Positions 1 to 64,000 of a stretch of DNA of 64,000 bases are shown in pieces (position 1 is the first letter of the stretch; each line of letters starts with the position of its first letter). The stretch lies in contig CM068751.1 of assembly GCA_035084275.1 (NCBI GenBank), positions 2,108,001-2,172,000 on the forward strand, in the 5' to 3' direction. The position numbers and the translations under genes were made by a program. The notes below the pieces were generated by a model. The model saw only the letters and a program-made list of their open reading frames with translations, was not told where the DNA came from and searched no databases. The stretch comes from Hydrolagus colliei. Taxonomy: Eukaryota.

Positions 1-697
1 TGCCTCTTACCACACTTGTGCACAGCTCTAGGTCAAACACAGCAACATACTGTATTCTGTATGTGAGTCAGTGTGGTTGCATCACAAAGATGTGATTGTT
101 GTGAAGTCAACTTGTCAGAGTGAGAATTATTTTGTGTAGTAACTGACTGCATTGCAGCCAAATCAGATAACAATCAAATTGATATAAAATTTCTCATATC
201 ATGGGAAAATTAGTATAGAGGAGGAGGGAGAAGCAAAGCCGACACCAATTGAATAGTGATATCATAATAAAAGCTAGAGCAACTGATGACTCTCTCCAGC
301 TCTGTTTACGCTTTATTTAATTCCACTGTGGCGAGAGATGACACTCAGTCTATCGTTGCCTCATAGAAGATAGCTAACATTAGCAACAGATCAAAAGCAA
401 ACGGTTTGACTGCAAGGAACAGTACGTGCTTGGGTATCACATTCATATAGACCAGTTTTGGACCATTCTGCATTGCTTTACTCTAACATTGGTATTGATG
501 ATACAATTCAATGACTTTGAGGTGGGGAGTCCCTGGAGGCCCATCTGTGAGCAATCATCCAGTTCTATCATGATTAGACATTAGTGGCCTATTTTATTTC
601 GCAACTGTCTTCGCTGAGTTTTAGGTATATGTGTACCTTTGAACTCGATCCCCTTGTAATTGGTAGTACCTTGGGAATGCTTGATATTCTCCTGATA

Positions 698-908
698 CAG
701 TAAAAACCTGTTTATCCGGCACCCTCGGGACCCGGCCAATGCCGGTTAAAGTGTGACTAATGTCTGAACATGTATTCGGCCAAAAACACCAAAAACAAAT
801 ACATTGTACCGGATAAATTCTGGTTAATAGAATGCGGACCTTTTTTTTGGGGTGCTGGTTATACAGAAGTTATGGTTGATCGGGTCATGGATAAAAGGGC
901 TTTTACTG
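698..908 (+). mobile_element. pogo/Tigger-type non-autonomous DNA transposon (MITE), short copy
   Basis: Terminal inverted repeats CAGTAAAAACCTGTTTATCC ... GGATAAAAGGGCTTTTACTG, preceded by TA; same termini as 14568-15268 and 42673-43627. Confidence 0.8.
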
Positions 909-3900
909 CAGTTAGAATTTCTGTAGCTCACCTTATACTGAGCAGAGGTCTGATGAATTCTAGGGATTTTTCTATTTTTCCTCCGATGTGAATTATAAGT
1001 GGAAATTTACCAGAGAACTAGGGCTGCAGATTCACCTCTTCTGTGATTTGCAAGAGATGATCACATCACACTATTAATAACAATCCTTGCAATTGACATA
1101 GCACCTGTAATGTCACGAATGTCTCAAAGCAGTTCATAATGTTTCTGTGAAGTGTAGAGATGTTTGTAGGCGAATACGTTAGTCGAGCTGTGGGTGGGTG
1201 AGACAAACATCCATTTAGTGAATATCCAATTTTATCCGGAGTCCAGGACACTAGAAGAAACTCTTCTTTTCTAACTGTGCCATGCGTCCACCTGAACAGA
1301 TAGCCATGACCGTTTTGTCTCAAAGGACAGCATTTCTGATGATGCGGTGGTTCCCTAGCCCTGTATTTGAATGTCAGCATAAACGATAATGGGATTGTGA
1401 AGGAGAATAACAAAGCCCAGGAATAGATACCCTCATTATTGTAGGTTACTCAGTCAGTATGGTTGATGATCTGTCAGTGGTGGCTTCAAATTATTCAGTG
1501 TTGTGTGACCTTGCAGTTATTTCCTTGTGTATGAGTATGTATCCGCTCTTTCCTCCCAAATGCCTTCCTTCTTCTGAAGGAGCTGCCTCTAGGGTATGTG
1601 CAATGTGTTCTCTGATACTTTGTCCAAGTGGCTATTTCATATTTCATGCGTGAGTCTAAAGTCCACGAGTCCAGTCCTGACCTTGCTCTATATCAGCTAA
1701 AACACATTTTTATAAACCCTAAAAGTACCTTGTCTGTCTGAATCACAACCTCAAGTCTTGTGTATACTCAAAAAGCTATCAGAAAAGCTGCAGTTATTTC
1801 ATAAGCATTTGCTTGTCAGACATGCATGTGGTATAAGGCTGGAGCATTTCTGGGGAACCTGGTCTGCAGACATCTTCTGTGATAGGTTAACATTATTGCT
1901 GGGGTTTCCTGCAAGACTGGCTCATTAAAACATTTGTACTTTCTAGAATTCTCTTCAACCTTTCTAACCCGGATTAATGTTCGGGTTAGAAAGTTAGAAA
2001 ATAATCTGTGTGCTTGAGCCCAGGTATATGTTTTGCTGCTCTGACTAGATTAGGCCTCCCCCCCCAACAGCCTCCGCTTCCTAACATGACACACTCACCA
2101 ACTCTGATTGACAAAACAATTATAACCAAGCCTCTTGGGGACCACCAAGGAGGGAGGGTCGTGCTTTTAATCAGAAATCAGAAAACGTTTGGTTGATCCT
2201 CTCCTTAAATTAAAATCTTAATAACCCAGTAATTTGAATTAATGAGAAATGAATTGGCCAAATCTCTAATATGGCTGCAGCTCCAGGAGATATTTTGAAC
2301 ACTGGTTGAATTAAGTGACTGTTTTCAGTGCGCGATATGTTACTTATTCAGTTATCTGTATCACGGGCCAGCCAGGGTTTACTAGTGTATTGGGTCCATG
2401 TTCAGCAGTAGATTTGCCATGTTGGCTGTAGGTTTAAAGTGCCAATATCTATTTCTGTTGGTCACCCTATTGGCATATTATGTATTCATGAGTTATATTT
2501 AAAGTATGCTTTTTGGCGACATGAATTCCCATATTTCTTGAAATGTGGCTTCAGATAATTACCATTGTAGATTGTGGCAGCTGCCCACTGTTTCAGCATT
2601 GGGACCCTGTCGAAGGTAGACCAGATGCAGAAGGGAACATTCATTATTCCAGATACACTTCTAATTACAACAACAAATTGCATGGAAAAAGTGGCTTTCG
2701 CATCAGGAGGACATCCCAAGTGCTGATACTAAAGTTACTCAGCTTGAGAGTATATCCTGTGAAGCTTTGATTGATGATTAAAGAGGAAAATTAAGTATTT
2801 CAACTCATTAAAAGATCATAAAACAGCTTGGGGTGTTGCATCACTTAGAATGGTGTTCATCGTATGCTGAATGAGCACCAGCATGGCTGCATTTAGTTTT
2901 TGTTAATTCAGCACTTGTGTGAGATGTGTGTGTGTCTCGCACGCTATTGGTACATGTCACCAATGTGTTGAAGAGTGCGTGAGACTGATCAAACTAAACA
3001 GCCATTTTACTCACTTATCCAATTAGATCATTATTTAATGTATCATCATCCTTTCGGCTACCACCCAAGCCATGCTCATAACATAAACCACACCGCCTGC
3101 ATAATGTGGGAAAATAAAGAAACTGATTAACTCTTTGGATTTGTGCAGAATTCACAATTTTGTAGCACTGGTAACTGGATATTCATCCTAAACCACCCAA
3201 CATGAACCTGCTGAAACATAACTACAGACTGATGCCATCGTAGTGGAGCTGCGGAGGGTTAGCAAGATGCCAGTTGTCAGCAGTATTCAATACATGCAAA
3301 TTCAGGTTCCAGGTGTTATGTTGTTGTTGCTATGTACTTATAATAATACAACTTATAAACACTACAGTGAGATCAAACACATCAGATTATTCTAAGCATT
3401 TAATCCCAATAACAAATATCATGGGTATTTTTCCCTCCTCAATTTTTCACTTTGTTCAGGTTTCCGCTGTTATTAAATCGCCAGTTATTGATTGATGTAG
3501 TGAGTATAGGGAGTATTCCATACCTGATATATGGTGTATTGATTAACCAATAATGCAGTGTATTGCATAAAGGTATAAGGCTTTATTATGCTTTACACAA
3601 GTGGTATTTTACCAGTCATGTGAGGATGTTCCTACTTCCTATCAATCACTTCCCCCTTAAATGCCTGCTGACAATGTGTTGCTGCCTCTGCAGCAACACA
3701 TGAATGACCACTTACCACTTGGAGTTACCAGAGAGCATATGTGAACCACAACCCAGGATGTGTCAGCACCTCCAGCAGTGAAGAGATGGCAAAAATAAAG
3801 ATTACTTAGCAACTGAGCTATACTGGGTGTGGGTCCACACATCCAGAGAGGAAACAGCTGTACCTTTCAGTGTTGCTTTGTATGATCAAGTCATTTGGGC

Positions 3901-5322
3901 CACATGGGTCAGCCTCGACAATACAAACAAAATCCCTGTGTTAGCATTTGCGATTGAGATGCTCTTGGGCATTTGTTCACAGCACACCACTTGTTCAATA
4001 TTGTTTTCATCGTCTGAACAACGCAGAGCGATAAGACCTTTTTGGCAATCAAGTCTGTGCACCTGTCTGTCAAAAGTGTGTAATGGCCCATTTTAATTAT
4101 AAGGTGTTAAAGCAGCAGGTTCTGCCTGAAGGGTTAGTGCACTGAAACCATCCTGCAACTGCCTGTTGGGAAAATTCCTGGAAAATGAGATAAAACTATT
4201 GCATTTGTACTTCATATCACCTAACAAAAGCTGCTCTGTTATTGAGGAGACAGGGCTGTCAAATAAAATTACTACATATGGAAGGAAAATGGAAAGGAAC
4301 CGTCTGCTCATGTTATCGGAGTGCCTATTGCTGATGTCTGTTGAGTAATGAAGCAGAAACCATGAAGTATGTAGCCAATGCTTTCCTAATCAGCCAAGCT
4401 GCCTTGGGTTTGGGAGAGAAACCTATGAAAGGGTTTGTTGTCCCTTTGTTTCTCTGTCTGTATTGGAGAGTTAGTAATCTGAACTTAATGGTTGAGACCA
4501 AGCAAACCATTCATATTTTCTACTTCATATCTGCCCAATTTGAGGTGAAGCCACGACTGTGTCAGGCACAGTTGCGTTCTCTTTTTATGAAAAAGACTAA
4601 AAATAGAAGTGTTTATACTCTAGTTCACCACAATAGGTAGTGACAGTTACAATAGACTGAATTGTGGGATAGCAGAGCTCACTGTAGAATGTAATGCTCA
4701 ACTTATTAATAACCACATCTTTTCTAGAAGCTGTCACTTACTGTAATGACATTGCAACAAAAGCTGCTTATTAACTTTCTGAAAATATTCATGTTTGCCT
4801 TTGCCACATCAATAACTGAAATGCAAATTAGACATCTGATTGATGGCTGCTTGATAAGGCTAGCTAGCCTCCCTTTTGTGTGCGTGTGTGCAGTGTGATG
4901 GCAAGTCAGAGCTGTGTTGGCAGATGTTGCTTGGAGATGGATGCCAGAATCAAGTACTCTGGAGGAAAGAGTTGATACACTTCTCGCTGCTGTTTTCCAG
5001 CAATAGATTGAAGACAAAAAGGAAAAGATTGATTTTCTGGAGGGAAGTGCCTCCAAAAAAAGGAAATTCTACAGATCGTAGCCAATCTCAGTGATGGTGG
5101 CACTCAACATAATGCCTCTGTTTTAGCTGTACCTTTCAGCAACAAGGTGTGAGGATTTTCCCTTGTGCGCTTACCCTGGCATCACTGCCTAGCAGGGATC
5201 GACATGAGTGGTGAGACAAAATAGCTTAGGTTTTATGTAATATAATAATAATCTTTACGTTTGATACAGTATGTTTCATATTAGGGCTGATGGCTCGAAG
5301 TGCTTCACAGAGTAAAATGTAT

Positions 5323-7085
5323 AACAACAACAAAATTACAATTGTATAGCGCCTTTCATGTCAGGAGGACGTCCCAAGGCACTCGACAGTCACTGTGTCA
5401 GACCTGAGCTGGGGACGTGGTGGGGTGGGAAGTGGGGGGATTAGGAGTTGCCAATGGGACAATTGAAGATGAGAATCTTGAGGCAGGACTTGAAGGAGGC
5501 CAGGGAGGGAGTGAGGCGGAGGGACTGCAGAATGAAGTTCCAGAGGTTGGAGACAAAGTGGCTGAATGCTCGCCCATCAATGGTAGGGCGGATGGGTCGG
5601 GGAAGTGGAGTAGGCCAGAACCTGCTGAGCGGAGGGGGCGGGCAGGTTGGTAAGGGGTTAGAAGGTCATGGATGTAGGGTGTGGCAAGATTGAGGAGGGC
5701 TTTGAATGTGAGGACCAGGATCTTGAATTGGATCCTCTGGATGATGGGGAGCCAATGGATTCGGGTGAGGATGGGGGAGATGGGGTCACAGAGTTTGGGA
5801 CGGTAGAGGACATGGGATGCAGAGTTCTGGATCATCTGTAGCCTGTGGAGGGAGGAATTGGGAAGGCCGACAAGCAGGGCATTTACAGAGTCAAACCGGG
5901 ATGTAATGAAGGCACGGATGAGGGTTTCAGAGGCTTTGGGGGTGAGATAGTGGCACAGTCGGGCAATGTTGCGGAGATGGGGAAAAGGCAGAGCGGGTGA
6001 TTGCTTGGATGTGGCTTGGAGAGGTCGAGTGAGCAACCATGGAGGTTGATGCTGTCAGCGCCTGATGTGTGGAGACGTTGGTGGGAGCCAATCAATAGGG
6101 CCTCTGTCTTATTGACATTCAACTGTAGAAAGTTAGCTCTCATCCAAGACTTGATGTCTGTCAAGACAGCAGTAGTCCTGGAGTCGAGGATAGAGGCAGG
6201 GAGATAAAGTTGGGTGCCATCCGTATACATATGGAAGTTAACCCCATGTCTGTGGATGATGTCACCAAGTGGGAGCATGTAGATGTTGAAAAGTAGGGGG
6301 CCAAGGACAGAGCCCTGGGGACAGGTGCCACAGGTGACACCGCGGGAGCTGGAATTGAAGTAGTTGGTGGTGACAAAGTGCAGACAATGAGAGAGGTAGG
6401 AGTCAAACCAGGCGAGGGCAGGTCAGCGGAGATTGAGGAGAGAGGAGAGGGCGTGTAGGAGGATGGAATGGTTGACAGTGTCAAAGGCGGCATAGACGTC
6501 AAGGAGGACACGGAGGCAAAGAGAGCCCTGGTCACAGATGTTTAGAATGTCATTAAGAGACTTTGACTAGGGCTGTCTCCATGCTATAGGTAGCACAGAA
6601 GGCAGGTTGAAGGAGTTCAAGGAGAGAGAGGCGAGAGAGAAAGGAAGGAAGCTGGGAAGCAACGACTCGTTACCTTGGAAAGGAATGGGAGGTTGGAGAT
6701 GGGACGATAGCTGAAAAGTAGGAATGGGTCCAGAGAAGGTTTTTTCAAGGTGGGGGTGGTGACAGCAGATTTCAGATTGGTGGGGACAGTGCCGATGGAT
6801 AGAAGGAGGTTGATGATATGTTAGGAGAGAGGTGAGGATGGGGTCAAGGGAGCAGGTAGCGGTTTCATTTTACAGAGGAGAGCAGAGAGGGCAGGGGGAG
6901 GGATAGGGTCGAAGGAATGTAGTGAGGGGTGGGAGGGAGGTGGATCCTGGGGTGGGGGAGGTAGTTGGGAGGTAGTGGAGGATGGGATAGAGGTGGCTGA
7001 ATGGATCCGCTCGATTTTTGATTCGAGGAAGTCCAGCATCTCCTTGCAGTTGGAGTTGGAGGATAGGATGGCTGAGTTGTGGAAG
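5323..7085 (-). mobile_element. L2-clade LINE, 5'-truncated, frameshifted RT
   Basis: Minus ORFs with L2 ORF2 motifs (HGVNFHMYTDGTQLY, LQLNVNKTEALLI, HWLPIIQRIQFKIL); (CAA)n tail at about 5323. Confidence 0.9.
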
Positions 7086-8254
7086 GGTGGGCCTTGGTGT
7101 GATCTAGTCAAATTTGCCAGTGGACCGTTATAAGTGTCATGACTGTATTTTGTACCCAAACACATCAGCCATTTCTCAAAAATTTAAACGACTGCTGAAG
7201 AGAAGAAAGCACTGGCTGTTGTGGGAGATATAATCTCCCAGGGCGCAGTCACCCTATTTCATAGAAGCTGTGGGGAATGATTTTTAAATGAATCCATATG
7301 TGGATTGATCTGTCTCTGCCTTATTCAATAAGCGACTGGAAGTGTCCATTTCCAAGTTGGTTACTGAGGAAATTTGCTGTAAGGTTGGATCAGTTCATGC
7401 AGGAAAAGAAAATTTCTACTCTGGTTTCTTGAGCTCTGGAAACTTATTGGCCAGATTTCCTGATCATTATCCCATGACTATAGTGGAAAATATCCATGTG
7501 TGGATATTGAATAATATGTCCTTCATGGACATAACTTACCCGTGGCTTACAAAGAAATGTTGGGCGAGGTACTGGAGAGCTCCCAATAATGTTGGAACCG
7601 ACTGAATCATAAACAGATCATTAAAAAAATTGCCCCATCGACAAGCCTACTACATAAGCATTGCACAACACAATGCACCTATACTAATTCCTGTTTTTCA
7701 TCCAATATGCTAATATTATTCTGGTAACAATATAGGGCATGCCAGTGACAATGGGCAATTAGAATAGAGATTGATTTGGGAACTAAATCAGCAAATGGTA
7801 CAAGTTCAGGCTCGTTGGACTAGATGTCAATAGCTCACTGTGCAACCTACTGAATGCATTTTTAACTGAGAGGTACTTTAACTCCGTGTTAACTATTCTA
7901 TTCTTCATTTTAATGGATTACTCTAAAACCTTTGAGTAAAAGGCATAAAAAATAGAAAGACAAGGGGAATGTGTGCTCCATCCCTGCCCAGTTCACATTG
8001 GCAGCTTGCATCTTGATGAATAGTTTCTGGAATTGGAGGTTGGGTCTTTCAGTGAAAAGAGCTATTAACAGAGAAACAAATCAAAGCAACAAAGTTTGTC
8101 ATTTATCATGCAGTTTACCATTACTAAGGTCCTTCAAAAAAATCCCAAATCAGATTGAGCACTGTAGCTTTGAATGACCATTGGATTGTGGACTGTGATT
8201 GTTCAATGGAGATGGTTCCTTTCAGAGTTTTCCATTCTATTTAATTTTCTTTAG

Positions 8255-8420
8255 GTGTCTGCAAGCCCAGAGTGCAAGAGAGCCATGATGAGATTGATGT
8301 ACTGTCCGCACTGCCGTAGCATGGCCTACATCAAGCCATGCAACAACTACTGCCTCAACATCATGAAGGGCTGTCTTGCCAACCAGGCTGACCTGGACAG
8401 TGAATGGAGAAACCTGATTG
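8255..8420 (+). CDS. GPC1: Glypican-1 internal exon (equivalent to human exon 4), 166 bp
   Basis: ttag|GTG...ATTG|gtagga; [55 protein letters not shown], glypican Cys pattern; phase 0-1. Confidence 0.95.
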
Positions 8421-8434
8421 GTAGGAGTCATACT

Positions 8435-8570
8435 AATAATAATAATCATTGCATTTGTTATAGTGCCTTATCACGTCTTCAAGACATCTCAAAACACTTC
8501 ACAGAATATATTGTAAAGTGAATTGACTTGTTATTTTGTGGGCGAAACGCAGCAATTGCACACAGCAGTA
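8435..8570 (-). mobile_element. SINE 3' fragment
   Basis: Matches the 3' half of the SINE family seen at 29169 and 40887. Confidence 0.7.
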
Positions 8571-8734
8571 AAGTACAACAACAGCAACAAAATTACATTT
8601 GTCGAGTGTCTTTCACATCGGGAGGATGTTCAGTTGTAAGTAGTTACAAGACTGGGTGAAAGAAGAGAATCCAAATGGTTTCAAAACTGTGATACATTTG
8701 AAACTTCAGCATTTGAGGGTTTCTTGCTGTCAGT

Positions 8735-9375
8735 TCCCCAGGACCTCACCCTGCACGCCATCGAAACACTCATTCATGCCTTTATCACTTCCAAGCTCAA
8801 CTACAAGAACTCTCTCCTCATCAGCCTTCCCAGCTCCTCCCTTCACAAGCTACAGATTATTCAGAACTCTGCAGCTCATGTACTCTCCACAACTAGGCTC
8901 AGAGTCCACATCACTCCCAACCTCGCCTGTCTCCACTGGCTCCCCATCCCCCAGAGGGTCAAATTCAAGATCCTTATCCTCACTTTCAAGGCCATTCACG
9001 GCCTTGCCCCCACCTATCTCTCTGACCTGCTGTCTCCCTGTCAGCCACCCGTCCCCTCTGTTTAGGAGACTCAGGCCTGCTCCGCGTCCATGGCCCAAAC
9101 CGCTCAACCATCGGTGGCCGGGCTTTCTGCCTCTCTGCTCCCACATTATGGAACTCTATCCTGCAGCCCCTCTGCCTCACTTCCTTCCTTTCCTCCTTCA
9201 AAGCCGGTCTCAAGACCTTCCTCTTTGACCGTGCTGAAACTCTTCCCACTCCCCTACTCTCCTTCCTCCTACCCCTCCCTTCCCTGCTTGGGTCCCGACC
9301 TAACTGTTCAGCGCCTTGGAACGTCCTCCCGACAGGAAAAGCGCTATACAAGTGTAATTTTGTTGTTGTTGTTGT
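8735..9375 (+). mobile_element. L2 LINE 3' fragment
   Basis: ETLIHAFITSKLNY...HWLPIPQRVKFKIL; 3' tail GCGCCTTGGAACGTCCTCCCGAC...(TTG)n. Confidence 0.9.
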
Positions 9376-10148
9376 TTCTTAATGTCAAATTATGACTATC
9401 CTGAAAAATCCATTGCCCATCGTGCTGCTGAGTCAGGGAGGATCCACATTTGACACTTGGGCTATTTTCAGTACAAAGAATAGGTGCTATCTCTGAGATA
9501 CATAATGCAATTTAAGTTAGTTGAGCTCACGACAACTCACAAATTGAGCACAACAATTACTTCCCATGTCTGGGGTTATTGAGAGAAAATCAGGTAAGTT
9601 TTCCATACTGACTTAGCCAGTGGCCCTTGTTTGTAGATACTGTATCTCATGAAGACGAGATTGAACTTGACATTTTGCCTTCCTTCATAGTTGAATAGCC
9701 TGCTGATAAACACTATCAAGGATCACACAAAGTGGTTTCTGAGGAAGGTACTCAGTGGACCTCATTTAATTCTTGTGTATCCTTAGGAGGGAATTTAATT
9801 GATGTGGAGAAATGGATTTTAAAGTATTAACGTCAAAATTGTTTTACATGTTCAAGTTTTAAAATAACCCAAACTCTATCCTTGCTTGAATCCCATACAA
9901 AATGACTTTCAGCAAGGTCCATTGCATAGCTATCAAACTCATTAACCCTGAATGACTTTTTTCCTTCAACCCAACCCAAGAGTGCTGAAACCAATTTTAG
10001 TATTTGCACCACTTTCCTGACTAGCATCAACTAACTCAATACATACTAGAGATTGAATATGGTACACATTGGACAGTACATTTATTATTCAACACTGAGT
10101 ATTTCTGCCCAGGGAATGTTGACTCTCATTTCTCTGTTTGATTTCCAG

Positions 10149-10279
10149 ATTCTATGATTCACGTCGCTGATAGGTTTGATGGACCATCAAATATGGAATC
10201 ATTTGTTGATGATATTGACCAGAAGATCTCAGCAGCAATACTAAACATGGAAAATAGATTTGAGCATATCTTATCAAAG
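10149..10279 (+). CDS. GPC1: Glypican-1 exon (human exon 5 equivalent), 131 bp
   Basis: ccag|AT...AAG|gtaaaa; (D)SMIHVADRFDGPSNMESFVDDIDQKISAAILNMENRFEHILSK; phase 1-0 fits the previous exon. Confidence 0.92.
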
Positions 10280-10999
10280 GTAAAATCTTATTTGAGTCAA
10301 ATTGGGTTGCAGTCATTTAACGGTGCAGTGAAATGTAATGCTTCAATTTCACTTCTAGAATTGGGACAGATAGGATGAGGGATTTCTCTTTCTGGTGTCC
10401 TATACAAAATGAGTTCCCAGTTTCTCTAGTGTAATTCCTGCCCTCACTTGAAGTTCACCCACATATCTGCAGAAGCACTGGGTGAAATTCAGGAGTCTTT
10501 TTCCTCTTCTCCGCATCCTCTTCCTGCTTTTCACCCACCATCCAGGTTCTCTGGGACACAGCTTAGATTGTCTAAACAAGCATCACTGCCCAGGGATAAA
10601 ACCTGGCACCTCTAGTGTAGCATTAATCAGTGAATATCACAGTGCAAGCTCTCCATGATATTCAATCTGTGACTCCAGTTTCTACAACAAAATCTGCAGG
10701 TGCCACAAAGGAGGTTGAAGGGAACAAGTATTAATAGATAGCAATCAGCTGTGGCTACGTGGCTACAGTCAATTACAATGTGATAGAAGAGATACCAGTT
10801 GATTAGAATCATAGAAATTTACAGTCGCAGGTTAAACTGCAGTAAGTTTGAACCTTCTGTGTTGCAGTCAGTTTGTAAGTACGGCATAGGCCCCGATACA
10901 CCTAGATAATGTGAAGGGGGGAAAGGATGTGGTTTTAAATATATCTCAGTACTAGAAATCACTTTGCTAGGGAGGAAGCTGAAAGTGATCTGATGAGGC

Positions 11000-11360
11000 A
11001 GCAGTAAACAAGGTAATTAGGATGCTAGGCTGATTTGCTAAATTAGTTGAGATCCCCAGAAATTGTACTTAAGCTCTCTAATGCTCTAGTCGGGACATAC
11101 TTAGAGAACTGTTTACACTTCTGGTCACCGAGACATAGTCACTGGCCAGGCTCAATAGAGCAATGAGGAAGATCCCCAGTATTAGACGCATGAACTGTCA
11201 CAATTAGACATGCTTGAGTTATTCAGTCTTGAAAGGAAACATTCAGAGAGGACCTTATAGGGGTAAACAAAAGTTAAAATGAGATTAATAAAGTGTACCA
11301 AGATAATATTTTCAGATGCAGTGAGACAGCACAATAATAGGATACAGGTTTACGGTTGCA
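11000..11360 (+). mobile_element. Old degraded CR1 LINE 3' fragment
   Basis: Residual CR1 RT C-terminal motifs (cttagagaactgtttacacttctggtcaccg, ttattcagtcttgaaagg). Confidence 0.55.
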
Positions 11361-12418
11361 AAATATTTAGCCAATATTTTCCAGACTTCTCATTTGTTTT
11401 GAAGAACTGTTAAACTGGTTTACCCATTTAAGTTGTTATTGTCTTTGGTGATTCCACTGAAAAGATTGATGGGAGTGAATATATATTTTACATAAATATG
11501 TTTGAGTTTTGGTTTACATCCAGCCTAATGCCTGGTTGCTTTTGCCTGAAATGATGTAATGTCAGTCCCAGTAGCAAAACAAAACAGGATTTCTACCTCC
11601 TATACCTCGCCCAATTGCGTGGAACTGAGGACAGCTCTGGTCGTGTAGGGAATAAGGACATGTGCACAACTTTGTCAATTCAAGTTATTTTGAAGAGCTA
11701 AGAGTGCAAACAACACTTTAATAACATGAACACATTCTCTTAAAAGCTCTTGCACAATGTGTTTGGTTTTTGAGCAGAGGCTAGATTGATTCATGCTTCA
11801 TGCATTGATTCTTGCGCAGGTTGTTATTCTGCAACCCTCTGAGACCTAAAAGTATTGGGTGTGGCTTCAGTAATTTGCAATGAAAGCACTGTATTGATGA
11901 CATACAAGTTAGCAAGCAAACCTCCCTTGATGGCTGAGTGGGTAAGGTATTACCCAAGGTCAAAAAGTTAGCCTTGTTATTAAAGTTGTCTCGACTTTAG
12001 ACACTACCATGATAGGAATTTAAAGGATGCACAATCTGCATTTATGTCCCACTTCAAAGAAAGCAGCTGATAATGTCAGTATAAATTTCCATTGCCATAT
12101 TAATCAGACCAAGATTGTTAAATTTGCCCCTGCATTCAATTCCTGTTGCACATTTCCAGCTATCAGTCTCATCTGAGTTCCAGCGATTTAAATGACAGTG
12201 CTTAAAAACATTTTATTTTTCCTCCATATTTTTCGAGGTGTTAAATATATTGGTAATTTCATCACGAACACTTTCAGATTTATCTCCGTGAAATATTACT
12301 TTAGTTTTATGTCAATTTTATTTTATACCCGTGCGGTAAAATAGTCCAGACTTGAAAAATCAGATTCCCTCAGTTTGTTAAACTGAAAACCTGCATCTTG
12401 TGGGGAATTTCTTTTTAG

Positions 12419-12550
12419 GTTCAGCAAGGCTGTGGGCATCTGAAATCCACAGCCGATCGATCACCTGGTGATAATTCCAAAAGGCGTTCAAAGCGACATT
12501 ACCCGGAAGACAAAATGGGCAGCTCAGTTGCCCCTCAGATGGACAGACTG
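12419..12550 (+). CDS. GPC1: Glypican-1 exon (human exon 6 equivalent), 132 bp
   Basis: tttag|GTT...CTG|gtaagt; VQQGCGHLKSTADRSPGDNSKRRSKRHYPEDKMGSSVAPQMDRL; conserved QGCG; phase 0-0; not in the ORF track. Confidence 0.92.
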
Positions 12551-13053
12551 GTAAGTGCAGCGTGCCTCATTCAGAATAAATAGTGTTTCAGCTGAAAATT
12601 TCCTCCCTCACTTTATCCTTTGTTCAGTGACACAATGCTGTGAAAACAACTATTTTATCTCCAAATGTAATTGTATACACAAGATATTTCAAGAAGAACA
12701 CTTGATTCAAGTCATCGATCCCCAATGAAGTAAGCCTGGAAAAATACTGTCAATGTCAGAATTAATATAAAAACCAGAATAAAAACTGGCCTTTTCTCTC
12801 ATTATGCCCACTCCTTTCACTGTATAATATACTTCATTGTGAATTTTACCCAAGTCATTTAATCTGCAGAAGCAACGTTCCAGACATTTCATTCTACCGA
12901 TTTATAAGGGAAACCGCATTGCTCAATAACTCTTGATTGATCAAGCTGCATTGAGCAAAGCAATTCTTCTTAAGGTTAAGTGTTTTGTTTATGGCAAATT
13001 AGGTTCCTTGAAGTTTAAATGGAGTGTTAAAGAGTTGTTTGTGTCCATGTTAG

Positions 13054-13187
13054 GTTGCTGAAGTGAAAGTGAAGCTCCAGAATGTCAAAGAATTCTGGAT
13101 TAATCTCCCGGGCAAGATGTGCAGTGAGAGAGTGACTGCAGGCTCCACCAATGAAGATGAATGTTGGAATGGACAGAACAGAGGGAG
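13054..13187 (+). CDS. GPC1: Glypican-1 exon (human exon 7 equivalent), 134 bp
   Basis: ttag|GTT...GGGAG|gtgaga; VAEVKVKLQNVKEFWINLPGKMCSERVTAGSTNEDECWNGQNRG(R); FWxxLP and CWNG motifs; phase 0-2. Confidence 0.94.
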
Positions 13188-14567
13188 GTGAGATAATGGG
13201 ATAAGGGAAACCTTTACCACCCACTTCAACCACAGAGCCCTTGAATCTCAACATGTAGTGCTAGATTTTCAGACTATGATAAAATGTTTCCCAACATGCG
13301 TGAAATGTATGCTTCTTGTCTGATAGGATGAAAATACAGTCCTACTGTTGTCTAGTTCTTTCAGTCTTTTACTTTTGTTGGTGAAACTTTTAAGACACTT
13401 GGGTTTGTGTGTAAAATATTCAACTTCTTCAGTTAATGTTGTGTTTTGAACATGCCAGACAGCTTTATTGTGGAAGTGTTTCACAGTCACACTTTTGAGG
13501 GGGTTCAACAGAATCCAGAATCAATATCCTGATCAATCACATTACATATAACTCCTGCTCTAAGTGCTGCTCTCTTTGACTGTATTGTGTAAGATGCTCG
13601 GGTTTTCAGTCTTAAATGTTTAGCCAAATGCTCAAGCCTTTAGACGGTGTGGCCTGGAAACTGACAAGTACAGATCTCACTGTATTAGTTATTGTGGGGC
13701 TCAGCAAATTCAACTACCTAGCAACCAGCATCAGACTCTCAAGTCATGTAATTCCAGAAGAAATAGCGTATGATTTTTGTTATTAATTTGTTAGTAGCTG
13801 CCATAAATTTAGTACAATTCAGTACTGACTGACATACATTCAAAGCCAGCTACAAGTAAATTATAAGGCATGTAGGAGAATGGGGAGAGAATCAGATTAA
13901 CCTTTAAAGCATTGAAGGTTCAATTTGAATAATGATTTGATTTGTGCGCCTCTTGCAATGCTGTTTGAATAAATCCAATTTGTCTTGTGGGGTTCACTGA
14001 TATCACTAAAGACAGTTGTCAGCCTTGCCTTGAAATTGGTGATATGGAACCAGTGAGGGGTAAAAAGATGCTTTTCCTTTCTCCATTGCAATCAAACAAA
14101 CTATAAAGGTTTTAAGAAATGCACAAGTTTCATCATGTTTACCAGGATGAAGTCTAGTTAACAAAATTCAACCTGACAGAATCCAATGTACTGCACTTTT
14201 GGGGGCTGTCAGATTTTCTTTCTAATCTTGTTAGGAAATCAAACAATAGAGTTTCTCGCTACTAGAGGCAATGTAAATCAATTTTTAAAATTTGATCATT
14301 GGGTAGAAAAGAGACCCCAAAAGAATACTGCAGCTTTAATTAATGAGAATGTGTGTGTTTTTGTTAAATAAGAAAACTATAATTTGGTTTTGTAATTAAA
14401 ACTGCTTTAGAACTGACTTCCAAATGGAGTAGAATTTTAAGTATAGAATTGAGACATTGAAGCTATGAAATGCTGGATTAGATTGTTCAATCCGTATCTC
14501 AAAACTAGTGGTATTTATTCCAACTAAATAGATTGAATTTCGTGACTGTGAACTGTAATACATAGTA

Positions 14568-15268
14568 CAGTAAAATCCCATTTATCCGGCACCCGTGGAC
14601 CTGGCCAATGCCGGTTAAAGCACCTGCTGGATATTCGGGCGGCCCACGGTCGAAAACCCACCCCCCAAAAATTAAAGCTCTTTATAACACACACCTTACA
14701 CACCAGACTAAATAATAACAGATAATAACAGAATATTGTTAAAACTACTCTCTTGCGCTTTTCACCTTTACCGATTGAGGTTTACGTTCCAGCGATTCTT
14801 TTTTAATTGGAGGACGCCAAGCGGGTGAAAAAAACGGCAGCGCGATTTTAAAGTTTTGCGATTTTACTAGCTGCAAGCCGATAGCCCGAGACTCTACTAG
14901 CGGCAAACCAAAATACTGCACCTGCGCGACAATGTGGGTTAATGGCTAGTGTTATCGGCTTGCCGCTAGTATGACATTAAAGTCTCGCTCCGTTTTTTTT
15001 CACGAATCGCTGGACTAGAAACCTCAACCACAGAATCATGGTTTCAAGTGCAGCATCTACTAGTGAAGGTGAGAAGCGCAAGAGAGTAGTTTTAACAATA
15101 AGTACCAATACAATATTCTGTTATTATGTGATTATTTATGCATTTACAAATGCTCCACCGCTATTGTTCTGGATAAGTTCTGGTTTATCGAATGGGGACT
15201 TGTTTTTTGGCGTGCCGGGTATATGGAAGTGCCAGTTCATCGAGTCACGGATAAATGGGCTTCTGCTG
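14568..15268 (+). mobile_element. pogo/Tigger-type internally deleted DNA transposon with transposase N-terminal remnant
   Basis: TA|CAGTAAAATCCCATTTATCC ... GGATAAATGGGCTTCTGCTG|TA; 15038-15100 encodes MVSSAASTSEGEKRKRVVLTI. Confidence 0.85.
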
Positions 15269-15804
15269 TACATGGCTCGCTATAGCAATTGGTGCTTGGA
15301 CATGTAATATACACCGCACTTGACTGCATAACCATTGTAGTAAAATTATTCCCACAACTGTCAGAAGTGGGATTTCAGTGAAAGGACTGCAAATGAGTGG
15401 GGAGGGTGAATGTATCTCAATTGTTGACAATTTTGATGGTGGATCCTGGATTCCATGCCTTAATTTTTGTATTGTTTTATCAATTATAAACAACAAAATT
15501 AGAATTATCAAGGGTGATTGGGTTGCCAAATGAATAGTTATAGTGGGATATGAGTAACTTTCAAGTTACATGCTATAAGACAACCTCAGCGTTGGATTTA
15601 TATCTTGCTGGATTTATGCCCCATATTTGTTGCAATAGTGTCAACAATTTTGAGTTTCCTTATTAAATTGCTTATTAGGTACTGCTTACTTGCATTTTTA
15701 GTCATATCCTGTGAAGATGAAGACACACAATCTTGTGGATGCCGCGGCTGGCTGAATGCAGTGCGTTGAGGAAATCTTATTATCTCTATTATTATTCCTT
15801 ACAG

Positions 15805-15980
15805 GTATCTCCCGGAAGTGATGTCAGATGGACTTGCCAACCAGATTAATAATCCAGAGGTTGAAGTTGACATTACCAAACCGGATATGACAATTCGCCA
15901 GCAAATTATGCAGCTACGAATAATGACTAGTCGCCTGCGGAACGCTTACCATGGCAATGACATTGACTTCCAGGATACAA
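15805..15980 (+). CDS. GPC1: Glypican-1 exon (human exon 8 equivalent), 176 bp
   Basis: acag|G...ACAA|gtgagt; [58 protein letters not shown], near-identical to vertebrate GPC1 and the main basis for the paralog call. Confidence 0.96.
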
Positions 15981-16501
15981 GTGAGTATTGCTGCTGAGTC
16001 CTTTCCTGTGTTTTCTAGTCTTGGTCCGATACTTCACTTATTGAGGAAACAAAAACTGTTAATTGGTGTCACCCAGTTATGCTATCCTTGGGTCAATATA
16101 CTGTACCGGTCAGATCTGTTACTGAGGATTTTTGTCTCTTCATTTCCTTGACAGTCTTCTTTTTCCTTTACTGCTCCTTTATCCCATTTTCCTCTTCTTT
16201 CTCCTACTCTTCTCTTAAACCCTTGTCTCTTCTGTTTTGTTCTCTATCCAGTTATCTTCCACCTTGTTGTGTTGTCCAAAGCTTCCCGTAGATTTTGCTT
16301 CTGCCTTCTTTTGCCTTTACCTATTTTCTCCCTTGATGCTATTGGGAAAGGATTAATTAGGATAACAATTTAATCCAAATTAATTCCTTTTACTTCGACT
16401 CTTGTAGTAGTGCTATTTAATGAAGCAACGCCAGATACTGCTATAGTTTAATGCTGTGAATGGCACTGCTGTTTTCTTAAGAGATCCAAAATCTTCAACA
16501 G

Positions 16502-16719
16502 GTGATGACAGCAGCGGATCTGGAAGTGGCGATGGCTGTTCAGAAAATCCTTGCAGCAGGAAACGATCCTTCAATGCCGCCACGAGGGAGCCGCTCTTGT
16601 ACGCCAAACCAAAGCTCATCGGGAGGAACTCCAGTAACTCTAGCATCAGCATCTCCTTATATTCTACCTTCTTGCACCTCTTGTCCTTGGCCCTTGCTGT
16701 GCAATATTTCTGGCGGTAA
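16502..16719 (+). CDS. GPC1: Glypican-1 last coding exon: heparan-sulfate attachment region and GPI signal
   Basis: acag|GT GAT GAC; (S)DDSSGSGSGDGC, three Ser-Gly at 16513-16530 after acidic residues; hydrophobic tail STFLHLLSLALAVQYFWR then TAA. Confidence 0.94.
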
Positions 16720-19700
16720 TTCTTCACGGCCCGTGGAGGCGAGAGAGACTACGGCAAGGGGTCTGAAATCTTTGCCAAAAATGGACAAATGTTTTGTTTA
16801 TCTTGCAGAAAAAAATCTAATATTTGGCTGTTTGTAAATTCTGGATTTGCTGGAGACGATTACTTTGGATCTTTTGTGCACTGGGCCCCTCTCTGATGTT
16901 AAGGTGCCTCTTGTCTGTATTCCTTGATACTGATTTTGCCAGTTGTGACCCCTCATTGTTCAGATACCTGTGCTTCCACACACAGCACAGTCACAACGGC
17001 CCACCAATGGGCTAGGGGTTCATGTGGATTGAGCGTTATGAAGAAATTTAAAGAGTTTCCGGCTACGTTAATTTTAAAAATCACAGCTAATGTATTCTAA
17101 ATAAGTCCATGCACATTAGTGGCATTGGGATGCCAAGTTTTTTTAAATTGAGATTTTATTTGTTAAGAACATTCTTGATACTTTGATAATTAGATAATTG
17201 CAGAGTACCAATCCGCTGTCATTTTTCCAGGGTATTTAACCATATTTTTCCAAACGAGACATTCCAATGGTCTTAACCTATGGAATATGATATAACGGTA
17301 CGATTATCTATTTGATATTTCACTATCTCAATGATGTATCTATTCATTTATAAGGCATTTATTTAACAGAAAACTAGACAGCTTCAGATTTTACACTATT
17401 GAACTTCTGACTTTCTGCAGAGTTGGAAACTCATGGTACCTAGGAAAGCTGCATGCCACTTCTACTGCAGTACAGACTCAGATTGGTGAACTGTTTGGTG
17501 TATGAGAGGATCAGTTGGTGGCTTTCAATCCTCACCAGGATTTATTTTGTTTTAAATAAATTCTGATCAGATGGTGCTGTCAATTAAATACTAGTCTTTC
17601 ACTGATGGGATTTGGTTTGAATCGAGTCCAGGCTGATAGGTTGCAAATTACGTTCTGATGGGTTGTAAGTCACTTCCTGTTGGTAACTTTTAACCACAGT
17701 ACCTACTTGGCTCACAGCACAGAACTGCCCTTGCTTTGGCACTAAATTGGTCTGACTGACCTAGAAAGGCCACAGGTTGGCTGGTGATGGAAATGGAAAG
17801 TGTCCCATTCGTATACTGGGAGATGCTCTTCTGTCTGCTGAGGGTATTTTGGGGTGGGGGGGGGGGGGGGGGGGTGGGGGAGTAGAGGGAATTATTCCAC
17901 ACTGTTAGAGCGGAACAGTGAGTTTATCTCTGCATTCATCAGTGGCTAACTTTACCTGGCTGTGCTTGAACCTAGTTTTCTGACAAACATATCCCAGACC
18001 ATAAAATTCACTTTTTTTTAAAAGAAAATGTTTTATTGAAATGTGTGTTTAGTTTAGTTCTGGCGTTCTAGATGGTGCAGAGGTAGATTCTTCTTGTTCT
18101 TTCTGTGGTGACATTTGTGAGTGACCCGTGGGCAGAAGCACTTCTAAGAGACCATTAACAAATCGTAAAAGGGTTGTAGGTACGATTTCTTATTTGTGAC
18201 AGACAGAAAGCTGGCCTGAAGGGAGGTACTTTGCAGCAACCTGCCAGACATGAAGGCAGCCAGTAAAAATCTATTGAGTACTTTTGGCTACACAAGAGAC
18301 TGATGGGTAGAACACCCTTATGCTGTCTAATTTCTCAATCTTCCACTTGCGTAACGTGCTTGTGCAGAAAATATGCCTGTGGAGGGGGGAAGGAAATATC
18401 CCACAGTTCTAATGCTTCTATTGTAAGTTTTTCATGCCATCAATTAAATGTAAGCAGCATTATTGCATAATAAGCCATGGCTGTTATTCTAAGATGCTAG
18501 CGGAATATAGCAAGGACATCACTCAACCTATTGTGATTGAGGGAATTTTGTGGAGGTGAGGGGTGTCGCGACTGCCTTAGTGCTATAATGTTTTTTTGGG
18601 GGGTGGGGGGGGAATAAAAATGTTTTGAATGATGTGGTGTGCTCAACAAGGTGTTTGGTGAAGGGGAGCTAAGCTGTGGCTTGGAGCATTAATAAACTTC
18701 TGTTCAGCCACCCAGCTTCCCCTAGCTTGGGTATGTTGTTTGTGAGAAATAATTCCTGTTCTTGATGATGTTTGGTGTTTGGACTTTACTACTATGGGGG
18801 GAATGGGGTGGGGGGTGGGTGGGATGGGGGGAGAGGGGAAGGAAGGTATTCCTTTATGTAAAATAAGCTGCGGAAAATGCTTTCTGACCTCCATTTCATA
18901 CCTCTCCTGTCATTCCCTTTCTGATATCATATTAGCCTTTTTTTTAAAGAAACAAAATACCTCAAAGAATTTGATTTTAGTTTTTCTTCAACAGTTTCAT
19001 TTCTCCCTTTCACACCTTACCCCTGCTCCCACCCTTTCCCCATTCATAACATAAGACATCAAGCATTCTTAATAAAGTATTGGAATTGGTAATAATGGTC
19101 TGGCCAGACATCAGTTAGTTCCTCATGAGAGATCTAAGGGCTCTTAGAGTCCAATTTAACCTTCCCACCAATACCACTGTGCCCATCTTACCTCATTTTA
19201 GAGGAATCGCCTTTAGGTGATTTACTCAGAGGCTCAGTTATGTCTCAGCCTTTTTAAAAACAAACGTAACATGTACTTACTTAATTTCCCACTGTTATCA
19301 GCATATTAAGTAAAAGAAAATAACTGTTAATCACAACAAATCTCATTTTGAAGGAGATTGTTTTTTTAACCAAATCAGGATTTAATGATGGATTGGCACA
19401 GTATTGGAAAGAATGGAAGGTGCTCACAATGTAGAAGGGTAACTCGGAATAAATGTAAGGTTCTGACAGATGTATAATTGTTTTGAACTATTGATGGTCA
19501 TGGCTTCTCTTACTCCGGAGAGACCTCTGTACATTTAATGTACAAACCGTGGTATTGTTAGGTTTACCCTTTAAATTTACTTGATTTAGTCAAGAATTCA
19601 ATCCAGTTACTCTGCTGTCAGACCTTTTCTGATGTACCCAACCGTAAATGACGCATTAAAACTGTTCCCATTTTACTATGTACAGCCATAAAGTAATGGT

Positions 19701-20608
19701 GAAGCATCTGGTTATTGTTTGTTTTTAAACTTTTTTGTTTCATCCTCTTAAAGAAATGTTAAGTGTGTCTTGCACTGCCTGAACCTCTAACAGAATTAAT
19801 ATTTGGGACCACACTGGATTTGGAGGCTGGAAACCTAGCCTTGTTGTTGTACTTTATTTTGGTGCTTTCTTTCTCTCCCTCTTTATCCTATTACCCCCAC
19901 CAACCCCACCGCCCCTTATTTTCACTATTTTCTGGAGGTTGGATTAGTCCTGTTGTTACGCACTCACATTGCTTCCATAATGTGCTTTCTCTATGAATGG
20001 CAGCTCAGCAGGAGCACAACAAAGATGTAGAGATAGTGATATTGTGTCTGAGAATACAACACCTAGATAAGGAACTTCTCTGAAAAGTCCCTGCTTCTGC
20101 CCGTATCGTTGCCAGCTTTCATGTGAGCTCTCAGCTCACCCATGCAGTCCAACGATGCCAATTTTCACCCACGCAGTAGAGGAAATCCAGACTCTGAAAA
20201 TAGTCTCATTTCTTGAGTGTGAATCCTTTGTGTATGTACATTTGCAACTATGCTCTTGTTTCTGTTTGCCAGAGATTCTGCAGTGTTAATGAAGACATTC
20301 CCAGCAGCAGTAAGCAGTCTCAGTATTTCAGAATGATCTCTGCATAAAATCTGCATCATTCTTGTTCCCACCCTTCTCATCTTTATCCACACTTCCCCCT
20401 CTCTTATTCACTTTTTCTGTTTGTCCCTCTCTGTCACTCAACTTGTTTGGTGACTAAATCTCTTTTCTCTTCATTTTAATTATTTACTCTTACCTTGACT
20501 GCCCACTTCTATTTCGAGTACATGTGTGTCTCTGTTTCTCTCTCCCTGTGTATCGACTTTATGGAATGTGAATATTGTACCAAATCTATTAGGAACATAT
20601 CCACATTT

Positions 20609-20614
20609 AATAAA
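20609..20614 (+). promoter_or_regulatory. Candidate polyadenylation signal
   Basis: AATAAA with upstream TGTA elements and a downstream T-rich tract. Confidence 0.45.
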
Positions 20615-22619
20615 ATTAATCATTTGTATACAGTTGAACAGTTTAATTTAAAAAAAGTTGCTTTGTTCCCTATCTATCTCTCACAGTTAACATGCATCCA
20701 CTTGGGAGTTCAGAGATGGACAGATCACAGGTCCAATGAGCTATCCAAGCAATTGAGACATACTTTGTGAGTCTCAAACTTCAGTTTGGAGCAACTGATG
20801 AGAATCTAGGAGGAGTCAGTTATTTTCATTATTTTCAGTTGCAGGTCACATGGCTGTGAGTGCTGAGAGTAGGGAAAATTTTTGTTTCCTTTTTCCCCTT
20901 CATCCAAAAATGCTTTTTGTTAGCCTCCCATCTTGAAAATGCTGACACTCGATGGGTACAAACCCATAACTGCCAAATCTGTCCACTCTTCATTTATTGG
21001 ACCACAAGAGGAGCATTGCAGTTGAGCTTGATCTGTCCTCACTTTTGCGCCCACAAACCACACATTAATTGACAAACGTTCCAGTGGGAGTCAATGGACA
21101 GAGATCAGAAGTAGGAACTAACTTTACTTCCTCCTCCACATCACCATCCCTCACCACTAAATTGAGGGCTTTCATTGCCTGAGATCAACTGACTATCTAT
21201 GGGGACATATTATGTTGGGTTATCCGGGACATATTTATTGCTCCTCAGCAAATGTTTTACAGATGTGGCATAGCAACAGCAAATCTATACTTCTGAAAAT
21301 ATGCAAAATAAGATGAATTATTCCTCTCCCACCCACACCTTTCCTTCCCTTGTTAGTTGATCACTGTAACCTGATATTTTTAGATCCTTTCTGTATTCTT
21401 CCTGTTCAGAGACAAAAAAAAATTGTGGGTGGGGGTGGTTGAGGCGGGAGACAAAATATACACTGAACCAAGATTTTGCAGAGGGAGGGGAGTTATTCCT
21501 GAAGTGTTCAATGCCTCCATTGTTTGTGGTCAGTTTTGAGAAATGATGTTGGAGAGGGGAAGGAAATTCTCGCAAGTTGACAGTGAAGTGACTGTTTGGT
21601 CGTTCTGATAAAAGCAGCGTGTGACTCACTGGGGCCTTTTGGCTGAGTTTTCTATTTTTTTTGGGGTGGGGGGTGGGCAGTCAATTCTTAGCTGTGGAGA
21701 GGGGTGACCTTTAACAAACGGTATCCAAGCTATAACCTTGTATGTGTGCTGTATTTACTGGGTCTTTGTGGTTGGTTTATCATCATTTTGATCAGGGAGG
21801 GTGAAGCGATGGGATGTGTGCCACGTTCTCCATAGTGTTCTCTTCCTATTCACAACAGGGAGGAGGGAGTTGAAGGATGAACCATGTCCAGGCCAGAGAT
21901 GCTTTGGAAACTACGTTCCTTCTCACCTCTGTATTAGACATCTCAACTCACTACATTGCTACCATCTCTCTCCACGTTGTACCTTGTTGCCCCCCACTAC
22001 TCGAACACCAAAAATGTTGAGTTTGTGGGGAGCGGAAGGAGCAAGAGAAGGAAACAGGGAAAAACAGAAAAGGCAGCAGAATTTCTCTTATGATGATGTG
22101 GCCTTATGTTCGTGTGATGCAATGTGTCTCAGCTTCGAATTGAAATCAATTTGACAAACGCTCTTTGAAATCAGTAGACCGAGAACTGTGGGCTTTTTCC
22201 AGTATTGTCGTTGTTTGTGGCGTCACCAAACCAACATGAACATTGGGCATCAGGGATCACAATTTTCCCAATTTTCTTCCTCCTGTCTTTTTCCCCACGC
22301 CACGCCACGCCACGATTGAGTCAACGCTCTGACTCTCCAGCTCGCCTCATGGAGTGAACTGAAGCTAAAATGCCCCTCATGAGTCATACAATGCCTTTTT
22401 AATTCAAAGAATGTATTAAATGTCAAACTGGTGGTCTCCCGTTAATTTTAATGTTAATTTCTTTTACTGGACTGCTTGCTCTCGATAACTTCCGAGACTA
22501 AAAGGTTTGGAACTGAGTGTCGTCACTTCTTTTTGTGTTTTTTTTGTTGCTTAAAAATAACAAAAAAAAGTTACACAATCACTTGTTTACTACATGTTTG
22601 ATTTGAAAGCTTTTAAAAA

Positions 22620-22625
22620 AATAAA
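22620..22625 (+). promoter_or_regulatory. Candidate distal polyadenylation signal
   Basis: AATAAA followed by GT-rich TGTGGTTTGTGT; repeat density rises soon afterwards. Confidence 0.4.
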
Positions 22626-23806
22626 GAGAACGTTTTGAGACATGTGGTTTGTGTATATTTTCAAATATGTTGATGTGAAAGTTGTAGCTGCTGTCCTCCC
22701 AATTTTCTCAATCCTAGGACAACCGGTTCCATGAATGCTCTTTGGATTCTGTGCATTGTCCAAGGCCATTCGTCTCATGTGGTTGATTAACAGTGAGTTC
22801 CAGTCTGTGGGCTGTTGGACTTTGGGTGGGGAGGGGAATGTTGGAATCCAACTAGTCCTCTGTGGGGGTCTCAGCAGTCCAGTTCATGAGTGAGACGTGT
22901 CTGAAGTATTGCAGGGCACTGCCAGCCTGGCTCATCAGCAGGACCTAGAAGGGCAGATCACTGCAGGCAGGGAATCATCCCACTCAGCTCCTGTTATCCC
23001 TCAAGTGATAGCCCTAACAGGTAAAATGATTCCAACTGGACAAGCAGCTGGAAAGTTTCCACACAGCAATACCATTTAGCTGCTGAATTTCGCCCATAAA
23101 ATATACAGCTAATTCACTTCAAAGTATATTCTGTGAAGTGCTTTGAGAGATGTCTCGAAGATGTGATAAGGCACTGTAACAACTGCAAGGATTATATATA
23201 TATATATGTTTTTTAATATATATATATTTTATAATATATATATGAAAGCTATTGAGGATTGCCCCCAACACACACTCTGGTCCCCAAACCTTGGCTCTTA
23301 CCTGTGCCTAATACTTTCCGGAATTAGATAAGTAAGATGTCTCTCCAGGGAGAGCGTGCATTCCATTCCAACAATCTATCTCTGGGATTTCTATGTGTAG
23401 GTGGGATGAAATTAAATCTCAGCTTGACTTTGATACCCTTAAGCATGGAGATGGATTTCTGCATGTGTCAGAACCTGGCTTGACAATTTTGTTTTCTTTT
23501 AACCAGATTTTCCTCATTTTTATCCAAACTAAAGGAGGATTGCAAGACACACAGGTTTTTTAAATGCTGAGTCCACGTGGATATTATAAAATGATTCTAA
23601 CTAATATGCAGGTAAGTACATGATTGTCTCAAATTCTAAATACGGTAATGAGTGTTGTTAAACAGAGAAATCTAGTCATTAAGAACTAAAGTGACTTTTA
23701 GTACTGGACCAAAGCTCCTGTTGTAACTGAGCAACAGCAAATACGAAGGGGGATTTCGATTTTCTGTCATGAAGATGGGAAACCTGATGTATATTGAAAT
23801 GATGTC

Positions 23807-24048
23807 CTGTAGATCATTGGTTAGAGCACTTGCCTCACAAGTGAGAAAACTGGATTCAATTCCTGGCAGTGCAAGTTCCCTAACTCCACATGCCTGATAA
23901 TAATTCCTCAATAAAAAGCAGTAATAAATTGGTCACTTCAATCCTCGCCTATTTGTGGGATACTGGCTGCCACGTTTCACCCACAAACTACACAGTCAAT
24001 TCACAGTATATTCTGTGAAGCGCTTTGAGACATCTAGAAGACACGTGG
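23807..24048 (+). mobile_element. tRNA-derived SINE
   Basis: A/B-box-like head (TGGTTAGAGC...GGATTCAATTCC) and family body. Confidence 0.8.
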
Positions 24049-24207
24049 ATTTTTGATACGTATATGTCCAAGGTTCCAGTGGGACTGTGCCACAACAGTT
24101 TCAAAATGCCAGTTTTGTAGATCTACAAATCAAGGTACTTGGTGCATTGCAACACTTCCAAGTCTCTAACAATTTGGAAATGTATTGAGTATGTTACTCA
24201 AAAAACC

Positions 24208-26774
24208 AAATGTATCTGGTTAGAGATAAGGAATAAAAAAGGAGCAGTTACACTGTTAGAGGTATACAATAGACCACCAAATAGTGGGAAGGAGATAGAA
24301 GAGCAGATCTGAAAGCGGATTTCGGAAAGATGCAAAGCCAATAGAGTAGTGATAATTATCCCACCATCGACTGGCAGAATAGGCAGGATGGAGAAGAATT
24401 CCTGAAATGTGTACTTTCTTGATCAGTATGTTGCCAGTCCAACAAGGAAGGAAGCAGTGTTGGATCTAGTTTTGGGGAATGAGGTGGGGCAAGTACAACA
24501 GGTTTCTGTAGATGTCTGTTGGACACCTAGGAAATAGCTATCACAATGTAATTAGATTCAGAGTAATTATGGAAAGGGATAAGGAACACTCAAAGGTGAA
24601 AACACTCAACTGGAAGAAGGCTAATTTCAGTGAGTTAAAACAGGACCTAGGCGAGGTGGACTGAAAAGAACAATTGGCAGGTAAAACAACTAACGAGCAG
24701 TGGGCAATCTTCAAGGAAGATTCGGGCACAGGTCAAAAACATTCCAACAAAGATAAAATGTAGGTCATCCAAACCTCCCTGGATGACTAGGGCAATGGGG
24801 GTTAAAATAAAGCAAAAAAGGGAGGCATATGACAAGTATCAGGCCCAAGATATAGAGGTCAACCAAGCAGAATATAGGAAGTGCAGGAGAGAACTGAAAA
24901 AGGAAATTAGAGGGGCAAAAAGACTACATGAGAAATAATTAGCAGGTAACATTAAAGGGAACCCTAACATATTTTACAAACATATTAAGAGAAAAAGATT
25001 GGTCAAGGGTAGGGTGGAGCCAATTAGGCGCCAAGGAGGAAATCTTACTGTGGAGGCAGAGGGCATGGCTGATGCACTGAATGAGTACTTTCCCCTGTCT
25101 TCACAAGAGAAGAGGATGCAGCTAATGCTACAGTACTGGAGGAGAGTGTACAGGAAATGGATAGGATTAGTATAAACAGAGATGAAGTACTAAAAAGGTT
25201 GATGGTGCTCAAGGTAGATAAGTTGCCCGGTCCGGATGGGATACATCCTAGGTTACTAAGGGAAGTACGGGAGCAAATAGCAGAGACTCAATCTTTCAAT
25301 CTTCCTTGGCAGAGGGGTGGTGCCAGGGGACTGGAGGGTTGCTAATGTTACTCCCTTGTATAAAAAGGGGCAGAAGGACAAACCTGGAAAGTATAGGCTA
25401 GTCAGTCTAATGTCAGTAGTGGGCAAACATCTAGTCTGTAATCAGGGACAAGATAGATCTTCATTGAGAAAGATATAGGCTAATAAAGGACAGACAGCAT
25501 GGATTTGGGAAAGGCAAATTTTGCCTTACAAATCTGATAGAATTTTTCAATCAGTTAATGGAATGGGTGGACGAGGGCAGCACAGTTGATGTAGTTTACA
25601 TGGACTTTCAAAAGGCATTCGACAAAAGTGCCGCATGAGAGGCTTATTAGGAAAGTAGAGGCCCACGGCGTTAAAGGGACAGTGGCAGCGTGGATCCACA
25701 ACTGGCTGTGAGACAGAAAGCAGAGAGTTGTGGTGAGCAGCTGTTTTTCAGACTGGAAGGAAGTGTATAGTGGTGTCCCCCAGGGATCGGTTTTGAGACC
25801 ATTGCTCTTTTTAATATATATTAATGATCTGGACTTGGGTGTAGGGAACACAGTTTCCAAGTTTGCAGATGATACTAATTTAGGAAGAATAGTAAATAGT
25901 GAGGAGGATAGTAACCATCTGCAAGTAGATATAGATAAAATGGTAAAGTGGGCAGACACATGGCAGATGAAGTTTAATGCAGAGAAGTATGAGGTGATAC
26001 ATTTTGGGAGAAGAAATAAGGGGAGGCAATATAGGCTAGATAGTACAATTTTAGGGGATGTGAGGGAACAGAGAGACCTGGGAATTTGTGTGAGTGACTC
26101 TTTGAAGGTGGCAGGATAGGTAGACAAAGCCGTTAAGAAAGCATAAGGGATACTAGGCTTTATAAATAGGGGTATAGAGTACAAAAGTTGGGAAGTGCTG
26201 ACTAACCTCTCTAAAACTTTGGTTAGGCCTCAGCTGGAATACTGTGTTCAATTCTGGTCACCACACTATAGAAAGGATGTTAAGTCATTGGAAAGGGTGC
26301 AAAGAAGGTTTACTACAATGGTACCAGGATTGAGGGACTTCAATTATGGAGAAAGGCTAGATAGGCCTAGATAGGTTTATTCTCTCTAGAACAGAGAAGG
26401 TTGAGAGGAGACCTAATAGAGATTTATAAAATCATGAGGGGATTCGACAGATTGAATAAGGAAAAACTGTTTCCACTGGTGGGCGAATCTGTAACTCATG
26501 GTCAGATTTAAAATAGTTTCAAAACGAAGCAGAGGGGAGCTGAGGAGAAATGTTTTCACTCAGCGGGTTGTCCGAATCTGGAATGCATTGCCTGAAAAGA
26601 TGGTGGAGGCCGATTCGATAGCAGCTTTTAAAAGAGAATTAGATCTTTATTTAGGGAGAACAGGTCTGTTAGGTTATGGGGAGAGAGCTGGGCAGTGCTC
26701 TTTTCAAAGAGCCAGCACAGACTAGATGGGCCGAATGGCCTCCTTTTGTGCTGTAAAATTCTATGTTTCTATGC
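24208..26774 (+). mobile_element. CR1 LINE, about 2.6 kb, disrupted ORF2 (endonuclease C-terminus to RT) plus 3' UTR
   Basis: IWLEIRNKKG...YNRPPNS, PGPDGIHPRLLRE, SGVPQGSVL, KFADDT; multiple stops and frameshifts; TTCTATG tail repeats. Confidence 0.92.
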
Positions 26775-27549
26775 TCTAAGTTGAAGTCCTCCTGACGTGA
26801 AAGGCACTCTAGAAATGTAATTTTGTTGTTGTTCATGTATTATCAACAACTGACAAGCTACAGTTTCTTTTCAGGTACATTTTACTTAGTTCTCCCCATC
26901 AGTCAGGTTAGGAGGAAACGTGCTGTCATTTTTATTTAGCTATTAGGATCTTGTTATCTGAGATTTTTGTGTAATACCTACTCAATATAAGCTTGCTTTA
27001 AATTGATGTTTCACATTCATCACCAATAATCTCTCAATGGAAAAGCCTGTCCTAATCTGTAGTTCTGAAATCTGAAGGCTGCACGTTGGTTCCTGTTTTC
27101 TTTGGAGATTTTGAGGAGTTCTTTAGTTAAGCCACAAGGCTTTGAATATGTCACGTCCATAATTCTAAATGCGCATGAGTGTGAGTCAACATAAAGGCTT
27201 AAGGATGGAGAGCTGTAAAATCACTGACCAGGTAAACAGGCATTGCCACTGTCCCACATGTTATCTATCTATAAGATTATTGGTGGGGTAGATTATCTGG
27301 GCATGGATAAGCAATGTTCCACCGTAAATCTGCAGCTGAAGAAATTTGTTTCAACATTCCTTTTCAAGGCGTAATTGACAAGATTGGGTACACTGACCAA
27401 GGAACAAGCGTGCCTGCCTGACAACAAGAAAATTAAAGTAAGCAGAGATAGTTGTAAATACAAGTTGCCGGCTGGGTGCAATTGATAATGTTTCTCTGGA
27501 TATGTGAGTGATTGGTGTGGATGATACTGGGCTTGCCTGTAGTTTGTCA

Positions 27550-28115
27550 CCTCAAGGCTCAACTACGGAAACTCCCTTCTTGTCCACCTCCCCAACTCTT
27601 CCCTCCACAAGCTGCAGATCATCCAAAACTCTGTAGCTCGTGCCCTGTGTCACACCAGGCTCCTTGATCCCATCACCCTCGCCCAATTCAATAGAATTCA
27701 AGATCTTCGTCCCCACTTTCAAGACACTCTACTGCCTTACCCCTCCTACCTCTCTTACCTGCTTACCCCCTATCAATCTGTCCGCTCCTTCTGTTTAGCA
27801 GCCTGCTCCATGTCTTCTGCCGTACCATCGGTGCCTGGGCTTTCAGCCTCTGCCACCACACTTTGGAACTCAATCCCACAATCCCTTCACCTTGGTCCTT
27901 CCCTTGCCTCCTTCAAGCTCTAACTCAAGAACCTCCTATTTAACTATGCTTTAAGCTGCCTCCCACCTATCTGCCCTCCCTCATCCCAACCCTGCCCTAA
28001 CCCCCTCCCCCACGCACCCCAATCATGGTCGGGATCTGACCCCTGACTGTTTGACACCTTGAAACATCTTCCCGACATGAAAGGCACTCTATAAATGTAA
28101 TTTGTTGTAGTAGTT
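27550..28115 (+). mobile_element. L2 LINE 3' fragment (degraded)
   Basis: Homologous to 8735-9375; tail CCCGACATGAAAGGCACTCTATAAATGTAATTTGTTG. Confidence 0.85.
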
Positions 28116-29168
28116 GAATGTGGTGGGGACTAGTGTTGGTGACTATTGGGACACTATTGCGAAAGCATTATGTAGTAGAGAAGCGAACTCCAACATTTCC
28201 TCCATCTCCTCCTCCAGTCTGCAGGAGCAGGGAAAATGTGGAAAAAAATACTAGCTCCTGTAGTTATAAACATATTATCAAAGGTTATTAGGTTTGGTAA
28301 GGCTCGTGTAGCACTTCTTATATGCTACTCTGTAGAAATTGTGGTATAATTAAGGCACTTGTTTTTGAAAAAGTCAATATTTCTAGAATAGCAATTGGTT
28401 ATTTATTGTTGTATTAGTGTCTGATTTTGATAGTACTTGTGTCATTTCTTGCCTATGAAGGCTACAAACCAGAGCTGATTCGATATCCATTGAGGAGAAA
28501 GCAGGGTTACAATTGTGGTATTTAACAAATTATTGTGATCCAGTGTGATCTCGGAGGTTTATCTATCTATAAGTCTGCTGCATGGGGTGGCAATGACCTA
28601 TAACTTCTATACAGAGTTTGAAGCGAACTAGTTCTGCTTTGAACATCCAAGGGTAGAGTGGTTGAATACATTTGTTTAAATCCTCTCGGGGCTCTGAACT
28701 CATTACTATTACATTACTGTGCTAAGCAGCCTGGATAAAGTAATATCCATCAGTTATTACATTGTCAGTCATTGCATCTCCGTAGATTTGTAGCTTAATT
28801 AATAATTGTGTATGTGTGCATGGGTGAGGTGGTGGGGGGGAGCGGAATGGAAGTACAACTTCCTACATTACAATTAACCTAACGGACACGGGCTTTTTTT
28901 TTAAAGAAGAAAACACCTCTCCCATTCCTTCCTGACTGTCCCAAGCAGAGGATGTACCACAGACATTGGTTTACCTCCCCTCAAATTCTGTCTAGTGGCC
29001 ATTCTTTACGTCAGCCTTTTACTTAGCACCAGCAAGCTACACAACTACAGTGAGCATCACGTCTGAGCTTGCTGCATCCTTACACACACAAACACATTCC
29101 AGTAGAAATCAGTGATTATCACCGCCAATATTCTTCACGAAATGAACAGTTGTAGAAGTTCGTGTTAG

Positions 29169-29480
29169 TGGATTCCTGTAGCTCAGTGATTAGAGCACTC
29201 GCCTTACAAATGTGAGACCTGTGTTTCGAATCCAGGCAGGTCATGGCGAAACCTTGGGCAAGTTTCCTTACTCCATACGCCTAATAATAATCTGTCCCCA
29301 AAAAAACTATAATAAATTGTTCATTTCAATCCAGGACTGTTTGTGGGACTCTGCTGTGCGCAATTGGCTGCCGCATTTCACCCACAAATATACAGTCAAT
29401 TCACTTTACAGTCTATTCTGTGAAGTGCTTTGAGAGTCTAGAAGATGTGAGAAGCGCTATATCGAAATGCAAGGATTATA
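29169..29480 (+). mobile_element. tRNA-derived SINE, full length
   Basis: TAGCTCAGTGATTAGAGC / GTTTCGAATCC head; body GTGGGACTCTGCTGTGCGCAATTGGCTGCCGC; tail AAATGCAAGGATTAT. Confidence 0.88.
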
Positions 29481-30477
29481 TAAGATCTTTTCTGTTTTAA
29501 ACACAACTGCTTAATCGTAAGCCCTACCACCTTCATATCAGGGAAGAAAGGTAGACTTTTATGGTGCTCTGTTTGCTTATGTACAGATTTCTTCTAGTTA
29601 ACATGTATTTGGTCACAATGGAGCTCTGTTAATGTGATTCGCTACATCTCCACCACAACTATTCTAATGCCTTCCTCACTGGTCTCCCCAGCTCCCCAAT
29701 CCACAAAATCTAACTAATTTGCAACTCTGAGGCCCTTTTCCTCACCCACTGTAAAGTCCATACTCCATCACGTCAGTCCTTGCCAGGCTCCACTGGTTCC
29801 CTGAAATCAGCCGCTCAGCACAGACAAGGATTTAAATGGTTTAGTGCTTCATCCAAGGGCCATCAGTAGAGTACACTTAATATGAAGATTATATTCTTGT
29901 TGCAAACTGGAAGTGAAAGGCAGATTACTTTAGTGGCTCATTTTATCGAGGATGTTCCACTAACTGAGTCAGTGGTTGGTACAAGAGATTACAATCCTTC
30001 TCTGAAGGCAAGAAATAGGATATTGATTTATTTTGCCCTCTGCGTAATGGGGAGTCTTTAAGTTATCAAGTGCACAATTTTCTTCTTCAAATCTTGTCAG
30101 GAGGTACTGAACTTAGATTTTCTCAGATCTGCGCTAGCTGGCGCTCAGCCTCTGCTCTCTATCTTTCAGACGCTACTGCCTGCATCTCCCTGCAGTAAGC
30201 AATGAATCTCCCTTTGATCTTGTCTCTCCTCTGCTGACTCTCGATCAATGTCAGTCAATCATGTTCGTTTTTGTGTTGCAGATTCTATGTTCCAGCCAGC
30301 AATCTGAATTGCTTGCCTTGTAGGCAGCACATCCTGTTCTGCTTCCTCCCTGGGGCGAACAATGCCCCCAAGAGCTGATCAGACTCTTCCTGTTCATCGA
30401 CCCTTTTGCCTTCTGTGAATCCGCTCGTTCTTTTTCCAGCTTCCGCAAAGGTGTGAATCGTCAGAAAGTGAAAATAA

Positions 30478-31395
30478 TACAAATAATAATCCTTGCATTT
30501 GATTTTGCACTTGATCACGTCTTTGAGAGCTCTCAAAAAGCGTGTCTCAGAATATACTGTGCACTGCAGTATTGTATTGTATGACTGTACATTTTATTTT
30601 ATTGGCGAAACACAACAAAATTACTTGTGTAGAGCGCCGGTTCCTCCATTCACAGGCTGCGGGCCATCCAAAACTCTGCAGCCCGTGTACTATCCCGCAC
30701 CCGCCTCCGCGACCACATAACCCCCACCCTCGCCCGTCTCCATTGCCTCCCCATCCTCCAGAGGATCGAGTTCAAGATCCTCAACCTCACCTACAAGGCC
30801 TTACACGGCCTTGCCCCACCCTATTTAACCGATCTACTCTCCCCCTACACACCCACCCGGACCCTCCGTTCAATAGGACTTGGCCTGCTCCAAGCCCCCC
30901 GCCCAAACCGCCCCACCATCGGAGGCCGGGCCTTCAGTTTCTCCGCTCCCACCCTATGGAATGCCATCCCTCAATCCCTCCGTTTCGTTTCTTCCCTTTC
31001 CTCTTTCAAGGCCGGTTTGAAGACTTTCCTCTTCGATCGTGCCTTTTGTTCCACCCCGAACTCTTTTACCTCCCCTTCGTGTTTCACCCCTTCCCAAACA
31101 CTCCCCTCCCAGCTCGGGTCACACGCCTCCTGTGCAGCGCCTTGGGACGTCCTCCCGACGTGAAAGGCGCTCTATAAATGTAATTTGTTGTTGTTGTTGT
31201 TCAGGTCGGAAACACACCAGCCACTGTTTGTGGGACATTGTGCATTGCAATGTCCCACAAACAGCTATGGATTGAAGTGATCAATGAATCGACTAACAAC
31301 TGGGTTGCAACTTACTGTGAGGTAAACAGAGGCGTATGGAATAAGGAAATTCAGCCAACATTTGCCCTGTTGGGTATAGAACCCAGATCACTCCC
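30478..31395 (-). mobile_element. SINE (long variant) split by an L2 insertion
   Basis: SINE 3' part at 30478-30611 and 5' part at about 31208-31395 flank the L2. Confidence 0.65.
30655..31201 (+). mobile_element. L2 LINE 3' fragment, CpG-rich (young)
   Basis: IQNSAARVL...RIEFKIL motifs; clean tail GCGCCTTGGGACGTCCTCCCGACGTGAAAGGCGCTCTATAAATGTAAT(TTG)n. Confidence 0.9.
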
Positions 31396-32829
31396 TGCGT
31401 GACTTTTTTCAATATTATTCTTTATTCTGAACAGAATTTTACAAGATTCACAGGCATTCTTGCCTTGTCGAGCATCGCAATTCATAATACAGTATTTGAT
31501 ACAATGTAGATTATCTTAGACACAACAGTAAATCCTCTGAAGCAGCCACCCTCCTCCTTTGTTACCAGCGCTCAGTTTGAATAAAAAATACTTTGCTTTG
31601 GAAATAATGCAAAAGACAGAAAAAAAGTTGCCGCAGCATTGAATTGTGCTTTGATGCTATTAGCTTTTTTCGAGAGAGACTTTGAAACAAAGGAAAGGTT
31701 TCGGAATGAGACCAAAAAAAAATTTGGTTCGACTGAAAAATCTTGAACTGTTGACAACAGCTTACCAAATGTTTCACAACAGTTCAAAAATGTGTATATC
31801 TTTTTAGTTTTCCGCTGCACAAATATTTTGTTTTCCAATTTCCCTTTATTTACCCCTGCTCCTCCTCTGAAGACAACATGTCTTATTGGTTTGGCACCAT
31901 GCGTATCGGGGGCAATTAGCACCTCAATATGCTGCAAATCACTGTTCATGTGACAGCGAGGAATAATTTCTCTCGGGAACTCTCAAACGCCCAGTATCAC
32001 AAAGTGCTGTGGGTCTGTGGCTCTGGTTCCCACCGGGTGAGTTCCCAATTCTTATCATGTTTCTCTGATAATTTGCCAAGTGGACAGCATGACACGAAGA
32101 GCACCAGCCTAATGAACCAATAGTTTAAATGAAGCTGCATTTTTCAGTCTTTCGAAGTCTTTCACTCGCTCTGGTCCTGGAAACATTCACTCTGTTTCTT
32201 CAACTGGGTACTGTACCAAGAAAAAGATTGGAATCTGTGACAGATTTGAGTTTCAGTGACATTGCACATCCCAGCCAAATAGGGAAGCCAACAAAAATGA
32301 GTATAAGGATACTGTATTATGAGTGTCAATGCCTGGTTTCACAATATACATTTGAACAGTTGAATAGCCTCCCCAAATCTTTTGGGCTGAAGCTTTCTCC
32401 TGCCAGATCCATCGCCTGTAGCATTAGAGGGTATCCACAAGGGAGTACATAGATCTCCAACGACAAGTGATTTCTCTTGCATGTGAGTTTTTGTTAGTCC
32501 ATTAGGGCTGGAGATTGTTTTTCTATTAACTCATCCTCATTCATCATTGTCTCGTTCTTTCAGCTATTGTACGTTATGATTGTAGTTTGAAGGTCTATAA
32601 GCCTGCGGTATTTTCCTGTTCGGTGCTGATGCTTGGATTATAATGGAACAGAAATATTTAATTTGTGGCTCCAACATGAAAGATGCTATACAGATGTAAT
32701 TGTGTTGTGGTTTGCAGGACATTACAGCACTCAAAACTGGGTCCATGTATACCCATATTCATTATGTTTCACGGTATATCCCGTGAAATGCCTTGAGATG
32801 CCTACCTGACTTGAAATGTAAGGATTATT

Positions 32830-34572
32830 ATCACCTCTACCCTGTACTCCACTACCTCCCCATTACCTCTCCCCCAGGATCCACACTCCTCCCAACCCCC
32901 ACTACACACCTTCGACCCTAACTCGGCCCTCCACTCTCTCTGCTCTCATCCAAAAAATTAAACCCACCACTGCTTCCTTGACCCCATCTCCACCTCTCTC
33001 TTCATCCTCCAGCTTCATCTCCTAGCCCCACTCCTAACTGATGTTATCAACCTCTGCCTATCCACCAGCAGTGACCCCACCCCTCTAAAATCTGCTGTCA
33101 TCAGCAGTATCTTGAAAATAACTATCTTGAAAATACCTTCACTGGACCCATCCCTCCTCTCCATCTCCAGCATCCCAATCCTCTCCAAGGCCCTGGAACA
33201 AGACGGTGCTTCCCAGCTCCGCTCCTTTCTCTCTCGCCACTCCTTCCTCGAACCTCTTCAATCTGGCTTCCGTGCTGCCCACAGTACGGAGACAGCCCTA
33301 ATCAAAGTCTCTAATGACATTCTAAACATCTGTGATCAGGGCTCTCTCTGCCTCCTTGTCCTCCTTGACCTCTCTGCTGCCTTCGACACTGTCGACCAGT
33401 CCATCCTTCTGCAGCGCCTCTCCTCCCAACTCAATCTACACGGACCTGTCCTCGCCTGGTTCGACTTTTAACATTCTCAAAGTCTCCACGTTGTCGCTAT
33501 CAACAGGTTCTCTTCCAGCCCCCGCACTGTCACCTGTGGCGTCTCTCAGGGCTCTGTCCTTGGCCCCCTACTTTTCAACATCCACATGCTCCCACTTGGT
33601 GACATCATCCGCAGACATGGGGTTAACTTCCACATATATGCGGATGACTCTATCTCTCTGCCTTTACTTTCAACTCCAAGACTACTACTGTCTTGACAGA
33701 CTGTCTGTTAGACATCAAGTCCTGGATGAGAGCTAACTTTCCAGTTGAATGTCAACAAGACAGAGGCCTTACCGATTGGCTCATGCCTGCGCCTTCACAC
33801 ACCAGGCCTAGGCAGCATCAACCTCCATGGTTGCTCACTCGACCTCACCAAGCCAGTCAAGAACCAAGGTGTCTTGTTCGATCCTCAACTGTCTTTCCTC
33901 CCCCACATCCAAGTCATGACCTGCTCTGCCTTCGCTCACCTCCACAACATTGCCCAACTCTGCCATTACCTTACCCCCAAGGCAGCTGAAACCCTCATTC
34001 ATGCCTATTACGGATGTAATAGGCATAGTCAATGTGCCTTGACTATGTAAACGCCTGGCTTGTCGGCCTTCCCAATTCTTTCCTCCACGGGTTGCAGATA
34101 ATCCAGAACTCTGCAGCCCATGTCCTGCACCGCTCCAAGCTTCATGATCCCATCTCTCCCATCCTCGCCCGACTCCATTGGCTCCTCTTCATCCAAAGGA
34201 TCCAATTCAAGATCCTGGTCTTCACATTCAAAGCCCTCCATGGCTTCGCCATCCGCAATCTCCTAAGCCCTTACCAACTTGCCCGCCACCTCCACTCAAC
34301 AGGCTCCAGCCTACCACATGTCTCTCGACCCACCCGCCCCACCATTGGTGGGTGAGCCCTTAGTCACTCTTCCCCCAACCTCTGGAAAACCATCCCGCAG
34401 TTCCTCCGCCTTCTCCCCTTCCTGGCCTCCTTCAAGTCCCACCTCACGACCCAGCTCCTCGACGGTCCCATCATCACTCCAAATCCTCCCCTTTCCCTCC
34501 ACCTTCCCTGCCCCAGCTTGGGTCTGAAACAATGAAACAAAGGTGCTATACAAGTATAATTTGTTGTTGTAT
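32830..34572 (+). mobile_element. L2 LINE, about 1.7 kb, disrupted RT
   Basis: QSGFRAAHSTETALIKV, LLDLSAAFDTVD, FHIYADD; same family as 5323-7085. Confidence 0.92.
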
Positions 34573-34733
34573 TATTAGTATTATTAATATTTGAAATTTT
34601 GAGTATATTTTAACAGGATGATTTCTCCTGACTGTGATCCATGTACCAATGTAGCATTCTTCCTCGGGACTCCCAAGTACAGGTAATATAATTTGGGGGG
34701 ATCTGGTTAAGAGAATTTACGCAATCTATCTTC

Positions 34734-36130
34734 GGCAGAAGGATAAACCTGGAAACTACAGGCCAGTCAGTCTAACGTCGGTAGTGGACAAACTTCTGGA
34801 GTCTATAATCAGGGACAAGATAGATCTTTACTTAGAAAGATATAGGCTAATAAAGGACAGCCAGCATGGATTTGTTAAAGGCAAATCTTGCCGTACAAAT
34901 CTGATAGAACTTTTCGATGAGGTAACGGAATGGGTGGACGAGGGTAGCACAGTTGATGTAGTTTACATGGACTTTCAAAAGGCATTTGACAAAGTGCCGC
35001 ATGAGAGGCTTATTAGGAAAGTAGAGGCCCACAGCGTTAAAGGGACAGTGGCAGCGTGGATCCACAACTGGCTGTGAGACAGAAAGCAGAGAGTTGTGGT
35101 GAGCAGCTGTTTTTCAGACTGGAGGGAAGTGAGCAGTGGTATCCCACAGGGATCGGTTTTGGGACCATTGCTCTTTTTAATATATATTAATGATATGGAC
35201 TTGGGTGTAGGGAGTACAGTTTCCAAGTTTGCAGATGATACTGAGTTAGGGAGAATAGTAAATAGTGAGGAGGATAGTAGCCATCTGCAAGCAGATATAG
35301 ATAAAATGGACAGACACATGGCAGATGAAGTTTGATGCAGAGAAGTGTGAGGTGATACATTTTGGGAGAAGAAATGAGGGGAGGCAATATAGGCTAGATA
35401 GTACAATTTTAGGGGATGTGAGGGAACAGAGAGACCTGGGGATTTGTGTTAGTGACTCTTTGAAGGTGGCAGGACAGGTAGACAAAGCCGTTAAGAAGGC
35501 ATATGGGATACTAGGCTTTATAAATAGGGGTATAGAGTACAAAAGTCAGGAAGTGCTGACTAACCTCTCTAAAACTTTGGTTAGGCCTCAGCTGGAATAC
35601 TGTGTTCAATTCTGGTCACCACACTACAGAAAGGATGTTAAGTCATTGGAAAGGGTGCAAAGAAGGTTTACTACAATGGTACCAGGATTGAGGGACTTCA
35701 GTTATGAGGAAAGGCTATTTTGGCTAGGTTTATTCTCTCTAGAACAGAGAAGGTTGAGAGGAGACCTAATAGAGGTTTATAAAATCATGAGGGGATTCGA
35801 CAGGGTGAATAAGGAAAAACTGTTTCCACTGGTGGGCGAATCTGTGACTCGTGGTCACAGATTTAAAATAGTTTTGAAACGAAGCAGAGGGGACCTGAGG
35901 AGAAATGTTTTCACTCAGCAGGTTGTTCGAATCTGGAATGCATTGCCTGAAAAGGTGGTGGAGGCCGATTCAGTAACAGCTTTTAAAAGAGAATTAGATC
36001 TTTATTTAGGGAGAACGGGTTTGTTAAGTTATGGGGAGATAGCTGGGCAGTGGGATTGAGTTGCTCTTTTCAAAGAACTGGCACAGACTAGATGGGCCGA
36101 ATGGCCTCCTTTTCTATAATCGTATGATTT
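34734..36130 (+). mobile_element. CR1 LINE 3' fragment
   Basis: SQHGFVKGKSC, YMDFQKAFDKVPH, PQGSVLGP, KFADDT, RPQLEYCVQFWSP; 3' GGGCCGAATGGCCTCCT. Confidence 0.93.
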
Positions 36131-36942
36131 TAAAAGGACGCTCTAAAACAGACTTAAACTTAAAAGGAAAGTTGAAGAGAAATATGAACTTTTGATGGAA
36201 ATGTGCTGCATATCAGACAATCTGGATTAATGTTCTTTGATGTTAAAGGGCTTGAGGGGCTTGAGTGACATTCTGTATATACAGGTACAGTATTATTATT
36301 ACTGTTATTATTAGTAGTATTATTACAGTTTGCAGGCACAGTTTACTATCCGAATTTTAGGATTGTTGGTGTCAGTAGAGAGGAGCAATAATTTAATCCT
36401 TACATTTGATATAGCATCAAGAGATAATATACACATCAGGAGATAATAGACACCAAAGACGTACATTCATATCAATCTAGGTTTGCCCTGAAAGTATGTT
36501 CTTGGGATTAAAGGAGAGTAATAGTTTTTCTTTGAGGACATCTTGAGGTGAATCTGCAAGGTTAGTGTTTCTGTTGCAAGTGAAGGAGCTCAGTTCACAC
36601 GGTACATATCTTCCAGTAAATAAATAAAATCCAGAAAGGCCAGAAATACAGCTAAACAAATACACAAGTGGTGATTATTGAACCCACCAAGCCCCTGCCC
36701 AGCTCGCATATCGGCTCATGTCAGATCTTTTAGTCCTATTTCCCCATCTATTCCTCATATCCACTTCAAGTTCTTATTTCTAATTATCTATTTTCCTTTT
36801 AAATATGGATTTGCTCATCCCTTTGTAATCTTCTCCAGCAAGGCATTCCTCAATTTCTCAGGTCTCTGTGCGTAGAAATCAACATTCATTATCCATAGCA
36901 GCCTGATCACAGTTTAACACATGCAATAAATACAGTGAACAG

Positions 36943-37290
36943 GCTGTGGCATAGTGTAACGGTTAGCATGCTTACCTTGCAAATGAGAGGACCCGAGTTT
37001 GATTCCCGGCAAAGTGTTAGCTTTGACTATTCCTTAGTGAAGTTTACTCACTCCGCACCCCTCTGTTTACTCAGCAGTAAACAGGAACCCAGTTGTTAGT
37101 CAATTGGCAGATCGCTTTCCGGGGTTAATAGTCCCTCAAAAGAAACAAAAATTGCTCGCTCAATCGACGATTGTTTGCAATTGGCTGACATGTTTCACCC
37201 ACAAAATGAAGTAAATCCACTTTGCAGTATCACCTCCGAAGAGCTGTGAGACATCTCAAAGACACGATAAGGCTCAAACATTTATTATTA
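36943..37290 (+). mobile_element. tRNA-derived SINE, long variant
   Basis: tRNA-like head; extra central segment CTCTGTTTACTCAGCAGTAAACAGGAACCCAGTTGTTAG; family 3' end. Confidence 0.75.
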
Positions 37291-37659
37291 ATACTGGATA
37301 TAGCCACCAGGCTGCAGCATAACACTAACTCAGCCAGGCATTGCCACTCTGTCGAGATCACGATATAACACATGTAATACATGCCTGTGGCCACTGAGTG
37401 GCCACAGGTGTTACACAAACTAAGTGTAACACTAACGCAATCAGATGGCGCTACCCCGTGACTCGCCTGCAATATAACACACCAGAATGTGTTCAAGGCT
37501 TGTGAGAAATAAAAGTCCTTTTTGTCACAAATCATTGCCAAGGACTGTGTGAAAATATCAATACTGGGATACAACAACTTGCATTTAAATAGTGTATGTC
37601 GATAAACAGCTAGAAGGGGAATGATCAATACATGGTATCCTTTCCCAACCATGAGGGAT

Positions 37660-38797
37660 ATAGAATCATAGATTCATAGAATTTTACGGCACAAAAGGAG
37701 GCCATTCGGCCCATCTAGTCTGTGCCGGCTCTTTGAAAAGAGCGATTCAATCCCACTGCCCTGCCCGCTCCCCATAGCCTAATAGACCTGTTCTCCCTAA
37801 ATAAAGATCTAATTCCCTTTTAAAAGTTGTTATCGAATCAGCCTCCACCACCTTTTCAGGCAATGCATTCCAGATTCGAACAACTCGCTGAGTGAAAAAA
37901 TTTCTCCTCAGCTCCCCTCTACTGCGCCTTGAAACTATTTTAAATCTGTGACCACGAGTCACAGATTCACCCACGAGTGGAAATAGTTTTTCTCTATTTG
38001 CCCTGTCGAAACCCCTCATGATCTTATAAACCTCTATTAGGTCTCCCCTCAATCTTCTCTGCTCCAGAGAGAATAACCCTAGCCTATCTAGCCTCTCCTC
38101 ATAGCTGAAGTCCCTCAATCCTGGCACCATCCTAGTAAATCTTCGTTGTACCCTTTCCAATGCCTTCACATCCTTTCTGTAGTGTGGTGACCAGAATTGA
38201 ACACAGTATTCCAGCTGAGGCCTCACCAAAGTCCTATAGAGGTTAGTCAGCACTTCCTGACTTTTGTACTCTATACCCCTATTTATAAAGCCTAGTATCC
38301 CATATGCCTTCTTAACAGCCTTGTCTACCTGTCCTGCCACCTTCAACGAGTCACTAACACAAATCCCCAGGTCTCTCTGTTCCTTCACACCATTTAAAAT
38401 TGTACTATCTAGCCTATATTGCCTCCCTTCATTTCTTCTCCCAAAATGCATCACCTCACACTTCTCTGCATTAAACTTCATCTGCCATGTGTCTGCCCAC
38501 TTTACCAATTTGTCTATATCCTCTTGCAGATGGCTACTATCCTCCTCACTGTTTACTATTCTCCCTAACTTAGTGTCATCTGCAAACTTGGAAACTGTAC
38601 TCCGTACACCCAAGTCCAGATCATTGATGTAGATTACAAACAGCAATGGTCCCAAAACCGATCCCTGTGGCACACCACTGCTCACTTCCCTCCAATCTGA
38701 AAAACAGCCGCTCACTACAACTCTCTGCTTTCTGTCTCGCAGCCAGTTGTGGATCCACGCTGCCACTGTCCCTTTTACGCCATGGGCCTTTAATTTC
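37660..38797 (-). mobile_element. CR1 LINE, young 5'-truncated copy with an uninterrupted RT C-terminal frame
   Basis: About 350 codons without stop within ORF 37747-38967 ([22 protein letters not shown]); (ATAGAATC)-type tail. Confidence 0.95.
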
Positions 38798-39429
38798 CTG
38801 TAAACCTTCACGGTTGGTAATATCGCGGTTGGAAAATGCAGTGGCCCCATGGGAAACATGGGGATAAGGGGAATAGAGAGGTGAGAGAGAGAAGGGGGTT
38901 GGGGGATGGGGGGGTTGGGGGGAAGAAAAGGTGAAATAGAGAGAAGGTGAGTCAGAGAGAGATACACTCAGGCATTGCCACTCTTTGTCGAGATCACGAT
39001 ATAACACATGTAATACACACAGAGAGAGATTTGCAGATCCTGGCAGCCAATGCTCCCAAACTTACTTGCTAGGCTGCGGAGAAGCAACAATAAATTCATG
39101 TTACTGTATTTACCTTAATCCTACGAGAGAAGCGTTATTGCTGGTTGATTATAATACCACAACTAGTACTAGTGCTATACACTAGCTGTTCAAAAATTGA
39201 AACCCGCGGATTTAAATCGCGGATTTCCAAAACGCAAAAAGCGGTTTGCGAGGGTTGTCGCATTTAGCAAACAGACGATGATGAATTTCATGGTTGACGA
39301 GGCCACAGTTGGGATGGGATACCTGTGCTTATTGGCCAGGAAACCTGGAGAAACTCATTTTTTCAAATATTGTCAGGGATTCTTTAACACATTATGATTT
39401 TCTTGTTGTGCAACATCCATTTGAACTGG

Positions 39430-39590
39430 CACACAGAATCTTAGTTCAACATTTCTTATCAAGCATAGCATAACTGATGCTACGTGCAATGCTTCTCCAA
39501 CACCGCACTCTAGTGCCAGTCAAGACCACGTTAATGATCTTGATGGATCCCACAATTTCCTGACCTCAGGGATGTGGCTGCTGTAAACCG
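39430..39590 (-). mobile_element. Old DeuSINE-like relic
   Basis: Resembles the Deu domain (..caatgcttctccaacaccgcactctagtgccagtc..); recognised from memory. Confidence 0.4.
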
Positions 39591-40886
39591 ATCCAAAATG
39601 ACACATAGAGTTCATAAATTAACTGATAATTTATAGATCTACATCATCAGGAAAAGAAAGGTGGATCAAGCTGTCCATTGATAACTGGATGAACAGTAAC
39701 CGTACTCATAATCGTAAATATGAACTTTGGTTTCAGAGATCTGTCATATAGCTGCAGTGTTAAAAAAAGATCTGCGGGTGTCAGCAAATAGCTACAGATT
39801 GTTTGCGGTGCAGAATATAGTTTTATGTAATTAATGTTGAATGCACAATAGTCTAGTAGAAATCACTGTTTTAGATTCGGGTCAGCTGGGTGGCTAACTC
39901 AAGTGCAAAACCATCACCATGCTTTAGAAACCAATATTGTGTCAATTTAAAGCACCCAGATTACAAGTGGGTAAAGGTTCTGTCAATGGCAGCAATAGGC
40001 CATAATATTGGTTTCATGAATTAGCTGTATTGCTGTAGAGTAATACAGTTTACTTTTATGTAGAGCTCCTTTCACAGTGGAAATGTGTTAGGATCATAAT
40101 GGCTTACAGCTTATTGCTAGAGCAGATGACATGAGAAAATTGTCAGAAAATGTTACTTTGCTGACAGTACCAGTAAAAGCTGAATGTGAACCTCTCCACA
40201 AAGCTAATGGTGGCACCCTCTTTAATCTTCCCCTCCCACCCCTCCACTCCCCGGAGCCTTGAGCTGTGCCTATTTTGTCTTAGTGACATCATGTGTAGGC
40301 ATCATGAAAAGAGCCTTGGTTACCATTCTTAGTCATAGCCAATGGACATTAACCGTTCTGTCCACTGAAGACTGGGATCCCTTTCATCTTTCAGTCTGGA
40401 CATTTCAAGGATAGGTATGAGAAAAATTTATTGATTAAACAAACAGTTTCTTTAGTTTTAACACTATCCCACCGTAAAATCTGGATAAAAGGTAAGACAC
40501 TATTTTTCCTTATTTAGGCAGCATTAAAACAAATTTAGCAACAGAATTTTTTTCTCTTGCCAATATTCTCAACTCAGGCAGCAATGACAACAACAAATTA
40601 CATTTGAATAGCATCTTTTACGTCGTGAGGACAGCTGAAGGTGCTGGACAGTCAAGGATTTGCACCCAAGCTGGTGGGTGAAGGGCAGCGGAGGTGACTG
40701 AAGACGTATGACATGGAAAGCCAGGTTCTGATAGCTCAGTTAACTATTTTGTACGTGTGAGCTTAAGCAGCCAGTGTCTGCAGTTTATCTACTGTAGCTG
40801 ATCTTGCTCTCTCGTCTTGGTTGTGCCGCGACTAATTATTGCTCCACAGCTATTGAGCAAGCATCTGAATAGCATCATGAGCTCGT

Positions 40887-41227
40887 GGAGCTCCTGTGGC
40901 TCAGTGGTTAGAGCACTTGTCTTGCAAACTGGGGAGACCAAGCTGGGGAGACCTGTGTTCATAATCGAGGCAGATCAGGGCGAAACCTTGGGCAAGTTTC
41001 CTTACTCCACATGCCTAATAAAAATCCCTCCAAAAAAAACCACAATAATAAAATTGGTCATTTCAATCCACGACTGTGTGTGGGACACTGCTGTGCGCAA
41101 TTGGCTGCCGCGATTCGCCCACAAATATATACAGTCAATTCACTTTACAGTATATTCTGTGAAGCGCTTTGGGACGTTGATAAAATGTGGAAAGCGCTAT
41201 ATCAAATGCAAGGATTATTATATTATT
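40887..41227 (+). mobile_element. tRNA-derived SINE, full length
   Basis: TGGCTCAGTGGTTAGAGC head, family body, (TTA)n tail. Confidence 0.88.
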
Positions 41228-42023
41228 TAACAAATAAGATTTAAGATGATTTTAAAGGTGGGAAGAGAAGGCTCAAGGTAAAGCGATTTGGGGAATGAGT
41301 CCTGGTCCTATGGGGACAAAATAACAGCAAGCTCAGCCACCAATTGCTGGGTGAACGAGATGAGGGAAGAACAGTAGGCAGCAGTTGGAGGAGAGATGGT
41401 GAAGACAGGAAATGGGGCAGGGAGATAGGCACTGGACAGTCATAGATTTGGACCTGAGCAGGGGAGGGGATGGCTTGGGAGGGTGGAGGGCAGGGGGGGT
41501 TGGGAGCCGCTAGTGGGATTTCCTATCAAGTTTACACATCATCAAAGGTGCTGCGTGATTTGTTTCATCTAGATGAGCTTAATAAAGCCCTTGTTACTTC
41601 TTAGGTGCAATAAAACTCTAGTGCAGAAAGCTGAAAGGATTGGGAAGCATGAAAGTGATTCCAAATAAATGTTTGTGAGAATTTCAAAAGTGGAGTTACA
41701 TCAGTCAAAAGCTCCAACCAGCAGCAGAAAGTGCAGTAGCTACACCACTCCACCTGATGAACAAGCAGGAGAGCACACCCACTCAACTCTCTGATTCTAG
41801 TCATTTGTTGTACATATATAGATATATGTATATACAGTATTACACATGATTAGTGTTATTCATTATTTAAATATGATAGAAATGCAAAAATAAATTCCCA
41901 ATCAAAACCTATTACAGATCATGCAACATCACATACACAATGTTCAATGTTCATTTTTATCTGCACCTGAGAGGCAAAGACTCAGTTCACCATGTTACCA
42001 TGCAGTGTGAAGTGATGCCCGAT

Positions 42024-42196
42024 TTAATAATCAGTCTCTCCTGAAGTTGATGTTGATTCTGAACTGCTGGTTGATGAGCTGGAAGAACTGGAAGTAGCAA
42101 CTGTTGCCTTTTGGACTTTCCTCAGCATTCTGGTCATTTGACTTGGTTTATATGGGAGTCGCTCACATTCAGGATCCTGGCACGTCCTCAATTTGC
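42024..42196 (-). CDS. Candidate distal terminal exon of the RhoGEF
   Basis: ttttag|GC acceptor; phase 1 matches the donor at 50593; open frame (G)KLRTCQDPECERLPYKPSQMTRMLRKVQKATVATSSSSSSSTSSSESTSTSGETDY*. Confidence 0.6.
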
Positions 42197-42520
42197 CTAA
42201 AAGTCACAATAGGAAGAGTTAATGACACACACAGAGACACACACACATACACATCAGTTTTGAGATATTTTTCTTTCATTGGTCAGGCAGGAGTGAAATG
42301 CAAATGGAAGCCTATTACCCTGCCTAAGAGTATTCAAACCAGAAACAGTTCAACGCTTGTTACTTCCACGTGGAAATGATCATGTTTAGAATGGAATGTG
42401 TACTCTCTCCCATGATTACCTAATTTCACAGAGTATTAGGTCCAAGTTGGCAAAAGCCAAAGCTTGGGAATCACAAAGTGGTAATTGAAGTCCTGTTGGG
42501 AGTTTAAACAGCTAAAATGC

Positions 42521-44155
42521 ATAGAATCATAAAATCGTATGGCTCAAAAGGAGGCCATTCGGCCCATCAAATCTGTGCCAGCTCTTTGAAAAGATCAACT
42601 CAATCCCATTCCCAGCTCTCTCCCCATAACCACACCCTCTCCAAATAAATGTCTACCTCTCTTTTAAAAGTACAGTAAAAGCCCATTTATCTGGCACCCT
42701 CGGGACCTGGCCAATGCCGGTTAAACCGCATGCCGGATATTCAGGTGGCAAGTTGCAGAAAAACCCAACATAAATTTTAAACTTTTTAAAAAACATACCA
42801 TATTAATAATAGACTAATTAATAACAAAATATTGTATGGATACTTACCAATAAAGCAATAAATATTGATCACAGTCTATAAATACAGCACACAATCACAA
42901 AGCAAACTTCTACAATGGAGGACGGAAGAGTTTCTTAAAGGGGCACTGTTGCTTTTTCCTCTTTTTTTTCTTTCTCTCCCTCCTTCCCCCTTTTTCTCTT
43001 TCACACACACACTCAGTCAGTCTGGCATCTCAATGGCTCCAAACCTAATCCCCTCTCAACTCCTCTAATTTTCCATCTAAATTAATCAACTCACCCCCTC
43101 TCACTCCCCTCCTCTCCCCCACCTCTCTCTCCCCCTCCCACTCCTCTCTTGTTCTCCCCACCTGCCTCTTTCCCTCTATTTCCCCCCCCCCAACCCTCTC
43201 TCTCCTTCTCCCACCCAATGTCCCATCAAAACATGGGGGTATAAACCCACGATACAGTCAGGCTACACAGGCAATACGTAGAGAGAGAGGGAAAGAAAGA
43301 AAGGGGAAGAGATAGAAAGAGAGATAGAGAGGAGAGGGGGAGAGAGAGAGAGAAAAAGAAAAAAAGGGAGAGAAAAAGGAGAGGGAGAGGAAAAACTGTG
43401 CCCCTTTAAGAAGAAAAAACGGAAGTGCCACTACCGGCAGCATTCAGAACTAATCGTACTGTACTCTAGTGCAAGTTGTGGCCTAATCGACTCATTAAAT
43501 GCGCCACCGCGATTGTGCTGGATAAGATCCAGTTAATTGAATGGGGACCTGTTTTTGGAGGTGCCTGTTACACGGAAATTATGATTGATGGTTGAAGTTA
43601 TGGTCATGGATAAATGGGCTTTTACTGTAGTTATCGATTCGGCCTCCACCACCTTTTCAGGCAATGCATTTCCAGATTCAAACAACTCGCTGAGTGAAAA
43701 CAATTCTCACCTCCCCTCTGCTTCTTTTAGAAACTATTTTAAATCTGTGACCACGAGTCACTGATACACCCACCAGTGGAAACAGTTTTTCCCTGTTTAC
43801 TTTATCGAATCCTCTCATGATCTTGAAAACCTCTATTAGGTCTCCTCACAAACTTCTCTACTCCAATGAGAAGAAACCTAGCCTCTCTAGCCTTTCCTCA
43901 TAACTGAAGTCCCTCATTCATAAGAACATAAGAACACAAGAAGTCGGAGCAGGAGTAGGCCATTCGGCCTATCGAACCTGCTCCACCATTCAATCTCAGC
44001 CTTATCCCCATACCCCTGGTCCCATCCTAGTAAATCTCCTCTGCACCCTTTCCAATGCCTTAACATCCTTCCTAGTGTGGTGACCAGAATTGAACACAGT
44101 ACTCTAGTTGTGGCCTAACCAAAGTTTTAGAGAGGTTAGTCAGAACTTCCTGACA
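42521..44155 (-). mobile_element. CR1 3' fragment interrupted by a MITE (42673-43627) and by a second CR1-type 3' end (about 43918-44015)
   Basis: Colinear with 37660-38270 on both sides of the insertions. Confidence 0.85.
42673..43627 (+). mobile_element. pogo/Tigger-type MITE, long copy nested in CR1
   Basis: TA|CAGTAAAAGCCCATTTATC ... GATAAATGGGCTTTTACTG|TA, perfect 19-bp TIR with TA duplication. Confidence 0.9.
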
Positions 44156-44856
44156 TTTGCACTTTTGCTTGCCATTGAAATCACAATCTGGTAAGCTTCC
44201 CATTACTTTTCAGCTAGGACTAATGTTAAATACTATTTCAAATGATTGTTAATTCCCCATATTTAATGCTGATAATATTGAAGTAAGATCATCATTGGCA
44301 TTATGTAATCTGTTTTTTCCCCTTTATTTGTTACTTTAGTTGCAGATTTTCTTGATGCTTGATGCCTGCGATAGGTTCATAGGTTCATCGTAAAACATTA
44401 TCTTAATGAGTTTTACATAGGAAGGATTTTATGCTAAGTACAAAGTGTGCAAAAAATACTGCTGATTTTATTGATTTTTATTTCTGGTGGAGGAAATTCC
44501 TTTCACCTATGATTGAGGTTGTCATCGTTAGTTGGTTTAACTAGCTTTAATTTTTTTTAACATCGTTTATTACAGAAATAATTACATTTTTGTTTCAAGT
44601 CTGGGACATACAGAGGACTTGATTGCTACACATTACACAGTTTGGTATTTACAGGTAAATGAGGTAAGTGCTTAATTTAGGGAGTGGCCTTTTTATTTAA
44701 TTGATCTTCTGCATACAAGTGCATTCATCAATTTTCATAGGTCACTTATCGAATCACAGCAACGTTGATGCAGCTGCAACATATCTAATTTGTGCTGTCG
44801 CAATTGTTTTGTTATATTCACAGCAGCAGATATTTTGACTACTCTATTCCCTAAGG

Positions 44857-45050
44857 CAGTGGCTTCCAAACTCTAAATAGTGTGCTTCCCCCACCACCCC
44901 AACCCAGTAAAGTTTTCGTTGCGGCTCACTCACTGGTGAACGACTTATTAGCGAACGTCGCAATGTTAAGCGGGGTTTACCTGTAATAAGAACAATAACG
45001 GCCGCACCCCCCCAGCCAAGGGAGGCGGCCCTACAGTTTCAAAACCACTG
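44857..45050. mobile_element. hAT (Charlie/MER5-like) MITE
   Basis: TIRs CAGTGGCTTCCAAACT / AGTTTCAAAACCACTG; near 8-bp target duplication CCCTAAGG / CCCTTAAGG. Confidence 0.75.
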
Positions 45051-46394
45051 CCCTTAAGGGGTGATATGAACAGGCTTCCCAGTTTTAAAAAATCCTGTTA
45101 GCAAATTATTGTCTAAAAATGAATGGGATGACATAAAAATGACTGAAGAATTTGTGACAAATGTTTTCTGTGGGCAGGTTTGGAGACCACATCGAGGGCG
45201 ATTAAGAGGATGAGGAGTGATCAGAAAGGTTAAGATTAATAGATCCGCCAGTGGTGTGAACACCACAGCTGTGGTTCTGAGGAAATTGAGATTAGATATC
45301 TTTGTAACACAGCTCATTATTAGTTTGCAGCAGTCAGAACATTGAAGATGTCACAGTTTTTTGAAGTGTATTTTGTTCAATTTATAGCACATAACATTTT
45401 AAATGGGTTTAAACAAGCAACCCCGGAACATTATTTTCAGATATGTCAGTCAAATGAAAGGGCATAGGCTTAGAGTTGCAAAGAACAATTAGATACCAAG
45501 ACATCTTCGTTTAGCTAAAGGTTAATTACGACTTGAAGAGGTTGACAGGAACAATGATTGAGGCCGGGATACTGGACCGTAATTTCTTTAAAAAGCTTAA
45601 TGTTCTGGAATGACAAGATCAATTCACTCTGTGACTGTTTGCATGATACTGCTGTGTGCAAAATCAGCTGCTGCATTCACCTACAATATACAGGCACCCC
45701 ACTGTGAAGTATTTCAGGACATCCTCCTGACTTTGAAGATGTTATTTGAATGTAAGGATTATTAGCAACAAGCCTTTTTCATTCAAGATTTCAATCTTGT
45801 GAAATCATTGCACTTGTGGGAGTTTGGTCAAAGATTCTAATTCCACACAATGCAGATCACCTGATGTGGAGTCTGATTATTTCAGTGATTGAACTTTTCA
45901 AAATAAGTTAAACTGTAGTGGAGACAACTGGACAGTCAATTTGGCTTGTGGGTCAGTGATTAAAATCACTAGAGATAAATAACACTCCTTCAAAGAGGAA
46001 TTCTTTATGGAATGAATTTGAAGAAAACTGACTACTTATGACAAATATCTGAATAATCAAGTTGTGAAGGTTTACTTGCTTAACAAGCTTTTGTCTAAGT
46101 CTAAATAATAATAGTCTATTATTTCAGTAACCAGTCACAATTTAAAGTGGACATCCAAGAGATATTCTGAATCATATCCCCCTTCTTTTTGCAGCAAAAT
46201 ACACCTGTTGGAATTTCAGAGTTTGGAAGCAAAATGTAGCTTCAGGGACAGGTCACAGGTGGGGGTTGAGAAATGGGGACAGAACATGCAAATAAAATCA
46301 GCCATATGTAACAACATAGTTTTATTAAGATGCATAAAATTCCAAAGAAAGAATGTTTATTTTTTCCAATACACCTCCCCTCCTGCTTTCAAAT

Positions 46395-46529
46395 ATTATT
46401 TTAGAGTGTAATAATGATTATTTTAGAGTGTAATAATGATTATTTTAGAGTGTAATAATGATTATTTTAGAGTGTAATAATGATTATTTTAGAGTGTAAT
46501 AATGATTATTGTAGAGTGTAATAATGATT
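46395..46529. repeat. Minisatellite, 6 x 22 bp (ATTATTTTAGAGTGTAATAATG)
   Basis: Five identical units plus one with a single T>G change, no spacers. Confidence 0.95.
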
Positions 46530-46684
46530 TCTGATGGCAAGGTGTTGAGAAATATTATTTAACTAATTAAGATTCTCAAACATAAGATAAGTATTTACAT
46601 TTATTACCTTGGCCAAAAACTTGAAACAAGAGGAAATGGACTCAAATTTAAAACAAACAGGGTTTATTATAAACACCTCTTGTT

Positions 46685-46748
46685 TAGCGCCTTGGGACGT
46701 CCTCCCGACGTGAAAGGCGCTATATAAATGTAAATTGTTGTTGTTGTT
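46685..46748 (+). mobile_element. Isolated L2 3' tail
   Basis: GCGCCTTGGGACGTCCTCCCGACGTGAAAGGCGCTATATAAATG(TTG)n. Confidence 0.8.
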
Positions 46749-46975
46749 ATTAACAATTTAGCTTCAGAGAGCATTGAATGGTTATAGTAATAATAATAAA
46801 TAGAAATAGTAAAGTCCCATTTCAATATGCTATTTTGGGGGTCCATAAAATCCCAATCAGCGGTATTTAGGGGCGTGCTTGCCTGTCACCTGCTGTGGTC
46901 ACTAGGCATGCACACAGAAAGTTGGCCTGCTCCATCAGCGTACTTCAAAAGTGGTAACCAAATAACTCCTAACTC

Positions 46976-47035
46976 AACAACAACAAAATTCCATTTATAG
47001 AGTGACTTTCACATCGGGAGGACGTCCCAAGGTGT
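46976..47035 (-). mobile_element. Isolated L2 3' tail
   Basis: Reverse complement of the same tail. Confidence 0.75.
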
Positions 47036-49107
47036 TGACATTTTGGTTGGTTTATTGGAAGTGGTGAGGATCTGGTGTGCACATTAAAATTTTTGCTGGA
47101 GTAAGTAAACATCAGGATCCACACCGAGATCATTCTATAAGTGAGCCTGTGCTGTAAAAAAGGGTATGCGAATGATTATTCCGCTGTACAGTAAACTATA
47201 ACCTGTTTACTGTAAGGAAAAAAGGAAAAAAGATTCAGGGACTTTTCACCCCCAGTATCCATTAGACATTTTCTGGATCAAAATATAGAACTTTGGTAAT
47301 TGTCCTTGTCTGTCTCCATGTGTCTGGATGTCTCCCGACATGAAAAAAAGCAATTTTGTTGTTGTTGTTGTTGCTCCCATTAGAAAACATGGTAGATAAA
47401 TATAGTGCATTTACAGAAAACCTGATATAGGACAAATGTAAACCAGCAGATGGTTTAGTGTTGCCCTTGAAGAGGTGGCTCTCAGTGCTGTGATGATTAA
47501 TCCTTCACAGAGGCACCTCACTTTACACTCATTAGAGGAGAAAGTACTGGAGAATATTGCTGTCAAAGAGCCTCGAGATGATATTGTTAATGATGGTGAT
47601 TGTGGTAATGACATGGAAGGAGATGAAAACTGTTGATAATATTGGGAAATTAAGATATTAGCTACCAGGTGAAAACTCTAAAATTCTGCTAGGAGGAGTT
47701 GGCATATCTCAAATATGAATACTTGACTCCACCCTATCCGAGAGACACTGAAGACATAAACTTGTCTATCTCTGTCCACCATCTTTGTCCCCACTCTTTA
47801 AATTTCCTTTTCATATTTTCTTCCTTGTCCTATACTTCCCTAGCCTCCTTATATTAATACTCTGCGTATTTGGGTGTATTCTCTATCAATCATTGTTGAT
47901 TGACTCCATGATAAATTAGCCATTCATTTAACTTTTCAGCAGAATAAAATGGTACAGAGTTGCCTAAGTGGATGAAGAGAAATTGACTACACTAGAGATG
48001 TTTTCTACTAGAGCAGTGAATATTGAGAGAGTAAACAATAATAGTATTTAAGATCTTAAAAGTCGCATCAGGATAGATAGGGAAAGTCTATCTGCTTTAA
48101 TTAGGGAATCAGTCATATAAGGAATATCATCTCAGGGTTATTAAAAGAAAATAATGGAGAGATTTGGAGCAATGTATCATTCAGAGGGATGCTAGAATTT
48201 GGAAATTGTTAGCAAAGTGGCTGTTGAGTCTGGATAACTAGAATTGTTCAAAAGGCCAAACAATCAAACTAGTTAGGGATGAGGTGATAAAACTGGAGAC
48301 ATTTCTTGATCGGGCATCTTATCTCCTTATATTTTATGATATCGTCTTTCAGTCATATTCTCCATCCCTATCCCAGATGCCCAAAAAACAATGTTAAACA
48401 CTTTGGGACATTTGTATTATGTGATACGATAAACCAAATAGACTTTCTATACTCAAGAATTCCGTTTCTATAGCGATTACTATCCCTCAAAGCAACGTGT
48501 GAATATCTTTGAGACATTCCAAGCACTGTTATTAAATGCAACAATTACTTAAATCCTTATCGCTCAGGGTTGAAACATTCTGCACACCTGTAATGCATTT
48601 TCTTTGCTGCACAGTTACCATTGTTTCCGATTTCAGATAAATTAATTTGTTCCTGGTTCCCTAATTTGTTTCTTTAAAAAATAGGATACTCAGCTTTTAG
48701 TTAATTTCACCCTCACTTACTCCTCACCCCCATCACTACCTTGCCTGCTCTTGTGTATTGAATAAAGCTTCAGAGAAGTTGATATCAATCATTATGAACA
48801 GAACAGCTGTCTCAATGATATATTTCTCCCCAGTTCAACTCATGAGGAACTGCCTTGCTGATGATCAGCACATTCCATGACAACTTGCCTGAGATCAGGA
48901 ATACACCAAATGCATAATCAGACCTGAAAGAACTAGAGAGCAAAACGCAATCCTGGACTGTGAACATCAAAAAACCATTGTCATAATCTTTACTCCAAAG
49001 GTACTCTGACCAGTTTTTCTCATTTCATTTGGATTGTAGGAAACATTGCCGTCTTTATGATTGTAAGGCCAAATCTTCAGGGGAGCAAAACCTGAAAACA
49101 AGTCTAA

Positions 49108-50352
49108 CTCTCTGCCTCTTCCCTCAACTCCAGGACAATTGCTGTCCTGACAGACTGTCTGTTAGACATCAAGTCCTGGATGAGAGCTAACATTCTACAG
49201 TTGAACAACAAGACCGAGGCCCTACTGATTGGCTTGCAACAGTGTCATCACACATCAGGCACTGGCTGCATCAACCTCCATGGTTGCTCACTCAACCTCA
49301 CCAAGCCAGTCAGGAACCTAGGTGTCTTGTTCAATCCTCAACTGTCTTTCCTCCCCCACAACCAAGCCATGACCCGCTTCTGCCTTACTTCACCTCTGTA
49401 ATATTGCTCGACTCCGCCATTACCTCACCCCTCAGGTCGCTGAAACCCTCATTCATGCATTCATCCCATCCTGCTCGACTACGCCAATGCCCTGCTTGTC
49501 GGCCTTCCCAACTCCTCCCTCCATAGGCTGCAGATAATCCAGAACTCTGTGGCCCGTGTCCTCTACTGCTCCAAGCTTCATGACCCCATCTTCCCCATCC
49601 TCTCTGGACTCCATTGCCTCCCCATCACCCAGAGGATTCAATTCAAGATCCTGCTCCTCATTTTCAAAGTCCTCCATGACCTCACTCCACCCTACCTCTG
49701 CGAGCTCCAAACCCCCTACCAACCTGCCCGACCCCTCTGCTCAGCAGGTTCTGGCAACTCCACATTCCCCCGCCCCACCCGCCCCACCATTGGCGGCGAG
49801 GCTTCAGCCACTCTGCACCCAACCTCTGGAAATTCATCCTGCAGTCTCTCCACCTCAACCTCTAGACTCCTTGAAGTCCCGCCTCAAAACCCTCCTCTTC
49901 GATGGCCCCATCGGTCACCACAAATCCCCCCCTCAAGATCTTCGTCCTCACTTTCAAGACCATTCATGGTGCCCCTGCCTTTATCTCCGACCTGCTGTCT
50001 CCCTATCAGCCTGCCTGTCCCCTCCATTCAGCGGGCTCTGGCCTGCTCCACATCCCCTATCTGAACCGCCCTACCATTGGTGGCCAGGCTTTCAGCCTCT
50101 CTGCCCCCATACTGTGGAACTCCATCCGGCAATCCCTTCACCTCACTTCCTGCCTTTGCTCCTTTAAGGCCGGTCTCAAGACCTTCCTCTTCGACTGTGC
50201 CTTCTGTTCCCCTCCTAACTCTCCCACCTCTCCTACTCTCCTTCCCCCTACCCTGCCACCCCCACCCCTTACTTGGGTCCCGACCTGACTGTTCAGCGCC
50301 TTGGGACATCCTTCCGATGTGAAAGGTGCTCTATAAATGTAATTTGGTTGTT
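49108..50352 (+). mobile_element. L2 LINE, two tandem 3' segments
   Basis: First segment about 49108-49930; second restarts at the KIFVLTFK motif at about 49933 and ends in the standard tail. Confidence 0.88.
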
Positions 50353-50592
50353 TTTAGCTGCCATCTTGTATATGTTGGTTTTAATTGCATCTCAGAATAA
50401 TATCTCATTTGGAGGATGTAGCCTCTGCTCCTCAAATTTGTTATACGAGAATATTTTTTTTAAAAAAGATTATATTGGCGTTTGGCTTCAGTATTTTCCA
50501 ATTGGAACAATTGAGATTAAATGATTGATTCATGCCTGTTACTTTATTTCAAGTTTTCTTAATCTTAGTAAGACTTTTGACAGGAGTTTCAC

Positions 50593-50655
50593 CTTTCTGA
50601 CGCTTCTTTAACATTGCTCTGGCCCTGTTCTTTTGGTGTTCTGTGATGACAAACC
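50593..50655 (-). CDS. RhoGEF post-PH exon, 63 bp (or terminal exon by read-through to TGA at 50549-50551)
   Basis: caag|GG...AAAG|gtgaaa; (G)FVITEHQKNRARAMLKKRQK, cf. collybistin GFEISENQKRQAAM; phase 1-1. Confidence 0.82.
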
Positions 50656-50870
50656 CTTGAAATATAGTACAAAAGCCATGGTTAATGAAACACAATTATG
50701 AATTAGCAGCTAACTCTAAATCATTTAAACTGATTTGTTTTTCGTTAAAATAATGGTTTGTGTTGACTAACATTTTTTTTGTTTCCATATGTTAACTCTG
50801 AAAATAGATGTATTAGTACTATTACAAGAGTAAAAATATCGAAACAAATACAAATGTATATTTTATTATT

Positions 50871-51105
50871 GGGTGTCATCCTGGTTCAGTTGGTTGCATT
50901 CTTGCCTCTAAATCAGAAGCTTGTGGAATCAATTCCCACATTAGGGCTTTCAAATGATGCCGTCTATGTTGACACTCGAGTGCAGTACTAAGAGTGTGCA
51001 ATATTATTGTAGGTTTACATTCAATATATTCTGTGAAGTACTTTGAGATGTGCTCTCGACTGGTTGCAGCTCAAAGGTGCTTTATCAAATGTAGGGATTA
51101 TTTTA
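50871..51105 (+). mobile_element. DeuSINE-like tRNA SINE relic
   Basis: tRNA-like head plus TGACACTCGAGTGCAGTACT Deu-like core and SINE tail. Confidence 0.55.
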
Positions 51106-51194
51106 AGAATGTTAGTGGAAATTCAATGAACAAGTATAATTTTTTTTCTTTCCAATAGACAGGAGTTGGAGTTTCTACTGAAATAAATCTTTAC

Positions 51195-51441
51195 CTGATA
51201 CTTCATCAGCTTTAACCATGTTTCTCTCATCTTCAAATGCATTGAGCCACAGCAGTTTCTCTGATCGTTTCTTTGTACAGAACAACTGGACCTCATCATC
51301 AATGTACCTGTTCTGAAGCTTGAAACCATTCTTGATTTTGAGGTTAAATTCACAGTCCTTTCCATCACTAACATCTATCACAATAACACTATCCATGTCT
51401 ATCCTGCCTTTATAGTACGTGAATTCCCTACGTAGAAGGTC
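51195..51441 (-). CDS. RhoGEF PH-domain exon, 247 bp
   Basis: acag|GAC...TCAG|gtaaag; [17 protein letters not shown]...KNGFKL...[16 protein letters not shown]; family motif [17 protein letters not shown]; phase 0-1. Confidence 0.93.
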
Positions 51442-51624
51442 CTGTGAAAAGGTATGAAACAACACAAGAATTTCTATAAACTGTTATTAATTAAACTTTG
51501 CCTCAAATAACAAAATGATCACTTTTGTTATTTGACCAAAATAATAATAAATCTATCAATCTCAGATTGCACTGAATGGTGAATAATTCTTAAATTAGGA
51601 AGTTTTTAAGAACTCTGGAAAACC

Positions 51625-51923
51625 AATAATAATAATCCTTGCATTTCCAATAGCGCTTTTCACGTCTTCATGATGTCTCAAAGCGTTTCATAGAATAAAC
51701 TGTAAAGTGAATTGACTGTACATTTGTGGGCGAGGTGCGACAGCAAATTGCGCAGAAGTGTCCCACAACCTGTCATAGATTGAAATTACCAATTTCTTTT
51801 TTCAAGGGATTATTATCAAGCATGTGGAGTAAGGAAACTTGTCAATGGTTTCACCCTGCCTGGAATTGAGCCTAGGTCTCTCGCTTTGAGGCGAGTGCTC
51901 TAACCACTGAGCTACAGGACTCC
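51625..51923 (-). mobile_element. tRNA-derived SINE, full length
   Basis: Reverse complement of the 29169/40887 family. Confidence 0.88.
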
Positions 51924-52138
51924 ACATATATTTATTCCATTTAAGAATAAATAAAAGAATGTTCAAAATTCTTATGACAAAATGATCTTATTAAGTGGAA
52001 AATGTAGGCCCTTGGTGTTTTCATTATTGCAATACTGTGAAATTTGTCTTAAGAAAAATCCCCATTGCTTTAAGAGAAAATAACTTTCCAAAAATAAGAG
52101 GTGAGACTAAAACCTTGCAATTCTGGCTATGTTTTTAC

Positions 52139-52270
52139 CTTCTTACATATTATGGCCTGATGATCAAAGAGGGTAAGCACAATTTGCTTACTCTTGGACT
52201 CTGGCTTCATGACCACAATTAACTCACCACTCATGATCTGGTGAGAACTACGAGACAAGAGATCTTCACC
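52139..52270 (-). CDS. RhoGEF PH-domain N-terminal exon, 132 bp
   Basis: tcag|GGT...AAG|gtaaaa; GEDLLSRSSHQIMSGELIVVMKPESKSKQIVLTLFDHQAIICKK, cf. GEDILDRSSELI...FLFDHQMVLCKK; not in the ORF track. Confidence 0.92.
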
Positions 52271-53258
52271 CTGACAAAAGATGGAAGTTGTTAATAAAGA
52301 ACATATCCTTATTTTTCTCCAATATCTGACTGAAGGAATTGGTGGTGAATGAGTGGAGTCTTTTGTGTGTTATTGAGTGAGATTTTTGAGTGATATGATA
52401 GAATTGTTTGAGATAATTAAAAATGTTTTAAACAATTATGATGAAACATCTTCTGCGAGTAGAAAATTTGTGACAACAATCAAATCAAGATTATGACTTA
52501 GTGACGAATAGGACAGGGTGAGTAAAATATATTTTCCTAATGGATTATCAGAGTATGGAAATGATTCACCAAGGACACCCGCTGGACTAGTGTCAAATGG
52601 CTTCTTGGAAGATGAAAGCACCAACATGAAAAATTGAGCCAAATTGACGTATAGTGTTGACCATTTCTCTAGTTCTATGATTTGTGGATGAAAATAGAAA
52701 AATATGACTAGGTCTGACACCCTGAATAGGAATACATCAACCTCAGAACTTGGATAAATTAGGAATCTGAGAGGTTTGTTTACGGCAGGAATATTCTTGC
52801 TTGTAATTAAGCCATAAGTGAATCTGATTGTTTCTAAGCATTGTTTGTGTGAAGTAAGATTTGGCAATTTATAATAAAACAGCAAGATGGGAAACAGTGA
52901 ACCAGTTGAATGAAAGAGCATCAGGTAAAATTGTAATGATTTATACACAGCTGCACTGATAGAATATTATTCACTTTTGTAAGTTATGTTTGAAATCTTC
53001 AAAGCATTATACTGTAGTTTCTTTCATTTATACCATGATTTGTATGTAACATAAATTACCTGAAACTTTTCAAAAGAATTGACTTGAAATTAAAATGAAT
53101 CTTGTAACACGAACCAATTTGCAGTGAGCAATTTGCACAGGATTATTCCACAAACAATAATGAGATGAGAAGCCAATTCCTTTGAATTGGCAGTAACTTT
53201 TAGTAGGAGTGGCTAGAAAGAGTAGACAAAAACATAATTAAATTATCACAATTCATAC

Positions 53259-53388
53259 CTTCCAGTTAATAATTGATCGTTGCCAAAGAGGGATTTTAGG
53301 AAGGTTGTCCGTCCGTCTCTTACGCTCATTAATCATATTAGCTATTTCCTTCATGATTCTCAGTGCATTCTCCACCTCTTGATAATCC
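53259..53388 (-). CDS. RhoGEF DH C-terminal exon, 130 bp
   Basis: tgag|G...AAG|gtatga; DYQEVENALRIMKEIANMINERKRRTDNLPKIPLWQRSIINWK with the INERKRR hallmark; phase 2-0. Confidence 0.93.
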
Positions 53389-53565
53389 CTCAATGATCGA
53401 AGAAATAAATGTTAATATACCATACACGGGAATCAACACTAAACATTCCATTTCTAAAAAAAAACACATTGATCTCTTGTATCATTTGCAAGAACTGCAA
53501 AAGTGTCCCCCGACACAGAATTGATTTTGAGAAGTTTCCAAAATTCATATCAATTTGTTCCATAC

Positions 53566-53798
53566 CTATGGTTAGGGCAAGTGGATTTTAACAACTCAGA
53601 TAGCTGTAATGGATATTTGCAAATCTTCTGGACTGGAACTAATAGAAACCCAGACAGAGGAAGACTCATCATACGCTGGTGCAGTCGACATGTTTCAAAA
53701 AAGAATGCGTATTCATCGATTCTACTGAGTCGTTGTATTTCGTCAGTTGCACTGTTGCTGTTGCAGCAGTATTCAGAGTAGATCAAGAAATGTTTTTT
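53566..53798 (-). CDS. RhoGEF DH exon (CR2/CR3), 233 bp
   Basis: gcag|AAA...ATAG|gtatgg; FLIYSEYC...FFETCRL...[22 protein letters not shown]; phase 0-2. Confidence 0.95.
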
Positions 53799-54239
53799 CT
53801 GCAATCACAACACCAAAGAAATAGTGACTTGTATGGGAACTACGTAATCAGATGAAAATTCTTTATTTCACTGTTGTTGATGTACATGAAGTGAAATAAA
53901 CATGATGTGAGATACATCAAAGCTACTGCACTGCCAATATGATTAGTTTTCATACAACGACAACTTCCCTTTATATTGTGACCCTCACATGGGTATTATC
54001 TCAGAGCACTTGACAGTGCCAGACTATACGTTAAAATAGTCTTAGTCATCAAACATATATAATTCAGAAAATCTAAATAAAATTAGCTAGCAGTCATTCT
54101 CTAACACATAGGAATAAATCAATTCAGTAAGAAAAAACATTGCAGGATGGAGTCCAATAAAGAAAAAAACAACAAAAATGAGATTGCTGAGAACATTTTT
54201 GAAATAGGTGAAGGGGTATTAAAAGTGCACTAGAACAAG

Positions 54240-54548
54240 ATAATAATCATTTTTGGATTTGATACAATGCTTTTCACATCTTCTAGAAGTCTGAAAATAC
54301 TTCAAATAATATATTGTAAAGTGAATTGGCTGTATATTTATGGGCGAAATGCGGCAGCCAGTTGCACACAGCAGTGTCCCACCAACAGTTGTGGATTGAA
54401 GTGATCAATTTTATTATTAGTTTTATTTCTTTAGAGATATTGTCAGGTGTGCAGAGTAAGGAAACTTGCCTAAGGTTTCGTACTGCCAGGAATTGAATCC
54501 AAATCTCTCGCTAGCGAGGCAAGTGGTCTAACTACTGAGCTATAGCTC
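54240..54548 (-). mobile_element. tRNA-derived SINE, full length
   Basis: Same family, reverse orientation. Confidence 0.85.
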
Positions 54549-54692
54549 TAGTTACAAGATAAAGTAAGATCTGAACATAATATTAAAACATATTTAATGT
54601 ATCCAAACCACAAAGATAAATTAAATAAAGTTAATTGTGGCAGTGAAGTTAATGATAATAATAATCCTTCCATTTGATATGGAAGGCCTTAC

Positions 54693-54955
54693 TACAACAA
54701 CAACAATAAAATTACATATATAGAGCGCCTTTCACATCGGAAGGACGTCCCAGGGCACTGAGGTTGGGACCCAAGCAGTGGGGGAAGGGTCGGGGAAGGA
54801 GCAGCGGGACAGAGAGTAAGAGAGGGGGTAGAGTTAAGGAGGGTGGCAGAAAGCACAGTCGAAGAGGAAGGTCTTGAGACCGGCCTTGAAGGAGGAAAGG
54901 GAGGAAGCAAGACGGAGGGGCTGTGGGAGTTCCACAGTGTGGAAGCAGAGAGGCA
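54693..54955 (-). mobile_element. L2 3' fragment
   Basis: (CAA)n tail plus L2 3' body. Confidence 0.85.
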
Positions 54956-55612
54956 GTTAGGGTGGTGGACGCAGAGCAGGCAAGCAGTGGAATATCTACA
55001 TAGAATTACTGTACATCGAATCTACCGCACCAAAACAGAATTTCCAATCCAGTTAGTTGATGTCTCACGGGAGCTTTCACTAATTTTAATCTCTCCCCTC
55101 GTCCAGCCTCCTCCAACTTCTTAATATTGATACATATTATTTATGAAATTATTAAACTATATTAATCCTAAAGGAATACTATCAAATAAGATGAACTATT
55201 TCCTAGATGTATTCATCAGAGAGCATTCTAAGAAACCAGCCGGTGTTTGTACTGGATATTAGATTTTTAAAAATTAAATCTTGGATCTCGCCTACAAAAT
55301 ACAGTCACTGTTTCTTAACAATTTAAGATGTCCTGTCCTCCTGGTGTGAAAGATGCATTATCAAATGTATAAATTATTTATCTGCTCTGGATTTTTTGAG
55401 TTTGATAATGAACTGATGGTCACCAGCGAGTTGTATTTCATCCAACACACAAACATTTTTTGACATCTTTCTCAGATCTGTGGGCCCTATGATCTTTTAC
55501 ATATCCCCAAACTGCTGTAGATTTCTGTTACTGAAGTTATTTTTTAAACAATAAAACTGTCTTCAAATAAATGCTGAGCAATAACTAATCAGGAATGTGA
55601 TTGACTACTCAC

Positions 55613-55792
55613 AAAATCAAGGAAAGTAGATCCAAGCTCACTCAGGTAAGGTTGTTCACAATTGTACTTTTTGTCCAGCGCTTTGACGAATTTCCTTTGA
55701 AATCTGTAGATTTCCTCAATATTTGCAAAAATTGTGTATACCTGCTCTGCAGTGAACATGTTTGGCTTTTTCTGGCATGGCTTGTAGAAACC
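55613..55792 (-). CDS. RhoGEF DH exon, 180 bp
   Basis: ccag|GGT...TTT|gtgagt; GFYKPCQKKPNMFTAEQVYTIFANIEEIYRFQRKFVKALDKKYNCEQPYLSELGSTFLDF, cf. IFGNIEDIYRFQ...PHLSEIG; phase 0-0. Confidence 0.94.
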
Positions 55793-56562
55793 CTGGGGTG
55801 AAGAAGGGATAATGTTTACACATGATAATTACAATTTTATTGTTTACTGGAGAATAGCCATGCATATTAAATATTATGGATTGATTCCTGTTCAACACAC
55901 AAAATAATAAGTGGACAACAACTTCCATCACAGGAGAATTAAAGCATTTCACATTGGTGTTATGGAACACCAATCAAGGTGGAAAGAAGGGGAAGTCAAG
56001 CAAAGGCACATTGAAGAGTTAGATTTTTCCAAAAAAGAATTTTGAAGACAGACTGTGTAGGTGAAGCAGAGGAATTTGATAGAGAGTTATAGAGTGTGGG
56101 CATGATGACAAATCTGACCCACTGATTGGGAGAGGGGTGTGCTGCAGGCCAGATGGGAATAGGGCTGTAAAGTGACATGAGAGGAACAGGGCAGGGCATT
56201 GGAATGATACTACAGTAAATATATGGATTTTTGAAGTTGAGGGCAAGAAGACAACAGCGACTGACCAAAATGTAGACGACGAGAATGTGAATAAATGCTC
56301 ATGTCAATCTTGTAGAAGCAAGTTTGACCTTAAAAAAAACCTGTGAACTGTCTCTATTTGTGAAAACATTACAACAACAATAATAATATTACTCTTGTAC
56401 TCTTGTATAGCACCTTTCACGTCAGGAGGACGTCCCAAGGTGCTGTATCACAATTCTAGCATCTGAAAATAAGGAAAAATAATTGATTCCAAAGTTAATT
56501 TTGTTAGAAATGTAATACGAATGCAGAAGCATATGTTTCCTGACCTGACTCGTGATCCTTAC

Positions 56563-56742
56563 CTCAAAAATGTCCTTCAAGGTTTTAAGGTGCTCTCGCT
56601 CTTTGGTTACGATCTCATTGACAACATAGTTTCTTTTTTCATTTTTCTTTATCTCTTCTGGAGTTAGACATGCAACGCAGGTTCCAGTCTCGTCAAATGC
56701 TCCCTCCTCATCTGTCCCATAATCATCTCCGTAATATCCTAA
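56563..56742 (-). CDS. RhoGEF linker plus DH CR1 exon, 180 bp
   Basis: aaag|TTA...GAG|gtaagg; LGYYGDDYGTDEEGAFDETGTCVACLTPEEIKKNEKRNYVVNEIVTKEREHLKTLKDIFE, cf. [24 protein letters not shown]. Confidence 0.88.
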
Positions 56743-56789
56743 CTTTAACAGAAGCAAAAGATATTTTGCTGCTTTCAAAAACAAAATTG

Positions 56790-57084
56790 CAATAATTCCT
56801 GTTTAGAATTAACTAACGCTTTTCATTTCTTCTAGACGTCTCAAAGCGCTTCACGGAATATACTGCAAAGTATATTGACTGTGTATTTATGGGCGAAACA
56901 CGGCAGCCAGTGGCACACAGCAGTGACCCACAACAGTCACGGATTGAAATGACCAATTTTATTATTGTTTTTTTTTAAGGGATTATTATTAGGCATGTGG
57001 AGTAAGGATACTTGCTCAAGGTTTCGCCCTGACCTGCCTGGATTCGAAACACAGGTAAGGTGAGTGCTCTAACCAGTGAGCTAC
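56790..57084 (-). mobile_element. tRNA-derived SINE
   Basis: Same family, reverse orientation. Confidence 0.85.
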
Positions 57085-58179
57085 ATATACTGTGTACAGT
57101 TTCTTCAAATACATTTTTCTTTCCAGCAATTACAGGTTGCACCAGGGTTGTGATTCTTACCTTTTCCTTTAAGAACCATTAATGGGAAGCTGATGATCCA
57201 CCAGTTACCATATTAAGTTGACAACGCCGTGTTGTAATTAATGCAATATTTAAACATACTTACTGCACCTAACAGAACTTTGTGCTCAAGTAATGTGAAC
57301 ACATCTCCTCATAGTGTGTACTGTACTGTACTTACCGCGAAAACACAAAAGTATTTCAAAACTCTGCAGCTTGTTGAAAGTTAAGCTCCTACAACTAGCA
57401 ATACTCACCCATTCACCAAGCCTTCCCCATGAACCAAGTCTTCCCCTCACATAATTGAATGCGCCATTCATTCTTAGTGATAGTCTAACCTAGATGTGTG
57501 TCCAGAAGACTACAATTTCCACATTAGGCTTCCAATTTCCCACATCCGGCAACAAGCTTATTGGGAAGAGGAAATCAGCTTTGGTCCAGATATGTTTAAC
57601 AGTAACATTGACTGAAACATTAACTCAAGGATTACAGATATGTATGAGGTGTGTCATCATAATACCTAACATAAAGGCTGGTGTGGAGGTCAACCTTTAA
57701 CTTCAGGTAGAGTAGTTACCAGCTGTAGCCATAGTCATTACAGTCAACAGTTGTTTTATTATGCACATGAATCATGTTTTTTCAGCCAAGATGATTTTGC
57801 CTTGAGTTGAGCATTTCCTTTTATATTCTAAATACCACAGAGTTAATGGGTTACTGCTGCTGTCTGTGCTCTGCCTACTGAAGACCACAGGACCAATAGG
57901 AAAACACTTTGCTTGGGAGCAGTGGCACAGTGAAAAGTGGCATAGCTTCAGTCAAAGGTTTTATGCATTTGGTCCAAGTTAATGGAAGTGATAATAGCAA
58001 TACAGTAATCATAATAATAATCTTTATGTCCTTGTTTTCTACCATTTGATAATTTGACGTCTCAAAGTGTTTTACATAATTTTATTGTAAGGTCTAATGA
58101 CAGTGTATTTTGTAAGCGAACATAAATATTGTTTATATATTGTTTATTGTTGTTTATTGTTGTTTATTGTTGTTGTTTG

Positions 58180-58460
58180 ATTCCCCCCCTCTTGCCTCCT
58201 GGCCTATCCCCCCCACCTCTTCCTCTTCGCTCACTCCCTTTTCCCACTTTCTCTACCCCATTTTCCCTTTTTCCTCTTCTCTCCCTCTTCCCTCTTGCCC
58301 CCCTTTCTCCCTGATTTTGCCCCTCACCCACCTTTCCCTCCCTTTCCTTTGTCCCCCCTCCCTTTCTCCCCCCTCTTCCTCCCTGACCTTGCTGTACACC
58401 ACCTTTCCCTCCCTCTCCCCCCTTGCCCTCTTTTCCCCCTTTCTCCCCTGTCCCCACTTC
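58180..58460. repeat. Polypyrimidine (C/T) low-complexity tract
   Basis: About 280 bp of almost pure C/T. Confidence 0.85.
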
Positions 58461-58690
58461 CACGACTGTTTGTGTGACACTGCTGTGTGCAATTTGGCTG
58501 TCGCGTTTCGCCCACAAATATACAGTCAATTTTCCTACTCTTCTTCATCCTGCCCCGACACCTCCCCCCTGCTCTTGTCCCTACCTAACTGTACAACGCC
58601 TTGGGACATCCTCTCGACGTGAAAGGTGCTATATAAATGTAAGTTTTGATTGGTTGGTTGGTTGGTTGGTTGGTTGATTGATTGATTGAA
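58458..58690 (+). mobile_element. SINE body joined to L2 3' tail, followed by (TTGG)n/(TTGA)n
   Basis: CACGACTGTTTGTGTGACACTGCTGTG...CAGTCAATT then CGCCTTGGGACATCCTCTCGACGTGAAAGG. Confidence 0.7.
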
Positions 58691-59258
58691 CATTCCAGAG
58701 TTCGGATGATACAAACAGCAAAAGTAATGCTGCTAAACTCCTTCATTTTTGTACTAGTTTAGTTCTCTTCCTTCCACTTTTATCCCCTCTTCTGAAAGCA
58801 TGGATTATTGCTAGCATTCAGTTTAGTTTTACTTTGTATCATTAATTTGGCTGGGATTAAACCAAAATCCTACAGTTAAACACAATGGTTAAACACAATA
58901 AATGTGACATTAAGGATCTCAGATTCTTTTTATGGCACCACTAAAGGTGCTATTAGAAAGGTATCACAATGTATATGCCATAAAATATAACAACTCAACA
59001 TGGTAATAAATTGGAAAAAAAATTGAAACCCTAAGTAACACAACTTGTATCGCGAAAGAAATGAACCATTGCCCCAGGCCTTGAAGAGTCTCTTTGTTTC
59101 AATTGTCATAAATTATAGCAACAGAATTCCCATTGCTATCTTTCGCAAGTCAAACTTTCTCCTTCATCTGAGTGGCGTTCAGAATTGGGTGGCCTCAACC
59201 AAGTTGGAAAATAAATTAAGTGTCACAGGTGGTAAACCTACCAGTTTGCTCTCAAGAG

Positions 59259-59570
59259 AAATAATAATCCTTGCATTTTGATATAGAGCTTCTCACGTCT
59301 TCTAGGCAGATGTCTCAAAGCGCTTCACAGAATGTACTGTAAAGTAAATTGTGGGCGAAACGTGGGAGCCAATTTCACACAGCAGTGTCCCACAAACAGT
59401 CGTGGATTGAAATGACTATTTTTATTATTGTCTTTTTTTTTTAGAGGGATTATTATCAGGAGTGTGTAGTAAGGAAACTTGCCCAAGGTTTCGCCCTGAA
59501 GTGCCTGGATTCAAACACAGGTTTCACATTTGTAAGGCGAGCGCTCTAACCACTGAGCTACAGGAGCTCC
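59259..59570 (-). mobile_element. tRNA-derived SINE, full length
   Basis: Same family, reverse orientation. Confidence 0.88.
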
Positions 59571-59643
59571 ATGATATATTCTTCAAACAGAAAGAATGCA
59601 ATGTATGACTGCTGTGTTTTGTGATTTGTCAGGTGGGTCTTAC

Positions 59644-59832
59644 CTCAGAAACTTTCTTTCCTTGTTGTGGAACACCTGTCTCGTTCTGTTGTTTTGAGAT
59701 TGTTACAGATTTCTGTGTTGTGGAAAGGGGACGGCTGTGTCTTTGTACTTGTGTCGACAAGTTAGCTGGTGTTGTTGAAAGATCTTTTTTATGCATTGAA
59801 AAAGAGTCTGTTGTTTGCTCAAAGGTTAGATC
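59644..59832 (-). CDS. Candidate RhoGEF N-terminal exon, 189 bp, S/T/Q/K-rich
   Basis: tttttcttcttctag|GAT...GAG|gtaaga; 63 open codons DLTFEQTTDSFSMHKKDLSTTPANLSTQVQRHSRPLSTTQKSVTISKQQNETGVPQQGKKVSE; phase 0-0. Confidence 0.72.
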
Positions 59833-61039
59833 CTAGAAGAAGAAAAATATAGTACTGTACTTGAAAAAGTCAATCCATTTACAGTTCTGCTCATAGTGAA
59901 ATGAAGGACAGAATTATGGACTATTCTGTTTAGCTATTTGTTCGTCTGGATTTTTCTCCCCTTTGTCTTTCTGAAACTTCTTCTAATTGCTTTCATGGAT
60001 GAAGAATATTTTGTTATTTGCAAAGGTGGGAAACTAGTGCAGCTTGCAATGGTATTTTCTATATGATTTAAAAAAAGTAATAACTAAAGCAATCCCTGCA
60101 CTTCAGTTAGCTACTTTCACATGGGGAGAATGCCAAAGCACTTCACAGGATTTTCTGTAAAGTATAATGGCTGCAGGCAGACAAATCATTTACTTTAATA
60201 AATTTAAAAAATGTAGTACCTGTAGTATTCTTGCCTATGAATATTCTTACCTTTGAAAAGTCTACAATATGTCATGCAGCTTCCCACTGTCACATTGATG
60301 GGTGTCATTTGTAAGGAAGAGGTAAAATTTTCTACGGTGGAGAAATGATATGGCTGCTCACTGTGTGGACGGTGAAGGAGAGGTCACATGGGGACTGACC
60401 AGACACAGTGTTATCTTTCCTGTTTCTCAACACTAAGGGGACAAATCTATGGTTTTCTCCTTAAGTGTATCAAAGACGTAAATTATTTGGGGGCAGAGGT
60501 GCCATCATGTCACCTTTGAACTCTGCTTTCACCTGTATTAACTTTGAGTTGTACATGTTGGAGGTTCAGCTAATTTGGCTGAAGAGTCTGGAGGGAAACT
60601 CACGCCACAGACTTAATGCCAAACCTCCCCAGAGAGGGTAACCTACCATTCTGTGCATGTTTGTTAACATTTATTCTCAGTAAAAAAAATGATTTGTTTG
60701 AAGTCATTATTGGCATGGTTTGCTGCCTGGCAAGAAATCCTTAGAAAATTTTTCAGAAAAGCTTGAGATTGTACAAATTCTGCCCATTTTTGAAGCCATG
60801 TTCTTGTCTGTTGATATGTCCTTTCCTAGTTCTCTCTTGGTTCCCCTAATGTTTCATTTAATCTTCTCTATCGTCCTGTACTTGGTCTAATAGTTCTCAC
60901 TTCTCCCAGAAGATTCATATAACTTTTAACGTTCCCCTGCTGAATTTAGGTGAGCACTTGACTTGCAGGCTTTATGGATGGGTGCCGTTTATTTTCAAAT
61001 GATTTATCCGTGTATCATTGCTTCCCATCTAAATCCTAC

Positions 61040-61144
61040 CTCCTTTGCTACCATGGCAGCTTTCGTGATTGACCTCTTTCCCAGTGAAGATGGGAAACTG
61101 ACAGAGCTTGCAGTGGAATTTTGTAATTCTTGAGAACTTATTTC
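61040..61144 (-). CDS. Candidate N-terminal repeat exon, 105 bp
   Basis: cttgaag|GAA...AAGGAG|gtagga; EISSQELQNSTASSVSFPSSLGKRSITKAAMVAKE; phase 0-0. Confidence 0.65.
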
Positions 61145-61270
61145 CTTCAAGAACAGAACAAAAGGTGATGTTAGTATTGTCATCTCTTAGTTACACTCTG
61201 AGTAAGATCAGGAAAAGCAGAGTATTGCTGCAAATATTGTTGAATTTGGTCCTTGTCATCAGAGTCTTAC

Positions 61271-61381
61271 CTCCTTTGATTTTTTGAAACTGCTTTTCTG
61301 GTTTGCCTTTACAGTTGTTTGTGGGTGCTTCTTGTTTGGTGAAGATGCATAAATTGGATGCTTGTCCGTAATATTTAGTTC
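61271..61381 (-). CDS. Candidate N-terminal repeat exon, 111 bp, HPIYAS motif
   Basis: catgaag|GAA...AAGGAG|gtaaga; ELNITDKHPIYASSPNKKHPQTTVKANQKSSFKKSKE; phase 0-0. Confidence 0.7.
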
Positions 61382-61557
61382 CTTCATGAACAAAGAATAG
61401 GTTATACAGTACTTGAAATCAAATTAATCCCAGCTATAGTGACTTTTCAAGGAAAGGACTGTCAGCTATAGTTTGTTTTTCTTTTGAAAAGTTGTAATAG
61501 ACACTTATATTGGGTTGAAAAAAAAACCTTTCTTGGTTCAATATTGTTAAATAAAAA

Positions 61558-61925
61558 TAGTAATCCTTGCATTTGATATGGCACCTTATCATAAGACATA
61601 AGTCTTTGAAATGTCTCAAAGCACTTCACAAGAATATACTCTAAAGTGAATTGGCTGTATATTTTGTGGGCAAAATGCAGCAGCCAATTGCGCACAGCAG
61701 TGTCCCACAAACAACAGTGGATTGAGTGACCAAATTATTATTACAGATTTTTTTTAAAAGGGGTTATGACTCCCCTGAAATGCAGTCCTCTAATCGATTA
61801 ACAAGTGGGTTCCACTTGTTAAACAGAGGCATGTGGTATAAGGAAATTCGTCTAGCGCTTCGCCTTCCCTGGGAATTGAACCCAGGTCTTCTCTTGTGAG
61901 GCAAGTGCTCTAAACAACACACTAC
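61558..61925 (-). mobile_element. tRNA-derived SINE, long variant
   Basis: Family 3' end, extra central segment as at 36943, tRNA-like head. Confidence 0.82.
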
Positions 61926-62890
61926 ATACAGATCTCCACAAAATAAATAAGAACATTATCTGAGACATAAGTTTTACAATGACAATCATTGGCTCCAAAG
62001 TTATTGATTTGCCCAGAGAAATCATAATATCTCACGTAATATTGGATAAATATGAAACATTGTCTGAAACATTGTTGCAGTTTTGTGACTACTGGGATGA
62101 AACTGTAAAAGTCTTGACCTGAAAGAATAGTAGAGATCCTGAGAATGCAGGGCTGTTTTAAAAAATGACAGGAAATTATGGTCCCTTCTTTCAGATTTCT
62201 TTTATTGAGAAATTAAGGTGAACGACAGCATATCAATCACTTAGGTTGACAAGATCAATACTAAGAAATGAGTCAATAGGCTTGTTTAGTTAACATCAAT
62301 TTTTAGTTTAATGTTTGTAGGAAGAAAATTGAGAAGGGTTAGAAGAATCACTGTCTTGAATTAATTTTTAGATTGGAGATTTTTGTGTCTTGCTTCACGT
62401 AATGGACCTTACCCAATGACCAGACTTTTAGGAACATCTGCAATAGTTCCTTAATGATTTACAGATTATTGAGGTTTACTTTCTAATGAATATTCAACAA
62501 AGATGTAATCTTCAAGAGGATTATGTAAATGTTTCTGAAATAAAGGAAGGAAATTTGAAATAAGTAGATGAAATAAATATAATTATACAATATAACTTAA
62601 GTTGCATATGCTAGTGAGCATAAGCTTATAGCCACTCGGTTCCATTTTTAATTACGTTTGTTTATTTCAGACACTGATATAATGCACTGGGGATGAGTTA
62701 GGTTCAAGCAAATGTCTCAGAATAAATATTGTCTCAGAATAAGAACTACACAAAGCCATTGACTAACGCATCCCCCGGGTATCATAATGCTTCATACCAA
62801 ACCCCCAGCTTGGCTCTAAATCCAGTGCCTTGGGATATCCTCGCAAAGTGAAACATGCTATACAAATATAATTTGTTATAATTGTTGTAC

Positions 62891-63016
62891 CTCCTTTAAT
62901 TTTTTGAAACTGCCCTTTTAGTTTGACATTCAAGATGATGCAGGTTGCTTTCCTGATGAAGGTAGGAGGCTGCCAGGTCTTGCGGTATCATTTTCTACAC
63001 TCTCATATATTGGTTC
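62891..63016 (-). pseudogene. Repeat exon copy with two in-frame stops (pseudo-exon or poison exon), EPIYESV motif
   Basis: cttgaag|GAA...AAGGAG|gtacaa; EPIYESVENDTARPGSLLPSSGKQPASS*MSN*KGSFKKLKE; 3' end homologous to exon 61271-61381. Confidence 0.65.
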
Positions 63017-63149
63017 CTTCAAGAATAGATAAAAAGGCTATATTGGTACCTAAATAGTTCTACTATCTATAGTTATCCGTGAGATCAGGGAAAACACCAT
63101 GTTCCCTCAACTTTAATATCCATTTAAGGGCAGGCAGAGAGGAACTCAC

Positions 63150-63260
63150 CTGTGTTTCATTGGATGGTGACATTTCATTTAGTGAACGATTTGGTCCCTC
63201 ATAATTTAGATCCGATATGCTCTCATAAATCGGCTCCGGTGAGCGGTCATCAGTTCGTTC
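63150..63260 (-). CDS. Candidate N-terminal exon, 111 bp, EPIYESI motif
   Basis: ttttag|GAA...CAG|gtgagt; ERTDDRSPEPIYESISDLNYEGPNRSLNEMSPSNETQ; CpG-retaining; phase 0-0. Confidence 0.72.
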
Positions 63261-63754
63261 CTAAAATAACCAGGAAAATAAGTGAATGTTAGTTAACTGA
63301 GTAATTTAAGTCAATTTAATTCTCCTAATCCTGAGTGTATTCACAGTGAATTCAGGGAAATACGTTTTTGGAATAATGTTTCTTTTGAGTGTTGATAGAT
63401 TGTAATAAGGGCCAGTTTGGGTTGAACAAACTTCCTGGTTTGAAATGAATTAAGAGCTAGAATTGGAAGTTATTCACATGTGTTACATCTGTGCACAACA
63501 TGTCTCCTTGTCCTGCAAAAAAAAAAGGGTCATGTGGAGCCCACATCTGTAACTTGAGATATAGTAATTGACCTCCCATACCATGAATATTGCGACCCTG
63601 ATGGTTTCATTATCACTTGGAAAACACAAAATTTAAAACGTTCAATGATTTTATTTGTTTAAAGCTGAAAATGTCCTTTGCATTATATATCCAGTGATAT
63701 TTAAGATCACTCACAATAAGTTGCTGGCTTGTAATTGCTTCTAATCCATTCTCT

Positions 63755-64000
63755 TGTAGAATAGAATCATAGAATCTTACAGTACAGAAGGAGGCCATTC
63801 AGCCCATCATGCCTATGCCGTCTCTTTGAAAGAGCTACCAACTAGTCCCACTCCGCTACTCTTATCCCATATCACTGCAAATTTTTCATTTTTAAGTACT
63901 TATCCTTTGAAAGCTCTTTTGAGAGTTATTGTCAAATCGCTTCCACCACCCTTTCAAGGAACAAAAAATGATCTTCTCCCCTCTTCCACATTCATTGTTT
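63755..64000 (-). mobile_element. CR1 LINE 3' end
   Basis: ATAGAATCATAGAATC tail, GGAGGCCATTCAGCCC. Confidence 0.82.

Follow-up and report, generated by a model that had tools for sequence, protein, structure and literature searches.

Is the RhoGEF gene on the minus strand of this stretch of the chimaera (Hydrolagus colliei) genome simply the species' ARHGEF4, ARHGEF9 or SPATA13 ortholog, or is it an extra copy, and what might such a copy do? Members of the Asef/collybistin subfamily are marked by SH3 autoinhibition and near-invariant cores. In the window, by which we mean the whole 64,000-nucleotide stretch analysed, an earlier note had described seven consecutive exons (180, 180, 233, 130, 132, 247 and 63 bp) in frame without stops, and re-splicing bore this out. 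All seven have AG/GT ends on the minus strand on sequence inspection, and joined to an exon at 59644-59832 and a terminal exon at 42024-42196 they give a single stop-free reading frame. The motifs quoted ([17 protein letters not shown] and IVLTLFDHQ) were found in the translated exons. All on the minus strand, these encode the acidic Tyr-containing linker and DH CR1 (56563..56742, 180 bp), further DH sequence (55613..55792, 180 bp), DH CR3 (53566..53798, 233 bp), DH helix 6 (53259..53388, 130 bp), the PH domain in two exons (52139..52270, 132 bp, and 51195..51441, 247 bp) and a post-PH helix (50593..50655, 63 bp). The terminal coding exon (42024..42196), with an ECERLP motif, a Ser-rich tail and the stop, is like shark and ray paralog C-termini and unlike that of ARHGEF4, its local scores being 75-86 against three paralogs and 24 against ARHGEF4, with a Ser run driving part of the score. 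Pfam searches with single exons gave RhoGEF matches (E 3.5e-17 and 1e-06) and PH matches, which, together with Foldseek and the AF2 model for the Callorhinchus ortholog, identify the tandem DH-PH domains of the Dbl family. The claimed fit to the ARHGEF4/ARHGEF9/SPATA13 family agrees with exon sizes, phases and tree: the DH-PH core groups with these genes and the exon structure is shared. The gene exceeds the coordinates first given, reaching at least extended position 81362, at least 17 kb past the window's end (extended positions carry the window numbering on; the C18 position is the value + 2,108,000).

Searches of the animal's own genome returned four Asef-family loci: the gene studied here, a tandem SH3-bearing ARHGEF4, and one gene each on C6 and C21. 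The canonical SH3-bearing ARHGEF4 (C18 2198630-2221174) sits immediately upstream in the same orientation, beyond the window, while the C6 and C21 genes group with SPATA13 and ARHGEF9, C6 being the separate SPATA13 locus. That the gene is merely one of the three canonical orthologs would suit the names its relatives carry, since RefSeq calls them 'ARHGEF4(-like)' or 'ARHGEF9-like' and a 2017 RhoGEF survey lists the elephant shark (Callorhinchus) protein as 'ARHGEF4_9'; however, canonical ARHGEF4, SPATA13 and ARHGEF9 all exist separately in the same genome, on short branches with their own orthologs, and we regard this reading as almost certainly wrong. The copy also bears on annotation, 'ARHGEF4-like', 'ARHGEF9-like' and 'ARHGEF4_9' all being names given to the paralog. 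GPC1, reported as a neighbour, is supported by one tested glypican exon, whose best match is human GPC1; the glypican exons lie on the plus strand at 8255-16716 in the window.

In an IQ-TREE mixture model tree the paralog clade has support of 100/100 and is sister to chondrichthyan ARHGEF4 at 99/93. The gene is not the sole ARHGEF4, ARHGEF9 or SPATA13 ortholog, nor is its branch ordinary, the path from the common node measuring 0.87 for the paralog against 0.078 for ARHGEF4 (~11-fold longer). With four loci, a separate tandem ARHGEF4 and this long path, the claim of an extra, fast-evolving paralog rather than a canonical ortholog stands. It was also called lineage-specific, which is right in that the lineage is restricted, but orthologs are present in chimaeras, sharks and rays, so that the lineage is all chondrichthyans and not one species. 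No bony-vertebrate ortholog was found among the best protein-search matches, and none fell in the paralog clade among 303 cores. An Acipenser top match (P0001) was rejected as a bony-fish ortholog, being a doubled ARHGEF4 gene model, and two sequences near the clade in FastTree (P0269 and P0272) were rejected as members, being a skate third copy and a hagfish protein.

We suggest that a tandem duplication in the chondrichthyan stem would have given rise to the paralog. Alternatively the copy may predate crown gnathostomes, as a genome-duplication relic or early tandem duplicate, and have been lost in bony vertebrates. AU tests reject neither a canonical ARHGEF4 clade without the paralog (p 0.186), a result that favours the older date, nor a grouping of the paralog with ARHGEF9 (p 0.103), and FastTree puts the paralog outside all three canonical genes. 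Against this, the mixture-model tree joins it to chondrichthyan ARHGEF4, it sits in tandem beside that gene, dS is unsaturated in that one comparison only (dS 1.56, dN 0.34 against the tandem ARHGEF4), and the bony-vertebrate members of the clade number zero among the 303 cores; an older origin is unlikely. Its bearing is on origin only, and it is compatible with either mechanism considered below.

The paralog core is 56.4% identical to ARHGEF4, 52.3% to SPATA13 and 51.2% to ARHGEF9, and a core dN/dS of ~0.22 indicates constraint. The observation that usually invariant positions have changed was upheld, with differences at 38 of the 156 columns whose invariance reaches 97% or more across 209 canonical ARHGEF4/9/SPATA13 cores. 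The particular substitutions quoted are present in the chimaera, but several ([18 protein letters not shown]) are chimaera-specific and not clade-wide; EYCNNHP and FLFDHQ are retained by most elasmobranch orthologs. Likewise the description of the DH-PH core as intact holds for frame and fold but not for one catalytic residue, which the whole clade has exchanged for others. For the Callorhinchus ortholog the AF2 model reached a pLDDT of 90.8, with collybistin II-Cdc42 (2dfk) as its best Foldseek match; a single-sequence AF2 model (pLDDT 38) was set aside. The replaced residue is the Thr equivalent to collybistin T61, which in the chimaera is Lys (codon AAA from 56604, in the CR1 exon). Thr occupies this position in 208 of 209 canonical sequences and in none of the 29 paralog sequences, where replacements are mostly bulky (12 K, 9 V, 7 R and 1 S), and 65 other rows (outgroups and the skate third copy) hold T, A or S only. 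Retained are the CR1 Glu, the K of PVQK at the K192 position (CR3 exon), the NE at N232/E233 (helix 6 exon) and the RR pair at T61+242/243 in the second PH exon, which corresponds to the collybistin phosphoinositide site; the T61/K192/N232-E233 spacing was verified against collybistin.

Three features had escaped the earlier note: the CR1 Thr replacement, the loss of the SH3 domain and an N-terminal array of tyrosine motifs. At the place of ARHGEF4's 180-bp SH3 exon lies a low-complexity phase-0 exon of 189 bp (59644..59832, minus strand) with no SH3 signal. No SH3 was found from ARHGEF4's end to the DH exon, a profile run over 130 kb matched ARHGEF4's own SH3 only, and none of 14 paralog proteins had a profile match. 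FAM168-like sequence, searched with a Polypterus fused model, was likewise absent from 264 kb.

The chimaera N-terminus is made up of 22 symmetric phase-0 exons, which encode Lys-rich boxes and 13 EPIY motifs (20 hydrophobic-Tyr motifs), their order being collinear with the elephant shark model. Five array exons lie within the window, all on the minus strand: 61040..61144 (105 bp, matching Callorhinchus residues 672-710), 61271..61381 (111 bp, with an HPIYA motif and basic tail), 62463..62534 (72 bp, with 19 of 22 residues as in Callorhinchus), 62891..63016 (126 bp, a decayed EPIY exon) and 63150..63260 (111 bp, open, with EPIYESI), the last two having no collinear counterpart in the Callorhinchus model. 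A further 16 open phase-0 exons with 12 EPIY motifs follow beyond the window on the same strand (C18 2172095-2189362). A candidate exon at 60251-60432 was dropped, having stops in every frame and no Callorhinchus match. The 22-exon model omits an acceptor at extended position 78988 and the segment 87910-88095, both Callorhinchus matches without settled boundaries; the match at the 78988 acceptor continues into a repeat-like tail. The 264 kb scanned contain 14 EPIY matches, all of them within 63016-77099 and on a single strand, and 200 kb covering SPATA13 and ARHGEF9 had none. In the alignment with Callorhinchus XP_007887848.1, 31 of 34 Tyr sites are conserved compared with 436 of 641 sites overall (p 0.0016), a test weakened by the generally slow change of Tyr. 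Nine of 16 paralog proteins have at least three motifs, as against none of 211 SH3-bearing relatives; the seven models with 0-1 motifs are all from rays or skates with short predicted N-termini. Sharks carry EHIYDTVAG repeats. The chimaera array had no homolog at E<=0.001 in a protein search whose length range took in the shark paralogs, and as these were missed the chimaera and shark arrays may be separate elaborations; the ESM Atlas gave no matches. Repeated duplication, starting at the post-SH3 linker exon's splice acceptor, would have built up the array.

Two of the 22 array exons contain stops in this genome: 62463..62534 has an in-frame TAA at codon 23, and 62891..63016 has two in-frame stops. 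It could be supposed that the gene was recently disabled or truncated in this chimaera, a constitutive 62463-62534 exon placing its TAA ahead of the DH-PH module and leaving a null allele or an array-only product. The close match of this exon to Callorhinchus, where it is part of the RefSeq model, speaks for this, as does the second stop-bearing exon, and both read identically, letter for letter, in a DNA contig of run X1, which may be the source sample. Both exons, however, are phase 0-0, so that skipping them preserves the frame, and their donors are weak (2.3 and 3.7 against 7-12 at other GT donors scored), while the remaining 20 array exons and every core exon are open and give a 1136-aa stop-free model. 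We consider a disabled gene quite improbable.

With moderate confidence, we read the locus as an extra SH3-less ARHGEF4-family copy beside ARHGEF4 in chimaeras, sharks and rays. Judged from sequence, it probably serves as a phosphotyrosine scaffold on which SH2 proteins dock, its DH-PH exchange being weak or altered. Src/Abl-type kinases would phosphorylate the array tyrosines and draw in SH2 proteins; Nck is the predicted partner of the shark EHIYDTV repeats, which resemble the Nck sites of vaccinia A36 (APSTEHIpYDSVAGST; PMC9333988) and Tir (EHIYD; PMC3593179), and the chimaera EPIY(E/D/Q) motifs would recruit SH2 proteins as putative partners. T61 is critical to collybistin's Cdc42 interaction and GEF function (PMC9418690). 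Loss of its equivalent would reduce or redirect Cdc42 exchange, and with exchange so changed the gene could do without SH3 autoinhibition; the protein would be held at membranes by its PH domain and basic boxes. Counted against the weak-GEF step are K192, N232 and the CR1 Glu, kept in a constrained core as in an active GEF, and the loss-of-function change at T61, which is reportedly T to A and not the T to K, R or V of the paralog. The AU values, the FastTree placement, the motif-poor ray and skate models and the two stop-bearing exons weigh against the scaffold reading and its dating.

A fully active Rho-family GEF freed of SH3 autoinhibition is possible but doubtful. Such a protein would be constitutive, or would be switched on, as Vav is, once the acidic Tyr linker ahead of the DH is phosphorylated, with the array serving localisation only and the CR1 change a shift of substrate. 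The retained catalytic residues and PH RR pair and the intact fold of the model are consistent with this; SH3-less ARHGEF9 is constitutively active (PMC9418690), Asef is activated by N-terminal truncation and Tyr phosphorylation of an acidic region releases Vav (both PMC2892021), and the DDYVFYGEY linker is conserved in elasmobranchs. But all 29 paralog rows lack the Thr on which Cdc42 exchange depends, mostly in favour of bulky residues, where the 65 other rows keep T, A or S. Beyond the preferred scaffold reading, we offer tentatively the idea of a pseudo-GEF platform, in which an exon-duplicated SH2-docking array fused to a retuned Asef DH-PH module would be the cartilaginous fishes' host-encoded, EPIYA/Tir-like multivalent phosphotyrosine platform, fast-evolving, nucleating Nck/N-WASP actin signalling much as pathogen effectors do, and tuned by exon birth, death and skipping.

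ARHGEF4/Asef (SH3-DH-PH; PDB 2PZ1, 2DX1) is the paralog's best match among solved structures (E 1e-124), its tandem neighbour with identical exon phases and its likely parent; the paralog differs in lacking the SH3, in its 56% core identity and ~11-fold longer path, and in its Tyr-motif exon array, last exon and CR1 Thr replacement. ARHGEF9/collybistin, including SH3-less isoforms (PDB 2DFK), shares the DH-PH fold and the K192, N232 and PH RR positions, whereas in the paralog the SH3 is missing from the gene itself rather than spliced out, the T61 position is K/R/V and core identity is 51%. SPATA13/Asef2, of the same family (52% core identity) but at its own locus on C6, has its PH exons fused here (373 bp), while the paralog retains the intron, in common with ARHGEF4 and ARHGEF9. 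Vav-type Tyr-regulated GEFs likewise have an acidic Tyr-containing segment right before the DH, but the paralog is without CH, C1 and SH2 domains, structural alignment gives ~26% identity and its Tyr regulation is putative.

The protein already carries the annotation 'ARHGEF4-like'; literature searches found no published description of the paralog or of its SH3 loss, array and CR1 change. A chimaera, shark and ray copy that trades SH3 control for a phosphotyrosine array and an altered catalytic residue is a natural experiment in GEF-to-scaffold rewiring. EPIYA-like arrays have been described chiefly in bacterial effectors, few mammalian proteins carrying them (PMC3593179). A low-complexity region with several EPIY-x or HIYD-x-V motifs, as marks an EPIYA-type/Nck-binding scaffold, was found in the paralog, and like Pragmin, CagA, Tir and vaccinia A36 it has repeated EPIY-x or EHIYD[TS]V in a Ser/Glu/Pro/Lys-rich region. 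Unlike these, its array is joined to a DH-PH module, the chimaera motifs are mostly EPIY(E/D/Q) with one EPIYA, and phosphorylation is putative. Compared by motifs alone, and as a works-like resemblance, the shark repeat EHIYDTVAG departs from the A36 pY112 site in a single residue out of nine.

Next to the canonical ARHGEF4 of Hydrolagus colliei lies a tandem, SH3-less paralog that combines an array of exons bearing tyrosine motifs, a substitution in conserved region 1 (CR1) of the DH domain and an intact frame. The seven exons described in the earlier note were recovered on the minus strand at the sizes it proposed, with AG/GT ends, and the motifs that it quoted are found in the paralog sequence. 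Together with 59644-59832 and 42024-42196 (both minus strand) they form a single frame without stops, and individual exons matched the Pfam RhoGEF and PH models. Usually invariant positions are altered, as had been claimed: the paralog differs at 38 of the 156 columns that are at least 97% invariant among 209 canonical ARHGEF4, ARHGEF9 and SPATA13 DH-PH cores, and the canonical genes of the same genome at 0, 2 and 6 of them.

Two exon searches of the 1.0 Gb genome returned four loci each: the paralog, in the window (C18:2108001-2172000; adding 2,108,000 to a window position gives its place on contig C18) and beyond it (minus strand); a canonical SH3-bearing ARHGEF4 on the same strand at 90630-113174, in continued window numbering; and SPATA13 on contig C6 and ARHGEF9 on contig C21, each grouping with named proteins. 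Because canonical ARHGEF4, SPATA13 and ARHGEF9 are separately present, the earlier reading of an extra paralog rather than a sole ortholog survives. Convergent with the paralog are glypican 3' exons (8255-16716, plus strand), whose best match, for the one exon tested, is GPC1. Searched with a profile built from 82 SH3 domains, the first 130 kb gave ARHGEF4's own SH3 alone, and 14 of 14 paralog proteins gave nothing.

FastTree placed the paralog clade outside ARHGEF4, SPATA13 and ARHGEF9 together. In an IQ-TREE LG+C20 tree of 46 rows, with the third copy of a skate left out, the paralog sequences form one clade (100/100) whose sister group is chondrichthyan ARHGEF4 (99/93); in AU tests the alternative placements were not rejected (p 0.186 and p 0.103). 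ARHGEF4 as parent is independently backed by the tandem position, by the highest core identity (56.4%, against 52.3 and 51.2% for the other two canonical genes), by a dS unsaturated only against ARHGEF4 (dS 1.56, dN 0.34, ratio ~0.22) and by a PH intron absent from SPATA13. The path from the shared node is 0.87 for the paralog versus 0.078 for ARHGEF4, whose core is 98.5% identical to that of Callorhinchus milii. In SPATA13 the two PH exons are fused into one of 373 bp (L024:1467-1839, a stretch of this genome at C6:17051467-17051839), whereas ARHGEF4, ARHGEF9 and the paralog have an intron there.

Among the matches listed in three protein searches (the best 120 of 1729, the best 120 of 606 and the best 150), the top consisted of SH3-less chondrichthyan proteins, except for one doubled sturgeon ARHGEF4 model. 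Carriers are Callorhinchus, Scyliorhinus, Rhincodon, Stegostoma, Chiloscyllium, Hemiscyllium, Heterodontus, Pristiophorus, Narcine, Pristis, Mobula and Amblyraja, with Hypanus and Leucoraja from a later search. In three sharks, paralog and ARHGEF4 records on equally sized contigs suggest linkage. Among 364 proteins, the 303 that had a full core went into the alignment, and the paralog clade comprises 29 of these rows (isoforms included), all chondrichthyan. A third SH3-less copy, Leucoraja erinacea XP_055502124.1, is more diverged still (56 of 156 invariant columns changed) and retains the CR1 Thr; its accession adjoins that of the skate paralog, and their contigs are equally sized.

According to the collybistin (ARHGEF9) literature, both the interaction with Cdc42 and GEF function depend critically on T61 (PMC9418690). 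A second paper lists GEF-dead mutants, written as T91A, K192A and N232A-N233A, and assigns lipid binding to an Arg pair in the PH domain (PMC6422930). In ARHGEF9 of this genome a CR1 Thr, a Lys at +131 and Asn-Glu at +171 match the T61/K192/N232 spacing. The paralog retains this Lys and Asn, together with the RR pair of the PH domain, but has Lys at the T61 site. Of the 209 canonical rows, 208 carry the CR1 Thr. None of the 29 paralog rows does: 12 have K at this site, 9 have V, 7 have R and 1 has S. In the 65 remaining rows the residue is T, A or S. An AF2 model of the Callorhinchus ortholog, whose core is 81% identical to the paralog studied here, reached pLDDT 90.8 from 80 sequences, with collybistin-Cdc42 2DFK as its best structural match. 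In SH3-bearing Asef the GTPase site is blocked by the SH3, and the protein becomes active when its N-terminus is truncated (PMC2892021), so that losing the SH3 would be tolerable with a dampened DH. We lean slightly towards a scaffold with weakened GEF activity, in which the array would offer kinase-dependent SH2 docking, the PH domain and basic boxes may target the protein to the membrane, and exchange would be weak or redirected. A fully active GEF seems rather doubtful.

A stretch of 264 kb contains 14 EPIY matches, every one of them minus-strand, between 63016 and 77099, and most at the start of an exon; the 200 kb around SPATA13 and ARHGEF9 contain none. Our array model has 22 exons from 81362 to 59644, every one a multiple of three, with 21 GT donors and one GC donor (GCAAGT, of a GC-AG intron, exon L001:8897-8974, minus strand, outside the window). 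It is collinear with the Callorhinchus RefSeq model XP_007887848.1 (1186 aa). Twenty exons are open and give, with the core, a 1136-aa frame (start codon not located) whose 691-aa N-terminus holds 13 EPIY and 20 hydrophobic-Tyr motifs. In the alignment with Callorhinchus, 31 of 34 Tyr sites are retained, as against 436 of 641 sites overall, modest evidence since Tyr changes slowly anyway. The remaining two exons carry stops: 62891-63016 (minus) has two, and 62463-62534 (minus), 19/22 identical to Callorhinchus, has TAA at codon 23, with the same letters in a contig of sequencing run X1 (possibly the same source). These stops could mark a recent null allele in this species, but both exons have weak donors and can be skipped in frame, and we consider this unlikely.

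Among family acceptors, the one that the 23 array-exon acceptors come closest to is that of the post-SH3 linker exon in ARHGEF4 (0.573, versus 0.468 for the next of 29 other family acceptors; 0 of 2000 shuffles reached this value), and 13 end in AAG; the paralog's own linker acceptor scores just 0.417. The likeness to the ARHGEF4 acceptor suggests, from splice-site sequence, that the array may have arisen by serial duplication from that linker junction. EDYIFVEYS in exon 62463-62534 resembles DDYVFYGEYS, a linker motif conserved among the paralogs of sharks and rays; the likeness is weak (local score 29) but agrees with array exons deriving from the linker exon.

A protein search with the chimaera array gave no homolog at E<=0.001. 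Sharks have up to 10 EEHIYDTVAG-type repeats in place of EPIY. Three or more motifs were counted in 9 of 16 paralog proteins and in 0 of 211 SH3-bearing relatives; the 7 paralog proteins with fewer are models from rays or skates whose N-termini are short. In vaccinia A36 the peptide of the Nck site reads APSTEHIpYDSVAGST (PMC9333988), and PMC3593179 reports Nck binding by Tir's EHIYD and SH2-protein binding by phosphorylated EPIYA motifs.

Orthologs are named ARHGEF4-like or ARHGEF9-like in databases, and a Dbl-family survey (PMC5499878) enters XP_007887848 as 'ARHGEF4_9'. No extra copy is mentioned in the main-text passages and the 44 of 68 Callorhinchus supplement rows covered, and its supplement lacks the two canonical Callorhinchus ARHGEF4 accessions searched for. 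A literature search, with subscription journals outside its coverage, found no description; the paralog is a real, annotated gene of a known family and apparently an undescribed variant.

Several repeats accompany the gene. RVT_1 ORF fragments, likely decayed LINE copies, lie at 5886-6422, 25712-26116, 32962-33693, 34655-35332 and 37750-38967. A very high-copy short interspersed repeat at ~61490-61970 (summed contig depth reaches millions) has similar copies across the introns, and the last intron holds, by eye, ~6 tandem copies of a 21-bp unit (46405-46530).

Follow-up and report, generated by a model that had tools for sequence, protein, structure and literature searches.

We consider it probable that the window (the whole 64-kb stretch of Hydrolagus colliei DNA analysed) holds the last six modules, and one dead fragment, of an array of phase-0 exons, and that this array encodes a disordered, phosphotyrosine-docking arm at the N terminus of a paralogue of Asef, SPATA13 and collybistin that lacks SH3. 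Our verdict is that the domain architecture is real, undescribed and partly eroded in H. colliei. A sequence-only reading had proposed that exon duplication built a modular, splice-tunable arm of tyrosine motifs upstream of a Rho-family GEF, and taken overall that interpretation is partly supported.

The four minus-strand units of that reading are where it had placed them, with lengths that are multiples of 3, GAA starts and canonical splice sites, and a pyrimidine tract and AG precede each of them. The unit u1 (63260-63150, 111 nt) is an open, phase-0, exon-like module with acceptor ttattttag/ and donor CAG/gtgagt, and encodes EPIYESI (63236-63216) as well as NYEGP. The 126-nt u2 (63016-62891), a duplicate module disabled by stops, starts with EPIYESV (63016-62996) and ends in GSFKKLKE. 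Two open phase-0 exons follow on the same strand: u3 (61381-61271, 111 nt), with HPIYAS (61360-61343) and the basic tail KSSFKKSKE, and u4 (61144-61040, 105 nt), a duplicate of the u2/u3 type that contains no tyrosine. All three motif readings held on re-examination. The AAGGAG/gt ends attributed to three units are those of u2, u3 and u4, from which u1 differs by its CAG/gtgagt, and the flanks said to be common to the units came back as repeat families D1, D3 and D12 in our repeat search. A further, strongly conserved minus-strand exon, x (62534-62463, 72 nt), is situated between u2 and u3 and was absent from the earlier reading; it reads KHLHNPLEDYIFVEYSLESKPQ, followed by an in-frame TAA (62468-62466) and then TCT/gtaaat. 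The remaining fragment of the array, u5 (60063-59958, minus strand), is a u4-type copy truncated at its 5' end that has neither a usable acceptor nor a GT donor. Between the arm and the DH domain, e5 (59832-59644, minus strand) is an open phase-0 exon of 189 nt encoding a Ser/Thr/Gln-rich linker, and the first DH exon, dh1 (56742-56563, minus strand), runs from LGYY to KDIFE and has no SH3 exon before it. Pfam, PDB and tblastn comparisons place the other DH-PH exons of this gene, also on the minus strand, at 55795-55613, about 53798-53262 (two exons), 52270-52139, 51444-51193 and 50656-50564. Each exon was searched individually.

A chance origin of the tyrosine motifs is excluded. The pattern [EH]P[IV]Y[EA][ST] occurs 3 times in the six frames of the 64-kb window, each time inside these units, while in 200 dinucleotide-preserving shuffles of the window, our null for all motif counts, its mean was 0.02 and a count of 3 was never reached (0/200). 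The 7-residue form of the motif occurs twice in the window and in 0/200 shuffles. As to how the units arose, the proposal that they are exon duplicates stood for u2, u3 and u4 but not for u1. Local alignment with 40-nt flanks gave z scores of 14.0 for u2-u3, 12.9 for u2-u4 and 5.8 for u3-u4, with 0/300 shuffles as high in each case, and nhmmer searches of single units against the window linked u2, u3 and u4 at E values of 1.4e-7, 4.1e-6, 1.6e-7, 9.6e-4 and 8.5e-8. A profile of u2-u4 also matched u5, which constitutes repeat family D2, at E 9.3e-5. Against the other units u1 scored z 0.8-3.0 (300 shuffles), in an nhmmer search of the window it matched itself only, and its likeness to u2 consists of the EPIYES codons alone. 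These comparisons establish the predicted exons u2, u3 and u4 as mutual duplicates.

A counterpart of the arm is present in XP_007887848.1, a computational RefSeq model of 1186 aa from an older annotation of Callorhinchus milii, in which the counterparts of u3, u4, e5 and dh1 are adjacent or nearly so and in the predicted order. By BLASTP, u3 matched residues 631-670 (57.5% identity over 40 residues, E 1e-11, one in-frame gap of 3 residues), u4 matched the segment directly after it, residues 671-699 (76% over 29 residues, E 5e-12), e5 matched residues 712-777 (56% over 66 residues, E 3e-17, two in-frame gaps; tblastn E 3.5e-12) and dh1 matched residues 778-841 (64% identity, E 6e-26). The gaps in these four alignments are in frame without exception, and the remaining DH-PH exons showed 81-86% identity by tblastn. 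By these alignments u3, u4 and the 189-nt e5 are coding in the Callorhinchus RefSeq model. The exon x matched residues 607-628 (tblastn, 86% identity over 22 residues, E 2.9e-7 for the window), and the collinear counterpart of u2, residues 582-605, is intact in Callorhinchus. For u1 the match to residues 546-572 was 41% identical over 27 residues, with E 7e-4 against the single protein and 3.8 against the whole window, and its candidate place in the arm is given by motif and collinearity only. The arm of XP_007887848.1, 777 aa long, contains 47 tyrosines, 13 P[IV]Y motifs and five basic-aromatic tails, the next module starting directly after each tail. The modular arm that had been proposed is thus borne out by Callorhinchus, with its long series of modules and 13 P[IV]Y motifs, but not in full by H. 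colliei, in which u2 and x carry stops.

The exons downstream of the arm gave a Pfam RhoGEF match (1.2e-17) and a PH domain of the SOS1/NGEF type, and one exon compared with the PDB matched ARHGEF4 (5e-26) and collybistin (4e-22). The assignment of the gene to the Rho-family GEFs was therefore correct, and by the Pfam and PDB matches it is a DH-PH GEF of the Asef/collybistin/SPATA13 type. It shares with Asef (ARHGEF4), SPATA13 (Asef2) and collybistin (ARHGEF9) the DH-PH core, the position of the first DH exon and the SOS1/NGEF-type PH domain; it differs in having a long tyrosine-motif arm in place of the SH3 domain. We found no Pfam match to SH3 on any exon piece or on XP_007887848.1. The dh1 exon aligns to collybistin residues just past the SH3 domain, and where the subfamily has its autoinhibitory SH3 directly before DH, the exon preceding dh1 is the Ser/Thr-rich e5. 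In a profile search the best 15 matches were all chondrichthyan and had no SH3 Pfam entry, SH3 being present from the 16th match on. The SH3-bearing family members formed a single clade in our tree (support 100) that excludes this gene. Callorhinchus did not group with the elasmobranch clade, at a weak fork with support 65, and an AU test did not reject their union (p 0.39). Nothing resembling the APC-binding region of Asef and Asef2 was noticed in XP_007887848.1. Pfam searches of the units and arms returned no domain above threshold; a sub-threshold match of e5 to an epiglycanin repeat (E 0.054) was rejected as compositional. The best match of one protein search, a duplicated ARHGEF4-type model with SH3, was set aside as not relevant.

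We also examined how far such arms extend across the cartilaginous fishes. Arrays of tyrosine motifs ahead of the DH domain were present in models from 10 chondrichthyan species, and the SH3-less elasmobranch relatives carry 3-10 tandem motifs of the EHIYDTVAG type. The count of tandem motifs reaches 10 in Scyliorhinus canicula X1, where nine of them are IYDTVAG, and also in S. torazame; Pristiophorus follows with 8, Rhincodon and Stegostoma have 4, and Hemiscyllium, C. punctatum and Narcine have 3 each. Models of Amblyraja, Mobula and Pristis and a 324-aa model of Heterodontus are armless. In S. canicula, isoforms X4 and X5 each lack, relative to X1, exactly one motif unit of 14 or 15 residues, differences that fit cassette exons and hence splice tuning. 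ARHGEF4, ARHGEF9 and SPATA13 are not known to have such repeats, and among 359 collected family proteins none of these three types with SH3 has an array; the 22 top motif counts all belong to the chondrichthyan SH3-less clade. In the sequences compared, the SH3-less paralogue with an arm was found only in cartilaginous fishes. Conservation of the motifs, which had been named as a check, was seen as arrays in models of 10 species but not in direct comparison of the window units with the elasmobranch arms, in which the best BLASTP match (E 0.097) was not significant beyond the short motif and x had no match. The likeness between holocephalan and elasmobranch arms, as judged from these sequences, could be convergence. 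A resemblance of x to the stretch DYVFYGEYSES of elasmobranch dh1 was dropped, BLASTP giving no match. Using residues 130-777 of XP_007887848.1 as query, we found no other protein with such an arm at E <=0.001 among 7999 candidates (cluster representatives of 0.55-1.75x the query length), and a search of the ESM Atlas gave no usable match. An AlphaFold2 model of the Stegostoma orthologue, built with few sequences covering the arm, gives pLDDT <50 for residues 1-51 and 71-187 and pLDDT >90 for most of the DH domain.

That the units are chance open frames within an intron or upstream region, and not exons, is highly improbable given the motif excess matched by 0/200 shuffles, the collinear and adjacent matches in the Callorhinchus protein model and the splice-site flanks kept between duplicates; for u3, u4, e5 and x the matches to the predicted protein XP_007887848.1 refute it. 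More weight is due to the possibility that a long arm is being lost in this species, u1, u3 and u4 remaining open through recent death or because they are now 5' UTR, with the protein starting near or after e5. Two of the six collinear modules bear stops. In u2 these are an in-frame TGA (62932-62930) and TAA (62920-62918), which make it a predicted pseudo-exon or poison exon. A search for RNA runs of this species returned a single run, kept as contigs, not recorded as RNA and holding 0.90 of the words. We checked the stop letters in it as a second DNA data set: a contig spans u2 with no difference listed at the stops, no difference is listed for x, and the stops of both modules are thus present in both data sets. 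The dead fragment u5 is found nearby in this stretch as well, tyrosine is absent from u4, and the motif of u3 is reduced to a degenerate HPIYA. Because of the stops in u2 and x, the missing tyrosine of u4 and the degenerate motif of u3, we regard the arm portion in the window as partly eroded. If u2 or x is included in the transcript, the arm would not be translated through to the DH domain. Loss is also favoured by the Callorhinchus Ensembl models of 406-411 aa, which are armless and start at dh1, by Narcine X4, which has another first exon, and by the armless models of Amblyraja, Mobula and Pristis. Set against this, u1, u3, u4 and e5 together give 172 codons without a stop, the alignments of u3, u4, e5 and dh1 to XP_007887848.1 contain in-frame gaps only, and x is as similar to Callorhinchus as the DH-PH core is, which implies constraint until recently. 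Since u2 and x are disabled by stops, an open arm requires splicing of u1 directly to u3, and omission of u2 and x preserves the reading frame. An alternative donor within x (GAAA/gtaaac) avoids the stop, but was rejected, as the resulting 55-nt exon shifts the frame of u3. On balance we hold that a wholly relic arm is unlikely, though a real contender, and we prefer an arm that is coding and eroded in part.

If the arm is translated, its ancestral holocephalan module would have been E-P-I-Y-E-x-(I/V), a spacer and then a basic-aromatic tail ..F..FKKSKE, with the exon border at KE/E, matching the AAGGAG/GAA signature. We infer phosphorylation and SH2 docking because of the likeness to motifs in the literature. 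By analogy with these, kinases of the Src/Abl type may phosphorylate the arm tyrosines and multivalent SH2 adaptors may then bind the phosphotyrosines, so that Cdc42/Rac exchange would be co-located with adaptor-driven machinery; Nck would be the likely adaptor for the EHIYD(T)V form seen in elasmobranchs. The basic-aromatic tails may hold the arm on acidic membranes, and modules would be gained, lost and perhaps skipped. The tyrosines could have other uses. After loss of the autoinhibitory SH3 domain the unphosphorylated motifs might, on the pattern of the Vav acidic region, dock on and block the DH domain, phosphorylation releasing it, and would then not be docking sites for other proteins. 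In favour of such cis-regulation, the window paralogue lacks SH3 and, in a review, the SH3 domain of Asef is described as binding the DH catalytic site, Vav as released by phosphorylation of three acidic-region tyrosines and GEFs of the Tim type as autoinhibited by a phosphorylation motif. A single docking site would nevertheless hardly account for ten or more near-identical copies, and residues 71-187 of the Stegostoma AlphaFold2 model, which include all four motifs, are unordered, undocked and without secondary structure, a weak test given how few sequences cover the arm; we think cis-regulation improbable. Marginally less probable still is that the motifs are sorting signals, recognised in their unphosphorylated state by the mu subunits of clathrin adaptors and recruiting the GEF to coated pits. 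A tyrosine followed by two residues and a bulky hydrophobic one is a clathrin-adaptor signal, and YESI, YESV, YDTV, YETI and YNTI fit the Y-x-x-(I/V) pattern; the arm of XP_007887848.1 has 18 such sites and S. canicula X1 has 11. On its N-terminal side, however, the tyrosine is flanked by residues (E, then E/H/P, then I/V) that are as strongly conserved as those that follow it, as is typical of kinase and SH2 recognition, and binding to Nck is proven for this extended motif.

The reading we favour, docking of SH2 adaptors on the phosphorylated arm, has a wider form that we offer only tentatively and by analogy: that cartilaginous fishes encode a host fusion of a multivalent phosphotyrosine scaffold of the EPIYA/Nck type with a Cdc42/Rac GEF, in which the arm replaced SH3 as the regulatory input, modules undergo birth and death and valency is set via exon skipping. 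If true, one phosphorylated protein would gather SH2 adaptors (Nck with N-WASP) and also generate the GTPase that co-activates them, an endogenous counterpart of the assemblies built piecemeal by Tir, by A36 with intersectin and by bacterial EPIYA effectors. Multivalent phosphotyrosine scaffolds and Dbl GEFs are each well known, and in the open full-text literature searched we found no description of the two combined in one protein. With up to 13 motif copies, this vertebrate gene family may be a natural test bed for valency against signalling output, for the control of a GEF without an SH3 lock and for the growth and shrinkage of disordered arms as exons are duplicated and decay. Annotators of shark and chimaera "ARHGEF4-like" genes can expect the short phase-0 exons that precede them to be coding, some of them now being putative poison or pseudo-exons.

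Several known systems resemble parts of this architecture. Vav is likewise a DH-PH GEF whose N-terminal acidic tyrosines tie it to tyrosine-kinase signalling, but only three tyrosines are involved there, they dock on the DH domain of the same protein, and Vav also contains SH2 and SH3 domains, whereas here the array is repetitive and predicted to be disordered. Pragmin and the PEAK family, and p140Cap, are likewise host proteins with EPIYA/EPLYA motifs that bind the Csk SH2 domain once phosphorylated; being pseudokinases or adaptors, they lack a GEF domain, and their motifs number one or two. The Lys/Phe/Ser pattern of the 25-residue MARCKS effector domain (PMC4607481) resembles that of the Callorhinchus tails KAKKKFFKSLFKKMKE, KMKKRFSSIFRKPKQ and KPKKKFRNPFKKSKE, which are shorter and less charged and have no Pfam match; in the window only the remnants KSSFKKSKE (u3) and GSFKKLKE (dead u2) are left.

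The bacterial EPIYA effectors (CagA, Tarp, AnkA, LspA, Tir) are, according to PMC3593179, proteins with multi-copy motifs of the E-P-I-Y-A type in duplicated segments of about 15-50 residues within disordered regions, the copy number varying with lineage. That source counts ENIYE, ESIYE, EPIYG, EPVYA and EHIYD among the EPIYA-related motifs, which it places in disordered segments that have been duplicated; u1 and u2 carry EPIYE and u3 HPIYA, and EPIYE and the elasmobranch EHIYD fall within its related-motif range. The effectors are injected proteins, delivered by type III or IV secretion, whose segments expand by recombination in one reading frame, whereas the window gene is a spliced vertebrate host gene in which each module is an exon of its own and the array is joined to a catalytic GEF. 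By analogy the gene would resemble the effector class in its working, and it is no member of that class.

The elasmobranch repeat is close to established Nck ligands. The Nck-site peptide of vaccinia A36 (Y112) contains EHIpYDSVAG, the Tir peptide EEHIpYDEVAADP is a ligand of the Nck SH2 domain (PDB 2CI9), and nephrin, which has three motifs of this kind, drives phase separation of Nck and N-WASP. Compared with EEHIYDTVAG, A36 (EHIYDSVAG) differs at one residue and Tir of EPEC (Y474, EEHIYDEVAA) at 2/10, a near-identity to the EPEC and vaccinia sites that points to convergence on an optimal kinase/SH2 ligand. Under the ligand rule drawn from Tir and nephrin (hydrophobic at -1, acidic at +1 and/or +2, V at +3), EEHIYDTVAG fits, IYESI and IYESV of the window fit in part (I at -1, E at +1, S at +2, I/V at +3) and IYASS does not. 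Nephrin is multivalent, like the elasmobranch arm; Tir, A36 and nephrin present 1-3 copies on a membrane receptor, whereas the elasmobranch arm presents up to 10 on a cytosolic GEF.

The four short minus-strand exon-like units occupy 63260-63150 (u1, 111 nt), 63016-62891 (u2, 126 nt), 61381-61271 (u3, 111 nt) and 61144-61040 (u4, 105 nt), exactly as the sequence-only reading had proposed, and the motifs EPIYESI, EPIYESV and HPIYAS are encoded where it had placed them. As it had also noted, all four units begin with GAA, in each case preceded by a pyrimidine tract and AG, and u2, u3 and u4 end in AAGGAG/gt (slash, exon border); u1 ends in CAG/gtgagt. Across the six frames of the 64-kb window there are three matches to [EH]P[IV]Y[EA][ST], every one inside these units, a count reached in 0 of 200 dinucleotide-preserving shuffles. 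The proposal that the array grew by exon duplication holds for u2, u3 and u4, which are mutual duplicates including their flanks (alignment z 14.0, 12.9 and 5.8, with none of 300 shuffles as high; nhmmer E-values 8.5e-8 to 9.6e-4), the common flanks being repeat families D1, D3 and D12. It is not demonstrated for u1, for which neither shuffle-scored alignment nor nhmmer demonstrated any DNA relation to the other units, only the EPIYES codons being common with u2. Not mentioned in that reading were two in-frame stops in u2, a further exon (x) between u2 and u3, and a 5'-truncated dead copy, u5 (60063-59958, minus strand).

Exons were searched singly rather than as a joined gene model. Those downstream of the units contain a RhoGEF (DH) domain and a PH domain of the SOS1/NGEF type, so that the units do lie upstream of a RhoGEF as had been claimed, and the closest solved structures are ARHGEF4 (5e-26) and collybistin (4e-22). 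The first DH exon (dh1, 56742-56563, minus strand) aligns with collybistin just after the SH3 domain of the latter; ahead of dh1 we found no SH3 exon, the directly preceding exon being the Ser/Thr-rich e5 (59832-59644, minus strand). When one DH exon was compared with 1.84 billion representatives, the clearly closest protein was P0002 from Callorhinchus milii (82% identity), a truncated model in whose 90% cluster sits the 1186-aa RefSeq model XP_007887848.1 of the same species (P0355).

The introns carry tRNA-derived SINE copies (61560-61950, 59300-59590, 56880-57080 and elsewhere; tagctcagtggttagagc..., then a conserved tail), whose depth in the DNA run X1 reaches up to millions, and the large intron that separates e5 from dh1 has, at 58170-58700 on the minus strand, a long purine-rich low-complexity tract of GGGAGA type and a (CAAC)n run. 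Many LINE-type reverse-transcriptase open frames are present in the window, for example at 25558-26229 and 37750-38967.

The last segments of the P0355 arm, that is, of its N-terminal part ahead of the DH domain, match successive window units in order, with all gaps in frame: u3 matches residues 631-670 (57.5% identity, E 1e-11), u4 residues 671-699 (76%, E 5e-12), e5 residues 712-777 (56%, E 3e-17) and dh1 residues 778-841 (64%, E 6e-26). In this protein-model comparison, the adjacency of the segments reproduces the junctions u3/u4/e5/dh1 that had been proposed. A tblastn search of P0355 against the window also revealed x (62534-62463, minus strand), which reads KHLHNPLEDYIFVEYSLESKPQ and matches residues 607-628 (E 2.9e-7); it is more strongly conserved than any other piece of the arm, its 86% identity to Callorhinchus equalling the level of the DH-PH core. 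By collinearity, the counterpart of u2 would be residues 582-605 (EPIYESIAPEKPKSKLSRFFKKSK) and that of u1 about 546-581, the match of the latter alone being non-significant (E 3.8 against the window). Of the 777 residues of the Callorhinchus arm 47 are tyrosines, and the P[IV]Y motif occurs in it 13 times. Five times it shows a basic-aromatic tail of the KKKFFKSLFKKMKE type, and in every case the next residue is the E of the following module. This tail-then-E pattern is, as judged from the sequences, the protein-level image of the AAGGAG/GAA exon borders in the window. Since the P0355 arm is long and its tail/E borders match these exon borders, the window would hold the terminal portion of an array that is far longer and on this comparison must extend past position 64000; from the Callorhinchus arm, about 15 further modules are predicted. 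The start of the P0355 arm, LGYYEDPY (47-54), repeats the start of dh1, LGYYEEEC (778-785), and duplication of the 5' end of the first DH exon may have contributed to growth of the Callorhinchus arm.

Two stops, TGA at 62932-62930 and TAA at 62920-62918, lie in frame in u2, and x has an in-frame TAA at 62468-62466, about two codons or five bases ahead of its donor. A 1973-nt DNA contig from run X1, which may come from the same animal as the window assembly, covers 61821-63793 and differs from the window at 61854, 62106 and 62776; because none of these three listed differences falls within u1, u2 or x, the stops are not an assembly slip. The previously proposed junction 63150>61381, which skips u2 and x, does preserve the reading frame, the splicing itself being predicted. 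Exon x may have been inactivated only recently, may serve as a regulated poison exon, or may close a short isoform made up of the arm alone. In the readable part of the array within the window u1 alone has the full EPIYE motif, u3 having HPIYA and u4 no tyrosine; the array is seen here only at its eroded end. With the stops on one side and the frame-preserving junction and conserved x on the other, we think it unlikely that this species retains the arm only as a relic. That the units are chance frames is refuted for u3, u4, e5 and x by their Callorhinchus matches, and as a general explanation is scarcely credible.

Closest to P0002 are SH3-less shark and ray RefSeq models named 'ARHGEF4-like' or 'ARHGEF9-like', and in a profile search the best 15 matches were all chondrichthyan without an SH3 Pfam entry, such entries appearing from the 16th match on. 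The elasmobranch arms contain tandem motifs with a period of 14-15 residues: ten in Scyliorhinus canicula isoform X1 (nine IYDTVAG and one IYETIG) and in S. torazame, eight in Pristiophorus, four each in Rhincodon and Stegostoma, and three each in Hemiscyllium, C. punctatum and Narcine. The arm is absent from the models of Amblyraja, Mobula and Pristis and from a partial Heterodontus model. Among 359 collected family proteins, the top 22 motif counts all fall within the SH3-less chondrichthyan clade. Compared with X1, isoforms X4 and X5 of S. canicula are each shorter by exactly one repeat of 14 or 15 residues; we read each repeat as probably one small symmetric exon, repeat-induced alignment artefacts in the annotation being also possible. 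An armless isoform occurs beside armed ones in Narcine bancroftii, where X4 (P0354) has a 14-residue alternative first exon in place of the whole tyrosine arm. A second branch of the family without SH3 exists in sharks (P0312, Heptranchias; P0310, Heterodontus); it forms a separate long-branched clade (support 100), and its N-terminus is proline-rich or acidic and lacks a tyrosine array. The C-terminal exon of the elasmobranch models (ECERLP...SSSSSSSTSTT...ETESD) has a match in the window at 42027-42203 on the minus strand, in an open piece whose end is a run of serines (...SSSSSSSSTSSSESTSTSGETDY); P0355 lacks that exon and ends differently.

Comparison of the window units with the elasmobranch arms gave no significant similarity apart from the motif (best E 0.097). 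In a quick tree (32 proteins, 436 columns), one clade with support of 100 comprises all the SH3-bearing ARHGEF4, SPATA13 and ARHGEF9 proteins, and another, with support of 99, the elasmobranch arm genes; Callorhinchus sits on a long branch (0.57) with weak placement (65), and its union with the elasmobranch arm genes was not rejected by the AU test (p 0.39). Given this placement, the AU result and an arm similarity limited to the motif, the holocephalan and elasmobranch arm types are likely, though not proven, to be orthologous.

We infer that the arm would be disordered, would offer Src/Abl-type kinases a multivalent substrate and, once phosphorylated, would recruit SH2 adaptors beside the exchange domain. 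AlphaFold2 modelling of the Stegostoma orthologue leaves the arm without predicted structure (pLDDT <50 at residues 1-51 and 71-187), and the DH domain is confident. For the elasmobranch motif, the obvious candidate adaptor would be Nck. For the holocephalan IYES(I/V) motif, candidates may include Src-family and Csk-type SH2 domains, which accept cores of this kind. The literature describes the Nck site at Y112 of A36 as APSTEHIpYDSVAGST (PMC9333988) and the Nck SH2 domain as bound by Tir EEHIpYDEVAADP (PDB 2CI9). The EPIYA-related motifs listed in PMC3593179 include ENIYE, ESIYE, EPIYG, EPVYA and EHIYD, and are described there as lying in duplicated, disordered segments, phosphorylated and promiscuous in binding SH2 proteins. 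Asef is held locked by its own SH3 domain and Vav is freed by tyrosine phosphorylation, as PMC6767298 states; that the arm tyrosines work in cis, like those of Vav, strikes us as quite improbable, and their serving as Y-x-x-hydrophobic sorting signals as marginally more so.

Full-text literature searches with the motif strings, and with family names plus cartilaginous fish terms, returned nothing relevant, and the arm-bearing genes carry automatic annotation names only. Within their reach, neither the ESM Atlas nor a protein search with the arm alone turned up another carrier of such an arm. The basic-aromatic tails of the P0355 arm resemble the MARCKS effector domain as presented in PMC4607481, and may anchor the arm on acidic membranes. 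In nephrin, three motifs similar to those of A36 and Tir create a multivalent Nck binder, which drives phase separation of Nck and N-WASP (PMC10755736). The chondrichthyan architecture combines known kinds, an Asef-type Dbl GEF fused to what would be a multi-phosphotyrosine scaffold.
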